Below are positions 1 through 64,000 of a stretch of 64,000 nucleotides of DNA, one piece after another. How positions within the stretch are numbered: position 1 is the stretch's first letter; each line of letters opens with the position of its first letter. The DNA lies in IMG/VR virus record IMGVR_UViG_3300003601_000003; one strand, written 5' to 3'. The notes below the pieces were generated by a model. The model was given only the letters and a program-made list of their open reading frames with translations. It ran no database searches and had not been told where the DNA came from. The translations under genes and the position numbers were made by a program. The stretch comes from an uncultured virus (IMG/VR IMGVR_UViG_3300003601_000003). Taxonomy: Duplodnaviria > Heunggongvirae > Uroviricota > Caudoviricetes.

Positions 1-22
1 GATAAATGAGGATGAGTGGGCA

Positions 23-235
23 ATGCTTGCAGAACTGCACGAAAATTTATCGAGCCGCGGCCCTTTACAAGATCTAAAGTCAGGTTTGCCAAGTCATGTT
101 CAGAAAGATTTTTCTAAAGTCTTACAACGAGGTAAGAACGATTATGTTACAAAGGAACTTTTAAATTACTCAAAGGCGGTACGAGCCGAGCAATCTAAGT
201 TAAAAGATTCACTCGGCAATATTCTGGGTATCTAA
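23..235 (+). CDS. 3' end of a hypothetical protein, probably entering from the left edge
   Basis: ORF track; no RBS context visible, likely truncated by the window. Confidence 0.4.
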   Translation: MLAELHENLSSRGPLQDLKSGLPSHVQKDFSKVLQRGKNDYVTKELLNYSKAVRAEQSKLKDSLGNILGI

Positions 236-248
236 TAAGGTTTCTTCT

Positions 249-758
249 TTAAGAGAGAGCCTTATATAGCTTCTCCCATTGACGAACCTTTGAGTCCTCT
301 ATCGATGAGAGCATATTGAACACCTCCCAATAGCGTAAGGTGTCATCATAATCCTCTCTCCTAGAGGTTTTCTCGTTTAATAGACCCTCTACCCTACGCA
401 CAAGTATTTCTTTGCGTGTAGGGTCTTCATAGGTGTCCTCAAAGATGTCCTTCTTAGGTTCGTACTTCCACACCTCAAGCCCATACTTACGCTCTAAGGC
501 TGTGCAAGCTCTACCAAAGTCGAGACCCTCTTTCTCCATAACCGTTGCGATGGAGTCTCGTACCTTACCACAAGCGAAACAGAACCATGTGTTAGTCTCT
601 GGGTAAACACGGGCAGAAGGTGCATTATCTGAACCATCTCCATGTAGATCACAACGGAACTGTTGTTGGTGATCTCGACCATGTACATCATAGTTGTAGG
701 CACTCAAGACAGACAGGATGGGGATCTTTTCTTTAATCCTATCTGCTCTCTTGCTCAT
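249..758 (-). CDS. CHC2 zinc-finger protein (DNA primase zinc-binding domain)
   Basis: C-x2-H ... WFCFAC pattern (FRCDLHGDGSDNAPSARVYPETNTWFCFACG) followed by the 'VMEKEGLDFGRA' helix typical of DnaG N-terminal Zn domains; no TOPRIM domain in this ORF. Confidence 0.8.
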   Translation of the reverse strand: MSKRADRIKEKIPILSVLSAYNYDVHGRDHQQQFRCDLHGDGSDNAPSARVYPETNTWFCFACGKVRDSIATVMEKEGLDFGRACTALERKYGLEVWKYEPKKDIFEDTYEDPTRKEILVRRVEGLLNEKTSRREDYDDTLRYWEVFNMLSSIEDSKVRQWEKLYKALS

Positions 759-988
759 TTCGCACCTTTTCTCATCACTCTTCTTAGTGTGCCGTAGCGT
801 TCGTTACTCATACTTTTTATGATACAGTCACCCAACTTTAACTCGGTTGGTGGGGGTTTTTTATCTACATAGATTGTGAGTTTATTTAACTCACAAATGT
901 GAACCTCCACTATTCGTGTGGAGTTCAAAAAAATCATGTACCCCAATAACGCAATAAATGTGATTAGTCCTAGTGCGTCATAATTCAT
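755..988 (-). CDS. small membrane-anchored hypothetical protein
   Basis: N-terminal hydrophobic helix; AAGGAGA RBS upstream; ATGA overlap with the next gene. Confidence 0.6.
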   Translation of the reverse strand: MNYDALGLITFIALLGYMIFLNSTRIVEVHICELNKLTIYVDKKPPPTELKLGDCIIKSMSNERYGTLRRVMRKGAK

Positions 989-1039
989 CTCATTCTCCTT
1001 TTACTTCGTACTTCTTTAATCAGTTATATATTTTAGGTG

Positions 1040-1290
1040 ACAAAACACCCCGACTCTCCTAAGAGAAGCCGAAGTGTCGGGCAAGTGAGCTGACCTCGCC
1101 AAGCATATCTGAGTCTGCGTAAAGCCCAATCGCGAGAAGAATCTCACATCCTGGCTCAACCCCCCCTTTTGGGATTGAACCTACGACATGAGGTCAGAAT
1201 CACTCATATCGACCACTACCCAATCTAGGGAGGTTTACCTTTACAACAGCATAAAGGCTTTGTCGTGGGTTAGTGGTATCACCCAACTGT
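1040..1290 (-). ncRNA. candidate structured non-coding RNA of unknown family
   Basis: ORF-free GC-richer island between a GTAACCCCTTATTTAT+TATAAT promoter (1299-1314, -) and a terminal hairpin plus U-tract (~1042-1077); several nested helices whose mismatches become G-U pairs only on the minus strand. Confidence 0.55.
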
Positions 1291-1361
1291 ATTATACAAT
1301 AAATAAGGGGTTACAGTTATAGTTTATTTATCATCACACAAGGTAAAGTAAAGGGGTCATC

Positions 1362-3716
1362 GTGCAGAATAAAACAAGTAGGATAAGAGTACCTAAACCA
1401 TTGGTACGAGAGATTGTATCACATATATTCAGCCAAGTAGGTGTCTATAATGACCTCAGTATAAGTGTCTCAGTACCATCTCCACCGAGAGTTCATAGGT
1501 ATCTTGCAGACTTAGACTTGAGAGTGGAGATAATACCTCCGAGTGCGTCTAGGAAGTTAGAATTTGAGGCTAAATACGATCCGACTAACTCTGTCATTTA
1601 TGTAAATCTACCTTATTTAGAGAGTCGCTACGAAGGTAGAGAACTTGAACAATCTCTCTACAAAGTAGTCGCTCACGAGCTTGTTCATGTATATCAAATC
1701 CTCTATACAAGATCACGAGATAGCGATCCCAATGCAGTAAACCCAACAGCAGGACTTCCTGGTCTTAGAGAGAGAACTCCACAATATAGGCAAGAAGAAG
1801 GCGACATACTTCACCATCGCCTAGACGATAATGAGTTTTACCCACGCTTAGAGGATACGATCAATGCTATTAAATTTGTACTAAAGAGGAATCCTGGAAA
1901 ATTAGTTGAAATAGTCTCTTATGTCTTAGGTGAGTCAAGTCGCCCTGTATATAGGTCTAAGCATTTAAAAGAGCCTATAGAATGGCTCATAGCTTTAGAT
2001 AGATACGCACCTAGAAAGTTCATCAAAGCTGTAAGGAAGATTAAGAATGAGTTCCCCGAAACAGCTAAACTTACCCGTCAAGCCGATTTCTTTAGACAGG
2101 TTAGCCCACCCGATGAACTGAGTACCTTTAGCAATGGCACACCCACGGGTAAAGGTACAGATCTTGAAGATAAGGGTGAGGGGTCACAACTGCCTAATGG
2201 AGATGGGGCTAGGGACATAGGTCGTCCTAGCCCCGACTCACCGAATCTCAAATCAAGAAATCTTGATCGTTCTGAGTCATATGGCAGGAAACCCGCTGAA
2301 AAACAAGACTTTGGTTATGTTCATGATAGTGGTAGCGGTAGTGCTAGGGTTATCCCTTATGATAGTGGTTTTGCGAACAACTCATCTCCTCTGAGAAAAG
2401 CATCCTCCAAAGTTAAACCCATGTTTTTAGGGTCTGACGGGTCAGCGATGGCTTATGATTTCTACTTTATGCGAGTCGAAAAAGACTACTATTATCACTA
2501 CACATACAGAGATCGTGCTGATGAGATCATTGAAGATGGACATCTAAGACCTAACTTCTACAAAGACCAGCCTGGTGCTAAAGGTGTGTTCGCTATTTCT
2601 GGATCTTATGGGCAAGTGGTTACGAGTCTTCAAGTCAGTGGTTCTAGGAAAGAACACATGGATAAAATCGTAGCTCTCAAGTTTAAGACTAGAACTGAGC
2701 CTAAGTATGGATATCCCGAAGAAGTCATTTGGGATAAGCCTGTGAAACTTATTCGACCAGAGATTGTGGGCGTTTCAAAAGCAGTATCCGATCTGAACCG
2801 AAATGAAGACTTGGGAGAGAACTTCAAGGTGTTTTACGACTTCAAGAAGGCAGTCGAGATCAAAAAAGAACATGGGAAACCTAACGCTAAGTCTAAAACA
2901 GCGTCTATTAGTAGGATAGCTCATCGCTATCTTCAAAGTGCCGCCCAACCAGCTCAAGACTTGGCAGGTGTCAAAACTTGGGTTGATAAAAACCGACAAG
3001 ACCAAGTTCAAAACGATACCTCTTCTCCAGATAAATCAAGAGAAGATTATGAAGATGGTAAGCCACAGAGAGATCGAGTTCTTCCTTTACCAAATGGACA
3101 CCCCGAAGGTCGAGATGAACAGCGAGTCGGCCCAGGTCAAATAAACTCACCTCCCGATTCTAGTGGTCAAGGTGGAGCGAACCGTCCAAAGAAAGACCCT
3201 AGTGCATTAAATGACCACCCCGATGGAAAAGCGTTACATGAACGACCTAGATCAAGCGGTATGCCTGGAGATGAGTATGGACACCCTTATATAGACCAAT
3301 CCACATCTACGGGATTAAAGCGTAGAGTCATGGCTTCCATTGAGAAAATCTCTTATGTGGGAGAAGATGACTTTTATGCAGAAGAAGAAGATTTCTATTG
3401 GGATATAGAAGATGGTGTGATGGTAAAAAATGCCCTCTTCAGATACAACTTCCGACCCCCAAGAGGGAATAAGAGACAGCGTTCTCAAAAGGGTCAGGCG
3501 AAACGAAAATCTCTAAAGACTAAGCGTAAATATAGAGTAAAATATCGTAGAAACCTCATTAAGCAAAAGAGGTTATACAAGCGTAAGAAACACAATCCTA
3601 CTTACAAAAAGTACAAGAAAAACTATGCTAAAAACCCTCAGAAGTACAAGCGTAGACCTGGTGGTGTCAGCACAGTTAAACAAAAATCTCAAAGAGCAGA
3701 AAAAAGGAGAAAGTAA
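1362..3716 (+). CDS. multidomain (polyvalent-type) protein: zincin-like HExxH domain, putative ADP-ribosyltransferase-like domain, K/R-rich C-terminus
   Basis: VAHELVHVYQ motif; YYHYT...IIEDGHLRP...GVFAIS...YPEEVIW resembles H-Y-E clade ART strands; very basic tail; class-1 promoter upstream. Confidence 0.55.
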   Translation: MQNKTSRIRVPKPLVREIVSHIFSQVGVYNDLSISVSVPSPPRVHRYLADLDLRVEIIPPSASRKLEFEAKYDPTNSVIYVNLPYLESRYEGRELEQSLYKVVAHELVHVYQILYTRSRDSDPNAVNPTAGLPGLRERTPQYRQEEGDILHHRLDDNEFYPRLEDTINAIKFVLKRNPGKLVEIVSYVLGESSRPVYRSKHLKEPIEWLIALDRYAPRKFIKAVRKIKNEFPETAKLTRQADFFRQVSPPDELSTFSNGTPTGKGTDLEDKGEGSQLPNGDGARDIGRPSPDSPNLKSRNLDRSESYGRKPAEKQDFGYVHDSGSGSARVIPYDSGFANNSSPLRKASSKVKPMFLGSDGSAMAYDFYFMRVEKDYYYHYTYRDRADEIIEDGHLRPNFYKDQPGAKGVFAISGSYGQVVTSLQVSGSRKEHMDKIVALKFKTRTEPKYGYPEEVIWDKPVKLIRPEIVGVSKAVSDLNRNEDLGENFKVFYDFKKAVEIKKEHGKPNAKSKTASISRIAHRYLQSAAQPAQDLAGVKTWVDKNRQDQVQNDTSSPDKSREDYEDGKPQRDRVLPLPNGHPEGRDEQRVGPGQINSPPDSSGQGGANRPKKDPSALNDHPDGKALHERPRSSGMPGDEYGHPYIDQSTSTGLKRRVMASIEKISYVGEDDFYAEEEDFYWDIEDGVMVKNALFRYNFRPPRGNKRQRSQKGQAKRKSLKTKRKYRVKYRRNLIKQKRLYKRKKHNPTYKKYKKNYAKNPQKYKRRPGGVSTVKQKSQRAEKRRK

Positions 3717-3718
3717 CT

Positions 3719-4783
3719 ATGAGTGATTTCTTATCCGAAGAATTGTTTGCAGAGGAATTATCTGCCGAAGAGTTATTAGCTGGTCGAGCTAGACGAAAGA
3801 CCAAGTATAAAATCAAACGCAGAAGGCGTATGAAAACTAGAACTAAGTCTTTACGCAAGAGAAACACTAATGTGTCTCAAAAGCGTCAAAACAGAAAGAA
3901 GTATAAAAAGCGTATGAAGACGGACTCTAACTACAGGAAAAATCGTAAAGACTATCGTAAGCAGTACTACAAGAAGAACAAGAGGGGTTCTATCGGGTAT
4001 AGTTTGCCCTTTGGATTAGAATTCTTATATCAAGGAATACCTGCTTATCTTATGTCTCTTTCTGAGATGTTTGATGCGGTCAATATCTATGTTGAAGGTG
4101 AAACTGCAATCTTAGTTGACCTCAATCATTTCTTAGATAACACTGAATGGTATGAAGAAGATGATGCTAACCTTTTCATCGATTTGATAGAGGAATCTTA
4201 TGCTGTTTTAGAGGAAGATCCAGAGGATGCTTGGTCTGAGTATACCCTTGATGAGCGAGATCCCCCTGCCAAGTCTAATATAGATAAGAAATCTTCGAGG
4301 GCTACTGATATTTGTGATCGGACAGATAACCTTGCACTTCTTCAGATGCTCCTAGCTGTTCTTCGTGGTGCTCATTTTGCTCATTGGACTAGTCACTGGC
4401 AGGTTAAAGGCTCAAACTTCTATGGTGATCATGAAATGATGGATAACATTTACAGTACCCTCATTGAAGAAATCGACACCCTTGCAGAGAAGATTGTTGG
4501 TACATACGGTGGGGAAGCCGTTAATATGGTCGAACAGTCCCAACTAATGGCTAATCAGCTTTTACCTCTAGCCGAAGCACATAGCATGAATAACCCTATT
4601 CGTAGAGCCTTGCTGATTGAGGAGGGTTTACAGGTCATCTTTAGGAACACTTATGATATGCTCAAGGAACAAGGCGGTCTTACTTTAGGTATGGACGATT
4701 TTATTATGTCTATGGCTAACACACACGAGACTAACCTTTACCTTTTAAGACAGAGATGCGATACTCGACCAAAGATTAATTGA
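3719..4783 (+). CDS. basic N-terminal region fused to a C-terminal Dps/ferritin-like domain
   Basis: HWQVKGSNFYGDHEMMDNIY...IDTLAEKI matches the Dps ferroxidase signature (HW-x-V-x-G-x2-F-x3-H ... D-x-LAE). Confidence 0.75.
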   Translation: MSDFLSEELFAEELSAEELLAGRARRKTKYKIKRRRRMKTRTKSLRKRNTNVSQKRQNRKKYKKRMKTDSNYRKNRKDYRKQYYKKNKRGSIGYSLPFGLEFLYQGIPAYLMSLSEMFDAVNIYVEGETAILVDLNHFLDNTEWYEEDDANLFIDLIEESYAVLEEDPEDAWSEYTLDERDPPAKSNIDKKSSRATDICDRTDNLALLQMLLAVLRGAHFAHWTSHWQVKGSNFYGDHEMMDNIYSTLIEEIDTLAEKIVGTYGGEAVNMVEQSQLMANQLLPLAEAHSMNNPIRRALLIEEGLQVIFRNTYDMLKEQGGLTLGMDDFIMSMANTHETNLYLLRQRCDTRPKIN

Positions 4784-4944
4784 TATTATTCATCAGATAT
4801 TATCGACACTTGGGTGAATCTAAAAAATAAATAAGAAAAGTTGGGCGACTTCTTGTGTATATCGTATAAGAGTATGTGAGCAACAGAGCCAATCACTTAG
4901 GATGACTCGCTAAAGCTCTTAACCATTTATACAGGAGATCACAC

Positions 4945-5664
4945 ATGAGTGGATTTTCAGATTTCAGTCTCGGTTCTCAGTCCCCAATCCTTTCAGGTGG
5001 CAAAGTACGATGGAAGCCTCAAAAGGGTAAATTTCGTGTCACTTTTGCCGCTCTTCCAGGTCTTGAGGAAGAGGATGTTAAGTTTGAGGATAGCAACGGA
5101 GATCCTACTAACCCTTCTTTTAAAGGTGGTCGTAGACTTTACGCAAAAGATGTTGGGTACTTCTTGGATCATGGGCCAGAGTATCAAAAAATCGCAGGCA
5201 ACCCTTCAAAGACTTCGATTGCTACTACTTTAATCTTTTGGCCTACAGATGCTAACGGTTCATTAGATAAGGCTCGTTTCTCCAATGGTGAGTTTGAGAT
5301 CAAAACTTGGATCTTCTCACTCGACAAGTATCGTCAACTTGAGTCAATCAACACTGAGTTCCCTTTGAGTCAACATGACATTTCAATCACTGTGACTGAC
5401 CCTCAGTTCCATAAGATGACCTTTGCACCCTGTAAAGAGTCTTTGTTCAAGACCTTACATGATAAGGGATCTGATATGTTCAAGACTTGTATGGAGGCTG
5501 TAAAGCCTATCCACGCAAACATCCAGAATGATATCGCTCAAGACCTCACCATTGATCAGATTCGTGAGAAGATGAGTGGCTCAGTCGGTTCTCCTACAGG
5601 CAAGAGTGGTGGTGGATTCAATTCTAGCTTTGACGCAGATGAGATTCTTGACGGTATGCTCTAA
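4945..5664 (+). CDS. putative single-stranded DNA-binding protein
   Basis: Aromatic/Gly-rich beta-type body, Gly/Ser linker and acidic-hydrophobic C-terminus (DADEILDGML) as in phage SSBs; strong AGGAGA RBS. Confidence 0.5.
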   Translation: MSGFSDFSLGSQSPILSGGKVRWKPQKGKFRVTFAALPGLEEEDVKFEDSNGDPTNPSFKGGRRLYAKDVGYFLDHGPEYQKIAGNPSKTSIATTLIFWPTDANGSLDKARFSNGEFEIKTWIFSLDKYRQLESINTEFPLSQHDISITVTDPQFHKMTFAPCKESLFKTLHDKGSDMFKTCMEAVKPIHANIQNDIAQDLTIDQIREKMSGSVGSPTGKSGGGFNSSFDADEILDGML

Positions 5665-5666
5665 AG
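5631..5666 (+). repeat. 36-bp direct repeat, copy 1 (3' end of the SSB-like gene)
   Basis: tgacgcagatgagattcttgacggtatgctctaaag is identical to 6653-6688. Confidence 0.95.
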
Positions 5667-5732
5667 TCCTTGACTTTTTGACTTCGGTCATGGTTGAATA
5701 TGCTCAATAGCCTTTGATTCATCTAAAGGCTC

Positions 5733-5787
5733 AATGCCCCTTAGACCCCTCATCGCCACAGAGGGTGTTTAAGGGGCATTACTTTTT
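5733..5787 (+). terminator. putative intrinsic terminator
   Basis: aatgccccttagac ... gtttaaggggcatt stem followed by a T-tract. Confidence 0.6.
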
Positions 5788-5848
5788 GTAGTCCTTTTAT
5801 AGCCTCTCCTTTGGTGATCTCATTAACCCGAACCAATGGAGAAAAACC

Positions 5849-6613
5849 ATGAGAGCAGTACACATCTACGATTTTGACGGGACTTTATTTAGAACTCCAC
5901 AAAGACCAAACTGGTATGACAATAACTTGGATGGGGTTTGGCATCAAAACCCATTGAGTTTTGCAGAACCTTGTCTACCTAAAGGTGAGCGTTGGGTTAA
6001 GTCTATTGTTTCAGAAGCTAAGAGAAGCATCGCCTCAAAGGATGTTTACACCATCGTCCTTACAGGGCGTAAGACACCTTTTCAAAGAGTAGTTGAGGAT
6101 CTTTTAAGATCAAAAGGATTAAAGTTTGATGAGGTCATCTTGAAAGACAGAGGAGATACTGAGTCTTTTAAAAACAGAGTAATAGATCGCCTTATGGCAC
6201 TGTTTCCTGATGCAGAGATCCACATCTGGGAAGATAGACATAATCATTTAAAAGTATTCATGGATCACATCGAGATGAGAGGTGGCGTTGGAATCCCTCA
6301 CGCAGTACCGCAAAACTACTCGGTGGCTGAATGTTCTGAAGAGGAGTTTAGGGATATGAGAAGATCAGCATCAGAAACTATTAGAAATCTTGAGCATCGC
6401 ATTGCTCGACTTGAGGGGTCTAGGACAGCTTCAAGCGATGTTCGTAGAGCTGGCAAGAAAGTTATTGAAGCAATAGACAAGCTACAGGAAGAGCTTGAGA
6501 AGATGCCTTCCTTCAACAGTGATGAGTCTTACTATGAGGATTTAAGAGAGCGTTTTGAGGCACTTCACCTTAGCGTCCATAAAGAGGTTCAGTTCATCAC
6601 AGGTGCTTACTAA
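5849..6613 (+). CDS. HAD-superfamily phosphatase domain fused upstream of an internal MRRSASE-leader module
   Basis: IYDFDGTLF (DxDxT), LTGR and WEDR HAD motifs; leader MRRSASETIRNLEHRIARLE begins in frame at 6356. Confidence 0.75.
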   Translation: MRAVHIYDFDGTLFRTPQRPNWYDNNLDGVWHQNPLSFAEPCLPKGERWVKSIVSEAKRSIASKDVYTIVLTGRKTPFQRVVEDLLRSKGLKFDEVILKDRGDTESFKNRVIDRLMALFPDAEIHIWEDRHNHLKVFMDHIEMRGGVGIPHAVPQNYSVAECSEEEFRDMRRSASETIRNLEHRIARLEGSRTASSDVRRAGKKVIEAIDKLQEELEKMPSFNSDESYYEDLRERFEALHLSVHKEVQFITGAY

Positions 6614-6652
6614 GACTTAATCGTCTGAGACTCGAACACAGAGTTATACTGC

Positions 6653-6688
6653 TGACGCAGATGAGATTCTTGACGGTATGCTCTAAAG
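6653..6688 (+). repeat. 36-bp direct repeat, copy 2 (orphan copy of the SSB-like gene 3' end)
   Basis: Identical to 5631-5666; intergenic. Confidence 0.95.
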
Positions 6689-6713
6689 AAAAAGTGGGAG
6701 TGAAGGGTTACCT

Positions 6714-7376
6714 TCACTTTGAGGGTAAGATAACAGCGTATTTGCCACCCCATTGTGAAGAAGGTGGGATGTTAGGATCACCAGGAAAAGCTGTCAATAG
6801 GGAATAAGATTTACCCGCTTTGACATCTGAAAGGATAGCCTTTACACTCTTAGCATCATCGGGTAAAAACTTAGAGTTACTTGGTCGAATGACGAGGCTG
6901 ATCTGATTGGTAGCGAAATCCCTTAGAGAAGCTGTAGTCTGAACAGCAGGTACAGTGATTTTCTTACCCCTCTCTTCTTTTTGGACTGTTGTCTGAGTCG
7001 CACCAGGCAGTCTCATCGCTTCCTCAATCGGGAGGACAAGGTTATACCCTACATTGGAAGCCTTCATGGTGTAGAGGCCACCTTGACCCTTAACAGGAGC
7101 TTTCTGAATGAGTTTGATAAGAGTACGCTCATCAATGCCTCTCGCAAAGACTGAACCTGTACCAATGTCATTGTGTGCGGTAATGTGTTTAACAGCCCAC
7201 TGAGATAAAAGAACATGACCTGCCCGTACTGGGATCTTCCATGTTCCTTTTTGAAGTTGACGAGGTTTGTCTCCTGTACCTGCTGACTTTAGATGTGCAA
7301 GTTTACGCTCAATGCCATTGATCCTTAGATCGAAGCTAACGATCTCTGCAAGTACCGATTGGATTTCTTTGTTCAT
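6714..7376 (-). CDS. hypothetical protein with N-terminal coiled-coil leader
   Basis: Class-1 promoter and ATGGAGA RBS; N-terminus (LRINGIERKLAHL) loosely resembles the cassette leader. Confidence 0.65.
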   Translation of the reverse strand: MNKEIQSVLAEIVSFDLRINGIERKLAHLKSAGTGDKPRQLQKGTWKIPVRAGHVLLSQWAVKHITAHNDIGTGSVFARGIDERTLIKLIQKAPVKGQGGLYTMKASNVGYNLVLPIEEAMRLPGATQTTVQKEERGKKITVPAVQTTASLRDFATNQISLVIRPSNSKFLPDDAKSVKAILSDVKAGKSYSLLTAFPGDPNIPPSSQWGGKYAVILPSK

Positions 7377-7427
7377 GTCTGTTCTCCATATTTAAGGTTT
7401 TGTATGAAGGACAGTATAAAGAAACTA

Positions 7428-8069
7428 TTAAAGTCTTGACTTTTTAATCGCTTCTTTGAGCTTCTTTTCGTCATACACTTTGATGTTACTCTCACTTTGA
7501 AAAAGGTTGTGAGCTGATTTAACTTGAGATTGATTGAGCTTCATATTACCAGTAACCGTAATATCATGTGTGTCTTTATCTTCAAGCCTAGTTGTAAATC
7601 CTGTGACCGAGGGCATGAGTAGCTTAATCAGTTTGGGGTCAATGTACTTGAGGGCTATATCCCAAACCATTTCAAGTTCGACCTCGTTGGAGATGTTAAT
7701 GGGGGAGTTACCATAAGAGGTAGGCATCTTTTGCCTATAGAGACTAATACCAGATTGAGTCCGAAGATCCATATCAAAGAAAGGTACAGGTTTACCTGGT
7801 GGTGGAGGTGCATTTTCAAATGAAATCTTAATGTGTGCATGAATGATTTTATCCCCAAATGTCACCTTTGGCAGTACCGTACCCCAACCATGAAACACGA
7901 CCAAGATTTCTCCTTGTTCAACAAGGCGGGCGATGAACTCTTGCTCAATGTCAGACATCGGAATGTAAAGGGAGTTTTCATTACCACCTCCAAATGTGTT
8001 CTTCCCTTTTTTCCGATTGGGGTCGTTTTTAATACCATTGATGTTGGTCATTGCTAGCAATCTCCTCAT
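7428..8069 (-). CDS. hypothetical protein
   Basis: 213-aa ORF, co-oriented with neighbours; true start probably the downstream ATG after AGGAGA. Confidence 0.65.
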   Translation of the reverse strand: MRRLLAMTNINGIKNDPNRKKGKNTFGGGNENSLYIPMSDIEQEFIARLVEQGEILVVFHGWGTVLPKVTFGDKIIHAHIKISFENAPPPPGKPVPFFDMDLRTQSGISLYRQKMPTSYGNSPINISNEVELEMVWDIALKYIDPKLIKLLMPSVTGFTTRLEDKDTHDITVTGNMKLNQSQVKSAHNLFQSESNIKVYDEKKLKEAIKKSRL

Positions 8070-8078
8070 TTTAGGGTT

Positions 8079-9506
8079 TCAACCCTCTACTATACCACTC
8101 TCAAAAATGTGTTCTAGCATATCTACAATTGTTTCTATGCTCTCTAGTGTTCTCCCCGATGCAGTGAGCCTACGCATACTTGCTGTTCGAGTCGCCTCTC
8201 GAACAAACATCAGAGGGTCGAAGTGGAGCTTGGTCTTACCTGTGGTAATACTTTCTTTGAGCGTGTTTTGCATGGACGCAGTACTTAAGAATCTTAGCAA
8301 AACTTCTGGGTTGATATAAGATTTCTTAGTTGTACTGCCACTATCATGGCTTAATGCCACCTGTGCTCTTTCATGTGCTTTATTGATTGTGTCTGATACA
8401 ATTTCAACAACCCGTTGGGTCAAGTCTTCAGTTTCTAGTTCTGCGACTTCTTTAATCTTTTCAAGCATCGAGTCTCTTTCTTCTTGGAGTCCATCAAACA
8501 CCTCTTGGGTCGCTCTTAACTTCCTAAAGTCAGTGATCTTAAAACCTTTGAAATTCTCTTTAAAGTATTTCGCAAGATGTCTATAAGTGAACTTCTCTCC
8601 CTCACTAGTAACGAAGATATACTCAGAGCCAGATTCTAAGGCGTTGTCTACATAGTCCTTTAAAACTTTGATGATAGATGAGTTGGATATGGAAGCTGTA
8701 TTTACCGTTCCCATTTTCCCTCTGAAGACCAACTCGACAAAATTGTTTCGGACAAAGTTGACATGGGTGGCGTTCAAAGTGATTGCACCGAATGTTTCAA
8801 CCTGCACTTCTTGTTCCTCCACAGTTTCTACAATCCCATTCCCTATTTGTCCTGGTCTTATTCCTGTTTCCATGATGATTGAAGTAATGATTGCAGATAA
8901 CTTGGTTAGTTCATCTTTTGACTTGAGGTCTTTTTTAATCTTTTTTACGATGGTGTTGTACTTTTTGATGAGCTTCTTTTGAGACTTGATCTTCTCGGCT
9001 AAAGTATAAGTCTTGTTGCCGAACATATCGTTAATCGTCTTGATGTATCCCTCATCATCTACATCAATCGTGATTGTGTCGGGCAGGTACGCCCTTAACT
9101 CCACAGGAATGGCAGATTTAAGAGGGGTTTGTTTTTTGTGGAGTTCTATCGCCTTAAAAGACCTAACACTGTTTTTTTTGAATGTCTCGCTTACCTCTTT
9201 AAGAGGCTTTTGCCCAGCTAGGTAGTCTCGTATGAGGTACATCGTTGCATTTCTCCACGAATATGCTTTATCGCTTACCTCATCTGACCCCACAAACTTA
9301 TTCATGAACCCTAAGACTTGAGACAAGTTTTTAATCGACTTAACTATATGTCTTTTCCTCTTACCTATAACTGCTTTTCCCCTACCTTTGTGTTCAGATT
9401 TAGCTTGCACCCCATAGCTTTTAAGGTCTTTCAACAGGACTTTAAAGGCAGTAAGGGATTTGCGTTGAAACGCAGAGATTTTTTTTTCCTCTTGTGGTGT
9501 CGGCAT
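8079..9506 (-). CDS. type IB DNA topoisomerase
   Basis: Catalytic motifs in TopIB order: ETGIRPG (R), FRGKMG (K), TDFRKLRA (R), LSH...TKKSYINP (Y); start set at 9506 by the AAAGGAGA RBS. Confidence 0.8.
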   Translation of the reverse strand: MPTPQEEKKISAFQRKSLTAFKVLLKDLKSYGVQAKSEHKGRGKAVIGKRKRHIVKSIKNLSQVLGFMNKFVGSDEVSDKAYSWRNATMYLIRDYLAGQKPLKEVSETFKKNSVRSFKAIELHKKQTPLKSAIPVELRAYLPDTITIDVDDEGYIKTINDMFGNKTYTLAEKIKSQKKLIKKYNTIVKKIKKDLKSKDELTKLSAIITSIIMETGIRPGQIGNGIVETVEEQEVQVETFGAITLNATHVNFVRNNFVELVFRGKMGTVNTASISNSSIIKVLKDYVDNALESGSEYIFVTSEGEKFTYRHLAKYFKENFKGFKITDFRKLRATQEVFDGLQEERDSMLEKIKEVAELETEDLTQRVVEIVSDTINKAHERAQVALSHDSGSTTKKSYINPEVLLRFLSTASMQNTLKESITTGKTKLHFDPLMFVREATRTASMRRLTASGRTLESIETIVDMLEHIFESGIVEG

Positions 9507-9538
9507 TTTAATTCTCCTTTTCTTTAGTGGTATCATAA

Positions 9539-9841
9539 ATGAAATACCATAAAAGAACTATAAGGAGGTATTCATTGAACCCTTTGCTGAGATACAGAAT
9601 AGACATATCCAAGATAGATCACATCAACGCACAGATTGAAGCATACCAAAGGATGCTCGACTGGTATGAAGGCTGGAAAGATAGAAATGACCCCTATGAA
9701 TACATAGAGGAGCGTATTGAGGATCTTAACGGACAACTCGCTGAGTATCTTATTGCTCGTGAGTTCGCCATAGAAGGTGTTAGAACTTATGACGAGAAAG
9801 ATGGGGGATCATATAAAGATGGGAAACAGGAGAAAAAATGA
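9539..9841 (+). CDS. hypothetical protein
   Basis: ORF coupled by ATGA overlap to the next gene; start uncertain. Confidence 0.5.
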   Translation: MKYHKRTIRRYSLNPLLRYRIDISKIDHINAQIEAYQRMLDWYEGWKDRNDPYEYIEERIEDLNGQLAEYLIAREFAIEGVRTYDEKDGGSYKDGKQEKK

Positions 9842-10047
9842 GTATCGACCAAATTATTGAAGCATATACCTACGCCCGTGTCACAGGTTCTGCTAAACCT
9901 TTAGATCATCTTGATCTCCAAGCCGAGAGATATGTTAAAACAGCTTCCCCACACATAAAGAATAGGATTGATTTCTTGTTCGCAAAGAGTGAGTACGAGG
10001 CAAAGTTGAGGTGCATCAGAAATGAAAACACTAACCGAGAAAGTTGA
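9838..10047 (+). CDS. hypothetical protein
   Basis: ATGA overlap, AGGAG RBS. Confidence 0.55.
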   Translation: MSIDQIIEAYTYARVTGSAKPLDHLDLQAERYVKTASPHIKNRIDFLFAKSEYEAKLRCIRNENTNRES

Positions 10048-10330
10048 TGGTCGAAGAGAATGGTCTTCCTACGGCATTAAGGAACTTCAAAAAGTAATCT
10101 CACATAATGATGACAGTATGAAAGCCATCATACTAGCTAATGCCCTTAGTGAATGTAGTATTAAGAGCGTTGGACATAGATCCTTTAAAATAGGATCTAA
10201 AATGATCCTGTCTATCACCAAAGAGGGTGTTGTAGTGATCAAAGGACTACAAGGGAAGATTGAAGAAATAAAAGACCCTAGAACTCTTTTTGATCGTATT
10301 CGGGTCCTGTGGGGAAATCGCTACCCTTGA
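10022..10330 (+). CDS. hypothetical protein, paralog family with 10321 and 10655
   Basis: Shares G-x-R-x-W-[ST]-x2-[GS]-I N-terminal and L[FW]-x2-[IL]R C-terminal motifs with the two convergent ORFs. Confidence 0.6.
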   Translation: MKTLTEKVDGRREWSSYGIKELQKVISHNDDSMKAIILANALSECSIKSVGHRSFKIGSKMILSITKEGVVVIKGLQGKIEEIKDPRTLFDRIRVLWGNRYP

Positions 10331-10665
10331 TTTCTTTCTGACCATCTCTTTCTGATCTTATCCCACAAGTAGATCAAGTCTCCAATATGACATTGATCCA
10401 AACCAATAACGACCAAACCACTATGTTCTACGGGAGTTATAAACTTAATGTAGCAACTCCAGTTCTCTATTTCTAAAGCCCAACCATTGAGTTGATCTTG
10501 GTTTATTGTTTCACTGAAACCTGCTTCTTTTAATGAATCGCTTAACAAAGATCTGATCGTGTAATGAACATAATCGAGGGGTCTATCATTGTGACAACAA
10601 TCCAAAATCTTACCTATTGAATCTTTTGTCCATACCCTCTCTCCTTCTCGCATTTCAGTTCTCAT
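10321..10665 (-). CDS. hypothetical protein, paralog family
   Basis: EGERVWTKDSIG ... DLIYLWDKIR. Confidence 0.6.
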   Translation of the reverse strand: MRTEMREGERVWTKDSIGKILDCCHNDRPLDYVHYTIRSLLSDSLKEAGFSETINQDQLNGWALEIENWSCYIKFITPVEHSGLVVIGLDQCHIGDLIYLWDKIRKRWSERNQG

Positions 10666-11005
10666 AAAAGCTCTCCCTTAAAATGCCCCATAGAGGGAGA
10701 AGATCCCTTAAAGGACGCAACACCCCATTAATTGCGAATGTTATCTCATCATTATTTGTAATACCATAGCCCAAATTAACATAAGCGACCCAACCTCCAG
10801 TGTTCAGAGACCAGCCACAATCCGAACTTCCTAACATATAGTTCTTTTCAAACCCTACTGCACAAAGACTTTCTTCTAAGACCCCTTTCAAGTCGATAAA
10901 CTTTGCTCGACTATCCTCTTTTTCAAGTCTCTTTTGGATTAGGCTAATACCTTCCTCACTCCAACCCCTCTTACCATCCTTTATCCTAGATAATGAACTA
11001 CTCAT
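10655..11005 (-). CDS. hypothetical protein, paralog family
   Basis: DGKRGWSEEGIS ... DLLPLWGILR. Confidence 0.6.
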   Translation of the reverse strand: MSSSLSRIKDGKRGWSEEGISLIQKRLEKEDSRAKFIDLKGVLEESLCAVGFEKNYMLGSSDCGWSLNTGGWVAYVNLGYGITNNDEITFAINGVLRPLRDLLPLWGILRESFYEN

Positions 11006-11074
11006 AAAAGTCCCCCTTAAAATAGGGTCTCAGTCTTGTTAGGTAACAAGGGTGTTGAGGGATTGGTGATGCAT

Positions 11075-11245
11075 TTATAGTTGGACATCGGGATACCTCT
11101 TGATCTTCTCCCTAGACTCAAGCCAAGCCCTCTTGAGCAACCAAGACACCGTTCGGTCTTGACGCTTGGCTTCAGATTCAAGCTCCTCTGCTATCTGATC
11201 TGGTAAGTAGATTGATCTTTTGTTTTTTGATTTGTTAGTAGCCAT
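11075..11245 (-). CDS. 56-aa ribbon-helix-helix-like small protein resembling the myxobacterial MXAN_4361/4362 (TIGR04563) family
   Basis: Not in ORF track; manual translation MATNKSKNKRSIYLPDQIAEELESEAKRQDRTVSWLLKRAWLESREKIKRYPDVQL; SIYLP...EA.RQDR..SW....AW....EKIK..P pattern. Confidence 0.7.
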   Translation of the reverse strand: MATNKSKNKRSIYLPDQIAEELESEAKRQDRTVSWLLKRAWLESREKIKRYPDVQL

Positions 11246-11393
11246 AGTAAAAAAGTCCTATTCGTATTCCTAAGACATAAGAAGCAATACACGCATAAGT
11301 GAAGTACCTCGCTCTTGGGGTTGAATGAAACAACCCAACACCAAAAGAGAGGAGAAGCAAAATGATGAGTGATAAATAGTAGGGTTCAGCCAT
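11235..11393 (-). CDS. small two-helix membrane protein (52 aa)
   Basis: Manual translation MAEPYYLSLIILLLLSFGVGLFH...YVLGIRIGLFYYGY; overlaps the start of the next gene. Confidence 0.4.
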   Translation of the reverse strand: MAEPYYLSLIILLLLSFGVGLFHSTPRARYFTYACIASYVLGIRIGLFYYGY

Positions 11394-11549
11394 AGTAAGT
11401 TTTCAGACCTATCGACAAAGCCAACATATAAACCATGCAAAGCACGAACATTAGCTCAAACTTGTCTGTTTTATAGACCCTATAAAAGCATACCACCATG
11501 CCGACTAGATATGCTAAGACCCATGCACTGGGGATGGTGGTGATTTGAC

Positions 11550-11942
11550 TCATTTTTCTTCACCCTCTTCTTTGTACCCTGCATGATAAACATACCCACC
11601 CCCGACCACTTTCATGTAGCTGTCGTCATCGCAGTGAGTCATACAAAATAAAACGATCTCAGATCGCTTTAGAATGTGTTTCTCGTTATCGTCTACCCAC
11701 TGCCATGTGGCGATGTCAGCGTCCTCGTGAGCGACATCCTCAACCTCATAGAGAGGCATGGGGAAGCTCTGCGAGGGATTGAAGAACATCCCCATCACAG
11801 AGGGCAAAGACTTCCACCACTCGATGATGGAATCTGTGGTCATCTCATCTGGGATAACACCGATCCAATGTCGGTATCCATACTCCTCTTGGACAAAGAG
11901 GATTCGGGGATCAGTTTGTGTTGGGGTGGTTTGGTCTGTCAT
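11550..11942 (-). CDS. hypothetical protein (putative early gene)
   Basis: Class-2 promoter at 11987-12002; visibly GC-richer codons. Confidence 0.65.
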   Translation of the reverse strand: MTDQTTPTQTDPRILFVQEEYGYRHWIGVIPDEMTTDSIIEWWKSLPSVMGMFFNPSQSFPMPLYEVEDVAHEDADIATWQWVDDNEKHILKRSEIVLFCMTHCDDDSYMKVVGGGYVYHAGYKEEGEEK

Positions 11943-12073
11943 GTTGTCTCTTTTCGAGTCGGTTGGGGGGTTGAATACATAAGGTTATAGATAAGGGGTT
12001 ACACACCTTGAAGTTTAATAGTTTGTTTATATTTTCCTCACTGTAGTTAGTGCATTAAAAAAAAGGTGTAGTT

Positions 12074-12715
12074 ATGAGTAGCGATCAAGGCTTATTGCCG
12101 ATTATGAGTCCTTTATATAACTTACGAGAGATCTGTAAGCAGATCGTCCTACTCGAAGATCACCTTAACCAACCTCGCAAAAGATGCCCCGATTGTATCC
12201 GTAAACATTTCCTCACCATAGAAGCATTATTTGAGGAAGCGGTATCTCTTGATAAAGAGTTGAAATATACAGAGGTGCTAGACAATAAGGCTGAAGAGAT
12301 TAGGAAGCTCCAATCTGTATGGTTAGACACTAGAGAGAGTGAACACGCACATAGGTTTTACCTCATCCTCGCTCAAGCACTTAGAGTTCTCAGAAAGAGC
12401 TTTGCTGAACATTGCTTTGATGTTCGCAAGATGGCGAGCATGGAGCGTAAGGCTAGTTCTTATGTCTGCCCACACATGAGGGTAGCTACTAAAACCGAAT
12501 CTGAAAAAGAGGATGAAGCAGTACAGAAGCTCATTCGTAGATCTCCGAAGAAAAAGCCACCACGCAAAGACCTTCGTAAGAACAGAGTAGAAATCAGCGA
12601 TGACCCCGACCTACAAGGTGTTGGTCGTGGGGATCAAGGCGACCCAGACCTTTCTCGTAGAGATCAAAAGATGGCGAAGCGTATTGCTCTTAAGCATCTG
12701 AACTTAAGAGCGTAA
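12074..12715 (+). CDS. hypothetical protein (CxxC-containing), probable virion/late gene
   Basis: Class-1 promoter; RCPDCIRKH; ends in the KRIALKHL motif. Confidence 0.65.
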   Translation: MSSDQGLLPIMSPLYNLREICKQIVLLEDHLNQPRKRCPDCIRKHFLTIEALFEEAVSLDKELKYTEVLDNKAEEIRKLQSVWLDTRESEHAHRFYLILAQALRVLRKSFAEHCFDVRKMASMERKASSYVCPHMRVATKTESEKEDEAVQKLIRRSPKKKPPRKDLRKNRVEISDDPDLQGVGRGDQGDPDLSRRDQKMAKRIALKHLNLRA

Positions 12716-12718
12716 TCT

Positions 12719-15700
12719 GTGATGTTAAATATACTTCTACTCGAACTGCAAAATGAGCTAGATAAAACAGACAGACTCCTTTTAGAGGCATATCGAGTAG
12801 CCGCACCTCTAAAAAATGAGGACGGTTCTCGTAAACCCACAGTTAAAAAGAAGCGAAAGAAACAGAAACTCACACCAGAGCAGAAGAAGAAACAGAAAAA
12901 AGAACAAAAGATCGTTAAAAAGGTCAAAGAAAAACTCAAAAGCCGCACCTATAAGAGCAGGCAAACTGGTGATGAGTTATCCTTCAACACAGCCTATAAT
13001 CGCAAACACCCTAAAGCGGTCAAAGACTTCAACAAAGCGATGGAAAAGGCTAGGGGTTCTAAAGGGGAATCAAAGAAAGAGGTCAACTACTCGGTAAAAG
13101 CTAAACTTAATGATGAACAGTACGACCTACTATCAAGAATGAACAATGGTCGAGACATGAAAGATATGTCTCTCGTTGAAGAACGCACCATGAGAGACAT
13201 CATGTCACTTCTTATGGACATCCATGAAGAGGTTCGAGAAGAGGTGGGCGAGCCTCCCCCTAAGAAGACAAGAAGTACAAGATCAGATAAAGGTAAGAAG
13301 CGTGGGCCGTATAATAAGAAGGTCAAAGAAAAGCTCACAACCTCTCTTGAAGAAGAAGGTATTGAAGCTGTTGACCTAAATGTTCAAGAGACATCCGACA
13401 TTCCAGAGGAAGAGGTAAAAGAAACTAAAGGAGTCTTAGACGAAAGAGCTAAAGAGAGATCTGAACAAACAGGAGAGGAAGAACCTAAGAAACCCAAGAA
13501 ACCCAAGAAACCCAAGAAACCCAAAGAGCCTATAGATGGTGCTCCTTTACTTGAACAGCCTAGCTATGTCCAAAAGGCAGAAATCAAAGATCGTCTTGAG
13601 AAAGCGTTTAGAGATAATTTAAGTAAAGGCACTAGCGAGAAGATGGAAAAGCTCGAAGATAAACTCCAAGACCCCTCTTTAAGTGATAAAGAAAAGAGAG
13701 ATCTCCAAGAGCAGATCAAGGAACTTGAAAAAAAGGATCTTGCCTCAACTAGAAAAAGCACAAGGACTCTTGTTCAGAGGATAAGTGAAACTGTGGACGC
13801 TCTTGATGAACTCACTGAAGATCAAGTCGAACAAATGGCTGACGCTTACGGTTCTGGTGCAGTCACAGTCGAAGATGTCATGAGAAATAATGGACTCGAT
13901 GGACTACAGTCATACCTCGATGACGAAGTGAAGAATAAAGACTTCGGCCCTCCGAAGCCCCCTTCAGACAGAGAGGGTTTTGCAGAAGAGTTAGGGAAAT
14001 ACCTAGCAATTACCCACGCACAAAAGAGCATTGCAGAAGACCCAGAGTTTGGGTTGCGTGAGTTTCCTAGTGATGGGGATGATCATGATAAAGAGAAACA
14101 CTTAGAGAATGTACGCAGAGTCCAATCAAGACGCTTTAAGAAGATGGACACAGATCAGCGTACTAACATGGTTTCTAGGGTCAAAGAGGATATTGACGAG
14201 GCTATAGAAACCTTAAAAGATGAAGGACTGTCCGAAGATGAAAAGAAGTCCTTACAAGGTAAGATCGCAAACTTAAAATCATCAGAAACTGCCCTCAATA
14301 CAGTACGCATGATAAAAGAGGAAGGTGTCATTGATGGGTATGCTGAAGTACCCGACAAATTGCTTGAGCTTGCAAGGCAAACAGGATCTGAAGCTTGGGA
14401 AGAAGGAATTAGTTTGCTCTCCCAACAAGGCACAAACCCTAGTAAGACACGAGATCTAATTGAGTCGGTCACTGAAAACCTTGACACAGAAGATTTTAAG
14501 GCTGTGGTAGGTGGAGAACAAGGGCCTTATGGTGAAATGCTTGACTTGTTGGATGACGACTATTGTCCAGGTGGTCCAACAAATAATTCTAAAGATCTTG
14601 GTGACAGGAAGCTCAAACCATCAGATGATCCTTGCCCTAATCCTTTATCTGATGACATGAAGAAGATGTTAAGGGATTACATGAGTGGTGGGTTCGTTAA
14701 TCTCTACACAGTCGAAAAAGAATCTAAAGGTGACGGTCACTACAAACCGAAAAAGGGTGATGAGGGGGCTTCCAAGCAAGTTAAGAAGCAGATGAAGGAA
14801 TTTTGGAGAGATAACAAAGAGAAGTTTTTCGAGGTGTTTGTTGATGGGATTGATCTGTCAACAAATAAACCCTATACCGATGAACAAAGAGAAGCGGCAG
14901 GGGAGGAATTCAGAACTAGATGGTTTGCTGAAGAAACTCGGAGTAGCATTGATGGTGTCCAACTCTACAGTGGAAACGCCAAACGCTTTAGGTGGGAGCA
15001 GATACAGCAGGAATTAGAAAAAGTGAAAAATTTAGATGGTGCGATTAAGAGGCAGAAACTTAAAGAGATAAGAACTAGGCTTACAGAGCTGTTTGATGAC
15101 ACAGCAACTCAAGAATCAGAGTCAGCAACCTCAAAAAAACAAGCAAATAATTTTAATAGTTCATTTATTGACACCTACTATAAGAGTGGAGGCACTAAAA
15201 TCATGCAAAAAAGATCTACACAGTATGTTGATTATCAGCGTAGATCCCAAGCGTTTGAACTTGGGATGCGTGTCTATCCCTTTCTTGGGGGTAATCCGTC
15301 AAGGTCTGGTCTGGTTATAGCTATCTTTCCTGCTATTGGTATGGTAGATGTGCAGTTTCCTCATGGTTCGCAACGCTATCCTGTAGAGGATCTTGTAGTA
15401 GATACTTCGGGTGATTACTTGAACATTTACGAAGATGACCAAGATACTATCCCTGGTGGCGTAGGTACTGTTCCTGTTTCATCTCGTTCTGTTAAAAAGC
15501 AAGCTAGTCGTGTCGCCTCCAAGTACATGAAGCAAGCTATTTATTGGTACAAAAGGGATCGTACATATCGCCAATGTCGGCATGAGGTAAAACCTTGTTG
15601 TCCTAAGTGCAAAAACCCACTCGGCAATACTGTTTACAAAAGAAGAGGAGGTAAGAGTGAGAAACTGCTCGCTTGTTATACTTGTCTCTTCATCATCAAA

Positions 15701-15724
15701 CCTTCCGACATCATTAAGGGGTAA
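12719..15724 (+). CDS. large highly charged protein upstream of the head module; C-terminal Zn-ribbon part may also be expressed separately from 15203
   Basis: 1001-aa ORF, K/E-rich, KKP repeats (~13485-13525); CPKC...CYTC at the C-terminus. Confidence 0.65.
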   Translation: MMLNILLLELQNELDKTDRLLLEAYRVAAPLKNEDGSRKPTVKKKRKKQKLTPEQKKKQKKEQKIVKKVKEKLKSRTYKSRQTGDELSFNTAYNRKHPKAVKDFNKAMEKARGSKGESKKEVNYSVKAKLNDEQYDLLSRMNNGRDMKDMSLVEERTMRDIMSLLMDIHEEVREEVGEPPPKKTRSTRSDKGKKRGPYNKKVKEKLTTSLEEEGIEAVDLNVQETSDIPEEEVKETKGVLDERAKERSEQTGEEEPKKPKKPKKPKKPKEPIDGAPLLEQPSYVQKAEIKDRLEKAFRDNLSKGTSEKMEKLEDKLQDPSLSDKEKRDLQEQIKELEKKDLASTRKSTRTLVQRISETVDALDELTEDQVEQMADAYGSGAVTVEDVMRNNGLDGLQSYLDDEVKNKDFGPPKPPSDREGFAEELGKYLAITHAQKSIAEDPEFGLREFPSDGDDHDKEKHLENVRRVQSRRFKKMDTDQRTNMVSRVKEDIDEAIETLKDEGLSEDEKKSLQGKIANLKSSETALNTVRMIKEEGVIDGYAEVPDKLLELARQTGSEAWEEGISLLSQQGTNPSKTRDLIESVTENLDTEDFKAVVGGEQGPYGEMLDLLDDDYCPGGPTNNSKDLGDRKLKPSDDPCPNPLSDDMKKMLRDYMSGGFVNLYTVEKESKGDGHYKPKKGDEGASKQVKKQMKEFWRDNKEKFFEVFVDGIDLSTNKPYTDEQREAAGEEFRTRWFAEETRSSIDGVQLYSGNAKRFRWEQIQQELEKVKNLDGAIKRQKLKEIRTRLTELFDDTATQESESATSKKQANNFNSSFIDTYYKSGGTKIMQKRSTQYVDYQRRSQAFELGMRVYPFLGGNPSRSGLVIAIFPAIGMVDVQFPHGSQRYPVEDLVVDTSGDYLNIYEDDQDTIPGGVGTVPVSSRSVKKQASRVASKYMKQAIYWYKRDRTYRQCRHEVKPCCPKCKNPLGNTVYKRRGGKSEKLLACYTCLFIIKPSDIIKG

Positions 15725-15727
15725 AGC

Positions 15728-17173
15728 ATGGCATTTTTAAGATATGCTAGGGCTAATGTAGTACAGCCCTCTATTCATGGTCTACAATGGGATAAAGTTA
15801 GAATCGCTTCTGGTGATAAAACCATCAATGCCTCGCTCAAAAAGCAAGCTGAGGATATTCTAGGCGAACCTTTCACTCCCGATAGATTTCTACTTACACA
15901 CTCCACAATCGTTTGTTCTGTCGATGCTTTCACGCCTCCTAATACAAAGACAGGCTCGATCACTGAGGGTGGGCAAACCATTAACCGTAAATATGCTGAC
16001 TATCGTATAAGTTCAGATACAGATAAGTTCATCAATAACAACCTCGACTCATGGTCAAGGGAAGTGATCAAGAAGTCTTATCCGACTTTCATTGGTGCTC
16101 ATAACTTTGTTGAGCATATCCAAGTAGAAGAACTCTCAAAAGGTCGCATTATAGATGCAGTCCTTAGAGACATAGGTGAATCTCTATATGTAGACATCCT
16201 TGTCGCCACTGATCGTAAGCATGAAGACTTAGTAAAACAGATCGAGTCGGGTCAAATGAACGCAATGTCTATGGGATGTAGCGTAGACTTTACCATTTGT
16301 ACTAAATGTGGTCATGTAGCCGCTGATGAAACAGAGATGTGTTCTCATGTTAAATATGAGAAGGGCAATGTTTTCTATGATGAGCAAGGAAATCAGCATA
16401 GAGTAGCAGAGCTTTGTGGGCATGAAGATATTGGTGGCACAGCAGGTGTTACCTTCATTGAGGCTTCTTGGGTCGCAACTCCTGCATTTACAGGAGCTGT
16501 TGCTCGAAACACATTAGAGATACCCTCTGCTGATATGGCAAAATCTGCTTCGGATGTGGAACTAAATGAAGTCCCCGAAAAGTGGATCGCCAAAGCCTCT
16601 AGCTTACAAAGTTCTCCTTGGTATGACCCTCATGGTCAACTAACTAAAAAGGCTGGCCCTTTTGATATGGATGAGGATGAAGAAGAAGGTGGAGGCGATG
16701 ACGCTTCAACCCCTTCAGAGTCTTTGCTCAAACAATTAGAATCTGTGTATGAGACTGCTATTGTAGATCGTTTTCGTAAAAAACTAGAGAACGAGATCAA
16801 AGCAGAAAAAGCTCAAGAAGTTATGAACCCCCCAATAGATAAATCTGTCGTTGAGCAAAATGATACGATTATCAAAGAGGGAGTTTCTGCTTCTAAATAT
16901 ATGAGTCTCTTAGATGCTTCTGTTAAAACAGCTAAAACTGTTGAAGAAGCTGTCTTGAACATTACTTTGGTAAACAACCATTGTAAAGTTCATGTCCCGA
17001 CCCATGTTTATAAGTTGGCTAGTGTTCTAGGTACAACAACACAATATAATAGTGTTGTTGATTATCTTGAGCAAGCCAACTACTTAAACGGTAAAAAATT
17101 ATCGAAGCAAGACACTCTTCGTCTTGTAAGATTAGCTAAACTGTTATCCCTTAACACTTACGGGCAGAAATAA
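15728..17173 (+). CDS. prohead (capsid maturation) protease with Zn-finger insertion
   Basis: NFVEH...KGRIIDA...SMGC...CTKCG...CSH...FIEASWVATPA resembles HK97/herpes-type head proteases (H, S, E-x-S-x-V-x2-PA); first gene of the protease-scaffold-capsid order. Confidence 0.7.
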   Translation: MAFLRYARANVVQPSIHGLQWDKVRIASGDKTINASLKKQAEDILGEPFTPDRFLLTHSTIVCSVDAFTPPNTKTGSITEGGQTINRKYADYRISSDTDKFINNNLDSWSREVIKKSYPTFIGAHNFVEHIQVEELSKGRIIDAVLRDIGESLYVDILVATDRKHEDLVKQIESGQMNAMSMGCSVDFTICTKCGHVAADETEMCSHVKYEKGNVFYDEQGNQHRVAELCGHEDIGGTAGVTFIEASWVATPAFTGAVARNTLEIPSADMAKSASDVELNEVPEKWIAKASSLQSSPWYDPHGQLTKKAGPFDMDEDEEEGGGDDASTPSESLLKQLESVYETAIVDRFRKKLENEIKAEKAQEVMNPPIDKSVVEQNDTIIKEGVSASKYMSLLDASVKTAKTVEEAVLNITLVNNHCKVHVPTHVYKLASVLGTTTQYNSVVDYLEQANYLNGKKLSKQDTLRLVRLAKLLSLNTYGQK

Positions 17174-17209
17174 GTCTCGCCCTGTTTCACCCCAGAAAGG
17201 AATTGCCTT

Positions 17210-18787
17210 ATGTCTAGGTATTCTCGTTCTAAGAATATGTCACGCAGGGCAGAACTTGCTCGTAGAAGAAATCGCAGAGCAAACTCTGCCCTTCCAGGTT
17301 CTGATAACCTCGGTTGGGATCACTTCGGTCATCCTGCCTCCTCTGATCAACCCGATGTTGACGCTTATGGACTCGATTCAGAGTTCGGTGAAGGAGTCCG
17401 TAAAGGACCCTATCGCTCAGGCCCAGCTCCTGCCTCTGTAGGTTGGACTCCTGAACACCCTGCTTCTTCTGATGAGACCGCTGAGGATTATGCTCTTACT
17501 GATGATCTTCGCCAAGAGAATCTTAAGAAAGCTATGGAGCGTAAAGCGGCAAAGTGTATTCAAATCGCTGAATCTCGTCTTGGTCGTAGAGCTTCTCAAG
17601 TTGAAGTTGAAGATCTTGCACTACGCATGATGGATCTCCCTAATCGTACTGTTAATGCTCGTGTTGCTCGTCTTGCAGACAATGCTGTACAAGTCGGTAC
17701 TGACTATGATGATGGTCTTGACTTCACAGGTCCAGGTAATGCAAGTGATGAGATTGAAGCTGATGGTCACATGGGTCATGGTATGTTCGATGAATATGAC
17801 ATTGACGGTGATGAAATGATCGACATGAGCGAATGGGGTGGTTCAGACTCTGCATTCAACTCTATGGATACAAACGAAGACGGATTCCTTTCTCGTGATG
17901 AAGTCGCTATGGGTCTTGGTGAGTCATTCGCTGATGATATTGAAGCTGATGATGAACTCGCAAACATCATGGCTGAACTTGAAGCTGATGACATGGGTAT
18001 GAATTCAGCAGATCAACTAGCAGAAGAAATCGCTATGCTCAAAGCGGCAAACGCTCGTCTTGCTCGCAAGGTTCGTAAGCTCGCTGATAATGCTGTACAA
18101 GTTGGCACAGACAATCCAGTTGAAGACCCAGAACTACAGATCGACACTTCTCCAGAAAATGAGCCATCTGAAGGTCAACCTACTCAGCGTCTTGCTAAGA
18201 TTGAACGACTCGCAGAAGCTCTTTCTGCTTATATGTCTGATCGTCAAGCAGGAGATGACATGGCTTCTCTTCTTGCAGAGCTTGAGGCTGATGACTCTCG
18301 TGAAATGAACGATTCAAACTTTGGTTACACTGCCGAAGAAACTGTTGAAGCTCATGATATTGAAGCTCATGAACTTGAAGCTCATGAACTTGAAGCTGAT
18401 GATATTGAAGCTGATGATATTGAAACTCATATGATGGGTGAAGATGTCATGGGGCTTGATATGAACGCTGACGATCTGATGGCTATGGATCCTCGCCTCG
18501 CTTCAATCTTTACTGCATCTGATGAAGAAGATTCTGATGAAGAAGATTCTAGCGAAGAAGATTCTAGCGAAGAAGATTCTAGCGAAGAAGAAAAGACTGA
18601 AGAAGATTCTGAAGAAGAAAAGACTGAGGAAAAGGCTAAGAAGAAAGCTTCTTATCGCCCACGCACCTCAGCTCGTAAATCGGCAGTTAAGACTCTTGGG
18701 AACATTTCTCGTGAGGCTTCAAGAGGTTCAGACGAACTTTCTAAACTTTGGGAATCTGCTCCCGATGTAAGCAAGTTCTTCGGATAA
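17210..18787 (+). CDS. putative capsid scaffolding protein with two EF-hand-like loops
   Basis: Very acidic low-complexity coiled-coil protein between protease and capsid genes; repeats LADNAVQVGTD x2, EAHEL/EADDI, EEDSS; basic-hydrophobic C-terminus. Confidence 0.65.
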   Translation: MSRYSRSKNMSRRAELARRRNRRANSALPGSDNLGWDHFGHPASSDQPDVDAYGLDSEFGEGVRKGPYRSGPAPASVGWTPEHPASSDETAEDYALTDDLRQENLKKAMERKAAKCIQIAESRLGRRASQVEVEDLALRMMDLPNRTVNARVARLADNAVQVGTDYDDGLDFTGPGNASDEIEADGHMGHGMFDEYDIDGDEMIDMSEWGGSDSAFNSMDTNEDGFLSRDEVAMGLGESFADDIEADDELANIMAELEADDMGMNSADQLAEEIAMLKAANARLARKVRKLADNAVQVGTDNPVEDPELQIDTSPENEPSEGQPTQRLAKIERLAEALSAYMSDRQAGDDMASLLAELEADDSREMNDSNFGYTAEETVEAHDIEAHELEAHELEADDIEADDIETHMMGEDVMGLDMNADDLMAMDPRLASIFTASDEEDSDEEDSSEEDSSEEDSSEEEKTEEDSEEEKTEEKAKKKASYRPRTSARKSAVKTLGNISREASRGSDELSKLWESAPDVSKFFG

Positions 18788-18929
18788 GATATAAATAAAC
18801 TGTAATAGTTTATTTATTAATGACGCTATTATATTGGAAAACTTTTGGGGGTCGGTTGTAAGACCACCCTATTCTTAACTACACTACTCTCTTGAAAACA
18901 GAGAGTACGAGCTTAATAGGAGAAATCTC

Positions 18930-19517
18930 ATGGCTCTACTTGGACAAGCTAGTGGTGGTTTTACAGAGTCAAGCTCTGCGTTGCGTATACTTCATGTTGG
19001 TGTGCGTAATACTGTAGGTCAACTACACAGCAGTGCTTTCACTCAGTCAAACCCCGTTTTTGGTGCTAATGCTACATCAGCACCAGGTCTTTTAACAAAT
19101 GTACTCGGAGTACTTAGCGGTTCTATCGCTTTTACTCGTGGTACTACTAACGAGCATGGTGGACCTTCAGTGGCAGCCGCTCCTGCTACTGAGCGTGTGC
19201 TTGGTGTTTTCATCAACAATGCTTCGGGCAATGCTTTTGAGAATCAACCAGGTGTTGCTTCTAACCGTGGCCCATATGTTTCTGCACAAGGTACTTTTGC
19301 GAACCTTCTGTATGAGACAGTAAATGTTGCTACCAATGCTGACATCACAGCAACTTATGTTCCTGGTGCTACATTGATTGCTTCTATCAATGGTTTCTTG
19401 ACCACCGCTGTAAATAATGCAAATCACGATCATACTGATAGTGCTACTACCATCGGTATTCTTAAAATCTCTCCCGACTCAACTTCTGATGAGTTGGTAT
19501 ACGACCAACGCATCTGA
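18930..19517 (+). CDS. putative head decoration / minor capsid protein
   Basis: Small-residue-rich beta-type protein immediately before the major capsid gene; own class-1 promoter. Confidence 0.55.
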   Translation: MALLGQASGGFTESSSALRILHVGVRNTVGQLHSSAFTQSNPVFGANATSAPGLLTNVLGVLSGSIAFTRGTTNEHGGPSVAAAPATERVLGVFINNASGNAFENQPGVASNRGPYVSAQGTFANLLYETVNVATNADITATYVPGATLIASINGFLTTAVNNANHDHTDSATTIGILKISPDSTSDELVYDQRI

Positions 19518-19539
19518 TAGAAAGGAAGAGTGATTTATT

Positions 19540-20418
19540 ATGAGTAATACAGTTGATAATGCCGTAAAACAGAAGATCATTTCTGACTACATTAAGACTC
19601 CTCAAGGTCGTGCGAAGCTCGCCGCTTCAATGACTCAACCTTTACGCCTTCGTAGAGATTACACCTCTGTTGGTCGCAAGACTTTCTTAGTCGAGCAACT
19701 TCCAGACGGTGCTTTACCTATCTACGACAAAGACCCAGATGTTACTGCATTTGTGGTTGGTGAAGAGGGTGAAAACATTCTTGCAATCACCAAACCTCGT
19801 AGGGTTATCTTCCCTCTTTTCGAGATTGCTTCAAATCCTGAGATTCCTTTGACTCAAATCAAAGAGCGTAGATTTGACCTTATCGAGAGGGCACAAGATT
19901 TAGCTCGTGCTCAAATCCAAGCGGCTGAAGACGAGCGTGTATTCGCTATTCTTGACGCAGTTGCGGCAAACGGATTTGATTCAGTTGCAGGTCAAACTAA
20001 CGCTGACCTTCCTGTTATCGCTCCTCTTAATGGTGCTGTTCTTGCTGACGCATTTAGCCTCATTGAGCGTCACGACCTTCGTGTTGCCCGTATCTTCATG
20101 AATGCTCGTGATTATGCTGACATCCGTAAGTTCGGTAGAGATATCCTCGACATCGAGAGCCAAGCGGCACTTCTCAAGACTGGTCTTCAGGCTACTCTTT
20201 GGGGTGCTCAGATCATCACTAGCCGTCTTGTTCCTGTTGGAACTGTTTATGTCTGCTGTGAGCCAGAAATGTTCGGTCGTATCCCTGTTCGTACAGAATT
20301 GACCGTTCTCTCTGCTGACGATCCAAAAGCTCGTACAATTGGTTTTTCAGTGTTCGAGAATTTGGGTATTGGTGCCTACAACCCTCGTGGTCTTGCTCGT
20401 CTTACAGTACAGCGTTAA
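19540..20418 (+). CDS. major capsid protein (HK97-like fold)
   Basis: Position after protease/scaffold/decoration genes, strongly biased codon usage, strong terminator; sequence pattern (LAASMTQPLR..RDY..VGRK, AQIQAAED, FMN..DY.DIR.F, LWGAQII.S..VP.GTVY) like capsid proteins of large phages. Confidence 0.75.
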   Translation: MSNTVDNAVKQKIISDYIKTPQGRAKLAASMTQPLRLRRDYTSVGRKTFLVEQLPDGALPIYDKDPDVTAFVVGEEGENILAITKPRRVIFPLFEIASNPEIPLTQIKERRFDLIERAQDLARAQIQAAEDERVFAILDAVAANGFDSVAGQTNADLPVIAPLNGAVLADAFSLIERHDLRVARIFMNARDYADIRKFGRDILDIESQAALLKTGLQATLWGAQIITSRLVPVGTVYVCCEPEMFGRIPVRTELTVLSADDPKARTIGFSVFENLGIGAYNPRGLARLTVQR

Positions 20419-20476
20419 TATCTAGTATATTCGCTTTACTTTCGCCTACTTAGGTAGGTGTAAGAGGTCATAGAAA

Positions 20477-20509
20477 GAACCTCATCTTCTTCGGAAGGTG
20501 GGGTTTTTT
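20477..20509 (+). terminator. intrinsic terminator after the major capsid gene
   Basis: gaacctcatcttc-ttcg-gaaggtggggttt stem with UUCG loop and T-tract. Confidence 0.85.
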
Positions 20510-20601
20510 CGTATCTAGGGTTCTTTTCTTTGGCTTAACTCACTCTCCTATGGTACAAGTCTTACACTCTTAAACACTAAGAACCACATAAGGAGTGTAA
20601 G

Positions 20602-21087
20602 ATGAACAACAATTTTGTTCCAGTTCCCACAGTAATGGAAGCCATGACAGGTTTCCTCTGTAGTAAGGCTTTTCTTATCTATCTAATTATATTTGGTGTT
20701 CTATTTTTTATATGGCTTTTTATCAAAAAAGAGAGGAGAGAAGAAGCTGATCTCTATCGAGCATTAGTGAGAGAAGTGAGAGAAAACCAAAATCTTAAGC
20801 GAAGACTAGGACAGACACCAAATGAAGAGCAAGATGATATGTACTCCAACGAGGTACTCACCTCGTCATATGATTTATGCGAATCATATACCAAAGATAT
20901 CAAATGGAGAAACGCAGGTCTCAGACATGATATAAAAATACTAAACATCGAGGATAAAGAGACACTATTGAAAGCGAAGGCTCTACTTTTGTACTTAACT
21001 ACCTCGGAGAAACAAACCCCACAATTTATTGAGGGTGTTCAGAAAACGCTCAAGGTTATTACGATCCTAGAAAAGAGTGTAAGATGA
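20602..21087 (+). CDS. membrane-anchored hypothetical protein
   Basis: Single TM helix (FLIYLIIFGVLFFIWLFI); AAGGAG RBS. Confidence 0.65.
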   Translation: MNNNFVPVPTVMEAMTGFLCSKAFLIYLIIFGVLFFIWLFIKKERREEADLYRALVREVRENQNLKRRLGQTPNEEQDDMYSNEVLTSSYDLCESYTKDIKWRNAGLRHDIKILNIEDKETLLKAKALLLYLTTSEKQTPQFIEGVQKTLKVITILEKSVR

Positions 21088-21995
21088 GAGCGATACCATG
21101 CCCTATATCTAAAGAGCGTTTTGAAGACCTCTATACTAAACAATACTTAACAGAGAAGCAGATTAACGAGTTGTTGATTTCTGAGGGTATTGACTCAAGC
21201 ATGAAGCGTATTGGTAGTTGGAGACTACGCTATGGGATTGAAACGGTATCTAAGTTTGATCGTCTTGAGCTACCAAAGATTGAGGGGGAGTTAAGATCAA
21301 TCCTTATTGGTTCTATGCTAGGTGACGGTCGTATTGTTTTTCGTACTAACGCTTCACACTATGAGGAACGACACGCACCCAATCAGAAAGAGTATCTTGA
21401 GTGGAAGCAAGAGAAGTGGGGCGTGTGGTCATCTGGAGATTTAGCAGTAGCGATGAGTAGGGAGTTCCCTAGTTATATCTTTCGCACCCACGCTCACCCT
21501 ATGCTAAATGAGTATCGAGACTTGTTCTATGAGGAGAGGGATAAGGGGTGGAAAGTTGTTAAGTCTGATGTTATAGACCAAGTAGATGAGTTAGCTTTGG
21601 CTATGTGGTATCTCGATGATGGTCATGCAGGACATTGGCCTATGATTTGTTTTGGGGCAAAACAGGGGAGTCGAGCTAACGCTTACTTAATCTTTGAGAA
21701 GTTTGGTTTAGCCCCTAACTGGACACATAAAAAAGGGGAGACAGGAGAGTTCCACTTTAAGGGTGAGAACGCTTATCGTTTCATTGAGATCATTAAGCCT
21801 CATGTACCCGATTGTATGTCTTACAAGTTGGACTTTGGTTTTCAAGGTCGTAACAATGCTATCAAGAAAAAGATGGACAAAGGCATCTTAGAGGACTTAA
21901 GGAGTAAGGGGTGGGGTAAGCGTAGGATAGCTAGGTATCTTGATGTAGGGGCGAGTACAGTGGGTCGTTGGATGGTTAAGTTTGGAGTGGAGTGA
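21084..21995 (+). CDS. free-standing LAGLIDADG homing endonuclease with terminal HTH segments
   Basis: Two LAGLIDADG-type helices: ILIGSMLGDG and ALAMWYLDDG; C-terminal RRIARYLDVGASTVGRW HTH. Confidence 0.85.
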   Translation: MRAIPCPISKERFEDLYTKQYLTEKQINELLISEGIDSSMKRIGSWRLRYGIETVSKFDRLELPKIEGELRSILIGSMLGDGRIVFRTNASHYEERHAPNQKEYLEWKQEKWGVWSSGDLAVAMSREFPSYIFRTHAHPMLNEYRDLFYEERDKGWKVVKSDVIDQVDELALAMWYLDDGHAGHWPMICFGAKQGSRANAYLIFEKFGLAPNWTHKKGETGEFHFKGENAYRFIEIIKPHVPDCMSYKLDFGFQGRNNAIKKKMDKGILEDLRSKGWGKRRIARYLDVGASTVGRWMVKFGVE

Positions 21996-22066
21996 GGACT
22001 TTGATAGTTTATTTATAATAGATCTTAAGTGATCTCTTTAACCAAGAATCCAAATGGAGAAACATT

Positions 22067-22381
22067 ATGCGTAGATCAGCATCAGAAATCATCAATAACC
22101 TTGAGAATAGGGTTGCACGACTTGAATCAAGTTCTAACCCTCGTCAAGCTAAAGATGCTTATGATATTTGGAGAAGGAAAGTAGATCAGTACATCATTAA
22201 GGAAATGCGGGTCACTTTTGAATACGAAACAAAAGACGGTGAACACTCCGAAGACTATATAAACAGTCTTTGGCAAGATGGAGTTAAGCCATCACGAGCC
22301 TCCAAAAATATCATGCAGAAATTTCAATGGTTAAAGTCAGCGGGTATGCTAAAGCATCATAAATATTATGATGCTATTTGA
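22067..22381 (+). CDS. MRRSASE-leader cassette protein, unknown payload
   Basis: Full conserved upstream block plus leader MRRSASEIINNLENRVARLE. Confidence 0.8.
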   Translation: MRRSASEIINNLENRVARLESSSNPRQAKDAYDIWRRKVDQYIIKEMRVTFEYETKDGEHSEDYINSLWQDGVKPSRASKNIMQKFQWLKSAGMLKHHKYYDAI

Positions 22382-22510
22382 ATGGTTATTGAAAGGGATC
22401 TAGGGATTTGATGTAGGGGCGAGTACAGTGAGTCGTTGGATGGTTAAGTTTGGGGTGGATTGATTTGTAGTTTATTTATTAGTGTCTATTATCCATAAAG
22501 GAGAGACACC

Positions 22511-23041
22511 ATGAGACTTACTATCGCTTTACTCTTATCTGTCTTGCTCACCTCTACGATTTCTCACGCTGAAGAGAATAACTGGGAAGTGAGTCTAGGC
22601 ACAACGCAAATGTTCATCGGTGGGTACGAAGAGGGTTCAATACCTGTACCTACGAACTCTGCCACATTCATCTTATCTCGTAAGATGTATGAGAGCTTTG
22701 CATTATGGGTTGTGTTCAATCTACCTACCTCCTCTAACAAAAGGTTTACAGAGGAAGGTTTACTTGTAGAGTCTCAGACACCACCTAGTCTTATGCTAGG
22801 TGCGAGTTATGAGTTATTGGGCTATGAGATCTCCGACAAGAAATCTTTAGGTCTTGATGTTGGTGCTTCAGTCGGACACACGATTACGCTTAATGGTCAG
22901 TTCTTCCCTGTGGGTGCGTTTCGTTTGAAGTTCGTTAAAGACGAGGACAGCACTATGTATGCAGGGGTGACAACCTCACCATATAATCCAGATGGTGATT
23001 TGGTTTGGGGTTTGATCTATGGCATGGGGTATAGATTTTAA
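22511..23041 (+). CDS. putative outer-membrane beta-barrel protein
   Basis: Cleavable signal peptide (…TISHA|EE), alternating amphipathic strands, C-terminal YGMGYRF beta-signal. Confidence 0.65.
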   Translation: MRLTIALLLSVLLTSTISHAEENNWEVSLGTTQMFIGGYEEGSIPVPTNSATFILSRKMYESFALWVVFNLPTSSNKRFTEEGLLVESQTPPSLMLGASYELLGYEISDKKSLGLDVGASVGHTITLNGQFFPVGAFRLKFVKDEDSTMYAGVTTSPYNPDGDLVWGLIYGMGYRF

Positions 23042-23150
23042 TGTGAGTGCGAGTACAGTGGGTCGTTGGATGGTTAAGTTTGAGGTTTTGTAGTTTCTTT
23101 ATAATAGATCTTAAGTGATCTCTTTAACCTTAATCAAATGGAGAACCATT

Positions 23151-23630
23151 ATGAGAAGATCTGCATCAGAAATCATTAATAACCTTGAGACTCGTATCGC
23201 AAGACTTGAAAGACAAGCATATCACCCTGATGACCCACGATCACAAGAGATGGGTGGTTATAGAGAGCCTGCGGGGGGAGAGTGGCATGAGCCTGAGATT
23301 CTTACTGGAAAAAAGTTTCTCAGGTGGTTACAAAATGATCGGGAGATCAAATCCCATTTAAATAAGAGCGTGTTTATAGATGTTTCTTCATCTACTATCA
23401 CCTTTGACACATCTTGGTGGTCAAAATATACAAGAAATGGTAATACCTTGGATGGGATTCTATACAGCATTTGGGACAATCCTATGTTGGGGCGGGATTG
23501 GAAGATAAGAGGGAGAAATGTGACTATCAAGGGTTTGTGGGGAGACCTTGTGTACGGGGAGGGTGATATTTATGCACAAGAAACCTTTACCATCAAGAAG
23601 AGTCGTGGTTCTATCGTTTTAAAGGCATAG
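23151..23630 (+). CDS. MRRSASE-leader cassette protein, unknown payload
   Basis: Conserved upstream block; start reassigned to the leader ATG at 23151. Confidence 0.8.
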   Translation: MRRSASEIINNLETRIARLERQAYHPDDPRSQEMGGYREPAGGEWHEPEILTGKKFLRWLQNDREIKSHLNKSVFIDVSSSTITFDTSWWSKYTRNGNTLDGILYSIWDNPMLGRDWKIRGRNVTIKGLWGDLVYGEGDIYAQETFTIKKSRGSIVLKA

Positions 23631-23815
23631 TCTATCTGTGGCCTTAATTAAGTTATCATCTCTGATGATGTTTTAAACAAAGATGAGAGACAAAAGGTTT
23701 ACACTTAGCCACAAGTGGGGAGTTTTTGTTCCTAGTGGAAGATAGATTTGAATAAGTTTAATAGTTTGTTTATATACCTTTTCTTGAACACACTTAACAA
23801 AGAAGGATATTCATT

Positions 23816-24181
23816 ATGAGAAACTTACTCACAATCGCACTTATTGCTCTTACCTTTATTGCTTGCGACAAGGATAAAGAAGAAACCACACCTAACGATG
23901 GTGGTATGGAAGCTGGGGCTACCGCAGGATCAGAGGCAGGATCTGAAGCAGGAACTGAAGCAGGGTCTGATGCAGGAACTGAAGCAGGGACAGAAATGGA
24001 CATGATGGTTATGGGTGGTTCTGAAGAGACTACAGACATGGAAATTACTGAAGGTGGTACTGAGTCTGATATGGGTATGGACGAAGCGGGTATGGAATCT
24101 ACGGACATGGAAGTAGTTGAGGGTGGTTCAGATGAATCTACGGATATGGGATCTGATACCGAAGCTGGAACTGAGGGCTAG
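23816..24181 (+). CDS. acidic low-complexity lipoprotein
   Basis: Lipobox-like LTFIA|C after a hydrophobic core; (G)[ST]EAG and TDME repeats. Confidence 0.7.
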   Translation: MRNLLTIALIALTFIACDKDKEETTPNDGGMEAGATAGSEAGSEAGTEAGSDAGTEAGTEMDMMVMGGSEETTDMEITEGGTESDMGMDEAGMESTDMEVVEGGSDESTDMGSDTEAGTEG

Positions 24182-24220
24182 TAGTCTTGCTCGTCTAAAT
24201 GGTCTTTAAGATCTTAGAAT

Positions 24221-24253
24221 GAACCTCATTTCCCTTTGGGATTTGGGGTTTTT
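24221..24253 (+). terminator. putative intrinsic terminator
   Basis: gaacctca...tccc-ttt-ggga...tggggttttt; arms similar to the capsid terminator. Confidence 0.6.
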
Positions 24254-24322
24254 CCGTTTATAGTTTGTTTATAAGTGATCTTAAGTGATCTCATTAACCT
24301 TAAACAAAATGGAGAAACCATT

Positions 24323-24757
24323 ATGAGAAGATCAGCATCAGAAATTATTAGAGGACTTGAGAATAGGGTTGCACGACTTGAAAGACAATCCTCAACCAAC
24401 CGTAGGGCTAGAAAGTACGGGAAAGCGATCACAGACGCTGTTCGGATGCTTAAGAAAGAGGTGGGCGATGCAGATGCGTCTGAGATTGAAGTGGTGGTGG
24501 TAGAGCTAGTCCATTATAAATTTGAGGATCTGCTTAGAGAGATCGAGGACAGAGGTCCTAATGCTGAAGAGTACTATGAAAATGAAGTTGTAAATAAGTA
24601 CCCAGCACTGGTCAAAGCAGGTATTCTATCCGCTGAAATATGGATACAACATCCCAAAATAATCCGAGACCGATACAGGTTGAAAAACTTAAAGGAAGTT
24701 AATCTCTTCGCTGAGTGCATTGGGTCAAGAAAATTGGCTGAGGGGCTCAGTTTCTGA
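24323..24757 (+). CDS. MRRSASE-leader cassette protein, unknown payload
   Basis: Conserved upstream block; leader ATG at 24323. Confidence 0.8.
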   Translation: MRRSASEIIRGLENRVARLERQSSTNRRARKYGKAITDAVRMLKKEVGDADASEIEVVVVELVHYKFEDLLREIEDRGPNAEEYYENEVVNKYPALVKAGILSAEIWIQHPKIIRDRYRLKNLKEVNLFAECIGSRKLAEGLSF

Positions 24758-24824
24758 TCCCTATTTAATCTTACAAGATGGGGTCTAAGTTAAGGGATAA
24801 GATGCTGTTTGGGGTAGAGTGAGG

Positions 24825-25946
24825 TTAATGGTCGATCCCTTGTTCACATAAAGGACAAGTATCTCCAATCTCGCACCTAATAGTATCAAGCTCCTCTGTG
24901 AGCCTTTCTACCTCTTGTTCGGTGCAAGATATACGACTGAATAGATCAAAGCGTTCAGAAGCGATTCTGAGGTCTTTTTCGACTTGCGAATCTACATTAG
25001 GTAAGTCTACATTAAGTTGTGTGATTTGTAAGATGGTTTGATCTAATTGATTTCTTTTGTGCAAGACCCGCTCAAGTGGTGCAGGGTCTTTCACCTCTAC
25101 ATCTGGGATAGGTGGGAATGAGGTTAAGCCAACCTCTACGATACCTTCCATGATCCTTAGTCTGTTCTTTTCTATACGAACACGCTCAAGGTCTTTAATC
25201 CCCATAAAGTCATGTGGGTTCACTTGTGGGAATTTTACATTTTGCAAGGTGGATACGAACTGTGTTTGAAACATAAAGATTTCTCTCTTTTCTTTGATTG
25301 CCCCTAGCTTTTTAACTCTTTCTTCAAGAGTCTTAATCGACCCCTCAAGTGTACTTATATGATTGATCGTTTCCCCTACTTCGTCCAACTCGTTAAACTT
25401 AGGTAAACGATCCCGCTCAGATACTAAATCTTCATGCTTTACTTTAATGCGTTGATTAAGGTTCTTAGTTTCGTTCCTAGAGAGACTTGACGCTTTCTCT
25501 AGGGCTTCTATTGTCTTTACATCAGATAAAGCACTAGAGAGGACACTAGGTGGCATATCAAGCAAGAAGATTTGTTCAAACTGTCGAGCGATCTGAGGCC
25601 ATACAGTTTTTCCATCGACATCTACCGAAACAATGTTCAAGTCATCAAGTTCATCGGGAGTTTTTGACCCTACTTTATCTAACTTTTGTCCGTTGATCTC
25701 ATATTTATTAACCCCTTTACCCTTTTCCCAAATTACCGAGTTGCCATCATCAAAGTTGATGGAGACTTTTGATGACTTTTCACCTTGCCTTACATGAGAA
25801 TATCCCCTTGCATTAGAGAAAGCACCTGCTATGGCTCTTGCACAAGCAGACTTACCTGTATTATTAGCCCCTGTAATAACAGTAAGACCTTTAACTTCAA
25901 AGTCAGCGTGTTTGATAGATTGGTAGTTTTCTATTTTGACTTGCAT
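24825..25946 (-). CDS. SbcC/Rad50-like (gp46-like) ATPase, N-terminal half ending at a CxxC hook
   Basis: IENYQSI...ITGANNTGKS Walker A; coiled coil; CPLC at the C-terminus; no Walker B/signature half in this ORF. Confidence 0.75.
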   Translation of the reverse strand: MQVKIENYQSIKHADFEVKGLTVITGANNTGKSACARAIAGAFSNARGYSHVRQGEKSSKVSINFDDGNSVIWEKGKGVNKYEINGQKLDKVGSKTPDELDDLNIVSVDVDGKTVWPQIARQFEQIFLLDMPPSVLSSALSDVKTIEALEKASSLSRNETKNLNQRIKVKHEDLVSERDRLPKFNELDEVGETINHISTLEGSIKTLEERVKKLGAIKEKREIFMFQTQFVSTLQNVKFPQVNPHDFMGIKDLERVRIEKNRLRIMEGIVEVGLTSFPPIPDVEVKDPAPLERVLHKRNQLDQTILQITQLNVDLPNVDSQVEKDLRIASERFDLFSRISCTEQEVERLTEELDTIRCEIGDTCPLCEQGIDH

Positions 25947-26047
25947 GGTGTCTTGTCTCCCATTCCCTTTATATGAATGATACCGAGTTTAGGTTTTTGT
26001 AACCCCTTAAATATACCCTTATGTAACTCTTGAAAGGAGACTAAGAC

Positions 26048-26272
26048 ATGACAGATCAAAAGGCACAACAACTAAGGGATGCATACAATAAGTTCGTTGA
26101 CCACCCCGATGGTCATTGGAAAGGTTCTGCCATTGCAGTGGTCAACCAAGCTCAGAGATCAATCGTTCGGGAAGCGATGGACTTTATGGGTTCAATCGTT
26201 GACCAAGAGTTAGAACTGAGTGATGGTAATATTGCTCTTTACAGTAAAGGATATTGGGCACATGGATTTTGA
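26048..26272 (+). CDS. hypothetical protein (putative early gene)
   Basis: Class-2 promoter and AAAGGAGA RBS. Confidence 0.65.
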   Translation: MTDQKAQQLRDAYNKFVDHPDGHWKGSAIAVVNQAQRSIVREAMDFMGSIVDQELELSDGNIALYSKGYWAHGF

Positions 26273-26492
26273 GGTATATAAACTAACCGATGCTGAACTT
26301 GGGGCAGTAGACTTTTGTAGAGGTCGCTACCTATGGGCTGACATCGTAGCTCAAAACTTAGAGGGTGATACGCTTACCCTAGATAACATGACTCAACATG
26401 AGATGAATGAGGCTATTGAGGTAGAGGGCATTCCTCTCTTAGATGATCGCACTGATCTTTTTCGAGGACTTATCTCTCTTGAGCCTGTGTGA
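26220..26492 (+). CDS. hypothetical protein
   Basis: ORF overlapping the previous gene; real start probably the downstream MDFEV. Confidence 0.5.
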   Translation: MMVILLFTVKDIGHMDFEVYKLTDAELGAVDFCRGRYLWADIVAQNLEGDTLTLDNMTQHEMNEAIEVEGIPLLDDRTDLFRGLISLEPV

Positions 26493-26560
26493 ACTTTAAT
26501 AGTTTATTTATAGATTCTCATAGGAGTCTCTTTAACCTTAACTTGAATGGAGAAACCATC

Positions 26561-26935
26561 ATGAGAAGATCAGCTAGTGAAATCATCCGTAACCTTGAGG
26601 GTCGTATTGCTCGTCTTGAAAAATCGGCTCGTCCGAATGACATAGGTATACATAAAGTAGTCAACAAATTGGCATATATACATCAATTTTCTTCGGGGTC
26701 CATGGTTCTATCTGTGCCTAGTAGAAATGCTGACGAAGTGGTAAGGGCAATCAAGGAGATTGGTGTGGGAGCAGAGAATCCATTTGAGGAAAACGATATC
26801 ACTTATAAGAAAGATAATAAAGGACACATGGTTACATTCACTGTTTCATCACCCGAATGGTTAAGAACACATGATGTGGTTCTAAGCCTAAAACTAGATG
26901 GTTTTTTCCTAGTGTCTCACGATGACTTTAGATGA
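26561..26935 (+). CDS. MRRSASE-leader cassette protein, unknown payload
   Basis: Conserved upstream block; leader ATG at 26561. Confidence 0.8.
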   Translation: MRRSASEIIRNLEGRIARLEKSARPNDIGIHKVVNKLAYIHQFSSGSMVLSVPSRNADEVVRAIKEIGVGAENPFEENDITYKKDNKGHMVTFTVSSPEWLRTHDVVLSLKLDGFFLVSHDDFR

Positions 26936-27060
26936 GGGGATGTCTGAAACTCCAATTCAGAACCAGGAATCTCTTGTTGGTAGAGGTTATCTGATCTAAG
27001 AGTCTTAAACCTCCTCTAAATAGTATAAGGGTACATATACCCTATATGAGAGGAGAGAAG

Positions 27061-28254
27061 ATGTCATTAGACACGAAGTATAGACCTAGAACATACAGCG
27101 ATGTGCTAGGTCAAAAGGCTACCATCCAAACGCTCAAAGGCTTTATTAAGTCAGATGCAGGTTGGAGGCAGTCTTACCTATTCGCTGGCCCTTATGGTTC
27201 GGGCAAAACTACACTGGGTCGGATCATGGCTCGTGCTTTATTATGTGAGTCGCCTGTTGAGGGTGTGCCTTGTGATGAATGTCATTCATGTAAAGCTATG
27301 CTTGTTGGTAGCCATGACTCATTTATCGAAGTGGATGCGGCTACCAACAGTGGGAAAGCAGATGTAAAGAAGCTACTCGAAGAGCTAGGTTATTCTTCCT
27401 TTTCGGGTAATAAGAAGCTCTACCTCTTTGACGAAAGTCACCAGCTAAGTCGGGATGCACTGGATGCTCTCTTAAAACCGATGGAGGAGAATGATCGAGG
27501 TAGCTTTGATAAGAAGCTCGTCTGTATCTTCGCCACCACTGAACCAGAGAAGATGAGAAAGACGGTATTAAGTCGGTGTGCTCCTGCTTTTATCATTCGT
27601 CATGTGGATTCAGAAGAAATCGCTGATCGTTTACAAAAGGTTTGTGAGTGTGAGGGATTCGAGTATGAGCGTGAAGCATTGGTCTTAATAGCTGACTTTA
27701 CAGAGGGGCATATTCGAGATGCTTTAAAAGCGATTGAGGGTGTTGCTTCCTCAAATGAAGGCAAGGTGGGTCTACTAGGTGTAAGGTCTTATCTTCATGT
27801 GGATCGCAATGATGTAATCTGTCAGCTATTATTGAGTGATAACTCTAAGTCCTTAAGCCTAGTAGATGAGTTATTACAGTCTACCCCTGTGGGTATTGCT
27901 TATGACAGGTTGCAATCAGCGTGTATGTTTGCGATTTCTCTTGGGATGAAAGCGGGCGTACCTCCACCATATTGGAACAGACCTCTTTTACAAGAGATAT
28001 GGGATAGGTATGGTATGCCTTTGTTAAGCCTCGCAGACAGTTTAGCGAGTCGCCCGATCAGACCAACAGGAGGTATGTTTAAGTGCGATTTATTGAAATG
28101 GAAGATTGGGGGTATCCAAACCATACAAGTGACTCAAACTTTAGTAGAGAAAAAATCCCTTGTTTCAGAGCCTCAAGTGAATAATACACGATTAAAGAGC
28201 CAACTTTCGTTGTCTGAGTTTAGTAAGATGGTAAAAAGAATGGTATCTATCTAA
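27061..28254 (+). CDS. dnaX: DNA polymerase III gamma/tau-like clamp loader subunit
   Basis: KYRP.T..DV.GQ, YLFAGPYGSGKTT..RI.A..L.C, PC..C..C, EVDAA, DESH.LS, ATTEPEK...TVLSRC, GHIRDAL. Confidence 0.9.
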   Translation: MSLDTKYRPRTYSDVLGQKATIQTLKGFIKSDAGWRQSYLFAGPYGSGKTTLGRIMARALLCESPVEGVPCDECHSCKAMLVGSHDSFIEVDAATNSGKADVKKLLEELGYSSFSGNKKLYLFDESHQLSRDALDALLKPMEENDRGSFDKKLVCIFATTEPEKMRKTVLSRCAPAFIIRHVDSEEIADRLQKVCECEGFEYEREALVLIADFTEGHIRDALKAIEGVASSNEGKVGLLGVRSYLHVDRNDVICQLLLSDNSKSLSLVDELLQSTPVGIAYDRLQSACMFAISLGMKAGVPPPYWNRPLLQEIWDRYGMPLLSLADSLASRPIRPTGGMFKCDLLKWKIGGIQTIQVTQTLVEKKSLVSEPQVNNTRLKSQLSLSEFSKMVKRMVSI

Positions 28255-28275
28255 AACCATTCTTTTTACTGTGAG

Positions 28276-28800
28276 TTGTATATGAGAGAAACTTCGTGGG
28301 TTGTCCTTGAGCTTTCAACTAAAGGCGAAGATGAAGCCCTCAAAGGGTCGCTCAAAGATCGAATTGTTTCAAATACTGCTTTTAATGTTGATGATGTCTA
28401 CATACCTCTAATGGTTCAGAGGTATCATAAACCTATTTGGTTGATGGAGGGTTATATCTTCATTAAGAGCGGGTATGGAGCTGTAGAGTATTATAGCTTG
28501 AAGCAATCTGGTCTTGTAAGAGACATCATCTCACAGCTTGACACTCGTACAGGTCTTATGAGTATGGGAGTTGTTCCTGACTCAGACCTAAAGAAAATGG
28601 TAAAACAAGTTGATAACTTGGGTGGGTCTTTCAAACAAGGAGATTGGGTGCGATTAAAGTCAGGTCCTTTCAAGAGCTTTGAGGGTGAGGTAGTGATGAC
28701 TTGGAGAGATGGTGATGTACGAATGTACGCTGTCCATCTCTCTTTTAGAAGTGTAGAAATCGTACACACTATAGATTGCCTCTCAATAGAAGGAGCTTAA
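28276..28800 (+). CDS. nusG: NusG-like transcription antitermination factor
   Basis: NGN-like W.V....GYIFI and KOW motif FKQGDWVRLKSGPFKSFEGEV. Confidence 0.8.
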   Translation: MYMRETSWVVLELSTKGEDEALKGSLKDRIVSNTAFNVDDVYIPLMVQRYHKPIWLMEGYIFIKSGYGAVEYYSLKQSGLVRDIISQLDTRTGLMSMGVVPDSDLKKMVKQVDNLGGSFKQGDWVRLKSGPFKSFEGEVVMTWRDGDVRMYAVHLSFRSVEIVHTIDCLSIEGA

Positions 28801-28801
28801 A

Positions 28802-29368
28802 ATGGATCAAAAGCTAATGGAGCAGATTTTTTCTGACGCACATGGACTACAAAACTGTCCGACTCCAAGCTATGTCTCGGATGATCAGGTTGAAAAGATA
28901 CATTCAATCTTAGAACATATGAGCAAAGTATCTCCAGTAGAAGCCGATATGGTTGAGTTGCATCTATTACATGGATTGAGCCAAGCATATCTCGGAAGGA
29001 TTTTTGGTTATACACAGCCAAATGTCCATTACAGGGTTAATCGAGGGTTAGATAGATTGAGAGTCTATGCACAAATTACAATCTATGAGGAAGCTGAACT
29101 CAGAAGATTACTGTCTGGGTTCTTTATAGACAATAAAGACATCGAAGTTTTAGTTCTTTTATACACCTACTCTAGCCAAAGCTATGTGGCTCGTCTGTTA
29201 GGCGACACACAAGGAAAGATCAGATACAGATATTTGAAGTGTTTAAAAGCGATGGAACAATCACCAAAATTAGATGAAGTGTATAATACCTTTAAAATCA
29301 TCAGCGAAAATATCACTCTTCTTAGAGTTTTACCCGAAGATGTTGATCGGAAGAGGGTGATCTTATGA
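28802..29368 (+). CDS. protein with two sigma-70 region-4-like HTH units (putative transcription regulator/sigma-like)
   Basis: HGLSQAYLGRIFGYTQPNVHYRVNRG and SSQSYVARLLGDTQGKIRYRY. Confidence 0.55.
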   Translation: MDQKLMEQIFSDAHGLQNCPTPSYVSDDQVEKIHSILEHMSKVSPVEADMVELHLLHGLSQAYLGRIFGYTQPNVHYRVNRGLDRLRVYAQITIYEEAELRRLLSGFFIDNKDIEVLVLLYTYSSQSYVARLLGDTQGKIRYRYLKCLKAMEQSPKLDEVYNTFKIISENITLLRVLPEDVDRKRVIL

Positions 29369-29616
29369 CCGATAAGATCTTACCTAAAGACATCGTAAAA
29401 AGATGGGTCGCAGAAGTGATGACTCAAAAGTACGACATCACGATACACCCTCAAGAGTATCCTTTTGGAGAAAAGTTCATACGCAATCTACAACGAGAGG
29501 ATTGGGATGTGAGTATAATTGAAGACCATAAAATTGTGATCACTTCTAATGACCCGATCAAGCTGGCACACTTAACAATCAAACTTAGGAATCAAGGATT
29601 CCTGATAGAGGATTGA
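29365..29616 (+). CDS. hypothetical protein
   Basis: ATGA-coupled ORF. Confidence 0.55.
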   Translation: MTDKILPKDIVKRWVAEVMTQKYDITIHPQEYPFGEKFIRNLQREDWDVSIIEDHKIVITSNDPIKLAHLTIKLRNQGFLIED

Positions 29617-29673
29617 TTTGTAGTTTATCTATTACTGTTAATACTTGTAGATTTAAACTCAAAGGAGAACACA

Positions 29674-32600
29674 ATGGCTGTAAGAAGAAATCGCATTGTA
29701 AAACCGTATAGAGGTAAACTCTATGACATGGTGGTCAAGAACTTTGCTTATGTACCTGTTCTTAATGCAAAAGGACAACAAGTAGAAGAGACCGATAAAG
29801 ACGGTGAACCAATAAAAGGCAAGATCGTCAAGATCAGACGCAAAGAGGTGACTGACTCCTTTGAAATATATTACAATATTTGCCTTGTAGACGAATACTT
29901 TAAGATGCTTTACGAAAAGTGTCTTAAAGACAGCATCACCCCATCTCCTGGGGAAATACTTGAGGTTTCAACCCTTAAAAATGATTTCGCTAAGAGTTGG
30001 AGGTACTTACTGCAAAAGTACGCTATCAAAGCACCACGAGGTACAAGAGAGCTTGCAACTAAAGTCGAAGCCCGACTCGCTGTGATTGATGGCAACATCA
30101 ATCAAGGTCTTACTGCTGTACTTTCAGGTACCGACATCAACATGGTCATAGGGCAACTCAAAGGTGCCGCAGGTAGTTCAGACTTCAAAAGAACAATCGC
30201 CTTTTATGCAGATTACATCAAACAAGCCTTTAATATGCTTGGTTTTAATGTGGTTACAGAAGTTAAAAGCAATCCTAAGTTTAACATTAGATATGTGCAG
30301 TTCTCTGTTGGTGATGAGATCAGCGATTTAATAGCGAACTCAAGTAAGATGGTCGCAGGTGAGATCGAAAAGGCCGCTAAGTTAAAGAAAATCAGAGATG
30401 TGAAGCTCAAATCTTCTTTAATTGAAGAAGGTTATCATGTCGAGACTAGACCTACCTATGTTGATGGTGGGGTAGCGTATCTCACAGTTGCCTACGATCA
30501 GCAAGCCACTAAGATCCCTAAGCCTCGAAGTAAACCTAAAGAACCTGTTTTCTCTAAAAAAGATAAAGAGGTCATTCTTGCTTTAGAGAGCTTAGTTGAA
30601 GAGGAGAGAGTCTACGACATAAGCACTGACCCCAACGATTTTTTCGTTGCCCCTAAGTGTTCAATCGAAAAGGATGAGAGTGGTAAACCTACTCTTTCTT
30701 ATGAGCCTGGTGAAGAAGAGAAGAATAAAAGCATTATTCGGCAGATAAAAGAAGCTCAGATTCGTTCTAAAGAGTTCTCTGTACCTCGATTTAAAGATGG
30801 TTTTGGCAGACTCCCTACTGGTGAGCCAGAAGCGGGGTACGACTCAAGAGGTAGACCAAGATTTAAGTATGTTGTACCTAAATCTCGCCTCAAGTTTTAC
30901 AACCGAGCAGTTAGACTGTTTGATAAACTCTTACAGTTCAGAGCAATCTGCGACAATAAAGCCGCTCATAGTAAGGAAGTGTTCAACTACCGACAAGCTA
31001 TGAAACCTCTTATTAAAGGTGTATATAGCACTGATTTCACTGATAATCTTGGCAACACTTACAAACGCTTTAATAACATGGAAGATTTAGCTAAAAAGGT
31101 TATTAATAAGCGTAAAAAAGAACAGAAGAAGAGGCTAATTCAGCCTGATATTTCTACCGAGATAATCACAGTCGAAAACTACCCCGATTGGGATGGGAAA
31201 AAGATTGTCTATTCAGATCGTAAAGTTAAGATTGCTTGCTTCAAGTACCCATCGGGGAACACATTCAACCCAGTCCACCACAAAGATCTTTTGCAAGAAG
31301 CCTTGAACAGAATAAATCTAGGCAGAAATCCCGACCTCGACCCAACTCTCAAAGATAAGGTCTTGACTCCTTCATTTAGAGAGATAAAGGGGTCAGAAGG
31401 TCTGTCCAAGACTTTCCAACTTACCACTTTGAAAGATTCTAAGGGTAAAGATAAAGAAATCATCATAGCAGGTCGGTATGCAGGATATGAAATCGACACT
31501 ATATTGAACATGGAAGGTCGCTTTATCGAAGGTGGCTATGTCAAAAAAGAGAATGGTCGTACTAAGAAAGTTGAAACAGATCGTATCGCTTTTGATAGTA
31601 AAGGAAATGTGTCCACTCTTGATAAGGTCAAAAAGGGAGACAAATGGGAGTATAAGCAAAGACTCATTGAACCTTACATCACAGTCAACCCAAAGACTGG
31701 TGTTCTTACTCTAGGTATACCAGGTGAAAACGAGAGTAAGGCTGACCGAAACATTATGAAGGATCTTGCTGAGAAAGTGACTAGTATTAGTACACTTAAT
31801 GACCCAAAACTCCCCGATGGGCATAAAGGTCGTAATCCATTCTTTACTTTTTCTCCCGAAGACTTTGAACTCATTCGTGAGTCTTTAGGTTCTGTAGCTT
31901 TAAGTGCTTCTGCTTCTAAGTTCATGGACGAGTATTATGCAAAACTTAGAGCTAAACAGAACGCTCTTACTGTTGAGAACACTGAGCGTTTCACTCCCGA
32001 AGCTCTTGGTGGATTCGTTGCAGAGACTCCTCGTGGTCAGTTCAAGTTAAACAACAAACAAAAAGAAGCGGCCGCTTGGCTTGAATCATCTGGTATGCAG
32101 GGTGTAGTAGCTCTTGATACTGGTGTTGGAAAGACTCTTACCTCTCTTGTTGCAATCAAAAAAGCAATCAATGAGGAGATGGAGCAAGGTGGAGATGAAC
32201 GAAGATTTCTTTATGTTTCACCTAAGAGCCTTGTCGGAAACTTGAAGAAAGAGGTTCTTAGGTTCATGGTAGAAGGTGGAGATGACTTTGTTCGTGCAGA
32301 CGGAGAGGTTGAAAAGACCCCTAATTGGCAAAAACTCGTGCTTGGTCGCATTGATGAAGTGTCTTATGAGGACTTTGTTGTAGACTTTAGGGCCTCTGAG
32401 GGCATTGATGATATCCTCTTAGACATGGATAATGGCAAACAGATCATTGCGGATACAAGTCGTCTTGCTCGTGAGAATAAACATCATGGCAAAGAAGCAA
32501 CCATCACCTATGAAGTTAAGTATAAGAATGGTCGAGAGGTTTCAAGAAAAGAAGTTGATTTTCAAATCGGAAACTTGATTGACCCGACTATTGTTCGCAC

Positions 32601-35600
32601 AGCTTCTAGTAGAAACGAGGTAAGGACTGTCCAAGAACTCGTTTCTTATCCTGCTCTTTCACCCTCTGAAAAGGATGCAAAGAAGAAAGAACTTGCTAAG
32701 TCTCGTAGGGTGTATAACAAACTCAAGAAGGAAGCTAAGGTTAAATCCTCTCCTGCTTTGAATAAAAAGTACCAAGAGAGATACTATGCTTGCTTCTTTG
32801 ATGAGATCAATGAGATCTTTGAAAAAGGACAAGGAGGAAAAGATAAAAACTACGCAGTGTCTTCTCTTGGACATCCTCGTAAAGTTTTCTTAACTGCTTC
32901 AGCACTTGATCGTGATCCTGTTGACCTTTATAGGCTCGCTACTCTAGCTAAAGGTAAAGTACCTACTAAAAAGAGTGAGAAAGCCTTTGCAGAGAAATAC
33001 GGTAAGGTTCTTGCAGGTCGTATGGTTGCCCTTAACCCAGACCCCAAACTAAGAGAACAGTTCTATAATTGGGTCAAAGAGAACTCTTATTTTGCACCTA
33101 AGACAGACATTGCTTATGACAAGATGGGTGTTAACTATCAAGAGGTTTCTCTACCACAACTTCAGAAACTTAAGTCTCGTACTCTTACTACTCGTATGCC
33201 ACAAGCCATACAGGAAAAGTACAAAAAGCAGGCTAAATCCATTTCGGGTGAGCTGAAAGCAATGGTGTCTAAGTATCGTGATCTTAGGCATAAACTTAAT
33301 GAGTTAAAGGAAAACTCAGGCGACTTATATGATCGGACAAAGAGTAAGCCATACCAAGATCTCACTAAAGCTACAGCTAAAGTGAAAACAGCTTTAGACC
33401 GTCTTATTAAGACATCCTCTGAGGGGATGTTTAAGGCAGATGTAGGGTCTAAAATCTTTAGAGACAATAATGAAGAGAAATGCCTCTATTTCAGTTCGAG
33501 TAAAAAACTTGCTGAGTCTCTCATTAAAAAGAACAGTAAGATCCGTAGAGATAAGGTCCATGCTCTTCTTTGGGCTAAAGAAATCATCTTCTATCAAAAC
33601 GGTAAAGTTGTTGCTGGGGTGGAAGAAGAAGACAACATGGGCTTTGAAGCTTTCGATGCGAAGTATATCGACTCAGGTATCTACAGCAAGGTGGCATCTG
33701 AAGAGGAAGACACTGAAACCGAGTCTACTTGGGCTATGGACATCTCAGAGAAGTATGTCGCAGAGAACGATAGCCTCGCAACTGCTGTATGTTCTGATAA
33801 CTACGCTCGTGGTTTTAACTTCCAAACCTTCACTAAAGTCATCCACCTTGATCGTGGTAAAGGGTTTGATTCTGAACTATTAAAGCAAAGAACTGCTCGT
33901 GCTTATCGTGGTGGTCAATCTGAACAAGTAGAAGAAATCTACATTGACGCTACCTTTGCACCAGACTCGGAGTCTGAAGGTACTGTCAGCGACAATGCTC
34001 GTAGACTCAAAGTGGACCTTAAAAACGCTCTCTCTCTTGAGCGTAGGGAGCTTGAAGAGGGTAAGGCTTATGTTGTCTATATTTGGTTCAAAGACCCTTC
34101 AGACGAGTTAGGTGACGAGTGGTTAAAGACAGACGAGTTTGTATTCAATGCCACAGATGAAACTCTTGAAGTCAAGCTCAACCAACTCTTCAACAGCATG
34201 GGTTATGTTAAGCCTCTTACTGTTGGGGATGAGGGTTATGTTGAAGAAGGGGCTAACGAACCTGTTAAGCGTTTAGTTCTCCTTGAGGGTACAGACATTA
34301 AAGAGAGAGCTACTGTTAAAGATGACTTTGATATGCTATCCATTGATCAGATTAAATCTCTGGTCAATGAAGCAGATCAAGATTTCTTCCAAGACATTAT
34401 TGTTAATGGTTTGAAATCTGACCTCACTAAGCGACTTGATGCTCGTGTTTCTGATACAGGTATTGCTATTAAAACCCCTGCTATGCTTAGATCTGTTCTT
34501 AACCCGACAGAAGAAAATCTATCAAGAGCTGAAAAAGAACTTGAAGAGTATGATGCAAACCCACTCAGCCATATCACTTTCGACCCAAGTCGTTATGATG
34601 ACGCTGATATATGGTTGGCTAGCAGATTTAACAGAGATGGTACTAGTCTTACTGAGATGCAGAAGCAACGCATAGACCTAATGGGGGGTCCTGCTGTTGC
34701 AGACTATATTCTGGGAGACACTCAAGCATCAGCTACGACAGGTACATTAAGACTAACGGAGAACAGATACATCGAGAGTGGTAACATCGATATTTCTTCT
34801 ACTGTTATTAATAATAACTATGTTATGGCTAAACCTTGTGCTCCTAGAGGTTTTTCTCCGAGGTTCTTATTCGCTGAGATTGCCACTGCGAAACGCATGG
34901 GGATAAAAGAAATTAAATGTATGGCCGCAGGCAGTCCTGGAAGTGGAAGATATAGTGGTTATGCTGTATGGCCTAAGTATGGGTTTACATTTTCCATCGA
35001 TCTTACGGGTCTACTAGGAAATGTACCATTTAGCTCACCTGACCAAGTGTATGTACAAGCTGTAAAACAGATAATGGGTGAATATCCAGGTACTGTTGAT
35101 CTTCAAAAGCTGTTGGTGATCTGTGCTGACATCGTGACTAACAAAGTCAAAGCAAATGATAAAAGAGCTTATGTAGAAGCGATGCGAGTATGGAAAGAAG
35201 CTAAGGCAAATGCTCTCGGTAACCGACCTGTACTCCCTACCAACGAAAAGTGGCAAGTAGGTGATCGTTTCGTGCTTGATAGCGAGTTTGTAAGAAATAG
35301 CTATCCACAGTTGTATAACGAACAGGGGGAGGTTACCGATGTAACTTCCAGTCAAATTAAGGTTCGACTTGATAGAGGGACAACTCAGTCAATAAATAAA
35401 GACACCGATTGGATCACACAACTTAATCCTCGTCCTGCTGTTGATTTAAGTGCTTCACAGGAAGAGATTGAGGCTTATGACAGAAGATCTGCTGAGTACG
35501 AGGCAAACATATCTAAACCACCACCACCTAAATCAAAGCGATCCGTTGAGTACACTGTTGCGGTAGGTGAGAAACTGTGGGGTTTGTACGGTGGTGGTGG

Positions 35601-36249
35601 GTCGATGACCTTGCATCTTAAAGACGGATCTATTTCCATGAAGATTGCTAACGCTTATCTTAAGAAAAAAGCACTTGAAGCGAACCTCGATGTAAACGAT
35701 TTCCTTAACACCCCATTGGATCTCTTTAATATAGAAGACCCTTGGTGTTGGGAGCAGGAGATTGACAAAGTTAAAGTTAAAGGTCAGCCTCTTGATTGGA
35801 AAAAGGTCATCGCTCAGTACCCAGAAGCGTTTAAGACTGCATGGTATGCAAATAAGGGGCTTCGTGATAGAGTTACTCGTCTTGTAGGTTCTGTTGATGC
35901 TTTGGGTGCTTTCATGAAGAAGTATGACTTGATTGACCCTCAAACTGATTACAGAACTCCCCGTCCAGGTCAAAGATCACTACAAAGTAGGTCTGTTGGT
36001 CAAGAGCGTTCTGATAACAGTCAGTACAGTGCTGAAAATGTGCATCAGAGAGTTAAACTTGGTTCAGAGTTGACCTCTGAACAGGTGTCAGATCGCAAAC
36101 TTTGGGAAGACTCTCAAGATCCTTGTTTACTTGCTGTTTGGGAACAGTTAAGACTTGAAAACTACGCAGGGCAAATTGTTGCCGAGTTGATCGAAGGCGA
36201 AGAAGATCCCGATCTCATTGAAGCTCAAAGAGCAAGAAAGGATAAATAA
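29674..36249 (+). CDS. giant (2191 aa) protein with SNF2/SF2 helicase-like core and a possible GNAT-like C-terminal domain
   Basis: Q-motif KQKEA, Walker A ALDTGVGKT, SPKSL (Ia), FFDEINE (II), LTAS (III), RGFNFQ (V), QRTARAYRGGQ (VI); AKRMGIKEI...GYAVWPKYGF near the C-terminus. Confidence 0.75.
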   Translation: MAVRRNRIVKPYRGKLYDMVVKNFAYVPVLNAKGQQVEETDKDGEPIKGKIVKIRRKEVTDSFEIYYNICLVDEYFKMLYEKCLKDSITPSPGEILEVSTLKNDFAKSWRYLLQKYAIKAPRGTRELATKVEARLAVIDGNINQGLTAVLSGTDINMVIGQLKGAAGSSDFKRTIAFYADYIKQAFNMLGFNVVTEVKSNPKFNIRYVQFSVGDEISDLIANSSKMVAGEIEKAAKLKKIRDVKLKSSLIEEGYHVETRPTYVDGGVAYLTVAYDQQATKIPKPRSKPKEPVFSKKDKEVILALESLVEEERVYDISTDPNDFFVAPKCSIEKDESGKPTLSYEPGEEEKNKSIIRQIKEAQIRSKEFSVPRFKDGFGRLPTGEPEAGYDSRGRPRFKYVVPKSRLKFYNRAVRLFDKLLQFRAICDNKAAHSKEVFNYRQAMKPLIKGVYSTDFTDNLGNTYKRFNNMEDLAKKVINKRKKEQKKRLIQPDISTEIITVENYPDWDGKKIVYSDRKVKIACFKYPSGNTFNPVHHKDLLQEALNRINLGRNPDLDPTLKDKVLTPSFREIKGSEGLSKTFQLTTLKDSKGKDKEIIIAGRYAGYEIDTILNMEGRFIEGGYVKKENGRTKKVETDRIAFDSKGNVSTLDKVKKGDKWEYKQRLIEPYITVNPKTGVLTLGIPGENESKADRNIMKDLAEKVTSISTLNDPKLPDGHKGRNPFFTFSPEDFELIRESLGSVALSASASKFMDEYYAKLRAKQNALTVENTERFTPEALGGFVAETPRGQFKLNNKQKEAAAWLESSGMQGVVALDTGVGKTLTSLVAIKKAINEEMEQGGDERRFLYVSPKSLVGNLKKEVLRFMVEGGDDFVRADGEVEKTPNWQKLVLGRIDEVSYEDFVVDFRASEGIDDILLDMDNGKQIIADTSRLARENKHHGKEATITYEVKYKNGREVSRKEVDFQIGNLIDPTIVRTASSRNEVRTVQELVSYPALSPSEKDAKKKELAKSRRVYNKLKKEAKVKSSPALNKKYQERYYACFFDEINEIFEKGQGGKDKNYAVSSLGHPRKVFLTASALDRDPVDLYRLATLAKGKVPTKKSEKAFAEKYGKVLAGRMVALNPDPKLREQFYNWVKENSYFAPKTDIAYDKMGVNYQEVSLPQLQKLKSRTLTTRMPQAIQEKYKKQAKSISGELKAMVSKYRDLRHKLNELKENSGDLYDRTKSKPYQDLTKATAKVKTALDRLIKTSSEGMFKADVGSKIFRDNNEEKCLYFSSSKKLAESLIKKNSKIRRDKVHALLWAKEIIFYQNGKVVAGVEEEDNMGFEAFDAKYIDSGIYSKVASEEEDTETESTWAMDISEKYVAENDSLATAVCSDNYARGFNFQTFTKVIHLDRGKGFDSELLKQRTARAYRGGQSEQVEEIYIDATFAPDSESEGTVSDNARRLKVDLKNALSLERRELEEGKAYVVYIWFKDPSDELGDEWLKTDEFVFNATDETLEVKLNQLFNSMGYVKPLTVGDEGYVEEGANEPVKRLVLLEGTDIKERATVKDDFDMLSIDQIKSLVNEADQDFFQDIIVNGLKSDLTKRLDARVSDTGIAIKTPAMLRSVLNPTEENLSRAEKELEEYDANPLSHITFDPSRYDDADIWLASRFNRDGTSLTEMQKQRIDLMGGPAVADYILGDTQASATTGTLRLTENRYIESGNIDISSTVINNNYVMAKPCAPRGFSPRFLFAEIATAKRMGIKEIKCMAAGSPGSGRYSGYAVWPKYGFTFSIDLTGLLGNVPFSSPDQVYVQAVKQIMGEYPGTVDLQKLLVICADIVTNKVKANDKRAYVEAMRVWKEAKANALGNRPVLPTNEKWQVGDRFVLDSEFVRNSYPQLYNEQGEVTDVTSSQIKVRLDRGTTQSINKDTDWITQLNPRPAVDLSASQEEIEAYDRRSAEYEANISKPPPPKSKRSVEYTVAVGEKLWGLYGGGGSMTLHLKDGSISMKIANAYLKKKALEANLDVNDFLNTPLDLFNIEDPWCWEQEIDKVKVKGQPLDWKKVIAQYPEAFKTAWYANKGLRDRVTRLVGSVDALGAFMKKYDLIDPQTDYRTPRPGQRSLQSRSVGQERSDNSQYSAENVHQRVKLGSELTSEQVSDRKLWEDSQDPCLLAVWEQLRLENYAGQIVAELIEGEEDPDLIEAQRARKDK

Positions 36250-36514
36250 TATGGAAGATCTAGCTACAATCGAAGAATGGATTGATTACATCAACCAAAT
36301 CCCCATGATGGAAATGATTAGCCATGCTAAGGTCATCGGATCTGTCTCTTTCGAGGAAAATAGAGGGGATGAAGGGTACGATGACGAGGACATTATGGTC
36401 ATCTATCAAGCACTCGCTAAAAGGTTCTTAGAACTCGAAATGCGTGTCCCAGATATGATGGACAATGCGTGTGTTAGCTTCAGATCCATTGCAACAGGCA
36501 TCTTCACTCTGTAA
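36218..36514 (+). CDS. hypothetical protein
   Basis: ORF right after the helicase; real start probably MEDLAT. Confidence 0.55.
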   Translation: MKLKEQERINNMEDLATIEEWIDYINQIPMMEMISHAKVIGSVSFEENRGDEGYDDEDIMVIYQALAKRFLELEMRVPDMMDNACVSFRSIATGIFTL

Positions 36515-36581
36515 TGATTGATAATCTCCTTGAGGTGGTATAAATAATCATTACGATGCAACCACATCAAGGAGATTACCT

Positions 36582-36779
36582 ATGAACGAGTCCGTCTATC
36601 AAGCTCTGAAAATGGCTGAAGAGTATCACTCTCGCAAATATGCCTCAAACCAAGAGCAAGCATACCCTACGATTACCGACATCTTGGCAACAGCAAGAGA
36701 TATCTTTGAGTTCATCACTACTCTAAGTGAGGAGGATCTCAATGAAGAGTTTCCATTGGAGGTCGATGATATAGTGTAG
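36582..36779 (+). CDS. small hypothetical protein
   Basis: AAGGAGA RBS located in an 18-bp inverted repeat. Confidence 0.6.
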   Translation: MNESVYQALKMAEEYHSRKYASNQEQAYPTITDILATARDIFEFITTLSEEDLNEEFPLEVDDIV

Positions 36780-36813
36780 TCTTTTTATTACTACCCCTTA
36801 CTAATAGAGGGTA

Positions 36814-37155
36814 TTGATAATGAACAAGTCGTACACACAGAAGCAAGGTGAGATTAGGGTTTGCTTAGAAGCAAACTTCAAAGGTTTATCCTACCCTAAG
36901 TACATCTTTACTGTCCTGTCTGAGTGTGGCTTCTCATACGATAGAAATCATGACGGTATTGTGTTTGTTCACAATCAAGATACAAATCTAACTATCTTGA
37001 TTACTTTAGACCGAAGACAAAAGTGGCATCACCTCATAGCGTATAAACACTCTAAATGGACGCTAACCTATGAGGGTGATGTAAAATATCATGTCTTTGG
37101 GAATGATGTATTAAAGACAATACGCAGAGCTTATCTGCACTGGTATGGTCTTTAG
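36814..37155 (+). CDS. hypothetical protein
   Basis: Class-1-like motif upstream. Confidence 0.55.
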   Translation: MIMNKSYTQKQGEIRVCLEANFKGLSYPKYIFTVLSECGFSYDRNHDGIVFVHNQDTNLTILITLDRRQKWHHLIAYKHSKWTLTYEGDVKYHVFGNDVLKTIRRAYLHWYGL

Positions 37156-37183
37156 AACTTATGCTAAATCTAATGACTTCTGA

Positions 37184-37573
37184 TTACTTGTTGAAGTCAG
37201 TGCGAACACTACGAGGAATTAAAAGTACTTTGCGAAGAAGCAACTCAAGCTGACGAACTTCACCCCTACCTTCTCCTTCTACACAAAACAGCTCAAGCTC
37301 TGTTAGCCCATTAGAAGCAGTGAAACCAATGAAGTGCTTATAGTCATACTTTATCTCCCAATCGCCCTCTTCTGCAATTAAGATTTTATTAGACCAACTT
37401 TCGATGTAACTAGTGATGTCCTTAAAGTCTCCTCGCTTACGAACATAATAATCACCCTCTGAACCTTCGTGGATGTGACCCTCAAGCTCAAAAACAAGAG
37501 AGGAAGATTGTTTCTCAAGACGAGCGATTCTTAGCTCAAGTTCATTAATTATTTCTGATGCTGATCTTTTCAT
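37184..37573 (-). CDS. MKRSASE-leader cassette protein, unknown payload
   Basis: Leader MKRSASEIINELELRIARLE; tandem behind the 37576-38259 gene without its own promoter block. Confidence 0.8.
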   Translation of the reverse strand: MKRSASEIINELELRIARLEKQSSSLVFELEGHIHEGSEGDYYVRKRGDFKDITSYIESWSNKILIAEEGDWEIKYDYKHFIGFTASNGLTELELFCVEGEGRGEVRQLELLLRKVLLIPRSVRTDFNK

Positions 37574-37575
37574 GG

Positions 37576-38259
37576 TTACTTTAACCGTTCTGCTTCTAGG
37601 TTGTGATATTGAATAGCCTCTTCAAGAGCGTAAGCGACCCTAGACATTGAACCACTACTCGTTCTGAGCTTAGATTGTGAACCTCTACCCTCTAAGATTG
37701 GCTCTAAAATGTCAGATAACTTATTATAACCCACCGCTAAAACATAAGTAATGATAGAGAAAATAACAGTAACACTCGCATATAAAAGCACACCACTCAG
37801 CAGGGGAGTCACTACAAAATAAATTTGTTGCAGTATCGCCACCAAAACTAATATCGCAGGAACTCCCTGAGTAAACTTTCTCAAAGCAACTTCAGAAGGG
37901 GACTGATCTCTAGCTAGTTTAAGTTCGGCAGTCGAAACTAGCATATCTAAAGCCAACCCAATACGACCTTTCAAAGTCCTCTCCGTTTTCATGATATGAT
38001 CTTCTAAGATTTGATACTCAGGATCATAATCGTAAATATACACTAGTTGCTTTGCAAGAGTGCTCGCCCCCTTCATGCTTCTAGTATTAGATACCTTTTT
38101 GAGTAAAGCAATAATCTCTCTCATGTAAGGTATCTTATCAAATAACTTTACGAGATTTCTCTTAACTGAATCTAGGGAGTCACCCAAAAAAGCTTCTCTT
38201 TCAAGATGGGCGATTCTTATCTCAAGTTCATTAATGATTTCTGATGCTCTTCTTCTCAT
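37576..38259 (-). CDS. MRRRASE-leader cassette protein with two predicted TM helices
   Basis: Conserved upstream block at 38260-38320; hydrophobic stretches VPAILVLVAILQQIYFVV and VLLYASVTVIFSIITYVLAV. Confidence 0.8.
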   Translation of the reverse strand: MRRRASEIINELEIRIAHLEREAFLGDSLDSVKRNLVKLFDKIPYMREIIALLKKVSNTRSMKGASTLAKQLVYIYDYDPEYQILEDHIMKTERTLKGRIGLALDMLVSTAELKLARDQSPSEVALRKFTQGVPAILVLVAILQQIYFVVTPLLSGVLLYASVTVIFSIITYVLAVGYNKLSDILEPILEGRGSQSKLRTSSGSMSRVAYALEEAIQYHNLEAERLK

Positions 38260-38411
38260 TCTTTGTCTCCATTTTGGTTAAGGTTAAACAGGTCACTTAT
38301 GACCAATTATAAATAAACTATCTATAAAGATCTCATTTGAGTTCCTTTCAAAGTTAGAGAGAACACGACATTTGCTAGGTATAAATAAACACATCAAAGG
38401 AGGTAGCTCAC

Positions 38412-38981
38412 ATGAGAATAATCGTAGAGGGTCTTATCGGTGTCGGTAAGTCCACATTCACAAAAGAAGCCAGTAAACACTTTAACCTTACTCCCATGTA
38501 TGAATCGGTAGGAGATAATCCGTTCCTTGAAAAGTTCTATTCTGACGATCCAAGCCGATGGGCTTATACGCTTCAAATGCACTTTCTCTATGACAGGTTC
38601 TCAAAACATCTACCAGAAAATACCTTGCTTGATCGTTCAATCTTCGGAGACTCCTGCTTTGCCAACCTCTTAAGAGATGATGGAGTCCTTACCGAAGATG
38701 AACACAGCTCGTACATGAAGCACTTTGAAATGCTTAAGCCTTATATCCCCCCTGTTGATATTTGTATCCACCTCCATGTTAGCGTAGAGCAAGCTATGGA
38801 TAGGATTTCTAAACGAGGCAGAGAATTTGAGTCGGGTATTGAGGAGTCTTATCTGCACAAGTTACAGGTTCAAGTCATGCAGATTCCAGATAGACTCCCT
38901 AAAGAGACTAAATACATCAAGCTCGATTGGTACGACATGGATGAGGGTCAGAGGCTAGATGTCATAAGAGGATTGCTTTAA
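38412..38981 (+). CDS. deoxynucleoside kinase
   Basis: IIVEGLIGVGKST, ESV..NPFLEKFY, Q..FL..R, DRSIFGD, RI.KRGR.FE. Confidence 0.9.
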   Translation: MRIIVEGLIGVGKSTFTKEASKHFNLTPMYESVGDNPFLEKFYSDDPSRWAYTLQMHFLYDRFSKHLPENTLLDRSIFGDSCFANLLRDDGVLTEDEHSSYMKHFEMLKPYIPPVDICIHLHVSVEQAMDRISKRGREFESGIEESYLHKLQVQVMQIPDRLPKETKYIKLDWYDMDEGQRLDVIRGLL

Positions 38982-39769
38982 TCCTCAACCGTCAGTTGTT
39001 GCACTAAGTTTGGTAGGTAGTCCTCTGCCCTCTCAGTGGTGTAGTTAAAGCTCTTGGACTCTTGGGACGGATTAGGGTCGATGATATACATCGGTTTCCT
39101 CATCTGCCTACCTGCTTGAACCACCATATTAGTGATCCCTACAGAGAAGCTAGTGCCGATAAAGACCACCATATCTGCTTCCTCTATAGCTTCCATAGCG
39201 TCATCTAAGCGATAGTCCTCATGAGAACCATAAAACTCATCGAACCACAGTGCGTGTGCTCTTAAAGGGATCTCGCATTTAGGACAACAAGGTAAGTCAT
39301 TCGGGTCTTTGGTCTGCCCAAACTTTTGATAGTCCTCCCAAACCTCGCTCATCGGGATTGAACCTCTCGGTGAACCATGATCACACCCATGATTGGGACA
39401 ACGCACTGCGTTGGTTGTGCCATGTATCTCGATGACATTTTGTGAACCCGCCTTGTTATGAAGGTGATCCACATTCTGTGTGATGATGTCAAAGGTCTTG
39501 CCCTCAGACTCACACCACTCCCCAATCTCCGCTAGGGCTTTATGAGCGTCATTCGGTTCAAGTTCAAAGACACCTTTGAACTTTTCTAAATACCATTCCC
39601 ATGCCTTCGCTGGGTTCTTATTGAAGTAGCGTTGTGTGCCTTTCTCAAGGACATCATTAGCCCACACAGCATCCTCTCCTGTTCTCCATGCTTGGATTCC
39701 CGATGCTGTGCTGATCCCTGCACCTGTGACAACAAGGATGTTGTCCGCTGATTTGATTGCGTTTAGCAT
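38978..39769 (-). CDS. Sir2-family NAD-dependent deacylase (CobB-like)
   Basis: TGAGISTASGI..R, PNDAH.ALA, ITQNVDHLH.KAG..NVIEIHG, Zn-ribbon Cys pairs, GTS. Confidence 0.9.
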   Translation of the reverse strand: MLNAIKSADNILVVTGAGISTASGIQAWRTGEDAVWANDVLEKGTQRYFNKNPAKAWEWYLEKFKGVFELEPNDAHKALAEIGEWCESEGKTFDIITQNVDHLHNKAGSQNVIEIHGTTNAVRCPNHGCDHGSPRGSIPMSEVWEDYQKFGQTKDPNDLPCCPKCEIPLRAHALWFDEFYGSHEDYRLDDAMEAIEEADMVVFIGTSFSVGITNMVVQAGRQMRKPMYIIDPNPSQESKSFNYTTERAEDYLPNLVQQLTVED

Positions 39770-40008
39770 GATAGTGTCATTTCCTTTACTGTGTAGCCCT
39801 TCTTGAGCTTTTGTGGTGCTTTTTTCTCGAAGTAAGCCCGATCTTTATTGATAGCTTGCCCCCAGTCGCCAATGCGACCATAACGGACGACCACATCTCC
39901 ATTTGGGCGACCTGTGGCTTCCCAAAACTTGTAGTGACCATCCTTATGCTCCAGTCGGATTCTGAAGGTTGGGGATAGGTTGCATTGTGTTATAGCGTCA
40001 ATAGCCAT
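39763..40008 (-). CDS. stand-alone WGR-domain protein
   Basis: HYKFWE...VVVRYGRIG..GQ...KLKKGY pattern; start at 40008 with AAAGGAGA RBS. Confidence 0.8.
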   Translation of the reverse strand: MAIDAITQCNLSPTFRIRLEHKDGHYKFWEATGRPNGDVVVRYGRIGDWGQAINKDRAYFEKKAPQKLKKGYTVKEMTLSC

Positions 40009-40018
40009 GTGTTCTCCT

Positions 40019-40342
40019 TTAGTGAGTGATTCGTAGTGTGAGTGCATCGAGCTTTGCGTTCTGCTCGGCTCGATATGACTCCATGAAAGTAACAAGCAGA
40101 GTGGGGTCGCTGAACAGCTTGCGAAGGTGTGACTCTGCGTCCTTCGTGTAGGTGAACTCACCCACAGGGATTTGTTGTGACCACGCTCCTCGGGCTCCGA
40201 GAAAGAGGTTTGCGGTACACCCAAAGATAGTCTGATGGATGACACCAAGCTCGGTGTCAGTGTCAGATCCTTTGGCGTAGAAGAACTTACAGCCGTTCTC
40301 AAAGTTATCGAAGGTGAGGGTGGTCTTGGTCTTGGTAGCCAT
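40019..40342 (-). CDS. hypothetical protein (putative early gene)
   Basis: Class-2 promoter at 40400-40415; GGAGA RBS; GC-richer codons. Confidence 0.65.
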   Translation of the reverse strand: MATKTKTTLTFDNFENGCKFFYAKGSDTDTELGVIHQTIFGCTANLFLGARGAWSQQIPVGEFTYTKDAESHLRKLFSDPTLLVTFMESYRAEQNAKLDALTLRITH

Positions 40343-40533
40343 GTCGTTCTCCGTTCGGGGAGTGTTGGTTGGTGAGGATTGTCCCCCTTACATTATGATA
40401 TAAATAAGGGGTTACGATTCTAACTTTCCTTTACTTTGCAGGTGTTTATGGTTTTTGTGCGTGTAGCGTAACCCCTTGTTTATACCCTTACATGAGGATC
40501 GAACCTCGCCACCAACTCTTAATGGAGAACCAC

Positions 40534-41463
40534 ATGGTCAGCACACTATCTGCTTTTTTCATCACTATCATCGCCTCAGCTATCCACAGTGCGTGGGAAA
40601 TGGCTGTCGCTTCCTTGTCTAAGGCTGAGGTTAAGTCAGCCTGTAAAAACAAGGTCTTCGGATCTTGTGCGTTGAGCAAGGTGATGAATGATAAAGAGTC
40701 TTTTATTAGCACCAATACCATCTGTAATAACATCGCCAACATCATGGGTAGTGGTGTTGTCGGTACGAACGCAGGTATGTGGCTTGGTAGCGAGTATGTT
40801 GGTTTGGTGATGGGTATCCTCACTTTCACTATCATCATCTGCTCAGAGATCATCCCTAAAGCGTATGGTACGAATAACCCTCTCTTTGTGGGTCGTGTCT
40901 TCGCTCCTATGATGGTTTTACTGTCATGGGTACTCACACCTATCAACTGGGTCATAGGAAAGCTCACAGCTCGTTTTAAGGGTGCAGAGCCTTCTGCTAT
41001 CGTAGAGAAGATCTACGAGGGTACTTATAACCTTTCACTCACGACTGTTGAGCAGGTTGGTACTCCACGAGTCAACATGACCACTGTCCGAGCAGATGAG
41101 CGACTAGAGGACATCAAGCCCTCTCTCTTTGAGAGTCAGCACTCACGACTTGTCGTACTTGGTAAGAGCCGAGATGATGTAAAGGGTATCATGCTTCTCA
41201 AAGACGCTTTCCAAGCTCTTGCTAAGGACGAGAACCCTACTGTCGAAGAGCTTACAAGACCTGTCCTCAAGGTTGAATCGAACATCTCTTGTGAAGAGAT
41301 GTTCAAACAGTTCACCACGAACAAGTCTCACCTCGCTGTCATGGTAGATGACTTTGGAGGAACAGATGGTGTCGTGAGTCTTGAGGACATCATGGAACTG
41401 ATGACCCAAACCGAGATCACCGATGAAACAGACGAGCAAGTCTGTATGCGTGAGGTAGGGTAA
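40534..41463 (+). CDS. CNNM/CorC-family (DUF21 + CBS pair) membrane protein
   Basis: SAWEMA..SL, NNIANI, SEIIPK, TPRV.M, HSRL.V, HLA.MVDDFGGT.G.VSLEDI.E. Confidence 0.85.
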   Translation: MVSTLSAFFITIIASAIHSAWEMAVASLSKAEVKSACKNKVFGSCALSKVMNDKESFISTNTICNNIANIMGSGVVGTNAGMWLGSEYVGLVMGILTFTIIICSEIIPKAYGTNNPLFVGRVFAPMMVLLSWVLTPINWVIGKLTARFKGAEPSAIVEKIYEGTYNLSLTTVEQVGTPRVNMTTVRADERLEDIKPSLFESQHSRLVVLGKSRDDVKGIMLLKDAFQALAKDENPTVEELTRPVLKVESNISCEEMFKQFTTNKSHLAVMVDDFGGTDGVVSLEDIMELMTQTEITDETDEQVCMREVG

Positions 41464-41557
41464 TCATATAATGAAGTTTATAATCACAATTTTCCTGTGG
41501 GTGCTAATCACACTCCCTTTAACCCTCTTACTTTACTCAATCTTTTAAGGAGACATT

Positions 41558-41845
41558 ATGTCATTCCCTCTAACAAAAGAATCTATCAATAAAATCTCTG
41601 ACTATGGAACAGCGAAAGCGTTCATATCGGCTTTTTCTACACCGAGCCTAATCACAACACCTTCTGGAATGAGTAACTTTGACTTTATCAAAGTATGGTT
41701 TACTTTCTTAGAAAATGCCCCAAAGTCTACTGGTTGGAGAGACATGAAAGAACTGTTTATGAAAATATACAACCACAAAGAACTGTTTATGGAAATATAC
41801 AACCACAATGCAGATGCTATCGAGGAGGCACTTGGAAATGAATAA
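41558..41845 (+). CDS. hypothetical protein with a 10-aa tandem duplication
   Basis: AAGGAGA RBS; KELFMKIYNH/KELFMEIYNH. Confidence 0.6.
   Translation: MSFPLTKESINKISDYGTAKAFISAFSTPSLITTPSGMSNFDFIKVWFTFLENAPKSTGWRDMKELFMKIYNHKELFMEIYNHNADAIEEALGNE
41747..41806 (+). repeat. 30-bp tandem duplication (1 mismatch)
   Basis: aaagaactgtttatg(a/g)aaatatacaaccac x2. Confidence 0.95.
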
Positions 41846-42290
41846 GCAACAAATCGCAGAGAGCCTATGTCGTATCAAGGCACTAAAAGACGCTCTCGAT
41901 GCAGAGATCAAATCCTTGCGTCAGCATATCCCTGTAGGAGAAAAGATCGAGACACCTCTTGGTGATGTTCACCATGTGGATTCATCTCGCACATCATATG
42001 ATGAAGCAGGTCTACTAGCCGAGCTTAACCGACAGGGCATCGACCCCACAACTATCGGTGAGGTTGTGGTCAAGGTAGACCGTAAAAAGTTCGCCAAAGC
42101 TATCACCAAAGGAGCAATCCCCTCAAACCTTATTGAGGACTACTCTGAGACTAAGCCTGTACCACAGCTTAAAATCAAGCCTAAGCTAGACGCTCAAAAC
42201 TTAGGGCGGGATACTCAGAGCCGTGTTGCTTCTTTAACAGGAGGGGCGAACTATGACGAGAGGGTTCTCGAAAAAAACCTTCAAAGATAG
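41838..42290 (+). CDS. hypothetical protein, Gp157/Gam-like architecture
   Basis: N-terminal coiled coil then KVDRKKFAKAI..G; GAGGAGG RBS. Confidence 0.45.
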   Translation: MNKQQIAESLCRIKALKDALDAEIKSLRQHIPVGEKIETPLGDVHHVDSSRTSYDEAGLLAELNRQGIDPTTIGEVVVKVDRKKFAKAITKGAIPSNLIEDYSETKPVPQLKIKPKLDAQNLGRDTQSRVASLTGGANYDERVLEKNLQR

Positions 42291-42388
42291 TCCTTATAGG
42301 GCTGTAGGGTGTGTTGTGGATTAAAAAATTGGGTAAAAGCTCAACCTGTGTTTACAATTTAAATTAATGACCTTGAAAGGAGCTTGGT

Positions 42389-42553
42389 ATGCTTGATATA
42401 GATGCCTTCATCATTGAACGCCTCAAGAAACAGCAAAGACAAAGAGAACTTGAGGATGAGAGTCGTAGGATTTGGTTGCCCATACCTCAACCAGAGCTAA
42501 AACCAAAAGAAGAGCAAAGAGAACCCAAGAGGGTCATTGAAATACAACTTTAG
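42389..42553 (+). CDS. small 54-aa hypothetical protein
   Basis: Not in ORF track; MLDIDAFIIERLKKQQRQRE...PKRVIEIQL with AAAGGAG RBS. Confidence 0.6.
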   Translation: MLDIDAFIIERLKKQQRQRELEDESRRIWLPIPQPELKPKEEQREPKRVIEIQL

Positions 42554-42563
42554 GAGTGATTGA

Positions 42564-43079
42564 GTGAAGCAACTAATTTTAGTCCGTGGTCTAAGTGGTT
42601 CGGGGAAAACAACACTGGCAGAGACAATATGTGGCGAAATTGAAGACCGATTCAAAGTGTCTGCTGACGAATTCTTTGTAGACGATAGTGGTGTTTACAC
42701 ATTCAACCATGAAGCACTTAAAGAAGCTCATGGTTGGTGTCAAAAAAAGTGTCTTGAAGCGATGGAAGACGGTTTTCAAGTCATCGTTGTCCATAACACA
42801 TTAACTCGTAAATGGGAGTGTGATCCTTACATGGAAATGGCTACAAAGAATGACTACTTGGTACAGGTTATTAACCTGTACGATGGTGGTCTTTCTGATC
42901 GTCAACTGTATGAAAGAGGAACACATAATGTCCCCACTCATGTGATCCAAAGCCAACGCTTTAGGTGGGAAAATGATGTGTTTCGTGAAAAGCGTCAGAA
43001 TAATTATAATCAACCTCATTACGAGAAGGGCAGGAATAATCAGCGTGGTTCTTTCCGTAGAAAAGACTCACGCTGGTAG
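42564..43079 (+). CDS. P-loop kinase (AAA_33 / polynucleotide-kinase-like)
   Basis: LILVRGLSGSGKTTLA, SADEFF, AH.WCQ, VHNT, HNVP..VI. Confidence 0.85.
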   Translation: MKQLILVRGLSGSGKTTLAETICGEIEDRFKVSADEFFVDDSGVYTFNHEALKEAHGWCQKKCLEAMEDGFQVIVVHNTLTRKWECDPYMEMATKNDYLVQVINLYDGGLSDRQLYERGTHNVPTHVIQSQRFRWENDVFREKRQNNYNQPHYEKGRNNQRGSFRRKDSRW

Positions 43080-43153
43080 GCAAATGTAACCCCTAATTTA
43101 TATAATAATATAAGATTAGATGAAACTAAAAACTAAAAACAAGGGGGGACATT

Positions 43154-43582
43154 ATGAATGACTTTCGGGTAGGGCATCAACTGTTAGTAGGAAAAACAAC
43201 GCTGAAGAGCTTGGAGGTCATAGATGTGATCGAGAGGAATAAAGTCTTCAGCGTTGTTGACGAAGAAAAAAATATAAAAAATGTTCATGTTGATGACGCT
43301 TCTCTTTTCTCTTACTTTTCCAACAATATAACTCAACCTGAGACCCAAGACACAGAGGGTCGATTTACAGTCGAAGGTGATAAGGACAATAGTCATTATC
43401 CAAAATGGGATTGTGGTCAAAAGGTTGAGTTTGAGGTCGAGTTAAAAGGTGCTTCTCTAAAAGTTTTGGGGTACATAACTCGCAACTTTTGGTCTGGCTA
43501 CTACCTTTTATCAGAGGTAGGTGTTTCAGTACCTAACAGGTATTGGAAAGTCGCCCACTCTAAGTGTACTAAAATTGGTTAA
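43154..43582 (+). CDS. hypothetical protein (putative early gene)
   Basis: Class-2 promoter at 43086. Confidence 0.55.
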   Translation: MNDFRVGHQLLVGKTTLKSLEVIDVIERNKVFSVVDEEKNIKNVHVDDASLFSYFSNNITQPETQDTEGRFTVEGDKDNSHYPKWDCGQKVEFEVELKGASLKVLGYITRNFWSGYYLLSEVGVSVPNRYWKVAHSKCTKIG

Positions 43583-43685
43583 TACCACTCATCACTCTTT
43601 AACATCTCTTCCACTTCTTCGGGAGACATTTCGGAGTTGATTATTCCATGTATAGTCATGGAAATAACGATTAAAATAAGTAAGG

Positions 43686-44117
43686 CTAACATATACTGTC
43701 CTTATAGTTTTTAATGGCACGATAGCAGTTTGAACGATTTTCGTATCCAAGCATTTTAGATATCTTCTTATAGGTATAACCCAGTTGTCGAAGATTGTAG
43801 GCTACTTGCCCTTTGTGGTGGGATTTGTTCGTAGATATTCCATTCATTTCAGAATATCTACGAATGTAATTTGTGACTGTCGATGGACAGACACCAAAGT
43901 ATCGAGCGATGTCTCTTATGCTCATTGTGTTGTAGTATAAGTTAAAAGCCAGTTTATAGTCAGGTTTGAGTCTTGGGTAGATTAAACTATTAGCGTAAGC
44001 ATATCTCTTGATGTAGTGTCGTATTGTGCTTTGCTTAACCCCAAAGTGTTCTTCAAGCTGAGGGTAGCTTATGCCTTGTATGTACATCTGATATGCTTCA
44101 TAAGCCCAAGATTTCAT
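43686..44117 (-). CDS. triple helix-turn-helix protein
   Basis: Three repeats: SYPQLEEHFGVKQSTI, SIRDIARYFGVCPSTV, TYKKISKMLGY. Confidence 0.7.
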   Translation of the reverse strand: MKSWAYEAYQMYIQGISYPQLEEHFGVKQSTIRHYIKRYAYANSLIYPRLKPDYKLAFNLYYNTMSIRDIARYFGVCPSTVTNYIRRYSEMNGISTNKSHHKGQVAYNLRQLGYTYKKISKMLGYENRSNCYRAIKNYKDSIC

Positions 44118-44452
44118 TTTTTGATTACCTCAATACCTAACATCTTCCCATTTAGCTGAGACTGCATCTTCTGTAAAAATTGAATGTCCTCATCACTAAG
44201 CGTATCCTTTTGTCTCGAAAGATCGCTATGTGAGACTACACAAACACCCTCTCTAATACAGAGGTCTGTTGCTCTAGTGAGTACTTCAATCCAGACAAGA
44301 GTAGTCGTAAACTCCCCGCAATCTTTTTCTATGATGAAGTGAATATGAGGACAGCCTAATCGGGATTTTATCTCTAAAGCCCTATTGAGATCAGACACTA
44401 GATGCAAGATCATTACCCAAATAAAGTATCCCACCAACACGCACAATCCCAC
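44114..44452 (-). CDS. hypothetical protein
   Basis: ORF coupled to neighbours; start uncertain. Confidence 0.45.
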   Translation of the reverse strand: MGLCVLVGYFIWVMILHLVSDLNRALEIKSRLGCPHIHFIIEKDCGEFTTTLVWIEVLTRATDLCIREGVCVVSHSDLSRQKDTLSDEDIQFLQKMQSQLNGKMLGIEVIKK

Positions 44453-45360
44453 TTCTTTTGTGTGATGTGGTGGTGTCCGATTACGCCAGTAAAGTTTCTT
44501 GTAAGATAACCCTTATCCACCACCCCATGATAGAAATCTCCATCATAAGACTGACCTTCAGACCCACAAGGGAACTGATATGGAATGTCCAAAGCAGTAC
44601 AGAGACTCTTAACTGCTTCCCGAACAGCTATAGCTACATTCGGATCTAAGGAGATAATACGCTTATCTCCACGACCAGTGTCATTGGTTGTCTCTTGTAC
44701 ATCATACCCTTTCTTTACATAGTGGTTCTTCCACTTCAAAGAAGGTTGCTGACAAATGTCGATACCCACCGAGTAAGAGTTAGCCCATCCTCCATGCCAA
44801 CTCTTGTGGTTGAGGTCGAGATATTGATAAATGGTAGGATTGCCTTCTGGACTCAACCCAATCCCTGCGTGTGAACTGACTTCTCTATCGGGGCTAGAGA
44901 AGATCCTGTGGCAATGATGAGGGTCAAGACCCCCCCAATGCACAACTATGATCGTTGGTTTTCTACCCTTACGAGATGAAAAATGCCCAAATCTGTGGAG
45001 ATCGAGTCCACCTCTTTGGTCGAAGTTGACGATTTCTACTGTAGGGTCGATGTCCACACCAACCCTACGATCATTTACCGTCCAATATGCTTGACCGTCT
45101 TCAATACGATCAAACTTTTTTAACATCGCAGACCATGTTCCTCGACCCATTTTCCCATCGACTCCAGAGCCTGCTCCAAAGTTGTCTTCTTGGAACGCTT
45201 CGACAGCAAGTGCGAAATCTGTAGAATCGACAGACTTAGCTAAGTTAGGGTATGCTTCGATTGCCGACTGAGGGATATTATCCAACCAACCGACAGAGAC
45301 ACTTGCTTTCTTATTATATGAGCAAGCATTGGATCTAGTTTGTATAACTATGGAGGACAT
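44413..45360 (-). CDS. N-acetylmuramoyl-L-alanine amidase (endolysin-like) with PG-binding-like N-terminus
   Basis: AV.AFQ....GVDGKMG.GTW PG-binding motif; IVVHW, SSH, WHGG..NS.SVGIDI, GHH....K.DC amidase_2 motifs. Confidence 0.8.
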   Translation of the reverse strand: MSSIVIQTRSNACSYNKKASVSVGWLDNIPQSAIEAYPNLAKSVDSTDFALAVEAFQEDNFGAGSGVDGKMGRGTWSAMLKKFDRIEDGQAYWTVNDRRVGVDIDPTVEIVNFDQRGGLDLHRFGHFSSRKGRKPTIIVVHWGGLDPHHCHRIFSSPDREVSSHAGIGLSPEGNPTIYQYLDLNHKSWHGGWANSYSVGIDICQQPSLKWKNHYVKKGYDVQETTNDTGRGDKRIISLDPNVAIAVREAVKSLCTALDIPYQFPCGSEGQSYDGDFYHGVVDKGYLTRNFTGVIGHHHITQKKWDCACWWDTLFG

Positions 45361-45389
45361 TGTTCACCTTTCTATTGTGAGTTTCTTTC

Positions 45390-46769
45390 ATGTCGTTATC
45401 TTTATTTATACCTACAATAAATGAACTATCATCACTTTTAGTTTTAAGCCATGCGAGTAATGGGGGTACTGTTCTACTCTCTCGCAACAATAAGATATGG
45501 AATAATCTATCTGCAAAGTCGATTATCAATGCTTACCACCCAGAACTACACGCTAGAATCATTCAAACTTCATTGTTAGAGTTATGTAAGTCGGGAGATG
45601 GGTGTAAACTCGGTGCGTTTATCACTATTTCTCTACTAAGATCTTTTCATCGCCATTACGGTGAAGTCCACCCTAAGATTACGGATCAAGTTAAGAAGGC
45701 AGTTAATCTCGCTGTAAATGCCGTACCTAGATACGAATCCAACCAAGATATATTAAAAGAAATCGGACTCCAGAGTGAGCTTGATGGGGAATCCATAGAT
45801 AAGATCTCCGAAGCTATTTATCTCGCAGGCTCTTTATCTTCTCATGTCTCTCTTGAGAAATGGGAAGGGAATGGTTGTGAAGTTGTTGAAACCGAATCTT
45901 TCCATGCTTCACTAAGAGTACACCATGATAATGAAGCATATCTCAATGGCCCAATGTTCGCTTTATTTAGTCGGCCAGTTTTTGAAGTGGATCACATACT
46001 AAATGCGATGGAACTCATGGGGTCATTTGAAGGTAGACCACTAGTCATTATAGCCCCTATGGTAGGTGGTAAAGCCCTACAAGCAATCAAGATGAACAAC
46101 CATAAAGGAACACTTGAAGTATATGCGTGTGATGCACCGAGAGTGATTTGGGGCAAGGGTTGGTTAGATGACTTTGCTTCGTTTACTGGAGCTACTGTTG
46201 TTGATCAGAAGTATGAAAAGTTTGTACCTGAGTTCTATGGTTCAGCTATTAACTCCGTCCTTAACTACACAGAAATGATTACAGACCCTTATGATGACCA
46301 TGTAGATAAAACAGCAGACCGAGTAGATGAACTCCTTAGAGAAGCTGAAAGTTCACCTCACCCTCACACACAAGATCAGTTGAGAAAAAGAGCCAACGCC
46401 CTTAATGGTACGCTCGTTCGCTTGAGAGTTGGTGGTCCTACCGAAGCTGAGGCAAGATGGCGTAGAGGATTAGCCGAAAAAGCCTTGATTTCTATGATGG
46501 ATGCTAAAGTAAATGGGTATGTCAAAGGAGCAATCCCTACCCTCTATAACATAACCACAGGAAACCCATATCTTGATCGAGCATTGAAAGCACCTTTTAA
46601 AGTCGTATGTCATAACTTAGGTAAGGCTGAGAATGACTCTAGCGTATGGGATATAAAAGAACTCTATGAGCCTTTCCCTGTTGGTAGATTGATTGAGTTA
46701 TTAGACAAATCCATATCAATAGCCACAACTTTAGGTTCTGTGGGTTATATAGTCAGGAGCAAAAAATGA
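45390..46769 (+). CDS. divergent GroEL/chaperonin-like protein
   Basis: G.TVLL, SGDG, GRPLVIIA..V.G.AL, LDD.A.FTGA.V, L..R...L.G..V.LRVGG.TEAE, RALKAPF..V..N.G. Confidence 0.75.
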   Translation: MSLSLFIPTINELSSLLVLSHASNGGTVLLSRNNKIWNNLSAKSIINAYHPELHARIIQTSLLELCKSGDGCKLGAFITISLLRSFHRHYGEVHPKITDQVKKAVNLAVNAVPRYESNQDILKEIGLQSELDGESIDKISEAIYLAGSLSSHVSLEKWEGNGCEVVETESFHASLRVHHDNEAYLNGPMFALFSRPVFEVDHILNAMELMGSFEGRPLVIIAPMVGGKALQAIKMNNHKGTLEVYACDAPRVIWGKGWLDDFASFTGATVVDQKYEKFVPEFYGSAINSVLNYTEMITDPYDDHVDKTADRVDELLREAESSPHPHTQDQLRKRANALNGTLVRLRVGGPTEAEARWRRGLAEKALISMMDAKVNGYVKGAIPTLYNITTGNPYLDRALKAPFKVVCHNLGKAENDSSVWDIKELYEPFPVGRLIELLDKSISIATTLGSVGYIVRSKK

Positions 46770-46975
46770 AATGGTATTACTTTTCCCGAAGTGAGGATAC
46801 TTTGACTTTAGTTCCAAGAAATAAAATGGGTGTAAGACCCAATGACGCACAAAAAGGAGATGAGTACACTCCTTGGTATAAGAAGTCTGAACACCATGAT
46901 GATTCTCATGTTCATGTAAAAGGGATAAATGAACAGGATGCTGAAAGAAGAGCAAAAGAGAGGATCAAAAAATGA
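46766..46975 (+). CDS. small hypothetical protein
   Basis: ATGA overlaps on both sides. Confidence 0.55.
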   Translation: MKWYYFSRSEDTLTLVPRNKMGVRPNDAQKGDEYTPWYKKSEHHDDSHVHVKGINEQDAERRAKERIKK

Positions 46976-47535
46976 TTGAAATAAAGATAGGTGATTGCAC
47001 CCAAAGACTTAAAGACCTAGAAGATAACTCTGTTGATGCTGTTATCTGCGATCCTCCTTATGGACTAAAGTTTATGTCAAAAGGTTGGGATGACATAGGA
47101 AACGGAAGTCAGCAAAGGGAATGGCATAGAAAGTGGCTTACAGAAGTTCATCGAATCTTAAAACCAAATGGAGTCCTTAAGGCTTTCAGTGGTTCAAGGA
47201 CTTTCCATCACTTAATAGCGATGATGGAAGAAATAGGTTTCTCAGATTTGAGTGTTGAAGCCTGGAGTTACGGAAGTGGATTCCCGAAATCTCATAATGT
47301 GAGTAAATCCATAGATAAACACTTAGGTGTAGTGCGAGAGGAGGTGGGTGTTGTTAAAGGAATGGGCAAACAGAACCCTGAGTGGAATGGTACTGCACAG
47401 GGTAGATCTGAAAACTATTTCAAGCCAGAGTATATTCTGACAGCCCCTACATCCCAACTTGCAAAGCAGTATGAGGGATGGGGTACGGCTCTTAAACCCG
47501 CATGGGAAAGTATATGTATTGGGGTTAAAAAATGA
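46972..47535 (+). CDS. N6/N4 DNA methyltransferase, N-terminal (DPPY catalytic) part
   Basis: GDC...L..L.DNSVD.VICDPPYG, RILKPNG, YGSGFPKS, GWGTALKPAWE; lacks FxGxG. Confidence 0.85.
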   Translation: MIEIKIGDCTQRLKDLEDNSVDAVICDPPYGLKFMSKGWDDIGNGSQQREWHRKWLTEVHRILKPNGVLKAFSGSRTFHHLIAMMEEIGFSDLSVEAWSYGSGFPKSHNVSKSIDKHLGVVREEVGVVKGMGKQNPEWNGTAQGRSENYFKPEYILTAPTSQLAKQYEGWGTALKPAWESICIGVKK

Positions 47536-48188
47536 TCATCACTATCTTGAGGAAACCCCTTGAGGGTACAGTAGCTGAGAATACTCTGAAACATGGTTGT
47601 GGGGCTTTGAATATTGATGCCACTCGCATTGGGAGTTTAGTCCAAGACACCTCTAAAAATGGACGCTCCCATGAAAGACAAAAAAGCACAGTCTTTCAAT
47701 CTAACTTTAAAGAAGAATTTGAAGGGAAGACCACCACAGGAAGATGGCCAGCTAACTTTATTCTGACCCATAAAGAAGATTGTGAGTTAAGAGGAACTAA
47801 AAAAGTTAAAGGGCATAAAGGCTATCCAAATGGTCCAGGTGGTATTTGGTCTAAAGAGTACCAAGACAAACACCAAAAAGATCGTAGCCTTACAGATGTG
47901 AAAACTGTCAAAGACAATGAAGCGTGGGTGGGTCATGCAGATAAAGATGGGAAAGAAACTATATCTGATTGGGCTTGTGTAGAGGGTTGCCCTGTTCAAG
48001 AGTTAGACGAACTTTCTCTTGCTAATGGTATGCACAGTGCAGGGTACTCAAAGTCACACAACACTAAACGAATTGAGGGAATGGTGAACTTTGGTGGTGG
48101 TGATCTTTTGACCAATGGGGGTCGTTATGGAGATAGTGGAGGAGCTTCTAGGTTTTTTAAACAATTTAAGAAAGAGAATGACCAATGA
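47532..48188 (+). CDS. N6/N4 DNA methyltransferase, middle part
   Basis: RKPLEGTVAEN..KHG.GALNIDA.RI, GRWPAN, GGASRFF: segments normally internal to single-chain phage MTases. Confidence 0.75.
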   Translation: MIITILRKPLEGTVAENTLKHGCGALNIDATRIGSLVQDTSKNGRSHERQKSTVFQSNFKEEFEGKTTTGRWPANFILTHKEDCELRGTKKVKGHKGYPNGPGGIWSKEYQDKHQKDRSLTDVKTVKDNEAWVGHADKDGKETISDWACVEGCPVQELDELSLANGMHSAGYSKSHNTKRIEGMVNFGGGDLLTNGGRYGDSGGASRFFKQFKKENDQ

Positions 48189-48901
48189 AAGACATGATTG
48201 AATACTTTAAGACAATGATCACACCTCCAGTAGAAGATGCCTGTATTATTGTTGCACACCCACAAGAAATAGATTTCACAAAATATCTAAAAGTGGAGAA
48301 ACAAGGAGCAGGTTCAGGGGCAATTATTGATATGAAAGAACCTCTTGCTCATGGAGTGATCTTACTGTCAGAACCTACGGATGAACAAAGTAAAGAAATA
48401 TTTAAAATCTTAAAACCTGGTGGTCATGTGATCCTCATCCCCGAAGACATTGGATATAAGGGAGTTATTTCCCTTGAAGATACAGGGTTTGAAGTAAGAG
48501 ATGCGATCTTTGTAGGAGATGGGGAGAGCGATTTCTATTACTGCTCGAAAGCAAGTAGGTCTGAAAGAGAAGAGGGGCTACCTCCAAAAGACGAAGGTAG
48601 ATCCAACACACACCCTACTGTCAAGCCTATAGAAATCATGGGGTGGTGTGCTAGAGATATAAAACCTAACTCTAAAGTAGTAGACCCATTCTTAGGGTCT
48701 GGAACTACTGGGATTGCGATGTCTCGTTTAGGGCATGACTTTGTAGGGATTGAATTACAGAAAGAATATGCAAAGATCTGTGAGGCTCGGATTAGACATT
48801 GGATGCCTATTGGGACTGAGATAGAGTCTGAAGCTCAAGTAGGTAAAGCAGAACCTAAAAAGGGTGAGCAAGTATCTATATTTGACATCTTTGATTCATA
48901 G
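48185..48901 (+). CDS. N6/N4 DNA methyltransferase, C-terminal (SAM-binding) part
   Basis: FYYCSKASRSER, NTHPTVKP, VVDPFLGSGTTG, FVGIE; lacks DPPY. Confidence 0.85.
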   Translation: MKDMIEYFKTMITPPVEDACIIVAHPQEIDFTKYLKVEKQGAGSGAIIDMKEPLAHGVILLSEPTDEQSKEIFKILKPGGHVILIPEDIGYKGVISLEDTGFEVRDAIFVGDGESDFYYCSKASRSEREEGLPPKDEGRSNTHPTVKPIEIMGWCARDIKPNSKVVDPFLGSGTTGIAMSRLGHDFVGIELQKEYAKICEARIRHWMPIGTEIESEAQVGKAEPKKGEQVSIFDIFDS

Positions 48902-48945
48902 TTTATTTATTGTGCCTCATTTTTATTTGAGAAAGGAGAGCGTTA

Positions 48946-49968
48946 ATGCTCGCGGAATACATTTGGATAGATGGTGGAAACCCAACAGCTAGAGTTAGAT
49001 CTAAGACCAAGTACATACACGACACGACACCAACCACCGTTGAGAGATTGCCTCTGTGGAACTTTGATGGTTCATCTACAATGCAAGCGATCGGCAAATC
49101 CTCGGACTGTGTATTAAGACCAGTACGAATTGTCAATGACCCCATTAGAGGAGGGGACAATATCTTAGTTCTTTGTGAGGTAGAGACTGTTGATGGCGAT
49201 AAGCACCCCTCTAATACAAGGTCTAAACTTGTTAAATCTCTTGAGTCTTTTAAAGGTCAAGGAGAATGGGTTGCTTTTGAACAAGAGTATACTCTGTATA
49301 AAGGATCAAGACCTCTAGGATTCCCAAGTGAAAGAAGATTCCCAGCAGACCAAGGCCCATATTATTGTGGTGTTGGTGCAGATGAAGTATCTGGTAGACC
49401 TCTTGTAGAAAAGCACTTAGATATTTGTCTGCAAGCAGGATTGCCTATTACGGGTATTAATGCAGAAGTCATGCCTGGTCAATGGGAATACCAACTTGGC
49501 GGGCCGAACATAGACGCTTTAACAGCGAGTGATCATCTATGGATTTCTAGGTGGCTCTTGTATCGCATTGGTGAGGACTTTGACATCACAGCAACTCTTG
49601 ACCCTAAGCCTGTCGCTGGAGATTGGAATGGGGCGGGTATGCACACCAACTTCTCAACCAAAACCATGAGACAAGAAGGTGGCATCGAGGAGATCAACCA
49701 AGCTGTTGAAAAGATGTCTCACAGGATTCAAGAACACCTTGATCGCTATGGGGCAGGTTATGAGATCAGACTAACAGGTCACCACGAGACTTGTCGTTAT
49801 GATGAGTTCAAGTGGGGTGTTTCAGATCGTACAGCTTCTGTTCGTATCCCTGTCGAAACGGATAAAAATGGTTGTGGCTATTTTGAAGACCGAAGACCTA
49901 ACGCTAACGCAGATCCTTATCTTGTATGTGAAGCATTGATAAGAACGATCTCTGAAACTTGGGAGTAA
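48946..49968 (+). CDS. glnII: glutamine synthetase type II
   Basis: AEYIWIDG, RSKT, WNFDGSST.QA, EQEY, QGPYYCGVGA, NAEVMPGQWEYQ, DWNGAGMHTNFST, RLTG.HET, R.AS.RIP, GYFEDRRP..N.DPY; 340 aa. Confidence 0.93.
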   Translation: MLAEYIWIDGGNPTARVRSKTKYIHDTTPTTVERLPLWNFDGSSTMQAIGKSSDCVLRPVRIVNDPIRGGDNILVLCEVETVDGDKHPSNTRSKLVKSLESFKGQGEWVAFEQEYTLYKGSRPLGFPSERRFPADQGPYYCGVGADEVSGRPLVEKHLDICLQAGLPITGINAEVMPGQWEYQLGGPNIDALTASDHLWISRWLLYRIGEDFDITATLDPKPVAGDWNGAGMHTNFSTKTMRQEGGIEEINQAVEKMSHRIQEHLDRYGAGYEIRLTGHHETCRYDEFKWGVSDRTASVRIPVETDKNGCGYFEDRRPNANADPYLVCEALIRTISETWE

Positions 49969-49971
49969 ACC

Positions 49972-50166
49972 ATGAAAGTTCGTGTGGAATGGGATTTCTC
50001 TCAAACAGAGCTAGAAGATACAGAATACGACAAAGCAGTTGAGCAAGCAGGGCTTCCCCATATCGTCCTTATACCCATAGATGTGGCTTATGAGGATGAA
50101 GGTGGGATCTCCGATTGGATCAGTGACAAGTTTGGGTTTACAATCTATGAGTGGTGGGAAGTGTAA
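49972..50166 (+). CDS. small hypothetical protein
   Basis: GGGAG RBS right after glnII. Confidence 0.55.
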   Translation: MKVRVEWDFSQTELEDTEYDKAVEQAGLPHIVLIPIDVAYEDEGGISDWISDKFGFTIYEWWEV

Positions 50167-50236
50167 CCCCTTATTTATGTCATAGTGTAAGGGGCTGAAA
50201 ACCAACCCCTCAAACTCCCCAAAGGAGAACGCCAAG

Positions 50237-50779
50237 ATGAACCACCTAACCCTCCTCAACACAGTGAGCTACGCAACCGAAGCTCACAAAAATCAGCAAC
50301 GCAAGAGTGGCGGAGCCTACATCTGCCACCCAATCAGAATGTCGGCCGCACTTGCAAGTGCAGGGGTCAACGACCTACTTCCGCTCCAAATCGCCCTCCT
50401 CCACGACACCATCGAGGACACTACGGTGACCTACAACGACCTCCTCACAGAGTTTGGACAGGAGGTCGCAGACGGAGTGGTCGAACTGAGTGATGACAAA
50501 GCACTCGACAAAGCCACACGCAAGGCTCTCACCATCACCCACGCCCCACACCTCAGCCGAGCATCCGCTCTAGTGAAGATCGCAGACAACTGCGACAACT
50601 GTAACGGGATCATGGGCGACCACCCTCCCAAAGGGTGGAATCAAGAGAGGATCACAGCCTACGGAGAGTGGGCAAGGAAGGTAGCAGAGGGAGCTTACAA
50701 AGCTCTTAAGAGCGAGGGGGACAGAGAGATCGCCCGAAACCTCGCACGAGGAAGCAAACTCCCAACCAACCTCGGCTAA
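50237..50779 (+). CDS. Mesh1/SpoT-like HD hydrolase (small alarmone hydrolase)
   Basis: AH..Q.RK.G..YI.HP, ALLHDTIEDT, FG.EV...V..LSDDK, LVK.AD..DN. Confidence 0.85.
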   Translation: MNHLTLLNTVSYATEAHKNQQRKSGGAYICHPIRMSAALASAGVNDLLPLQIALLHDTIEDTTVTYNDLLTEFGQEVADGVVELSDDKALDKATRKALTITHAPHLSRASALVKIADNCDNCNGIMGDHPPKGWNQERITAYGEWARKVAEGAYKALKSEGDREIARNLARGSKLPTNLG

Positions 50780-51408
50780 AGAGGAGGGGAGAGAAGGTCA
50801 AAGCGATAAAACGCAGACTTGACCCCCACCTCTAAGACCCCACCACTACGCACCAACAACTGAGAGAAGTTGTTGGGATCATTTACTACATCATAAGTAG
50901 CCAACCCACAGATGTAGAATTCGTACCTTGACTCTCTTATCACGATAATCTGAGGTGTGTTTGAGGAGCTAGGTGTAGGCTTTCTTAACAGTGGGAAATC
51001 TCCCATGTTTACTGTCTTGACTCCCACCTCATATCCCGCTGACCTCAAGTCGGGAACATAGTAGTCATTAGAGTTCCCTACAGAAAAGTCAACGAACAAC
51101 TTACCTATGTGTTGTTCCACAGCACACTCACCACCCCAACCAGTCAGGTATCTTTTAGCCAACGACTTTGGGTCTTTAAAGTATTGACCCCCCTCTTGTC
51201 TTTTCTTCTCGATCACTTTCTTAACGAACGACCTTATTTGAGCCTCTTTATCGGTGCTTAGAGAGACTTTTGGGTATGAGTCTAGGTGTTGCCCTACAAA
51301 GTGATTGAAGGACGGTTCTATACCCTCTAAGATCTTTGACCTCAATCTTCTTTCACCTTGCAGTTGAGCAGGTATTCTCGCACATAATGTTGAATAGCCC
51401 TCACCCAA
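50776..51408 (-). CDS. hypothetical protein, possible PD-(D/E)xK nuclease fold
   Basis: G..GE.AV...PDL....EVGVKT pattern; start uncertain. Confidence 0.4.
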   Translation of the reverse strand: MGEGYSTLCARIPAQLQGERRLRSKILEGIEPSFNHFVGQHLDSYPKVSLSTDKEAQIRSFVKKVIEKKRQEGGQYFKDPKSLAKRYLTGWGGECAVEQHIGKLFVDFSVGNSNDYYVPDLRSAGYEVGVKTVNMGDFPLLRKPTPSSSNTPQIIVIRESRYEFYICGLATYDVVNDPNNFSQLLVRSGGVLEVGVKSAFYRFDLLSPPL

Positions 51409-51737
51409 GACTTAGGTGTCTCTATCTTGTAGTTTGCCCTCATGTATTCATCAACACCTTTAGCTGTCGTAGGCAAACTAAGATCAATAAAACTTGAGTT
51501 CATGTGAGGCATCTCTAAAACAAATCGCCTCAAGTTTTGATATTCAAGCCTCAGCATATCCAAACGGTATTCCTCACTTGAAGCACAGGAAAAGTGTGTC
51601 GGACACTTTATCATCCCTCCTTTTTTGAGAAAAATGTATCCGTCACCTTTACATTTACAGTCTAACATACTGTTCGTGATTTTCATTACTGTCTTTCGTT
51701 TCACAAGAAACCTCCTTTTAATAGTTTCTTTATACAA
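51342..51737 (-). CDS. hypothetical protein with Cys cluster
   Basis: CKCKGDG...CPTH; true start probably the downstream MKITN. Confidence 0.45.
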   Translation of the reverse strand: MYKETIKRRFLVKRKTVMKITNSMLDCKCKGDGYIFLKKGGMIKCPTHFSCASSEEYRLDMLRLEYQNLRRFVLEMPHMNSSFIDLSLPTTAKGVDEYMRANYKIETPKSWVRAIQHYVREYLLNCKVKED

Positions 51738-51765
51738 CCACTACTTAAAAAGAGAGGAGATTGTT

Positions 51766-52116
51766 ATGGGAAACTTCTGGGTGAGACCCGATGGGCAGAA
51801 CACTCTAAAGGGTGTAGAAGATGACCCTACCAATAAACCTGTACTACCTGCGTATCTGATTTTAGAGTTCTTGTCGAACGATAATCAGAAAGCGAGAGAT
51901 GACTTTTTGAAACTACTTCCAGGAATGGGTGAAGAAGAACAGTATAGGCTACAAGAAATCTATGCTTTCAGCACTAAGCCAAAAGACTATCCTCAGATTA
52001 TTGAGGACAAGTTTCAAAAGGCTATGACTCCTAGAGTCAACATGGGGAACAATCATCTCCCTAAAACAGTAAACACATCATCTAACCAACGCACTAAACT
52101 TAGAGTGAACCAATAG
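51766..52116 (+). CDS. hypothetical protein
   Basis: Class-1 promoter at 51722 and GAGGAG RBS place the start at 51766. Confidence 0.6.
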   Translation: MGNFWVRPDGQNTLKGVEDDPTNKPVLPAYLILEFLSNDNQKARDDFLKLLPGMGEEEQYRLQEIYAFSTKPKDYPQIIEDKFQKAMTPRVNMGNNHLPKTVNTSSNQRTKLRVNQ

Positions 52117-52155
52117 CTACGACCTCTTTTAAAGAGACCGCAATGGAGAATAAAA

Positions 52156-53067
52156 ATGAGAAGACTAGCTTCGGAAATACTTAAAGATTTAGAACTAAGG
52201 GTAGCTCACCTTGAAAGTGGCTTTCAAGGTGAGTTGAGGAAATCTATTGAGGTTGTCATCGAAAATACTCCCTCAAATATAAGAATTGATCGAGTAGAGT
52301 TTCCCAGAACACAGGAAGAGTTTTTAGAGATAGAGGCAAATAATGTGCCCGTTATTTTTTACAACTGCCCACTTGGAACAAACATGGTCAACCGATTGGA
52401 ACTGTTCAAGTCTGATTTTAATCCTATGGTAGAGTCTAGGCTTGCAGATAGGAATAAGAAAGACATTGGTGGTTTGCTAGAGATTAGTCTCCAAGACCTC
52501 TTAAGATCAAACTTTGAGAGGGGTTCTCGATATGTAGGGAAGCACCGTCTGAATACGAGGGCTTTGAAAAAACTGCTAGGGGTTAATCTTTATGGTAAGG
52601 GTCAGATTTTAGAGGGTATGGGAATAAACTCTGCAAATATGTGGTGTGGACCTAAAGGGTGCGTCACCCCCCTCCACCTTGATACAATCAACAACTTAGC
52701 ATGGAATGTGTACGGGCAAAAGACATGGTTCTTGGTAAGTCCAGAGGATATGTACCACAAGGCTTACTTAGAATCATTCAAAGAGCCTTATGAAGAGGAC
52801 TATAAGGGTGATTGGACTAGGAACGATAATGGTCGATCTCCTACCTTTTCAAAGATGACAGAGAACCCATTAAAGAGCTTTAATCATTTCCCTATGTCTA
52901 GGGGTATAAAGTTCCATAAGGTCGTGTTCAGAGAAAATGAAATGCTGTATCTTCCCGCTTATTGGGGACACTATGTTAATACTGACTCCGACTCTTTAAT
53001 GATTAACCATTGGTACGATGAGGTGCCTATAATCCTTAGCTCAACAAGAGTGAAAGGCAATTTGTAG
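52156..53067 (+). CDS. MRRLASE-leader cassette protein carrying a JmjC/cupin-8 dioxygenase domain
   Basis: Leader MRRLASEILKDLELRVAHLE; NMWCGP.G..TPLHLD...N......G.K.W ... LYLPAYWGH.V (HxD...H Fe(II) triad). Confidence 0.85.
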   Translation: MRRLASEILKDLELRVAHLESGFQGELRKSIEVVIENTPSNIRIDRVEFPRTQEEFLEIEANNVPVIFYNCPLGTNMVNRLELFKSDFNPMVESRLADRNKKDIGGLLEISLQDLLRSNFERGSRYVGKHRLNTRALKKLLGVNLYGKGQILEGMGINSANMWCGPKGCVTPLHLDTINNLAWNVYGQKTWFLVSPEDMYHKAYLESFKEPYEEDYKGDWTRNDNGRSPTFSKMTENPLKSFNHFPMSRGIKFHKVVFRENEMLYLPAYWGHYVNTDSDSLMINHWYDEVPIILSSTRVKGNL

Positions 53068-53115
53068 TTCGTTTATCGCTTCTCCATAGATGATCTACAC
53101 AATGGAGAATAAAAA

Positions 53116-53466
53116 ATGGCTACAGAGAAATCACAAGACCCAACACAGCTTGATAAACTACCACTTAAGAGCAAGAAGTTCCTTGCTTATCTGATCGCAG
53201 ACATCGGGTGGAAAATCCTTATGTTCTATGTGATTTGGGAGTATCAAACTAAGATTGAGCATTATGCGTTTATGGTTCTCGTCACTATGATCGTAACAAG
53301 CGGTTTTATACAGATCGGGTATATCTTAGGTCAAGCCGCTCTTGATAAGTACACTACAGTGGCTGTCTCGGCTCTTGAGAGAGATGGGGATAAACCTACC
53401 CCACCTAAACCAAAGGCTAAAGAAGAACCCGACCCTAATAGCACAGACCCTAACGAGTTCATGTAA
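53116..53466 (+). CDS. two-TM membrane protein, holin-like
   Basis: LKSKKFLA + two TM helices + YILGQA..D pattern; charged tail. Confidence 0.55.
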   Translation: MATEKSQDPTQLDKLPLKSKKFLAYLIADIGWKILMFYVIWEYQTKIEHYAFMVLVTMIVTSGFIQIGYILGQAALDKYTTVAVSALERDGDKPTPPKPKAKEEPDPNSTDPNEFM

Positions 53467-53525
53467 TAGTTTATTTATGAGTGATCTTAAGTGATCTCAT
53501 TAACCTTAACAAAATGGAGAAAACC

Positions 53526-54194
53526 ATGAGAAGATCAGCAACCGAAGTTATTAAAAACCTTGAGCGTAGAATCGCAAGGCTCGAAGGAAATATAAACACT
53601 CGAAAGACCGCAAGGGGAGATGTCGCTATCGAGACCGCTTCCGAGCGAGACATACAGAAGGCTTGGCCTAGAGTCACCTATAAAGGCAAAAGCATCCACG
53701 CAGACTACAGCAAATGGACTAACTCGGTCGAGAGTTCAGAACTTAGCGAGTATACTGATATTGGTTTGACGGATGATCTGGGTAATTCTCTGGAAGTTGC
53801 AGAAGGTGGACAAGAGGTTTATCTTGGATACAACCAAGAAAAAGATTTCTTTGTGATGGGCTTTGATATGAGTTTCTATTCACAAGTAACAGAAGATGAG
53901 TGGGATGCTCATGCTGATGCCATGTCCAAATATGAGGACGCAAAGTTTGAAGCGGAGGAATGGAATGAGGATGAGCCTGAGCCTTGGGACTTTGAAGGAT
54001 ATAATGAGGACTTTGAGAATGTCGAAGATCCTCGTCATAATGGTCACAGAGGTTGGGCGGCAGTACTTTTTAGGGTTGAGAATGGTCGGATTAAGACAGA
54101 AGACCCTAAGTTCGGTACTAGTCTTTTTTATGAGATGGATGTACACAAGGGACTTAAGCGTAAGTTTAATCTCGTTGACCTTCGATTGGGATAA
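53526..54194 (+). CDS. MRRSATE-leader cassette protein, acidic unknown payload
   Basis: Full conserved upstream block; leader ATG at 53526. Confidence 0.8.
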   Translation: MRRSATEVIKNLERRIARLEGNINTRKTARGDVAIETASERDIQKAWPRVTYKGKSIHADYSKWTNSVESSELSEYTDIGLTDDLGNSLEVAEGGQEVYLGYNQEKDFFVMGFDMSFYSQVTEDEWDAHADAMSKYEDAKFEAEEWNEDEPEPWDFEGYNEDFENVEDPRHNGHRGWAAVLFRVENGRIKTEDPKFGTSLFYEMDVHKGLKRKFNLVDLRLG

Positions 54195-54303
54195 ACCTAC
54201 CCTCAAACTCTAATAATGTTAGTTATACTCGTTATTAAGTCATCTATTAAAGGTTAAATGACTTACTCCTATATGAGTGAACCTCATATCTAGGAGTAAG
54301 AAC

Positions 54304-54510
54304 ATGAGTGCTAAATCCTTTGAAGAAGCCGTAAGAACAACTCAACCTGTCATTTATGTAGGAGTTGAGCGTCAAGAGGCTAAGGGCTTCAATAAAGTAG
54401 TCCTCATACAAGAGAATAAAGAAGGGCTACAGACAACCGAACACCACATGACAGGTGATGTCTCTGTTCAAATGGTGAATGGTGTCTTAAAGGTTTATGT
54501 GAAAAGCTAA
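54304..54510 (+). CDS. small hypothetical protein
   Basis: AGGAG RBS inside a long hairpin; start at 54304. Confidence 0.55.
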   Translation: MSAKSFEEAVRTTQPVIYVGVERQEAKGFNKVVLIQENKEGLQTTEHHMTGDVSVQMVNGVLKVYVKS

Positions 54511-54547
54511 AGCAGATCTGCCGCTATGTCAGATGTGTGTAAACTCA
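54507..54547 (-). repeat. orphan, synonymously recoded copy of the PhoH 3' end (SDIAADLL*)
   Basis: TCT GAC ATA GCG GCA GAT CTG CTT TAG (54533-54507) vs TCT GAC ATT GCC GCA GAT CTT TTG TAG (55066-55040). Confidence 0.85.
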
Positions 54548-54982
54548 GATGTGTTCCTCAAGCATTGCAGGGAGACTCCAGATCTCGTCAGAGATTTTGC
54601 CTAACTTACGATCACGAAAGCAGAGTCTTTCCAACTTACTTGCGTCTGCGTGATCCATATCCTCAAGATCAGTTGTGTACACCCGATAAGAGACCTCAGA
54701 GACACCCTCATCATCACAGATGCTAAGATCATTATCGTCACAGATCTGTTTGACCCTAGACTCAAACTCATTTTGTAGTTCATCCGCTTCCATAAAATAA
54801 CGGTGTATGAGAGCATGACTCTCTTCCTCTGACCAAACATCATAAATCCACTCATCAGCATCGAAGTGTCTGTAAGCGTTGCGACTGAGACCAGCCTTCT
54901 TACCAGAGGATTTCGTCTTCTTTTCAAGTCTTGCAATTCTCATTTCAAGGTTATTAATGATTTCTGTTGCTGATTTTCTCAT
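54545..54982 (-). CDS. MRKSATE-leader cassette protein, acidic unknown payload
   Basis: Conserved upstream block 54983-55042; leader ATG at 54982. Confidence 0.8.
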   Translation of the reverse strand: MRKSATEIINNLEMRIARLEKKTKSSGKKAGLSRNAYRHFDADEWIYDVWSEEESHALIHRYFMEADELQNEFESRVKQICDDNDLSICDDEGVSEVSYRVYTTDLEDMDHADASKLERLCFRDRKLGKISDEIWSLPAMLEEHI

Positions 54983-55039
54983 AAAGGTACTCCATAGGTT
55001 TGAGGTTAATAAGATCACTTAATAACGAGAATAGATAAA

Positions 55040-56329
55040 CTACAAAAGATCTGCGGCAATGTCAGATAGCGTAGATCTCTCTGACTTATGTAAACTCACA
55101 CACGCAAATAAAGGTTGACCCAACATACGCTCAATCACATACACAAGACCATTAGATTGCTTTGTGAGGTAAGGGTGATCAATCTGATAGGGATCACCTA
55201 AGAGAACTACTTTAGTTCCCTCAGCCGCTCTTGTGATGATTGATTTGATTTCATGCTTGGTGAGATTCTGAGCTTCGTCAATAATCATAAAGGCTTGTTT
55301 AAGTGAGCGACCCCTAATGGAGTGGATTGGTTGGATCTCTATCTGATTCTTTTCAAGGAAACCTTCTTTAGTACCCATCTCTGCACCCATCGGACCAGCG
55401 TCCCACATTGGGTTGATCTGATCTAGGTTGTCAAAAAAGCTCTGCATCCAAGGCTCTAGTTTCTCGGAGAGAGAACCAGGCAAGAACCCGATGCCTTGAC
55501 CGACATCAACTACAGGTTTAGAGAGTAGGATACGCTGATATGTATGAGCTTGCTCAAGAGCGGCAGCTAATGCAAGGAAGGTTTTGCCAGTACCTGCTTT
55601 ACCTAAGAGACACACCAACTCAATGTCGGGATCTAAAAGAGCATCAAGAGAGGCTCTTTGTTCAAGATTTCTAGGTTTGGCTTTTTCGGTACGCACTTTG
55701 TCTACATTAAAGAGAGATCCCTCTTTGTGTTGGAAAAGATGTTTTTTCTCACCTGGTGCAACAAACCAAACATACTGATTTTCATGGAAATCTTCATCAA
55801 ACTCATGTGGAAGTCTTACAGCACCTTGCCAATATGACTTAACCAATTGATTCATAAACTTTACATCAGGTACAAAACCTTTTAACCCTATACCAGAGAG
55901 GGTGTCCAGACTTGTGTCCGAAGTGTAGTCAGAAGAATTAACCCCCACAGATTCACATATGATGCGTAGGTTGATATCTCTTGAAACGAGAGTCAGATCG
56001 TATTCGTCTTTGAGGTGAATAGCAGTTTGTAGAATAAGTAAATCTACATACCTAATCTGATTAGCTCGGTCTAAAGAACTTATGCTGAGTCCTCCTTCGT
56101 GTGATACAACTTTAACCTTATCTTCTGTTTGAAGTTTAAGGATAAGATTAGAGGCTTGACGAGCGAGATGTGCTACATGAGATTTCTCTCGTTTGGGTGT
56201 GTCTTTGAGAACATCAAGCTCCATGATTACATAGATTGGGATGAGGACTTCGGTATCATCTTCAAAAGAGGTCATAGAGGTAGGATCGTGTATTAACACA
56301 CTAGTATCTAGCAAAACAGCCTTTGTCAT
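55040..56329 (-). CDS. phoH: PIN-PhoH (PhoH2-type) protein
   Basis: N-terminal PIN (LLDTSVLIHDP, ELD, VSRD.NLR) plus PhoH ATPase (GKAGTGKT.LA, GFLPG...EK..PW, RGRS, IIDEAQN, GDP.QID). Confidence 0.9.
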   Translation of the reverse strand: MTKAVLLDTSVLIHDPTSMTSFEDDTEVLIPIYVIMELDVLKDTPKREKSHVAHLARQASNLILKLQTEDKVKVVSHEGGLSISSLDRANQIRYVDLLILQTAIHLKDEYDLTLVSRDINLRIICESVGVNSSDYTSDTSLDTLSGIGLKGFVPDVKFMNQLVKSYWQGAVRLPHEFDEDFHENQYVWFVAPGEKKHLFQHKEGSLFNVDKVRTEKAKPRNLEQRASLDALLDPDIELVCLLGKAGTGKTFLALAAALEQAHTYQRILLSKPVVDVGQGIGFLPGSLSEKLEPWMQSFFDNLDQINPMWDAGPMGAEMGTKEGFLEKNQIEIQPIHSIRGRSLKQAFMIIDEAQNLTKHEIKSIITRAAEGTKVVLLGDPYQIDHPYLTKQSNGLVYVIERMLGQPLFACVSLHKSERSTLSDIAADLL

Positions 56330-56388
56330 GTGGACTCCATTCTGAGGGTAATTCTCCTCACCCTATAAGCGAAAGGTATCTAAAGAAT

Positions 56389-56838
56389 ATGAAGCAGAAA
56401 CATATCGAAATCCGAAAACAACAATGCTCTCTAATCGCCTCTGCAAGCACCTGTTGTCGGAGAAAAGTAGGTTCTGTGATCGTAGACCCACATTCTAATG
56501 TTGTTGTTAGTGAAGGATATAATGGACCACCAAGAGGAAGTAGTGGTGCCTTATGTGGTGGGTCTGACTGTTTGCGTGATCGGTACAAAGTCAAAAGTGG
56601 AACTCAAAATGATGTTGGATGCCATCATGCAGAAATCAACGCAATCTTAAATGCCACTCGAAATGGTATGTCTACTATGGGTAAGTGGCTCTTCACCTCA
56701 TGCGATCCATGTCTTATGTGTGCAAAGGCAATTCATCATGCAGGGATTATAAAGGTATATGCTCCTTTACAAACAGAGGTTCATCAAGAGGGGTTGATGT
56801 ATTTTAAAAATAATCATGTAGAGACAGAGAGTCTTTAA
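56389..56838 (+). CDS. dCMP deaminase
   Basis: S.C.RRKVG..IV, GYNG.P.G, HAEINAI, PC..CAKAI..AGI. Confidence 0.9.
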   Translation: MKQKHIEIRKQQCSLIASASTCCRRKVGSVIVDPHSNVVVSEGYNGPPRGSSGALCGGSDCLRDRYKVKSGTQNDVGCHHAEINAILNATRNGMSTMGKWLFTSCDPCLMCAKAIHHAGIIKVYAPLQTEVHQEGLMYFKNNHVETESL

Positions 56839-56896
56839 TAGTTTGTTTATGATACTCGATATGTAGTGTCAGCTTTTCATTCAAAGGAGATCCTAC

Positions 56897-57958
56897 ATGG
56901 ACAAAACACAAAGAGAACAACTACTCAAACTCGCTCAGAAAGATCCATCTTTCAAAGCGAAGCTCGTCAACATTCTTAAAACAGAGAAAATCGCTACTGC
57001 ACTCAACACTGAAGATGCGGCTGCTTTTGCGGCTTGGGCTAAAATGTCAAACCCACAAGGTATGAGTGTAAATGAAGTCATTTCATACCTTACTAGAGCA
57101 GGTGTTAAAGTACGCCCTCAAGGTGAGTCAAGAGCACCAAATAAAAAAGGGCCTCTTGAGGTAGGTGAACTTGTAAAAGTTGATCCTTCAAAGTGCATCC
57201 ACCCCGACAATAAGCGTAATTGTGGTGTGCTTGAGCATACACCAGATAATGAGCAGTATTGTTATGTCGTTGCTCGAATGGAACCAGCAGACCTTCGTGA
57301 ACTTTGCACTTACCAAATCTCACCAATCGACACTAAGACTGGAAAAGTTGGAAGTAAGAAATTCGAGTTCAAAGCAGTTATGCCAGCAAGAGGTATTGCG
57401 GGTCTTACCAAGAAACTTGAAAAATCCGAAGCTAAAGGAGATACCACAGCAGTTGATCGTGTGCTTGGTGAGATGCGTGAAAAAGCTCTTGCACCCCATA
57501 ATGGACATGGACTTTATCGTGCTTCTTTCAAGGATCTCGCTCACTACAAAAAAGTCATCAGCCAACCAAAAGTAGGTGACTTTGTGATGGTATATGAGCG
57601 TGGTGGTAAACTCCCTGTGCCTTCTATTCGTAAACAATACGCAGAGAAATCAAATGTTGATCGTACACGCCAAACTCTCCTTAGTGGAGAATTTGATGAT
57701 CTTGTAGAAGGTGGTCTTTCAGACTACGCTAAGATTTACTATGAGGGTCAAATGAAAGGTGCTGGATACAGTCAAAAGGAGGAGTTCTACTTCCTTATGG
57801 ACACTGTATCTCAAGGATTCACTAATGCTAATCCGACTGTAGGTACTGTGTACTACATCGCTAAAGCGTCCGATATGCCTTCTGAGAGGGAATGGAAAGA
57901 TGATCTTCGTGCCCGTCTTAAAGCAGTCGTTGAGGAACACCTCAAAGGAAGCCTCTAA
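56897..57958 (+). CDS. hypothetical protein, probable late/virion protein
   Basis: Class-1 promoter, AAAGGAGA RBS, biased codon usage. Confidence 0.65.
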   Translation: MDKTQREQLLKLAQKDPSFKAKLVNILKTEKIATALNTEDAAAFAAWAKMSNPQGMSVNEVISYLTRAGVKVRPQGESRAPNKKGPLEVGELVKVDPSKCIHPDNKRNCGVLEHTPDNEQYCYVVARMEPADLRELCTYQISPIDTKTGKVGSKKFEFKAVMPARGIAGLTKKLEKSEAKGDTTAVDRVLGEMREKALAPHNGHGLYRASFKDLAHYKKVISQPKVGDFVMVYERGGKLPVPSIRKQYAEKSNVDRTRQTLLSGEFDDLVEGGLSDYAKIYYEGQMKGAGYSQKEEFYFLMDTVSQGFTNANPTVGTVYYIAKASDMPSEREWKDDLRARLKAVVEEHLKGSL

Positions 57959-58025
57959 GACTAGCTAGTTTTTAATAATCTATTTATACTCTCTCTTTGT
58001 ATGATTATTAGAAAGAGAGAGTATT

Positions 58026-58643
58026 ATGACAAAGGCGAACCCTAGAGCAGTAGCTGAACGCTATCTGCTTATAAAGCAAGCTCGTAGGATCACTGCCAGA
58101 TCAAAGACAGCAGGTAGGGTTAAAACTGCTGGTGAAGTTCGCTTCATTAAAGATCATGGTGATGATTCAAATGCGTGGGCTTGGGGACAACACCCACCTA
58201 GCCAACGCATTATGGACTCAAACCATATCTTCAATAAAAAGAGCACGAAGAACATAGCTAAAGTTCTTCGATCTACTTTATCTTCTCTTGGTCATGCGAT
58301 GAGTGCATACACTACATTCGCTAAGATCAAGTCGAGGGATATTAGCCCCGATGGTAATCTTGGTGGTCGTGGGTATATCATGGAGATTAAAGCGATTCGT
58401 AGACAATATATGAATGTTGTAGAAGCTCTCTCTGCTATGTCTGATACACTCTATGATGAGATTACTGCTGACCATTGGAAAGTAGAACAGAGTAAAATGC
58501 TCAATCAAGTTATGGAAGAGGTTGAGGATATTAAAGATGACCCAGAAGCATGGGCTGTCGAAGTAGAAGAAGCACCAAAAGACCCAAAAAATGAGGAACT
58601 AACTAGAGACTTTAGTTCGCCTCGACCTCGAAAGGATACCTAA
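58026..58643 (+). CDS. hypothetical protein, probable virion protein
   Basis: RAVAERYL, KQA and KTAG x2 motifs; co-transcribed toward the terminase. Confidence 0.65.
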   Translation: MTKANPRAVAERYLLIKQARRITARSKTAGRVKTAGEVRFIKDHGDDSNAWAWGQHPPSQRIMDSNHIFNKKSTKNIAKVLRSTLSSLGHAMSAYTTFAKIKSRDISPDGNLGGRGYIMEIKAIRRQYMNVVEALSAMSDTLYDEITADHWKVEQSKMLNQVMEEVEDIKDDPEAWAVEVEEAPKDPKNEELTRDFSSPRPRKDT

Positions 58644-58644
58644 A

Positions 58645-61512
58645 ATGAGTAAGAATAAAAGTCATATGCCTAATGGTGGATACACCCTTACTCATGGGTC
58701 GAACTATATGATGGATGGATTCCACTTCGACACTGAATANGGTGGAGGACCCCAAGAAAAAGCTCGGNTACCCGAAGCAAAAGGGTTAGCTGATCTTCCA
58801 AGTGGAATGATCCCACTTGACAGTTCTGGTGTCTCGATGATTCCCGATGGAGTAGAACATCAAGCAGATCTTAATATGGACGAGATCACTCGTGAAGCAA
58901 CTCAAGATGTGTCTTTAGTAGATCACTCATGGCTCGCTTCACAGCCAGAACCCGACCTAAGTGGTATGAACGAGATGGAACAGGTTTATAAAGACCTCGC
59001 TGACGGACACATGAATAATGAATCTAATAATCAGCTCAAAGTACTTGAAAAGTCATGGGGTCAAACAAGCACTACAGGTCTTGACATTATCCCCAATGAG
59101 AATAGACGACACGCTCCATATAGGAATACCTATAGTGATGAGCAATCTAATTTACCTGGTGATGACTATCGTGAAGAGATGGAGCGTAACATCCGTAAGC
59201 TCGCTTATGGACACCCTATGAATGTCGTACTCTCTGAGGTAGATGAGTCTCAAGTCCTAGAGGTTAAAATCAAGCTCGCTTCTGAGTACGGTCTACATGG
59301 TCGTGTTTATGTTAAAGAAGAACACTTTCCTGGTCTTTTCAATGGTCGGTGGGACGAAGTTATCAACAAGCGTTGTGCTACTGCAATGTATATCATCCCT
59401 AAAAACAAAGACTGTGCCTTTGATCGCTTCTTAGGTATGCAAGTCGTTAATGAGATCCCTTGGAAAAAAGCCTCTAAGAATCTACTCCCTAAGTTAGAAT
59501 CTTATGGCGTTCGTCTTGCATCAGGGTCTGCTAAAACTCGTTTAAAGAAAGCCTTTATTGACCTCCTTGAAGGTAGGGTCGCTCGACAAGACAAATCAGC
59601 GACATGGTTTCCGACACAGATCGACCAATCTAGCCTTATCTCTCTTGACCATGCTCGAAGAGAACTAGAGGACGCTAGAGAGGAAAACATCTTCGTTGCT
59701 TCATATGAAGATGTTGAGCAATCAAAAATAGATAAAAAACTCAATAGGATCGCAAGTCAACTCGTCAATCAAGGATTTCTTGAGGGTGAGCAGGTAACAG
59801 CAGTTGTGGAGTCTAATAGGACAAGCTCAAAGAAGATCGAAAGACTTTATGAGTTAGCGAGTATACCTGTGGACTCTAGCTCTTATGATGGTCAAGGCAT
59901 AGGTGCTAAAACTCATACCCCACATAAAAGCAAGATCGAAGAGAACTTTAAGACTCGCTCTCAACTGAACCTCGAACAACGACACGCTTCTGCTAAAGAT
60001 AAAATTGGTCGTATCGTTAAAGCAAGAATGATTACAGCCCAAGAAGCATCTTCGATTTCCTCAAGACAAGAAACACCAGAAGATAAAGTTAAAGCAGTAT
60101 TCAATCATATCGCTAAAAACATCAAAAACCTAGCTTCTACTTATGAAGGTCAAGGTACTGATGTGAAACTATTGCTCCCTACTAGAAGTGACATTCAGAG
60201 CGACTTTAAGACTCGCTCAGAGATCACTATGGAGCAAAGGTTTGCTAGAGCGAAAGATAAGATTGCTCGCATAGTTAAAGCTGGTCTTATTTCAGCTCAA
60301 GAGGCGAACACAGTGATCGCCAAACATAAGACACCTGAAGATAAGGTTCGTGCTGTCTTTAATAGTATCGCACACAAGGTAGATGATTACTCTGATTATG
60401 AAGGTCATGGTAAGAACGCTTCGTACCATAATATGCGTAAACATCGGACAAACGCAGATGTGTATATACCTCAAAAAGGCGTTCGTGAACTCGCTCATAG
60501 ACAAAAGATGGCTATGGAGCAGTTGTCGAACCTCGTAACCTCTGGATTGATCACTGTTGAAAAAATACAAGAAGTATCTAAAGGCAAAACACCAGAAGAT
60601 AAGGTCGCCTCTGTACTAAGGTATATCGCAAAACCTATCGAATCGAAAGATTATGATGGTGTGGTTTCTACGGCACATATCATAACTGCTAGAAACAAAC
60701 TACCAACCGAGAATGTGAAAGCAACTTCGGTATCTGAGGGCAGGAAGATCGCTTCTAAAGTGGATGTTTACATCTCAAACGGTCTTATCTCAAAAGAAGA
60801 TGCTAGTCATGCCTTTACCCTTAAAGGTTCTGAAAAGTTCAAAGAGCTTTATCGCCTTGTCGTTAAAGGTGCTTCAGCTAAGAAGTCTGACTTCAAAGGT
60901 CAAAAGTTTGAAGCTCACATTGCGAAAAGAGCTTCTGCACCAACCAAGACTGCACATGAAGCACAGTCAGATAAAGTAGCAACATGGCTTCGTCAAAAAA
61001 TCAGCGAGGGTTCAGCAGGAGAAGAGTTAGATGCCTTACTCCCAGCTCGCTTCTCACAGGACATCTTGAAATCTCATTCTGATCGTATTGCCTCTGTTAG
61101 ATCTAAACATGAAGGTCTATCGGGTCATGCTTATGTCGATGCTACTGCCTACATGACAAAAGGAACAGACGGATGTGATAAAGGGGCGTTAGTTCATAGG
61201 GCTAACCAAATCCCTACTCTTCTCAAGACCTCAAAATGTGGTTCGTGTGTATTCAACACAGATGGGACTTGTCAGAAATATAACAAGCTTATCATCGCTT
61301 CAGCAGATGAAATCGTTGAAAGTCCTCAGTCTTATCAACAGGAGATGATAAGACTGGCTAATGCAAGTGATAGTGAGCAAACAGCATCACTATTTGTTAA
61401 TAACTATGACGCTAATGAGTTTAACTTAACTGCAAGTGATGAGGTGTCTATTGACGATGCCCCTTCAAATGAACAGTTAGGAGATGTTCTCTTTGGTGGC
61501 TTTGAATTATAA
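58645..61512 (+). CDS. large protein with internal ~80-aa repeats and Cys-rich C-terminal region
   Basis: Repeats of Y[DE]G.G...FKTRS...EQR...AKDKI.RIVKA..I.AQEA...TPEDKV.AVFN; two N bases at 58740 and 58768. Confidence 0.7.
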   Translation: MSKNKSHMPNGGYTLTHGSNYMMDGFHFDTEXGGGPQEKARXPEAKGLADLPSGMIPLDSSGVSMIPDGVEHQADLNMDEITREATQDVSLVDHSWLASQPEPDLSGMNEMEQVYKDLADGHMNNESNNQLKVLEKSWGQTSTTGLDIIPNENRRHAPYRNTYSDEQSNLPGDDYREEMERNIRKLAYGHPMNVVLSEVDESQVLEVKIKLASEYGLHGRVYVKEEHFPGLFNGRWDEVINKRCATAMYIIPKNKDCAFDRFLGMQVVNEIPWKKASKNLLPKLESYGVRLASGSAKTRLKKAFIDLLEGRVARQDKSATWFPTQIDQSSLISLDHARRELEDAREENIFVASYEDVEQSKIDKKLNRIASQLVNQGFLEGEQVTAVVESNRTSSKKIERLYELASIPVDSSSYDGQGIGAKTHTPHKSKIEENFKTRSQLNLEQRHASAKDKIGRIVKARMITAQEASSISSRQETPEDKVKAVFNHIAKNIKNLASTYEGQGTDVKLLLPTRSDIQSDFKTRSEITMEQRFARAKDKIARIVKAGLISAQEANTVIAKHKTPEDKVRAVFNSIAHKVDDYSDYEGHGKNASYHNMRKHRTNADVYIPQKGVRELAHRQKMAMEQLSNLVTSGLITVEKIQEVSKGKTPEDKVASVLRYIAKPIESKDYDGVVSTAHIITARNKLPTENVKATSVSEGRKIASKVDVYISNGLISKEDASHAFTLKGSEKFKELYRLVVKGASAKKSDFKGQKFEAHIAKRASAPTKTAHEAQSDKVATWLRQKISEGSAGEELDALLPARFSQDILKSHSDRIASVRSKHEGLSGHAYVDATAYMTKGTDGCDKGALVHRANQIPTLLKTSKCGSCVFNTDGTCQKYNKLIIASADEIVESPQSYQQEMIRLANASDSEQTASLFVNNYDANEFNLTASDEVSIDDAPSNEQLGDVLFGGFEL

Positions 61513-61523
61513 GGAGATAAGAT

Positions 61524-62189
61524 ATGCTTTCCTCTTACAGTCGTAGGGTCGTTGCTTCCCCTCAGTTCAAAATGCTCGTTGCTCATTTAAAGAAGTCCTC
61601 TGACCCATCAAAAGGAGAAGCAGGAAATCCCGAACCAATTCGTCAAGTTTTTGAAACACAAGTGATCACCACTAATATGGGTACTGCTGTACTTGGTAAT
61701 ATAGACGCAAGCACTAACCAAGTACGCATTAAGGTAGAGACAACTGACTTCGGTAATGAGAATCTCGGCAACGCTCCACCCTTTTATGATCAAGACATTA
61801 TTCAAGTTCAAACATCTGGATATATTGATGTTGATCGGATCAATGCCCTTAAAGCAGGAACTCACTTTGGTCGAGGTGAAGGCGAGAGTGCAGGTAACAT
61901 CAATGATGTAGCCTCTGATCTCGCTCTCGTTTTAAATGACTCGGTGACCGATATTACTGCGAGTGTAGACCCCCAAAATCTTAACCATGTTCTTGTGCGT
62001 AGTAATGAAGTTTCATCCGCTTTATTTATCAAAGTATATAGCTTCTCTTACTTACTCTTAGCAGGCACACCTCCTTTTATTATTGAAGATATGGATGGCA
62101 ACACCCTTTATGACCCGACAGCTACAGAAGGTGGTGCAGGTGTTCTTTTAGTGCGACCGAATGGTATATTACCTATGAATGAGTCCTAA
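61524..62189 (+). CDS. hypothetical structural protein
   Basis: AAGGAGA RBS, operonic. Confidence 0.6.
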   Translation: MLSSYSRRVVASPQFKMLVAHLKKSSDPSKGEAGNPEPIRQVFETQVITTNMGTAVLGNIDASTNQVRIKVETTDFGNENLGNAPPFYDQDIIQVQTSGYIDVDRINALKAGTHFGRGEGESAGNINDVASDLALVLNDSVTDITASVDPQNLNHVLVRSNEVSSALFIKVYSFSYLLLAGTPPFIIEDMDGNTLYDPTATEGGAGVLLVRPNGILPMNES

Positions 62190-62207
62190 TAAGTTAAGGA
62201 GGTTTAT

Positions 62208-62894
62208 ATGTCAATCCCCATACCAGCGGGTGCTACAAGAGTTCAAGTAGAAGATGAGTATGGTAAACTAATTTGGCGAAAGCCCTCCGAAATCCTAGAC
62301 ACCGACACAATACGCATTAACTTTAAGACAGGCGAACCTTACGCTATGTTTGGTAAGCCAGGTCAACCAAGTTCTAATAGTGCAAATGTCAAACAAACAC
62401 CTGTAAATACACCTTATATACATCCATCAAACCCACAGGCAAACATCAATCAACTACAGCAACGCAAACAAGCGAAACTAAATAGCGATGCTGTATTTGA
62501 TCAGACAAAGAAAAATGCCGATTCCTCTGAGGTATTGACTAATGTATTAGTTGGTTTAGCAGAAGAGTCTGCCTCACTTGCTTTTGAAAGAGAAGAAGCA
62601 GAGCGTAGGGGTGAATCCACATCTCAGATTTCTCTAAGGAGAGTAAATGCCTTAAAAGCTGTGGGTGACACTTGGATCAAGAAAAAAGAGATAATGTCGT
62701 CTAAATCCTTAGACTTAGAGTCTAAAGCTTTTAGGCAAGTTTTTGGACACATCGCTGAAACATTCCGTAAAGCGTGTGATGAAGCAGGGGTAAGACCCGA
62801 ACTAGCAGAGAGTGTTTTTGCTACCTTCGGAAAGATGGTAGATGACCCAGATTGGATGCAAGACGCTAAAAAGGCTATGGAGCGTGAGAAATAA
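62208..62894 (+). CDS. hypothetical protein, candidate terminase small subunit
   Basis: Helical C-terminal half; TAATG-coupled immediately upstream of the terminase large subunit; positional inference only. Confidence 0.4.
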   Translation: MSIPIPAGATRVQVEDEYGKLIWRKPSEILDTDTIRINFKTGEPYAMFGKPGQPSSNSANVKQTPVNTPYIHPSNPQANINQLQQRKQAKLNSDAVFDQTKKNADSSEVLTNVLVGLAEESASLAFEREEAERRGESTSQISLRRVNALKAVGDTWIKKKEIMSSKSLDLESKAFRQVFGHIAETFRKACDEAGVRPELAESVFATFGKMVDDPDWMQDAKKAMEREK

Positions 62895-64000
62895 TGAGTT
62901 TATCTTCGGTTGCGATCTCTGCAAGTGCTAGGGCAGGTAAGAAATCAGAAAAAGACGCAGACATCATAGAATTTGTGGAAGCATCTTGGGGATTAAAGAT
63001 GACTTTGTTTCCCGTACAAAGGGTAATCCTTAAAGCACATTATGGTCTTGAGCTTGATGATGAAAAGACATTTGAAATATCTGATTGGACTAGGACCAAA
63101 ATAGAGACACATACCGAGAAATCATATCTTCGTAAGATATATGAAGATGGTCGTTGCAATATAGGTGAGGTAATACCTGGGAAACAACGAAGAGAAATGA
63201 TCCTCTCTATTGGTCGTAGGTCTGGTAAATGTGTGACAGGTGAGACACTCATACCCACAAATAAAGGATTGGTTCGGATTGACTCTTTAGGTGATCCCAA
63301 CGGGGATGAAATACAACCACTACAAGTTAATGTCGCACAAGAGTGTGGGACAACCTCTAGGTCGGCTTATTTTTATAACGGAGGTGTTAAACCTACTAAA
63401 TACCTAGAGACATTCTGTGGGTACAGGATCGAGGGTACAGGAAATCATCGCATTAAAGTGATGACTCCCGAATGTAAGATCGAATGGAAGTATCTTGAAG
63501 AGATTGAAAATGGTGATGTGGCTTGCATCAATAGATCCAGTCAGCTTTGGTCTAATGACTATGTGGATGTAAGTCAGCACCACACTGAAAAAGATCAACC
63601 TAAATATCTTGATGAAACTTGGGGAGAGTTATTAGGATTATTAGCAGGTGACGGTCACTGGACAAATGAGAAAGCAGTTGGTATAACAGTAGGTGAGAAA
63701 GCCTTTGAGCCTTACCTTATGTCTTTATTTCGTAACCTCTTTGGGAAAGTCTCTTATCACCCAGATAAGCGTAAGGTTGATGTCGGTCAAGTGTTAGCCT
63801 ACGGGAAAGACCTAAGAAAGTTCCTCGATAACTTAGGTTGGGTAATCGACTGCACGACTAGAACTAAAAGTGTTCCACATACAGTCCTTAAATCCCCTAT
63901 GTCTGTAGTATGTGCTTTCCTTAGAGGACTCTTTGAAACAGATGGTTCGGCTTATGACTCTGCCATTACTCTTTCTACTGCTTCTTATCAACTCGCACAT
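62894..64000 (+). CDS. terminase large subunit (5' part, runs off window), intein-interrupted
   Basis: Not in ORF track (no stop); MSLSSVA...IIEFVE..WG..LFPVQRVILK...EMILSIGRRSGK: Q-motif and terminase Walker A GRRSGK. Confidence 0.8.
   Translation, partial: MSLSSVAISASARAGKKSEKDADIIEFVEASWGLKMTLFPVQRVILKAHYGLELDDEKTFEISDWTRTKIETHTEKSYLRKIYEDGRCNIGEVIPGKQRREMILSIGRRSGKCVTGETLIPTNKGLVRIDSLGDPNGDEIQPLQVNVAQECGTTSRSAYFYNGGVKPTKYLETFCGYRIEGTGNHRIKVMTPECKIEWKYLEEIENGDVACINRSSQLWSNDYVDVSQHHTEKDQPKYLDETWGELLGLLAGDGHWTNEKAVGITVGEKAFEPYLMSLFRNLFGKVSYHPDKRKVDVGQVLAYGKDLRKFLDNLGWVIDCTTRTKSVPHTVLKSPMSVVCAFLRGLFETDGSAYDSAITLSTASYQLAH
63230..64000 (+). mobile_element. intein with LAGLIDADG endonuclease inserted in the terminase Walker A
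   Basis: Block A CVTGETLIPT directly after GRRSGK; block B IEGTGNHRI; endonuclease motifs LLGLLAGDG and FLRGLFETDGS. Confidence 0.85.

Follow-up and report, generated by a model that had tools for sequence, protein, structure and literature searches.

An uncatalogued, probably stand-alone structured RNA of a huge-phage sub-clade and a candidate target in a sigma-region-4-like gene

Related phage and bacterial RNAs

Species 1 and 2 of phage T4 are stable non-tRNA RNAs of the phage tRNA cluster, and GOLLD and ROOL are large, multi-stem orphan phage RNAs of unknown function. The RNA discussed here is likewise a multi-stem phage RNA; it differs from GOLLD and ROOL by its much shorter length, its narrow distribution and the absence of an Rfam match. 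It recalls T4 species 1 and 2 in that a relative on another contig (L244, see below) lies between tRNA-like units beside a tRNA-Asn; in contrast to them it is preceded by a promoter motif of its own, and in the related genome G002 ca. 99 kb separate it from the main tRNA cluster. Its likeness to 6S RNA (SsrS; RF00013) is limited to a few short consensus words and a long, irregular closing helix; it lacks the rod with a central bubble, and covarying and variable hairpins fill its junction. Antisense control of a phage transcription regulator has a precedent in the lambda aQ and OOP RNAs (PMC12197685). Like aQ, OOP and 24B_1 of Stx phage, the present RNA is non-coding, has a promoter motif of its own and would have as its target the mRNA of a phage regulator; in contrast to all three, it lies 28 kb from its proposed target, with which it shares 13 contiguous complementary bases, and it comprises two folded domains in ca. 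250 nt without sequence relation to them, whereas lambda aQ is proposed to act in cis (PMC12197685). The RNA is a new family of a known general kind, uncatalogued in Rfam 15; new here are an invariant core, the relative in L244 and the candidate target. No description of the RNA was found in the literature searched, including part of the supplements of PMC10690425, which may list it.

The window (the whole stretch of 64,000 nucleotides analysed, IMG/VR record IMGVR_UViG_3300003601_000003) is part of a marine huge phage that probably infects Myxococcota. The capsid protein of the window (19540-20418) shares 89% identity with its counterpart in the 485-kb LR745208 and 39% with that of phage G; relatives of this protein are encoded on 573 viral-contig stretches, and close relatives of the window phage reach 376 kb (G002). 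The host assignment follows from the glutamine synthetase of the window, since its named relatives belong to Myxococcota, Bradymonadia and Deltaproteobacteria; the marine setting is indicated by sequencing runs of the same study, which carry the label marine metagenome. Downstream of the RNA, on the same (minus) strand, follow a 77-residue membrane protein (755-988) and a protein with a CHC2 primase zinc finger (249-758; Pfam); a 784-residue ORF on the plus strand (1362-3716) diverges from the RNA. The gene of a 188-residue, sigma-region-4-like helix-turn-helix protein (28802-29368, plus strand) adjoins a NusG-like gene.

A conserved fold under purifying selection

A real, stand-alone non-coding RNA very probably occupies the minus strand, with putative ends at ca. 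1041 and 1291. In the 5' domain (1212-1277), an outer helix (1266-1277/1212-1222; one compatible change) encloses a hairpin (1237-1258; one double and one compatible change). The 3' domain (1082-1206) is closed by a long irregular helix (1190-1206/1082-1097, together with 1185-1190/1104-1109), in which three compatible one-sided changes all fall on the 5' strand and 100% of the cells are paired. Within its junction stand a hairpin with an invariant purine loop (1153-1181; four double changes) and a hairpin of variable length (1131-1148), to which the three versions outside the window add 13 bases. A 3' hairpin with a short U-tail (1041-1078; one double and one compatible change) is the probable terminator. 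The initial annotation had proposed these helices with their inner and terminal hairpins, and all are present on the minus strand; the segments 1185-1190 and 1104-1109 are complementary, as it had stated, but the computed ensemble does not favour their pairing, whereas the confirmed helices of the window RNA have pair probabilities of 0.55-0.99. Its terminal hairpin is likewise present and conserved, but the U-tract proposed to follow it is short, and a scan for sigma-70 promoters and terminators lists neither the promoter nor the terminator of the RNA. The description of the region as ORF-free does not hold literally, as short ORFs overlap it; one of 15 codons, starting at 1106, has its stop codon in the loop of hairpin 1041-1078 and is present in all four versions. 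Seven bases of the 5' domain (1255-1261, minus strand) are also complementary to seven in the core (1121-1127); this long-range, 7-bp pairing, which shows no variation, rivals hairpin 1237-1258 and might represent a pseudoknot or a switch.

The minus strand folds at -96.5 kcal/mol (z -3.62; none of 200 shuffles as low), the plus strand at z -1.74 (10 of 200), and the RNA versions of two relatives at z -3.52 and -3.77; G-U pairs account for 13 of the 79 pairs of the minimum free energy structure on the minus strand. Random 250-nt windows of this genome (n = 68, 20 shuffles each) have a mean z of -0.78 (sd 1.25) and reach -3.48; folding energy alone is therefore weak evidence, and that of the RNA is only modestly unusual. 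The claim of a non-coding RNA rests on conservation rather than on energy. Four contigs carry an identical RNA; with the distinct versions in L005, L006 and L150, four distinct sequences including that of the window are available, at 86-95% identity, whereas the adjacent primase-domain gene differs at ca. 40% of its four-fold sites (26/63 and 24/60). Across these four sequences the 76 named pairs are paired in 97.6% of cells, with six double changes; none of 500 shuffled alignments scored as high and slid alignments were paired in 41-46% of cells, with the caveat that the sequences are only four in number and that such counts are inflated by their being related. It would be highly improbable for the constraint to act on the DNA instead, at an origin or a protein-binding site next to the gene of the primase-domain protein, with the fold as an incidental property: a genome background that reaches z -3.5 and covariation from just four related sequences leave some room for this, yet double changes occur in three hairpins, and the one-sided changes need G-U pairs on the minus strand. 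The compensatory changes, the identity relative to four-fold sites and the lack of Rfam and ARAGORN matches fit the structured, uncatalogued RNA with its own promoter that had been proposed.

Upstream of the RNA lies a phage-specific promoter motif (class A; 1299-1314, minus strand) with seven copies in the window; its 11-base form occurs 62 times in the complete relative G002 and 40 times in G003, and its 8-base form 2, 2 and 6 times in the near-complete, RNA-less genomes G013, G014 and G005. A promoter with a perfect TATAAT had been annotated at these positions; they coincide with the repeated phage motif, but the TATAAT hexamer lies outside it, at 1291-1296 (minus strand). Transcription would start near 1293-1290, because Shine-Dalgarno words at other copies can begin already 26-27 bases from the motif start. 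The hexamer is kept in the three versions for which upstream DNA is known and accompanies just 2 of the 62 class A copies in G002 and 2 of the 40 in G003, and does not belong to the consensus of the motif; a sigma-70-like reading of it is doubtful, and it probably straddles the start site and possibly forms a second, host-type promoter. Two class A copies (40384-40415, minus strand; 50163-50194, plus strand) are followed by an inverted partial motif, which yields a hairpin over the start site. A class B promoter (1320-1331, plus strand) precedes the divergent 784-residue ORF and has 11 copies in the window, at 1320, 7427, 18806, 22005, 22468, 23091, 26500, 38320, 48899, 51722 and 53467; its last five bases are those of class A, which suggests that the phage has two promoter types of its own that end in the same -10-like tail.

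Model R1 detects the RNA in 3 of 27 related records, and in one of the five that are at least 90% complete. In L005 and L006 a full promoter copy begins within the U-tail of the RNA, in L006 two extra genes are inserted downstream, and L008 contains the membrane-protein/primase gene pair without the RNA; the RNA therefore behaves as a unit of its own. The same observations speak against a cis-acting leader or attenuator of these two genes, although pairing of the 5' end of the RNA with 1076-1081 could compete with the 3' hairpin, the U-tail is short, and the window and L150 have just degenerate promoter traces after it. The variant in which the conserved element is a gene for the 15-codon peptide draws on the retention of this ORF in all four versions; yet no Shine-Dalgarno word accompanies the ORF, synonymous changes in it are absent across the core, and L244 has a frameshift in it. 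Leader and peptide gene together appear very improbable.

The invariant core, its relative in a tRNA cluster, and known RNA families

The 54 bases at 1074-1127 (minus strand), which include the stretch common to L244, form an invariant core strand: none of its columns varies, compared to 64 of 196 elsewhere in the RNA. The opposite, 5' strand of the long helix varies in 8 of 23 columns (binomial 0.008, Fisher 2e-8, for core boundaries that were picked after inspection of the data). Since the core remains invariant while its pairing partner drifts, this strand is constrained beyond pairing and is read by its sequence.

A related stretch, L244, was recovered by a metagenome scan in which its 15-base seed extends to 23 of 27 aligned columns identical to the core; its flanks score 32, compared to 10.9 +/- 1.9 (maximum 17) for 119 chance seeds. 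It differs from the core chiefly in the bulge of the long helix, and adjoins a tRNA-Asn among tRNA-like units on another metagenome contig (11.6 kb), where tRNA alone matched Rfam. The 5' part of L244 differs from the RNA; with a fold of z -1.9 and a weak R1 score (10.6 bits, E 0.62, second among 25 weak matches), homology beyond the core is therefore uncertain, and a common core is claimed for L244 and the RNA, not a whole common fold. On the minus strand of L244, two T-arm-like units that ARAGORN does not call, one of them CCA-ended, lie upstream of the core, and 3' of the tRNA-Asn lies another small element of several stems, with a G+C-rich helix of 7 bp at its base.

Five exact core-pattern scans of viral contigs, which matched 13, 17, 21, 57 and 66 loci, recovered only the window, L005 and L006 versions, and a scan for a 5'-domain pattern found only window copies among at least 119 matched loci. 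Among the at least 121 loci matched by the core pattern in metagenomes, 119 were chance matches and two were real; the two matches in a genome collection were both due to chance. No match to the RNA occurred in plasmids or in 50,697 phage records, and R1 matched neither LR745208 nor 61 genomes of an unrelated phylum, in runs that had no positive control. Given the short search pattern, metagenomes may hold further relatives.

At gathering score, Rfam 15 has no match in the window, in agreement with the initial annotation, which had recognised no known family; at E<=10, positions 760-1400 yield four chance matches, one of them inside the RNA at 15 bits. A housekeeping RNA that has degenerated or been rearranged (6S, two-piece tmRNA, RNase P, SRP, or else a mimic of the 23S L11 domain) could be read into the 6S consensus words, a T-loop-like word, the open frame that ends in a hairpin loop, an 11-base match of the window version to 23S rRNA near position 1050, and the partly rod-like fold of L244. 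The sequence nevertheless appears to refute this reading largely, and it is improbable: Rfam and the family-specific searches are silent at the locus, as is the 6S profile, rRNA scores equal those of shuffles, and in L150 the T-loop word behaves as part of a covarying stem. The individual candidates were rejected as follows. For 6S RNA, RF00013 matched none of five phage records while controls scored, a profile HMM built from 31 6S RNAs was silent on all five sequences, and a rod with a central bubble conflicts with hairpin 1153-1181, which has a probability of 0.99 and four double changes. ARAGORN called no tRNA gene, and the T-loop-like letters of hairpin 1153-1181 are altered in L150, where they change together with their partners, so that the hairpin was also rejected as a T-arm. 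Matches to the tmRNA model RF00023 were confined to tRNA-cluster regions and did not touch the RNA locus, and the would-be tag frame ends in a hairpin loop in four versions and is frameshifted in L244. The bacterial A-type RNase P model (RF00010) and the large SRP model (RF01854) each found nothing in five records; the complement 1255-1261/1121-1127 lacks the P4 bulge, and neither junction hairpin has a GNRA loop. Core and whole RNA scored like shuffles against E. coli rrnB in three scorings (E. coli only), which speaks against the L11-domain mimic. The neighbourhood is not that of a mobile-element guide or template RNA (retron, DRT, IS110, TnpB): it consists of the primase zinc-finger protein, the membrane protein and an ORF that matches nothing in Pfam or PHROG; SmpB, Ro60/TROVE, reverse transcriptase, TnpB and IS110 were absent from the 313 of 450 G002 ORFs scanned. 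Likenesses to hatchet, HDV-like, twister, c-di-GMP and Y RNAs, judged by eye, were dropped since Rfam gave no match.

A candidate target in the sigma-region-4-like gene

Part of the core, a candidate 13-base seed at 1098-1110 (minus strand) that includes the 7-base bulge, is the exact complement of 28980-28992 (plus strand), corresponding to nucleotides 179-191 of the coding sequence of the sigma-region-4-like protein. This protein matches Pfam Sigma70_r4 at E 1e-5 and, weakly, sigma and Q-like PHROGs; its best fold matches are to region 4 of ECF sigma factors, none of them at E<=0.001. The candidate target site, deep inside the coding region, is kept in five distinct sub-clade sequences (window, G002/G011, G003, G010/G012 and G007; 79-91% nucleotide identity), of which G007 and G010 are fragments that may or may not carry the RNA; its four codons are unchanged across the five while flanking codons vary, and the gene contains three invariant runs of 14 bases, the site being one of them. 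Seven more distant genes (G009, G013, G014, G017, G018, G039 and G005) lack it.

No other 13-mer of the core is both antisense to an mRNA of G002 and common to G003. Among 20000 shuffled cores, 473 have such a word in G002 and G003, 21% of such words also occur in the window, and 124 of 416 three-way words also occur in G010 and G007; the chance of the match is about 0.15% before allowing for choices, and perhaps 1% by the author's estimate after choices of word length, strand and region, for a lead that arose after several other ideas had been tried. In a single genome a 13-base match is expected by chance (the longest matches of shuffles reach ca. 13-14 bases); three RNA-less genomes each have 13-16-base matches between the sigma-like gene and non-coding DNA, with no convincing antisense element to this gene, and a 12-base match of the gene to non-coding DNA is common to G002 and G003. 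By duplex energy the target ranks fourth of 450 G002 ORFs; the duplex (-20.7 kcal/mol) must pay opening costs of 2.6-8.0 kcal/mol in the RNA and 6.0-9.9 kcal/mol in the mRNA, for a net of ca. -5 to -8. No compensatory change between RNA and target is seen because both are invariant.

It is tentatively proposed, at a probability of little more than one in three, that the RNA is a trans-acting riboregulator of the phage's own sigma-region-4-like gene. Carried as a stand-alone RNA by one sub-clade of the marine huge phages, it would be made from the class A promoter and end at the 3' hairpin, while its helices would hold the core strand ready for recognition. The 7-base bulge and the weak adjacent helix would open, and at least 13 bases would pair with the sigma-region-4-like mRNA inside its coding region; such pairing would lower or delay the sigma-like regulator and thus time the phage programme, and the remaining core might bind a protein partner, for example a chaperone or nuclease. 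If the pairing holds, a structured RNA would govern the phage's own transcription regulator at a distance; if it fails, an uncatalogued RNA family is still at hand, and its core motif can seed wider searches. Few huge-phage RNAs have a candidate function; in this case an invariant core, a relative elsewhere and a named, testable target come together.

The candidate seed leaves 41 of the 54 invariant core bases outside its explanation. A protein-binding scaffold or decoy would be a stable RNA whose invariant strand and junction bind a protein of the host or of the phage (RNA polymerase or sigma, or else a factor of translation or defence), with the mRNA match due to chance. Such a role would account for an invariant stretch that exceeds any seed, and for the recurrence of the core in the tRNA cluster of L244; as judged by eye, the same outer helix could be closed there by a comparable 5' strand. 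Two proteins, the one a CCA-adding or poly(A) polymerase and the other with a HAD_SAK domain, are limited to the RNA-bearing sub-clade; however, 87 ORFs have that distribution, so that co-occurrence singles out none, and neither Ro60/TROVE nor SmpB family members were among the 313 scanned G002 ORFs. This function is possible, though on the unlikely side; it and the riboregulator are not mutually exclusive. L244, which retains just 8 contiguous bases of the 13-base seed, differs in the bulge in the manner expected of a scaffold whose seed varies. It is a decidedly unlikely extension of the riboregulator proposal that the RNA is the founding member of a scaffold-plus-seed family in large phages, in which an exchangeable bulge silences the sigma-like switch and the L244 copy has been retargeted; if this were true, the huge phage would gain an RNA-based control of timing. 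Less likely again is a base-pairing RNA aimed at a host transcript: a fixed target in the host, probably one of the Myxococcota as judged by the glutamine synthetase relatives, would freeze the strand in all phage versions, but similarity or complementarity to E. coli rRNA does not go beyond that of shuffles, and the stretch common to L244 would require a common target.

Other features of these genomes were noted in passing. In G002, six N6/N4 methylase-like genes are clustered, and the genome also encodes a volactin (actin-like) protein and the CCA-adding or poly(A) polymerase (L312 2885-15571, L307 11984-12982, L310 17902-19848); this polymerase also occurs in G003 and is absent from G005, G013 and G014. 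In the window, at least eight unrelated ORFs (23115, 24275, 26489, 37184, 37576, 52156, 53481 and 54545) begin with a common N-terminal peptide of ca. 20 residues, possibly a loading or targeting tag. A G+C-rich island (52-58%) at ca. 50160-50880, which has the lowest raw folding energies of the window and covers ORF 50237-50779 behind a class A promoter, is possibly a recent acquisition.

What the first reader, a model, noticed from the sequence alone, without database searches (positions are those of the whole stretch)
21941..23630. Integron-like tandem array: three cassettes each preceded by a copy of the homing-endonuclease 3' end
Seen: the last ~18 codons of the LAGLIDADG gene (DVGASTVGRWMVKFGVE*) recur at 22409-22463 as DVGASTVSRWMVKFGVD* and at 23049-23093 as ASTVGRWMVKFEVL*. 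Each copy is followed immediately by the class-1 promoter and one gene (leader protein, beta-barrel OMP, leader protein). The variants keep the reading frame and a stop. Inference: cassettes were added one at a time at the same gene end, each arriving with an allelic version of that gene end. The repeats would also allow cassette excision or shuffling by recombination.
Basis: partly seen in the sequence, partly recalled or inferred. Interest (0 to 1): 0.85.

Follow-up and report, generated by a model that had tools for sequence, protein, structure and literature searches.

The report
Homing-endonuclease gene stubs between phage cassettes
In a huge marine phage, two short dead copies of the end of a selfish nuclease gene sit between small add-on genes and record how strains stacked each other's gene cassettes by sloppy recombination, not by an integron-like machine.

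Summary
The last 56 nt of a LAGLIDADG homing-endonuclease gene (HEG, 21084-21995) recur at 22408-22463 and 23038-23093, each just before a promoter-like motif and one gene. The same arrangement stands in seven independently assembled contigs.

The window belongs to a marine huge phage; a complete relative has 376 kb. The HEG lies just after the major capsid gene and is sporadic among relatives. The stretch from the HEG to a Rad50/SbcC-like gene differs in cassette content in nearly every relative.

One relative (L043) has the full HEG directly before the OMP gene, with the allele that the window carries as copy 2.

The copies are non-coding and unstructured. No integrase was found in the 66 ORFs scanned, and each cassette has its own promoter-like motif. 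I therefore do not support "integron-like" as a mechanism.

Best reading: the copies are scars of HEG deletion and unequal or illegitimate recombination, in a hypervariable region that works like the promoter-terminator (PeSL) shuffling regions of T4-type phages. Their common left boundary matches a 7-nt direct repeat (ATCTTGA) that brackets the HEG operon in some relatives. One contig (L138) is exactly that deletion.

A second, unrelated gene-end duplication (5631-5666 = 6653-6688) shows the process is not specific to the HEG. Interest is moderate.

The parts
19540..20418 (+). Major capsid protein gene, the conserved left anchor of the locus
   Evidence: tblastn 47% to the Tunturiibacter phage major head protein, 39% to Bacillus phage G major head protein and 89% to uncultured 485-kb phage LR745208.1. 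Weak Pfam Phage_capsid match, below cutoff. 573 relatives in IMG/VR.
20443..20522 (+). Terminator hairpins plus the tail CGTATCTAGGG after the capsid gene, a composite terminator/promoter-proximal module that recurs at cassette borders in relatives
   Evidence: DNA fold -14.7 kcal/mol, z -5.0. The same module is seen at cassette borders in L047, L050, L053 and L138.
20602..21087 (+). Small variable gene overlapping the HEG start (ATGA), replaced by unrelated genes in most HEG-bearing relatives
   Evidence: ORF list. Present only in window-type loci and L029/L086 (87%). No family match.
21084..21995 (+). Free-standing LAGLIDADG homing endonuclease gene with two LAGLIDADG motifs and N- and C-terminal helix-turn-helix ends; intact
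   Evidence: Pfam LAGLIDADG_2 1.1e-19; PHROG 11023 5.6e-19. dN/dS 0.05-0.39 across 21 allele pairs, motifs LGDG and YLDDG conserved. Sporadic among relatives.
21940..21995 (+). Copy 1: the true 3' end of the HEG (codons for LDVGASTVGRWMVKFGVE*)
   Evidence: The C-terminal HTH is conserved in HEG homologues of 57-64% identity.
22005..22381 (+). Cassette 1: promoter-like motif (22005-22016) and leader-family gene lead1 (22067-22381, 104 aa)
   Evidence: The lead1 body is found only in window-type contigs (7 of 7 loci).
22400..22463 (+). Copy 2: orphan non-coding HEG 3' stub. The left flank is ATCTAGGGATTTGAT and the stub proper starts at GTAGGGG (22413)
   Evidence: Differs by 1 nt from the L043 HEG end. 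Its first 46 nt are identical to the L138 stub.
22468..23041 (+). Cassette 2: promoter-like motif (22468-22479) and a secreted 8-strand beta-barrel outer-membrane-protein-like gene (22511-23041)
23038..23093 (+). Copy 3: orphan non-coding HEG 3' stub that abuts the OMP stop codon and carries a 7-nt deletion near its end
   Evidence: The undeleted form is in L043/L143 and in a marine run.
23091..23630 (+). Cassette 3: promoter-like motif (23091-23102) and leader-family gene lead2 (23151-23630, 159 aa)
   Evidence: The body is replaced by another sequence in L043.
23816..24757 (+). Further cassettes of the same hypervariable stretch: an acidic lipoprotein-like gene (23816-24181) and leader-family gene lead3 (24323-24757)
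   Evidence: The lipobox reading is inference from the sequence.
24825..25946 (-). Rad50/SbcC-like ATPase gene, the conserved right anchor of the hypervariable stretch
   Evidence: Pfam AAA_23, AAA_15 and AAA_21; PHROG exonuclease / SbcC-like. 82-86% identical in relatives.
5631..6688 (+). Second, independent example. A 36-nt exact copy of the 3' end of gene 4945-5664 (5631-5666) recurs at 6653-6688, after an inserted promoter and cassette segment
   Evidence: (D10). Relatives L212 and L213 have only the single gene end.

Best explanation
The window is part of a marine huge phage. Directly after its major capsid gene lies a free-standing, intact LAGLIDADG homing endonuclease gene, followed by a hypervariable run of small, self-promoted cassettes that ends at a Rad50/SbcC-like gene. 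The cassettes are leader-family genes, an OMP-like barrel and a lipoprotein-like gene.

The two extra copies of the HEG 3' end are dead stubs, not genes and not recombination sites of a dedicated system. They are what is left when a HEG operon is deleted between short direct repeats, or when an unequal or illegitimate crossover falls just inside the HEG end.

During mixed infection, the array of one strain, starting with such a stub or with the HEG end, was joined behind the first cassette or cassettes of another strain. This happened at least twice. First an OMP cassette was placed in front of [stub + leader cassette], giving the state kept in L043. Then [HEG + lead1] was placed in front of [stub + OMP ...], giving the window.

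Shared terminator-tail, promoter and leader sequences provide the homology for such exchanges, as PeSL motifs do in T4-type phages. Double-strand breaks made by the HEG in HEG-less co-infecting genomes probably raise the rate at this locus.

Shown: the anatomy, the allelic match to L043, the L138 deletion form, the non-coding and unstructured nature of the stubs, the variation among relatives, and a second gene-end duplication elsewhere in the window. Inferred: the order of events, the role of mixed infection, and any contribution of HEG cleavage.
For: (1) Copies are real and present in 7 independent contigs.
(2) The HEG is a working gene whose last 19 codons are under coding constraint: dN<dS in 20 of 21 pairs, with dS 0 in the other. 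HEGs of 57-64% identity keep the same C-terminal HTH. The stubs therefore derive from the HEG, not the reverse.
(3) The stubs are non-coding. They fold no better than shuffles (z -0.38 and -0.52) and match no Rfam family.
(4) L043/L026 has full HEG, then OMP, then stub, then a leader gene. Window 22400-23188 is 97.9% identical to L043 5548-6345, which begins inside L043's HEG.
(5) Gene order between the HEG and the ATPase gene differs among relatives: L027 HEG-lead-ATPase; L028 HEG-lead-OMP-ATPase; L031 HEG-X-OMP-lead-ATPase; L049/L053 have no HEG.
(6) Of 80 capsid-gene loci, 17 carry this HEG, 10 carry a HEG of 57-64% identity, 35 carry none and 18 are too short to tell. These loci are not dereplicated.
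(7) L138 equals an L050-type locus with promoter, small gene and HEG nt 1-854 deleted between two ATCTTGA repeats. That repeat is exact in the left flank of L027, L050 and L072, i.e. 3 of 7 HEG-bearing types, and has one mismatch in L048.
(8) HEG-less genomes still carry stubs: L047-type, and a shorter one after OMP in L049/L053.
(9) Other gene-end stubs exist: 5631-5666 = 6653-6688 in the window, absent from L212/L213, and a 58-nt stub of the ATPase gene's 3' end in L047.
(10) Logan contigs of 3 of the 4 marine runs laid show alternative joints, all with short sides: capsid terminator to OMP promoter in 2 runs, and HEG-end promoter to lead2 in 1 run.
(11) Published model for shuffling by promoter-terminator motifs: PMC2839356 (abstract and section 16 read) and PMC4122927 (abstract read).
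Against: All long stubs start within HEG nt 848-862 of 912; no 5' or middle HEG fragment was found in any fetched locus. A scan for the best short similarity between the native left partners and the HEG did not single out that position. Random illegitimate joining alone therefore does not explain the common boundary.

The ATCTTGA repeat explains L138 directly. The window-type, L043-type and L086-type genomes lack the left copy of that repeat, so for copies 2 and 3 the explanation needs an extra step: the stub formed in another strain and was then moved.

No parent genome with lead1 in another context was found. HEG cleavage, its target site and mixed infection are untested. The contig evidence for population variants comes from short k-mer contigs that break at these very repeats.
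Confidence: 0.68

Rival explanations
1. In-situ HEG decay. Full-length HEG copies once sat before the OMP cassette and before the lead2 cassette of the same genome, after repeated homing into promoter-proximal sites. Each was later deleted except for its last ~56 nt.
For: L138 shows that deletion of the whole HEG operon down to the last 56 nt does occur. The HEG is sporadic, as expected of a gain-and-loss cycle. HEG-less genomes carry stubs.
Against: No fetched locus has two HEG hits. A complete 376-kb relative and a 227-kb relative each have one HEG and one 3' end. Copy 3 abuts the OMP stop codon with no trace of the HEG operon's left end. The L043 arrangement explains copy 2 without a second HEG insertion.
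Confidence: 0.15
2. A dedicated, site-specific cassette-capture platform. A nuclease or recombinase breaks the HEG at about nt 855, new cassettes are captured there, and each capture duplicates the 56-nt end, which serves as the recombination site.
For: Four junction classes with different left flanks share the same HEG boundary within a few nt. The best-microhomology scan does not single out that site. New cassettes appear at the HEG-proximal side. A type IB topoisomerase-like gene lies at 8079-9536. That poxvirus type IB enzymes can drive sequence-specific illegitimate recombination is recalled, not checked here.
Against: No integrase was found among 66 ORFs scanned. The repeat has no hairpin. 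Each cassette carries its own promoter-like motif. The boundary coincides with a plain 7-nt direct repeat in relatives, and L138 is the deletion between them. A shorter stub exists. An unrelated gene end is duplicated the same way elsewhere. Only 4-5 junction classes exist in all collections searched. A shared motif between the two duplicated gene ends was not significant.
Confidence: 0.08
3. The 56-nt piece has been co-opted as an upstream regulatory element, such as an activator or HEG-HTH binding site, for the downstream promoter. It is kept by selection wherever that promoter type moves.
For: The 34-nt core is identical or differs by 1 nt in all three window copies while the flanks diverge. 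The piece always lies directly upstream of a TAGTTTNTTTAT motif in the window.
Against: Spacing between the piece and the motif varies (9, 4 and about 5 nt after a 7-nt deletion). Most of the 26 motif copies in the window lack the piece. The L047 stub has lost its 3' part and the promoter. OMP and leader cassettes in L028, L031, L048 and L098 lack it. Core identity is equally explained by recent origin and gene conversion.
Confidence: 0.05
4. The repeats are an assembly artefact.
For: Short-read k-mer contigs break at the repeats.
Against: The arrangement is identical in 7 separately assembled IMG/VR contigs of 5-206 kb. A 1065-nt contig from another run bridges lead1, copy 2 and OMP. The copies differ from each other, so they cannot be collapsed or duplicated reads of one sequence.
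Confidence: 0.01

Closest known systems
PeSL (promoter-early stem-loop) mediated modular shuffling in hyperplastic regions of T4-type phages (Arbiol et al. 2010, PMC2839356, abstract and section 16 read; Comeau et al. 2014, PMC4122927, abstract read)
   Same: Small non-essential ORFan cassettes, each with its own promoter. Composite terminator/promoter sequences at cassette borders. Insertions, deletions and replacements between close relatives bounded by those sequences. Exchange by recombination between repeats.
   Different: The phage lineage is different: the capsid protein is nearest to Bacillus phage G-like huge phages. The promoter motif is different (TAGTTTNTTTAT). The conserved 5' coding leader of many cassettes adds homology. 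Here some junctions fall inside the upstream gene and leave gene-end stubs, which the PeSL model does not predict. Mini-circles were not tested.
Free-standing homing endonuclease genes of phages and their gain, decay and loss cycle; HEGs at boundaries of genetic exchange (Barth, Dunham and Seed 2023, PMC10055350, abstract read; the cyclical model of Goddard and Burt is recalled)
   Same: An intact LAGLIDADG gene next to an essential conserved gene (capsid). Sporadic presence among close relatives. Different HEG lineages occupy the same locus. Mosaic sequence on both sides.
   Different: The remnants here are short 3' stubs carried along with neighbouring cassettes into new positions, including into genomes that still hold the intact gene. 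No cleavage site is known.
Integrons (intI, attI, attC cassettes)
   Same: An array of single-gene cassettes, each preceded by a copy of one short sequence. The newest cassette sits nearest the fixed end. Cassette content varies among relatives.
   Different: No integrase was found. The repeat does not fold like attC. Cassettes carry their own promoters. The repeat is a fragment of a protein-coding gene. Only two extra copies exist.
Internally deleted transposable elements formed by deletion between short direct repeats or by abortive gap repair (for example P-element derivatives; recalled)
   Same: L138 keeps 14 nt of the left end and 56 nt of the right end of the HEG operon, joined at a 7-nt repeat.
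   Different: A HEG has no terminal repeats and no transposase. The stubs are later moved passively by recombination.

Membership tests
Integron | Adjacent tyrosine-recombinase integrase (intI) | tested here: not met
   Pfam scan of 66 window ORFs (20 at E<=0.01, 46 at E<=1e-4) gave no integrase family. ORFs under 80 aa and a few shadow ORFs were not scanned.
Integron | attC-type site: imperfect inverted repeats that fold as single-stranded hairpins at each cassette border | tested here: not met
   DNA folds of copy 1 and copy 2 regions are at shuffle level (z -0.38 and -0.52). The only good hairpin near copy 3 lies in the OMP 3' end, not in the repeat.
Integron | Promoterless cassettes read from a common promoter | tested here: not met
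   Each cassette is preceded by its own TAGTTTNTTTAT motif. Promoter function itself was not tested.
Integron | Cassette presence, absence and order vary among relatives | tested here: met
PeSL-like modular shuffling region | Conserved composite terminator/promoter motifs flanking ORFan cassettes | tested here: met
   Terminator hairpin z -5.0. The tail GTATCTAGGG plus promoter motif recurs at cassette borders in L047, L050, L053 and L138. The motif has 26 matches against 2.8 expected. In the window itself the full tail occurs once.
PeSL-like modular shuffling region | Indels and replacements between close relatives end in those motifs | tested here: met
   Pairwise blastn of the window against L043, L050 and L047, and of L050 against L049 and L053. 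Homology breaks fall at terminator, promoter or leader sequences or at the stubs.
PeSL-like modular shuffling region | Excised mini-circles | not testable with these tools
   Only contigs, no raw reads, were available for the runs found.
LAGLIDADG homing endonuclease (free-standing) | LAGLIDADG domain with two catalytic motifs | tested here: met
   Pfam PF03161 at 1.1e-19. Motifs ...LGDG... and ...YLDDG... are conserved in 7 alleles.
LAGLIDADG homing endonuclease (free-standing) | Sporadic distribution at one locus among close relatives | tested here: met
   Of 80 loci: 17 with this HEG, 10 with a divergent HEG, 35 without, 18 too short.
LAGLIDADG homing endonuclease (free-standing) | Site-specific cleavage of the HEG-less allele and homing | not testable with these tools
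   Needs enzyme assays or mixed infections.
8-strand outer-membrane beta-barrel (OmpX/Ail/OmpA-TM/OmpW-like) | Signal peptide, 8 antiparallel strands and a C-terminal aromatic residue | tested here: met
   AlphaFold model pLDDT 76, pTM 0.70. 23 PDB chains match at E<=0.001, topped by Ail, OmpA-TM and OmpX. The N-terminal hydrophobic helix and terminal ...YRF are read from the sequence. TM-scores are only 0.43-0.55.
8-strand outer-membrane beta-barrel (OmpX/Ail/OmpA-TM/OmpW-like) | Sequence membership in a curated family | tested here: not met
   No Pfam, PHROG or NCBIfam match.

The most novel reading that the evidence does not exclude
The common boundary of all long stubs (HEG nt about 855) marks a recurrent, enzyme-made break inside the 3' end of the homing endonuclease gene. 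The break would be made by the HEG itself, a rival nuclease or the phage's type IB topoisomerase-like protein. Huge marine phages would then use it as a cassette-capture point. Each capture would duplicate the 56-nt gene end and put the newcomer next to the capsid operon. This would be an integrase-free counterpart of an integron, driven by a selfish nuclease.
Probability: 0.07. Interest if true: 0.8.

Novelty: new variant of a known kind. Interest (0 to 1): 0.38.

Why it matters
The locus gives a readable record of how huge phages in the sea trade small accessory genes. The gene-end stubs act as fossils. They show which cassettes once lay next to the homing endonuclease, that strains lost the endonuclease and kept its footprint, and that whole arrays were joined behind one another.

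It extends the promoter-terminator shuffling picture, worked out in T4-type phages, to an unrelated lineage of 300-480-kb phages. It also ties that picture to a mobile nuclease sitting beside the capsid gene.

If the common stub boundary turned out to be an enzyme-made break, it would be a new kind of gene-capture device. On present evidence that is unlikely.

Tried and rejected
1. DNA search of GenBank phages with 20600-24800 found no match. The window's own assembly is not held; the nearest record, G001, is 100% identical over 19500-26000, so it adds no independent variation.

2. Hunting for more stubs. Four degenerate-pattern scans of IMG/VR and one of metagenome contigs gave only window-type contigs, L043-type, L047-type (L117, L142, L147) and L138. 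All other hits were chance matches in unrelated sequence.

3. lead1 in another context was not found; 7 of 7 loci are window-type. The 'left parent' is therefore unknown.

4. Microhomology as the sole cause of the common boundary. Local-alignment scans of six native left partners against three HEG alleles did not put nt about 855 on top.

5. A shared nuclease motif at the two duplicated gene ends (CTTKGAYGYAG): 13 matches against 7.3 expected, and the HEG site itself is not among them. Dropped.

6. The hairpin or attC idea and known RNA families or a group I intron around the HEG (only one match, E 0.39, far below gathering) gave nothing.

7. Genome-wide frequency of gene-end stubs. A self-blast of the complete 376-kb relative G002 gave 6 short direct-repeat pairs, nearly all promoter or leader repeats and at most one candidate stub. 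The phenomenon is rare, not rampant.

8. Earlier notes of this scan: none for this genome.

9. Circles or collapsed junctions in reads. Only Logan contigs were available, so absence of back-joints says nothing.

10. Two literature queries failed on term format and were re-sent. Two searches turned up no paper describing HEG 3' stubs between phage cassettes. This claim of 'not in print' rests on those two full-text searches only.
Full report
**What is in the sequence**

One search finds three direct copies of 56 nt at 21940-21995, 22408-22463 (95% identical) and 23038-23093 (80%). A 34-nt core is identical in copies 1 and 3 and differs by one base in copy 2. None of 100 shuffles gave a match.

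Copy 1 is the true end of ORF 21084-21995, a LAGLIDADG_2 endonuclease (Pfam E 1.1e-19; PHROG 11023). Each copy is followed within a few bases by TAGTTTNTTTAT, a motif with 26 matches in the window against 2.8 expected. One ORF follows each motif:
- lead1 (22067-22381)
- an OMP-like gene (22511-23041)
- lead2 (23151-23630)

The OMP label holds at the level of fold. A model built from nine homologues (pLDDT 76) matches Ail, OmpA-TM, OmpX and OmpW (E about 1e-5, TM 0.43-0.55). No sequence family matches it.

The extra copies are not genes. Copy 2 has an in-frame TAG just upstream. The open stretches are 19 and 25 codons long. Copy 3's 'stop' is the TAG of the promoter motif, reached after a 7-nt deletion.

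**Context**

The capsid protein (19540-20418) is 89% identical to that of an uncultured 485-kb phage. It is 47% and 39% identical to those of Tunturiibacter phage Tunturi_5 and Bacillus phage G. A complete relative, G002, has 375,691 bp.

Upstream lie a head-maturation protease (15728-17173) and a scaffold-like acidic protein. Downstream lie a Rad50/SbcC-like ATPase gene (24825-25946, minus strand) and a clamp-loader gene (27046-28254).

All 20 sequencing runs that hold the stretch are marine or seawater metagenomes.

**Not an artefact**

The exact three-copy pattern occurs in seven distinct IMG/VR contigs (10 loci). A contig from another run bridges lead1, copy 2 and the OMP gene.

**Relatives**

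The HEG protein retrieved 22 loci and the capsid protein 80 of 573. Of the 80 capsid loci (not dereplicated):
- 17 carry this HEG at 80% identity or more
- 10 carry a HEG of 57-64% identity directly after the capsid gene
- 35 carry none within 1.5 kb
- 18 are too short to tell

LR745208.1 has yet another LAGLIDADG gene (28% identity) beside its capsid gene. The capsid-downstream site is therefore a recurrent home for homing endonucleases.

The HEG is functional by sequence. dN/dS is 0.05-0.39 over 21 allele pairs, both catalytic motifs are conserved, and the last 19 codons are also constrained. The distant homologues keep the same C-terminal helix-turn-helix. The 56 nt therefore originate from the HEG, not from a pre-existing intergenic element.

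**The stretch from the HEG to the ATPase gene is different in almost every relative**:

| Type | Gene order |
|---|---|
| Window | HEG - lead1 - stub - OMP - stub - lead2 - lipoprotein-like gene - lead3 - ATPase |
| L043/L026 | HEG - OMP - stub - another leader gene - lipoprotein-like gene - leader gene - ATPase |
| L027 | HEG - leader gene - ATPase |
| L028/L050 | HEG - leader gene - OMP - ATPase |
| L031/L048 | HEG - gene X - OMP - leader gene - ATPase |
| L049/L053 | no HEG |

The small gene upstream of the HEG also varies.

The decisive comparison is with L043. Window 22400-23188 (copy 2, OMP promoter, OMP gene, copy 3, next promoter) is 97.9% identical to L043 5548-6345, a segment that begins inside L043's full-length HEG. 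Copy 2 differs from L043's HEG end by one base and from the window's own HEG end by three.

So copy 2 is the HEG end of an L043-like strain that arrived together with the OMP cassette. Copy 3 is older, since it is shared with L043.

**What kind of process**

I tested four integron features.
- Integrase: none found among 66 ORFs scanned.
- attC-like fold: the repeat does not fold (z -0.38 and -0.52), while the capsid terminator does (z -5.0).
- Promoterless cassettes: each cassette has its own promoter-like motif.
- Known RNA families: none matches.

Cassette borders in the relatives carry a recurring composite. It consists of a terminator hairpin, the tail GTATCTAGGG, the promoter motif and, for the leader genes, a conserved 60-nt 5' coding leader. 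Homology between genomes breaks at exactly these elements or at the stubs.

This is the architecture described for PeSL-mediated modular shuffling in T4-type phages (PMC2839356, abstract and section 16; PMC4122927, abstract). HEGs at boundaries of genetic exchange have also been described (PMC10055350, abstract).

**Origin of the stubs**

Besides the window's two copies I found three further stubs:
- the L043/L143 version of copy 3, without the 7-nt deletion
- a stub in the HEG-less L047-type contigs, placed after a terminator and truncated on both sides
- L138, a metagenome contig

L138 is an L050-type locus in which the promoter region, the small gene and HEG nt 1-854 are missing. The joint lies in a 7-nt repeat, ATCTTGA. 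This repeat stands once just after the capsid terminator, in a -35-like TTGACC, and once in HEG codons Tyr-Leu-Asp.

The left copy of that repeat is exact in L027, L050 and L072 and has one mismatch in L048. It is absent from the window, L043 and L086 types. The first 46 nt of the window's copy 2 are identical to the L138 stub.

A shorter, degenerate stub (about HEG nt 880-912) follows the OMP gene in the HEG-less L049/L053.

Stubs therefore arise by deletion of the HEG operon and then persist. They travel with the neighbouring promoter and cassette, and they end up both in HEG-less genomes and behind other cassettes in HEG-bearing ones. Patchy identity among copies within a genome (AAG in all three window copies, AAA in both L043 copies; mosaic 5' and 3' parts) indicates gene conversion between them.

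**The point that remains partly open**

All long stubs begin at HEG nt 848-862, and no other HEG fragment occurs in any fetched locus. A scan for the best short similarity between the native left partners and the HEG does not favour that position.

The ATCTTGA repeat gives a plain cause for L138. It also accounts for the others if the stub was formed that way once or a few times and was then moved by recombination in its flanks. The left flank of copy 2 (ATCTAGGGATTTGAT) can be read in two ways: as the L138 flank with two small deletions, or as the ordinary terminator tail seen in L050. I could not decide between these readings.

An enzyme-made break at this point is not excluded. I give it about 7%.

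**The process is not specific to the HEG**

Elsewhere in the window, the last 36 nt of gene 4945-5664 (5631-5666) recur exactly at 6653-6688. This second copy lies after an inserted promoter plus cassette segment. Relatives L212 and L213 have the single gene end only.

L047 also carries a 58-nt stub of the ATPase gene's 3' end. Such stubs are rare overall: two loci in this 64-kb window, and at most one candidate in the 376-kb relative.

**Population evidence**

Contigs of four marine runs laid on 20300-25000 show several variant forms:
- a joint from the capsid terminator straight to the OMP promoter, in 2 runs
- a joint from the HEG-end promoter to lead2, in 1 run, inside a 32-nt shared stretch
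- replacement of the leader-gene bodies
- the undeleted form of copy 3

These are short k-mer contigs with short sides. They show that variants exist but say nothing about frequency or about circles.

**Verdict**

The historical inference (stepwise stacking, allelic ends, repeats that recombine) is supported. The mechanistic label 'integron-like' is not.

The most likely reading (about 0.68) is that the copies are recombination and deletion scars in a PeSL-like hypervariable region beside a mobile homing endonuclease. This is a new variant of known kinds of phage genome plasticity, of moderate interest.

Noticed in passing
window 6356-6613, 22067-22381, 23151-23630, 24323-24757, 26561-26935, 37184-37573(-), 37576-38259(-), 52156-53067, 53526-54194, 54545-54982(-): Ten ORFs begin with the same 20 residues (MRRSASEIIxNLExRIARLE), followed by unrelated bodies of 85-303 aa. 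One body is a JmjC/cupin domain. They lie near the head protease, scaffold and capsid genes. This resembles the conserved capsid-targeting sequence on the otherwise diverse internal proteins of T-even phages (PMC3012670, passages read). It may be a packaging or protease-processing signal; this was not tested.
   Followed up: partly
window 5631-5666 and 6653-6688: An exact 36-nt duplication of the 3' end of gene 4945-5664 flanks a 1022-nt inserted promoter and cassette segment. Relatives L212 and L213 have only one copy. This is the same kind of gene-end stub as in the finding.
   Followed up: yes
L047 4497-4554 (also L117, L142, L147): A HEG-less relative carries a 58-nt stub of the Rad50/SbcC-like gene's 3' end and, about 80 nt further on, a 31-34-nt HEG stub truncated on both sides.
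   Followed up: partly
window 29610-29638: The end of ORF 29365-29616 plus the promoter-like motif before the 2191-aa helicase-like gene matches the end of copy 2 plus the OMP promoter at 27 of 29 nt (family D16). This suggests promoter-region exchange that includes the last bases of the upstream gene.
   Followed up: no
window 8079-9536 (-): A 485-aa ORF matches the eukaryotic/poxvirus-type topoisomerase IB catalytic core (Pfam Topoisom_I, 2.2e-13). This is unusual for a phage and a candidate agent of illegitimate recombination.
   Followed up: no
window 46972-47535, 47532-48188, 48185-48901: A DNA methylase appears split. The N-terminal part of N6_N4_Mtase (profile 1-98) and the C-terminal part (profile 150-219) lie in two ORFs separated by a 218-aa ORF without any family match. 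This may be an inserted element.
   Followed up: no
window 62894-64000: An ORF running off the window end carries a LAGLIDADG_3 domain at its last residues. This may be a second homing endonuclease or an intein.
   Followed up: no
window 1291-1321, 11976-12002, 25998-26026, 40392-40495, 43085-43113, 50162-50190: A second repeated intergenic motif class (ATAAATAAGGGGTTAC and its reverse complement) was seen (families D9, D15, D19, D20), and again in G002. It may be another promoter class.
   Followed up: no
LR745208.1 395474-397290: An uncultured 485-kb phage with an 89% identical capsid protein has a different LAGLIDADG gene (28% identity) directly beside its capsid gene.
   Followed up: no
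window 17700-18650: The 525-aa ORF between the protease and capsid genes holds an EF-hand match and long runs of 15-nt acidic tandem repeats, as expected of a scaffold-like protein.
   Followed up: no
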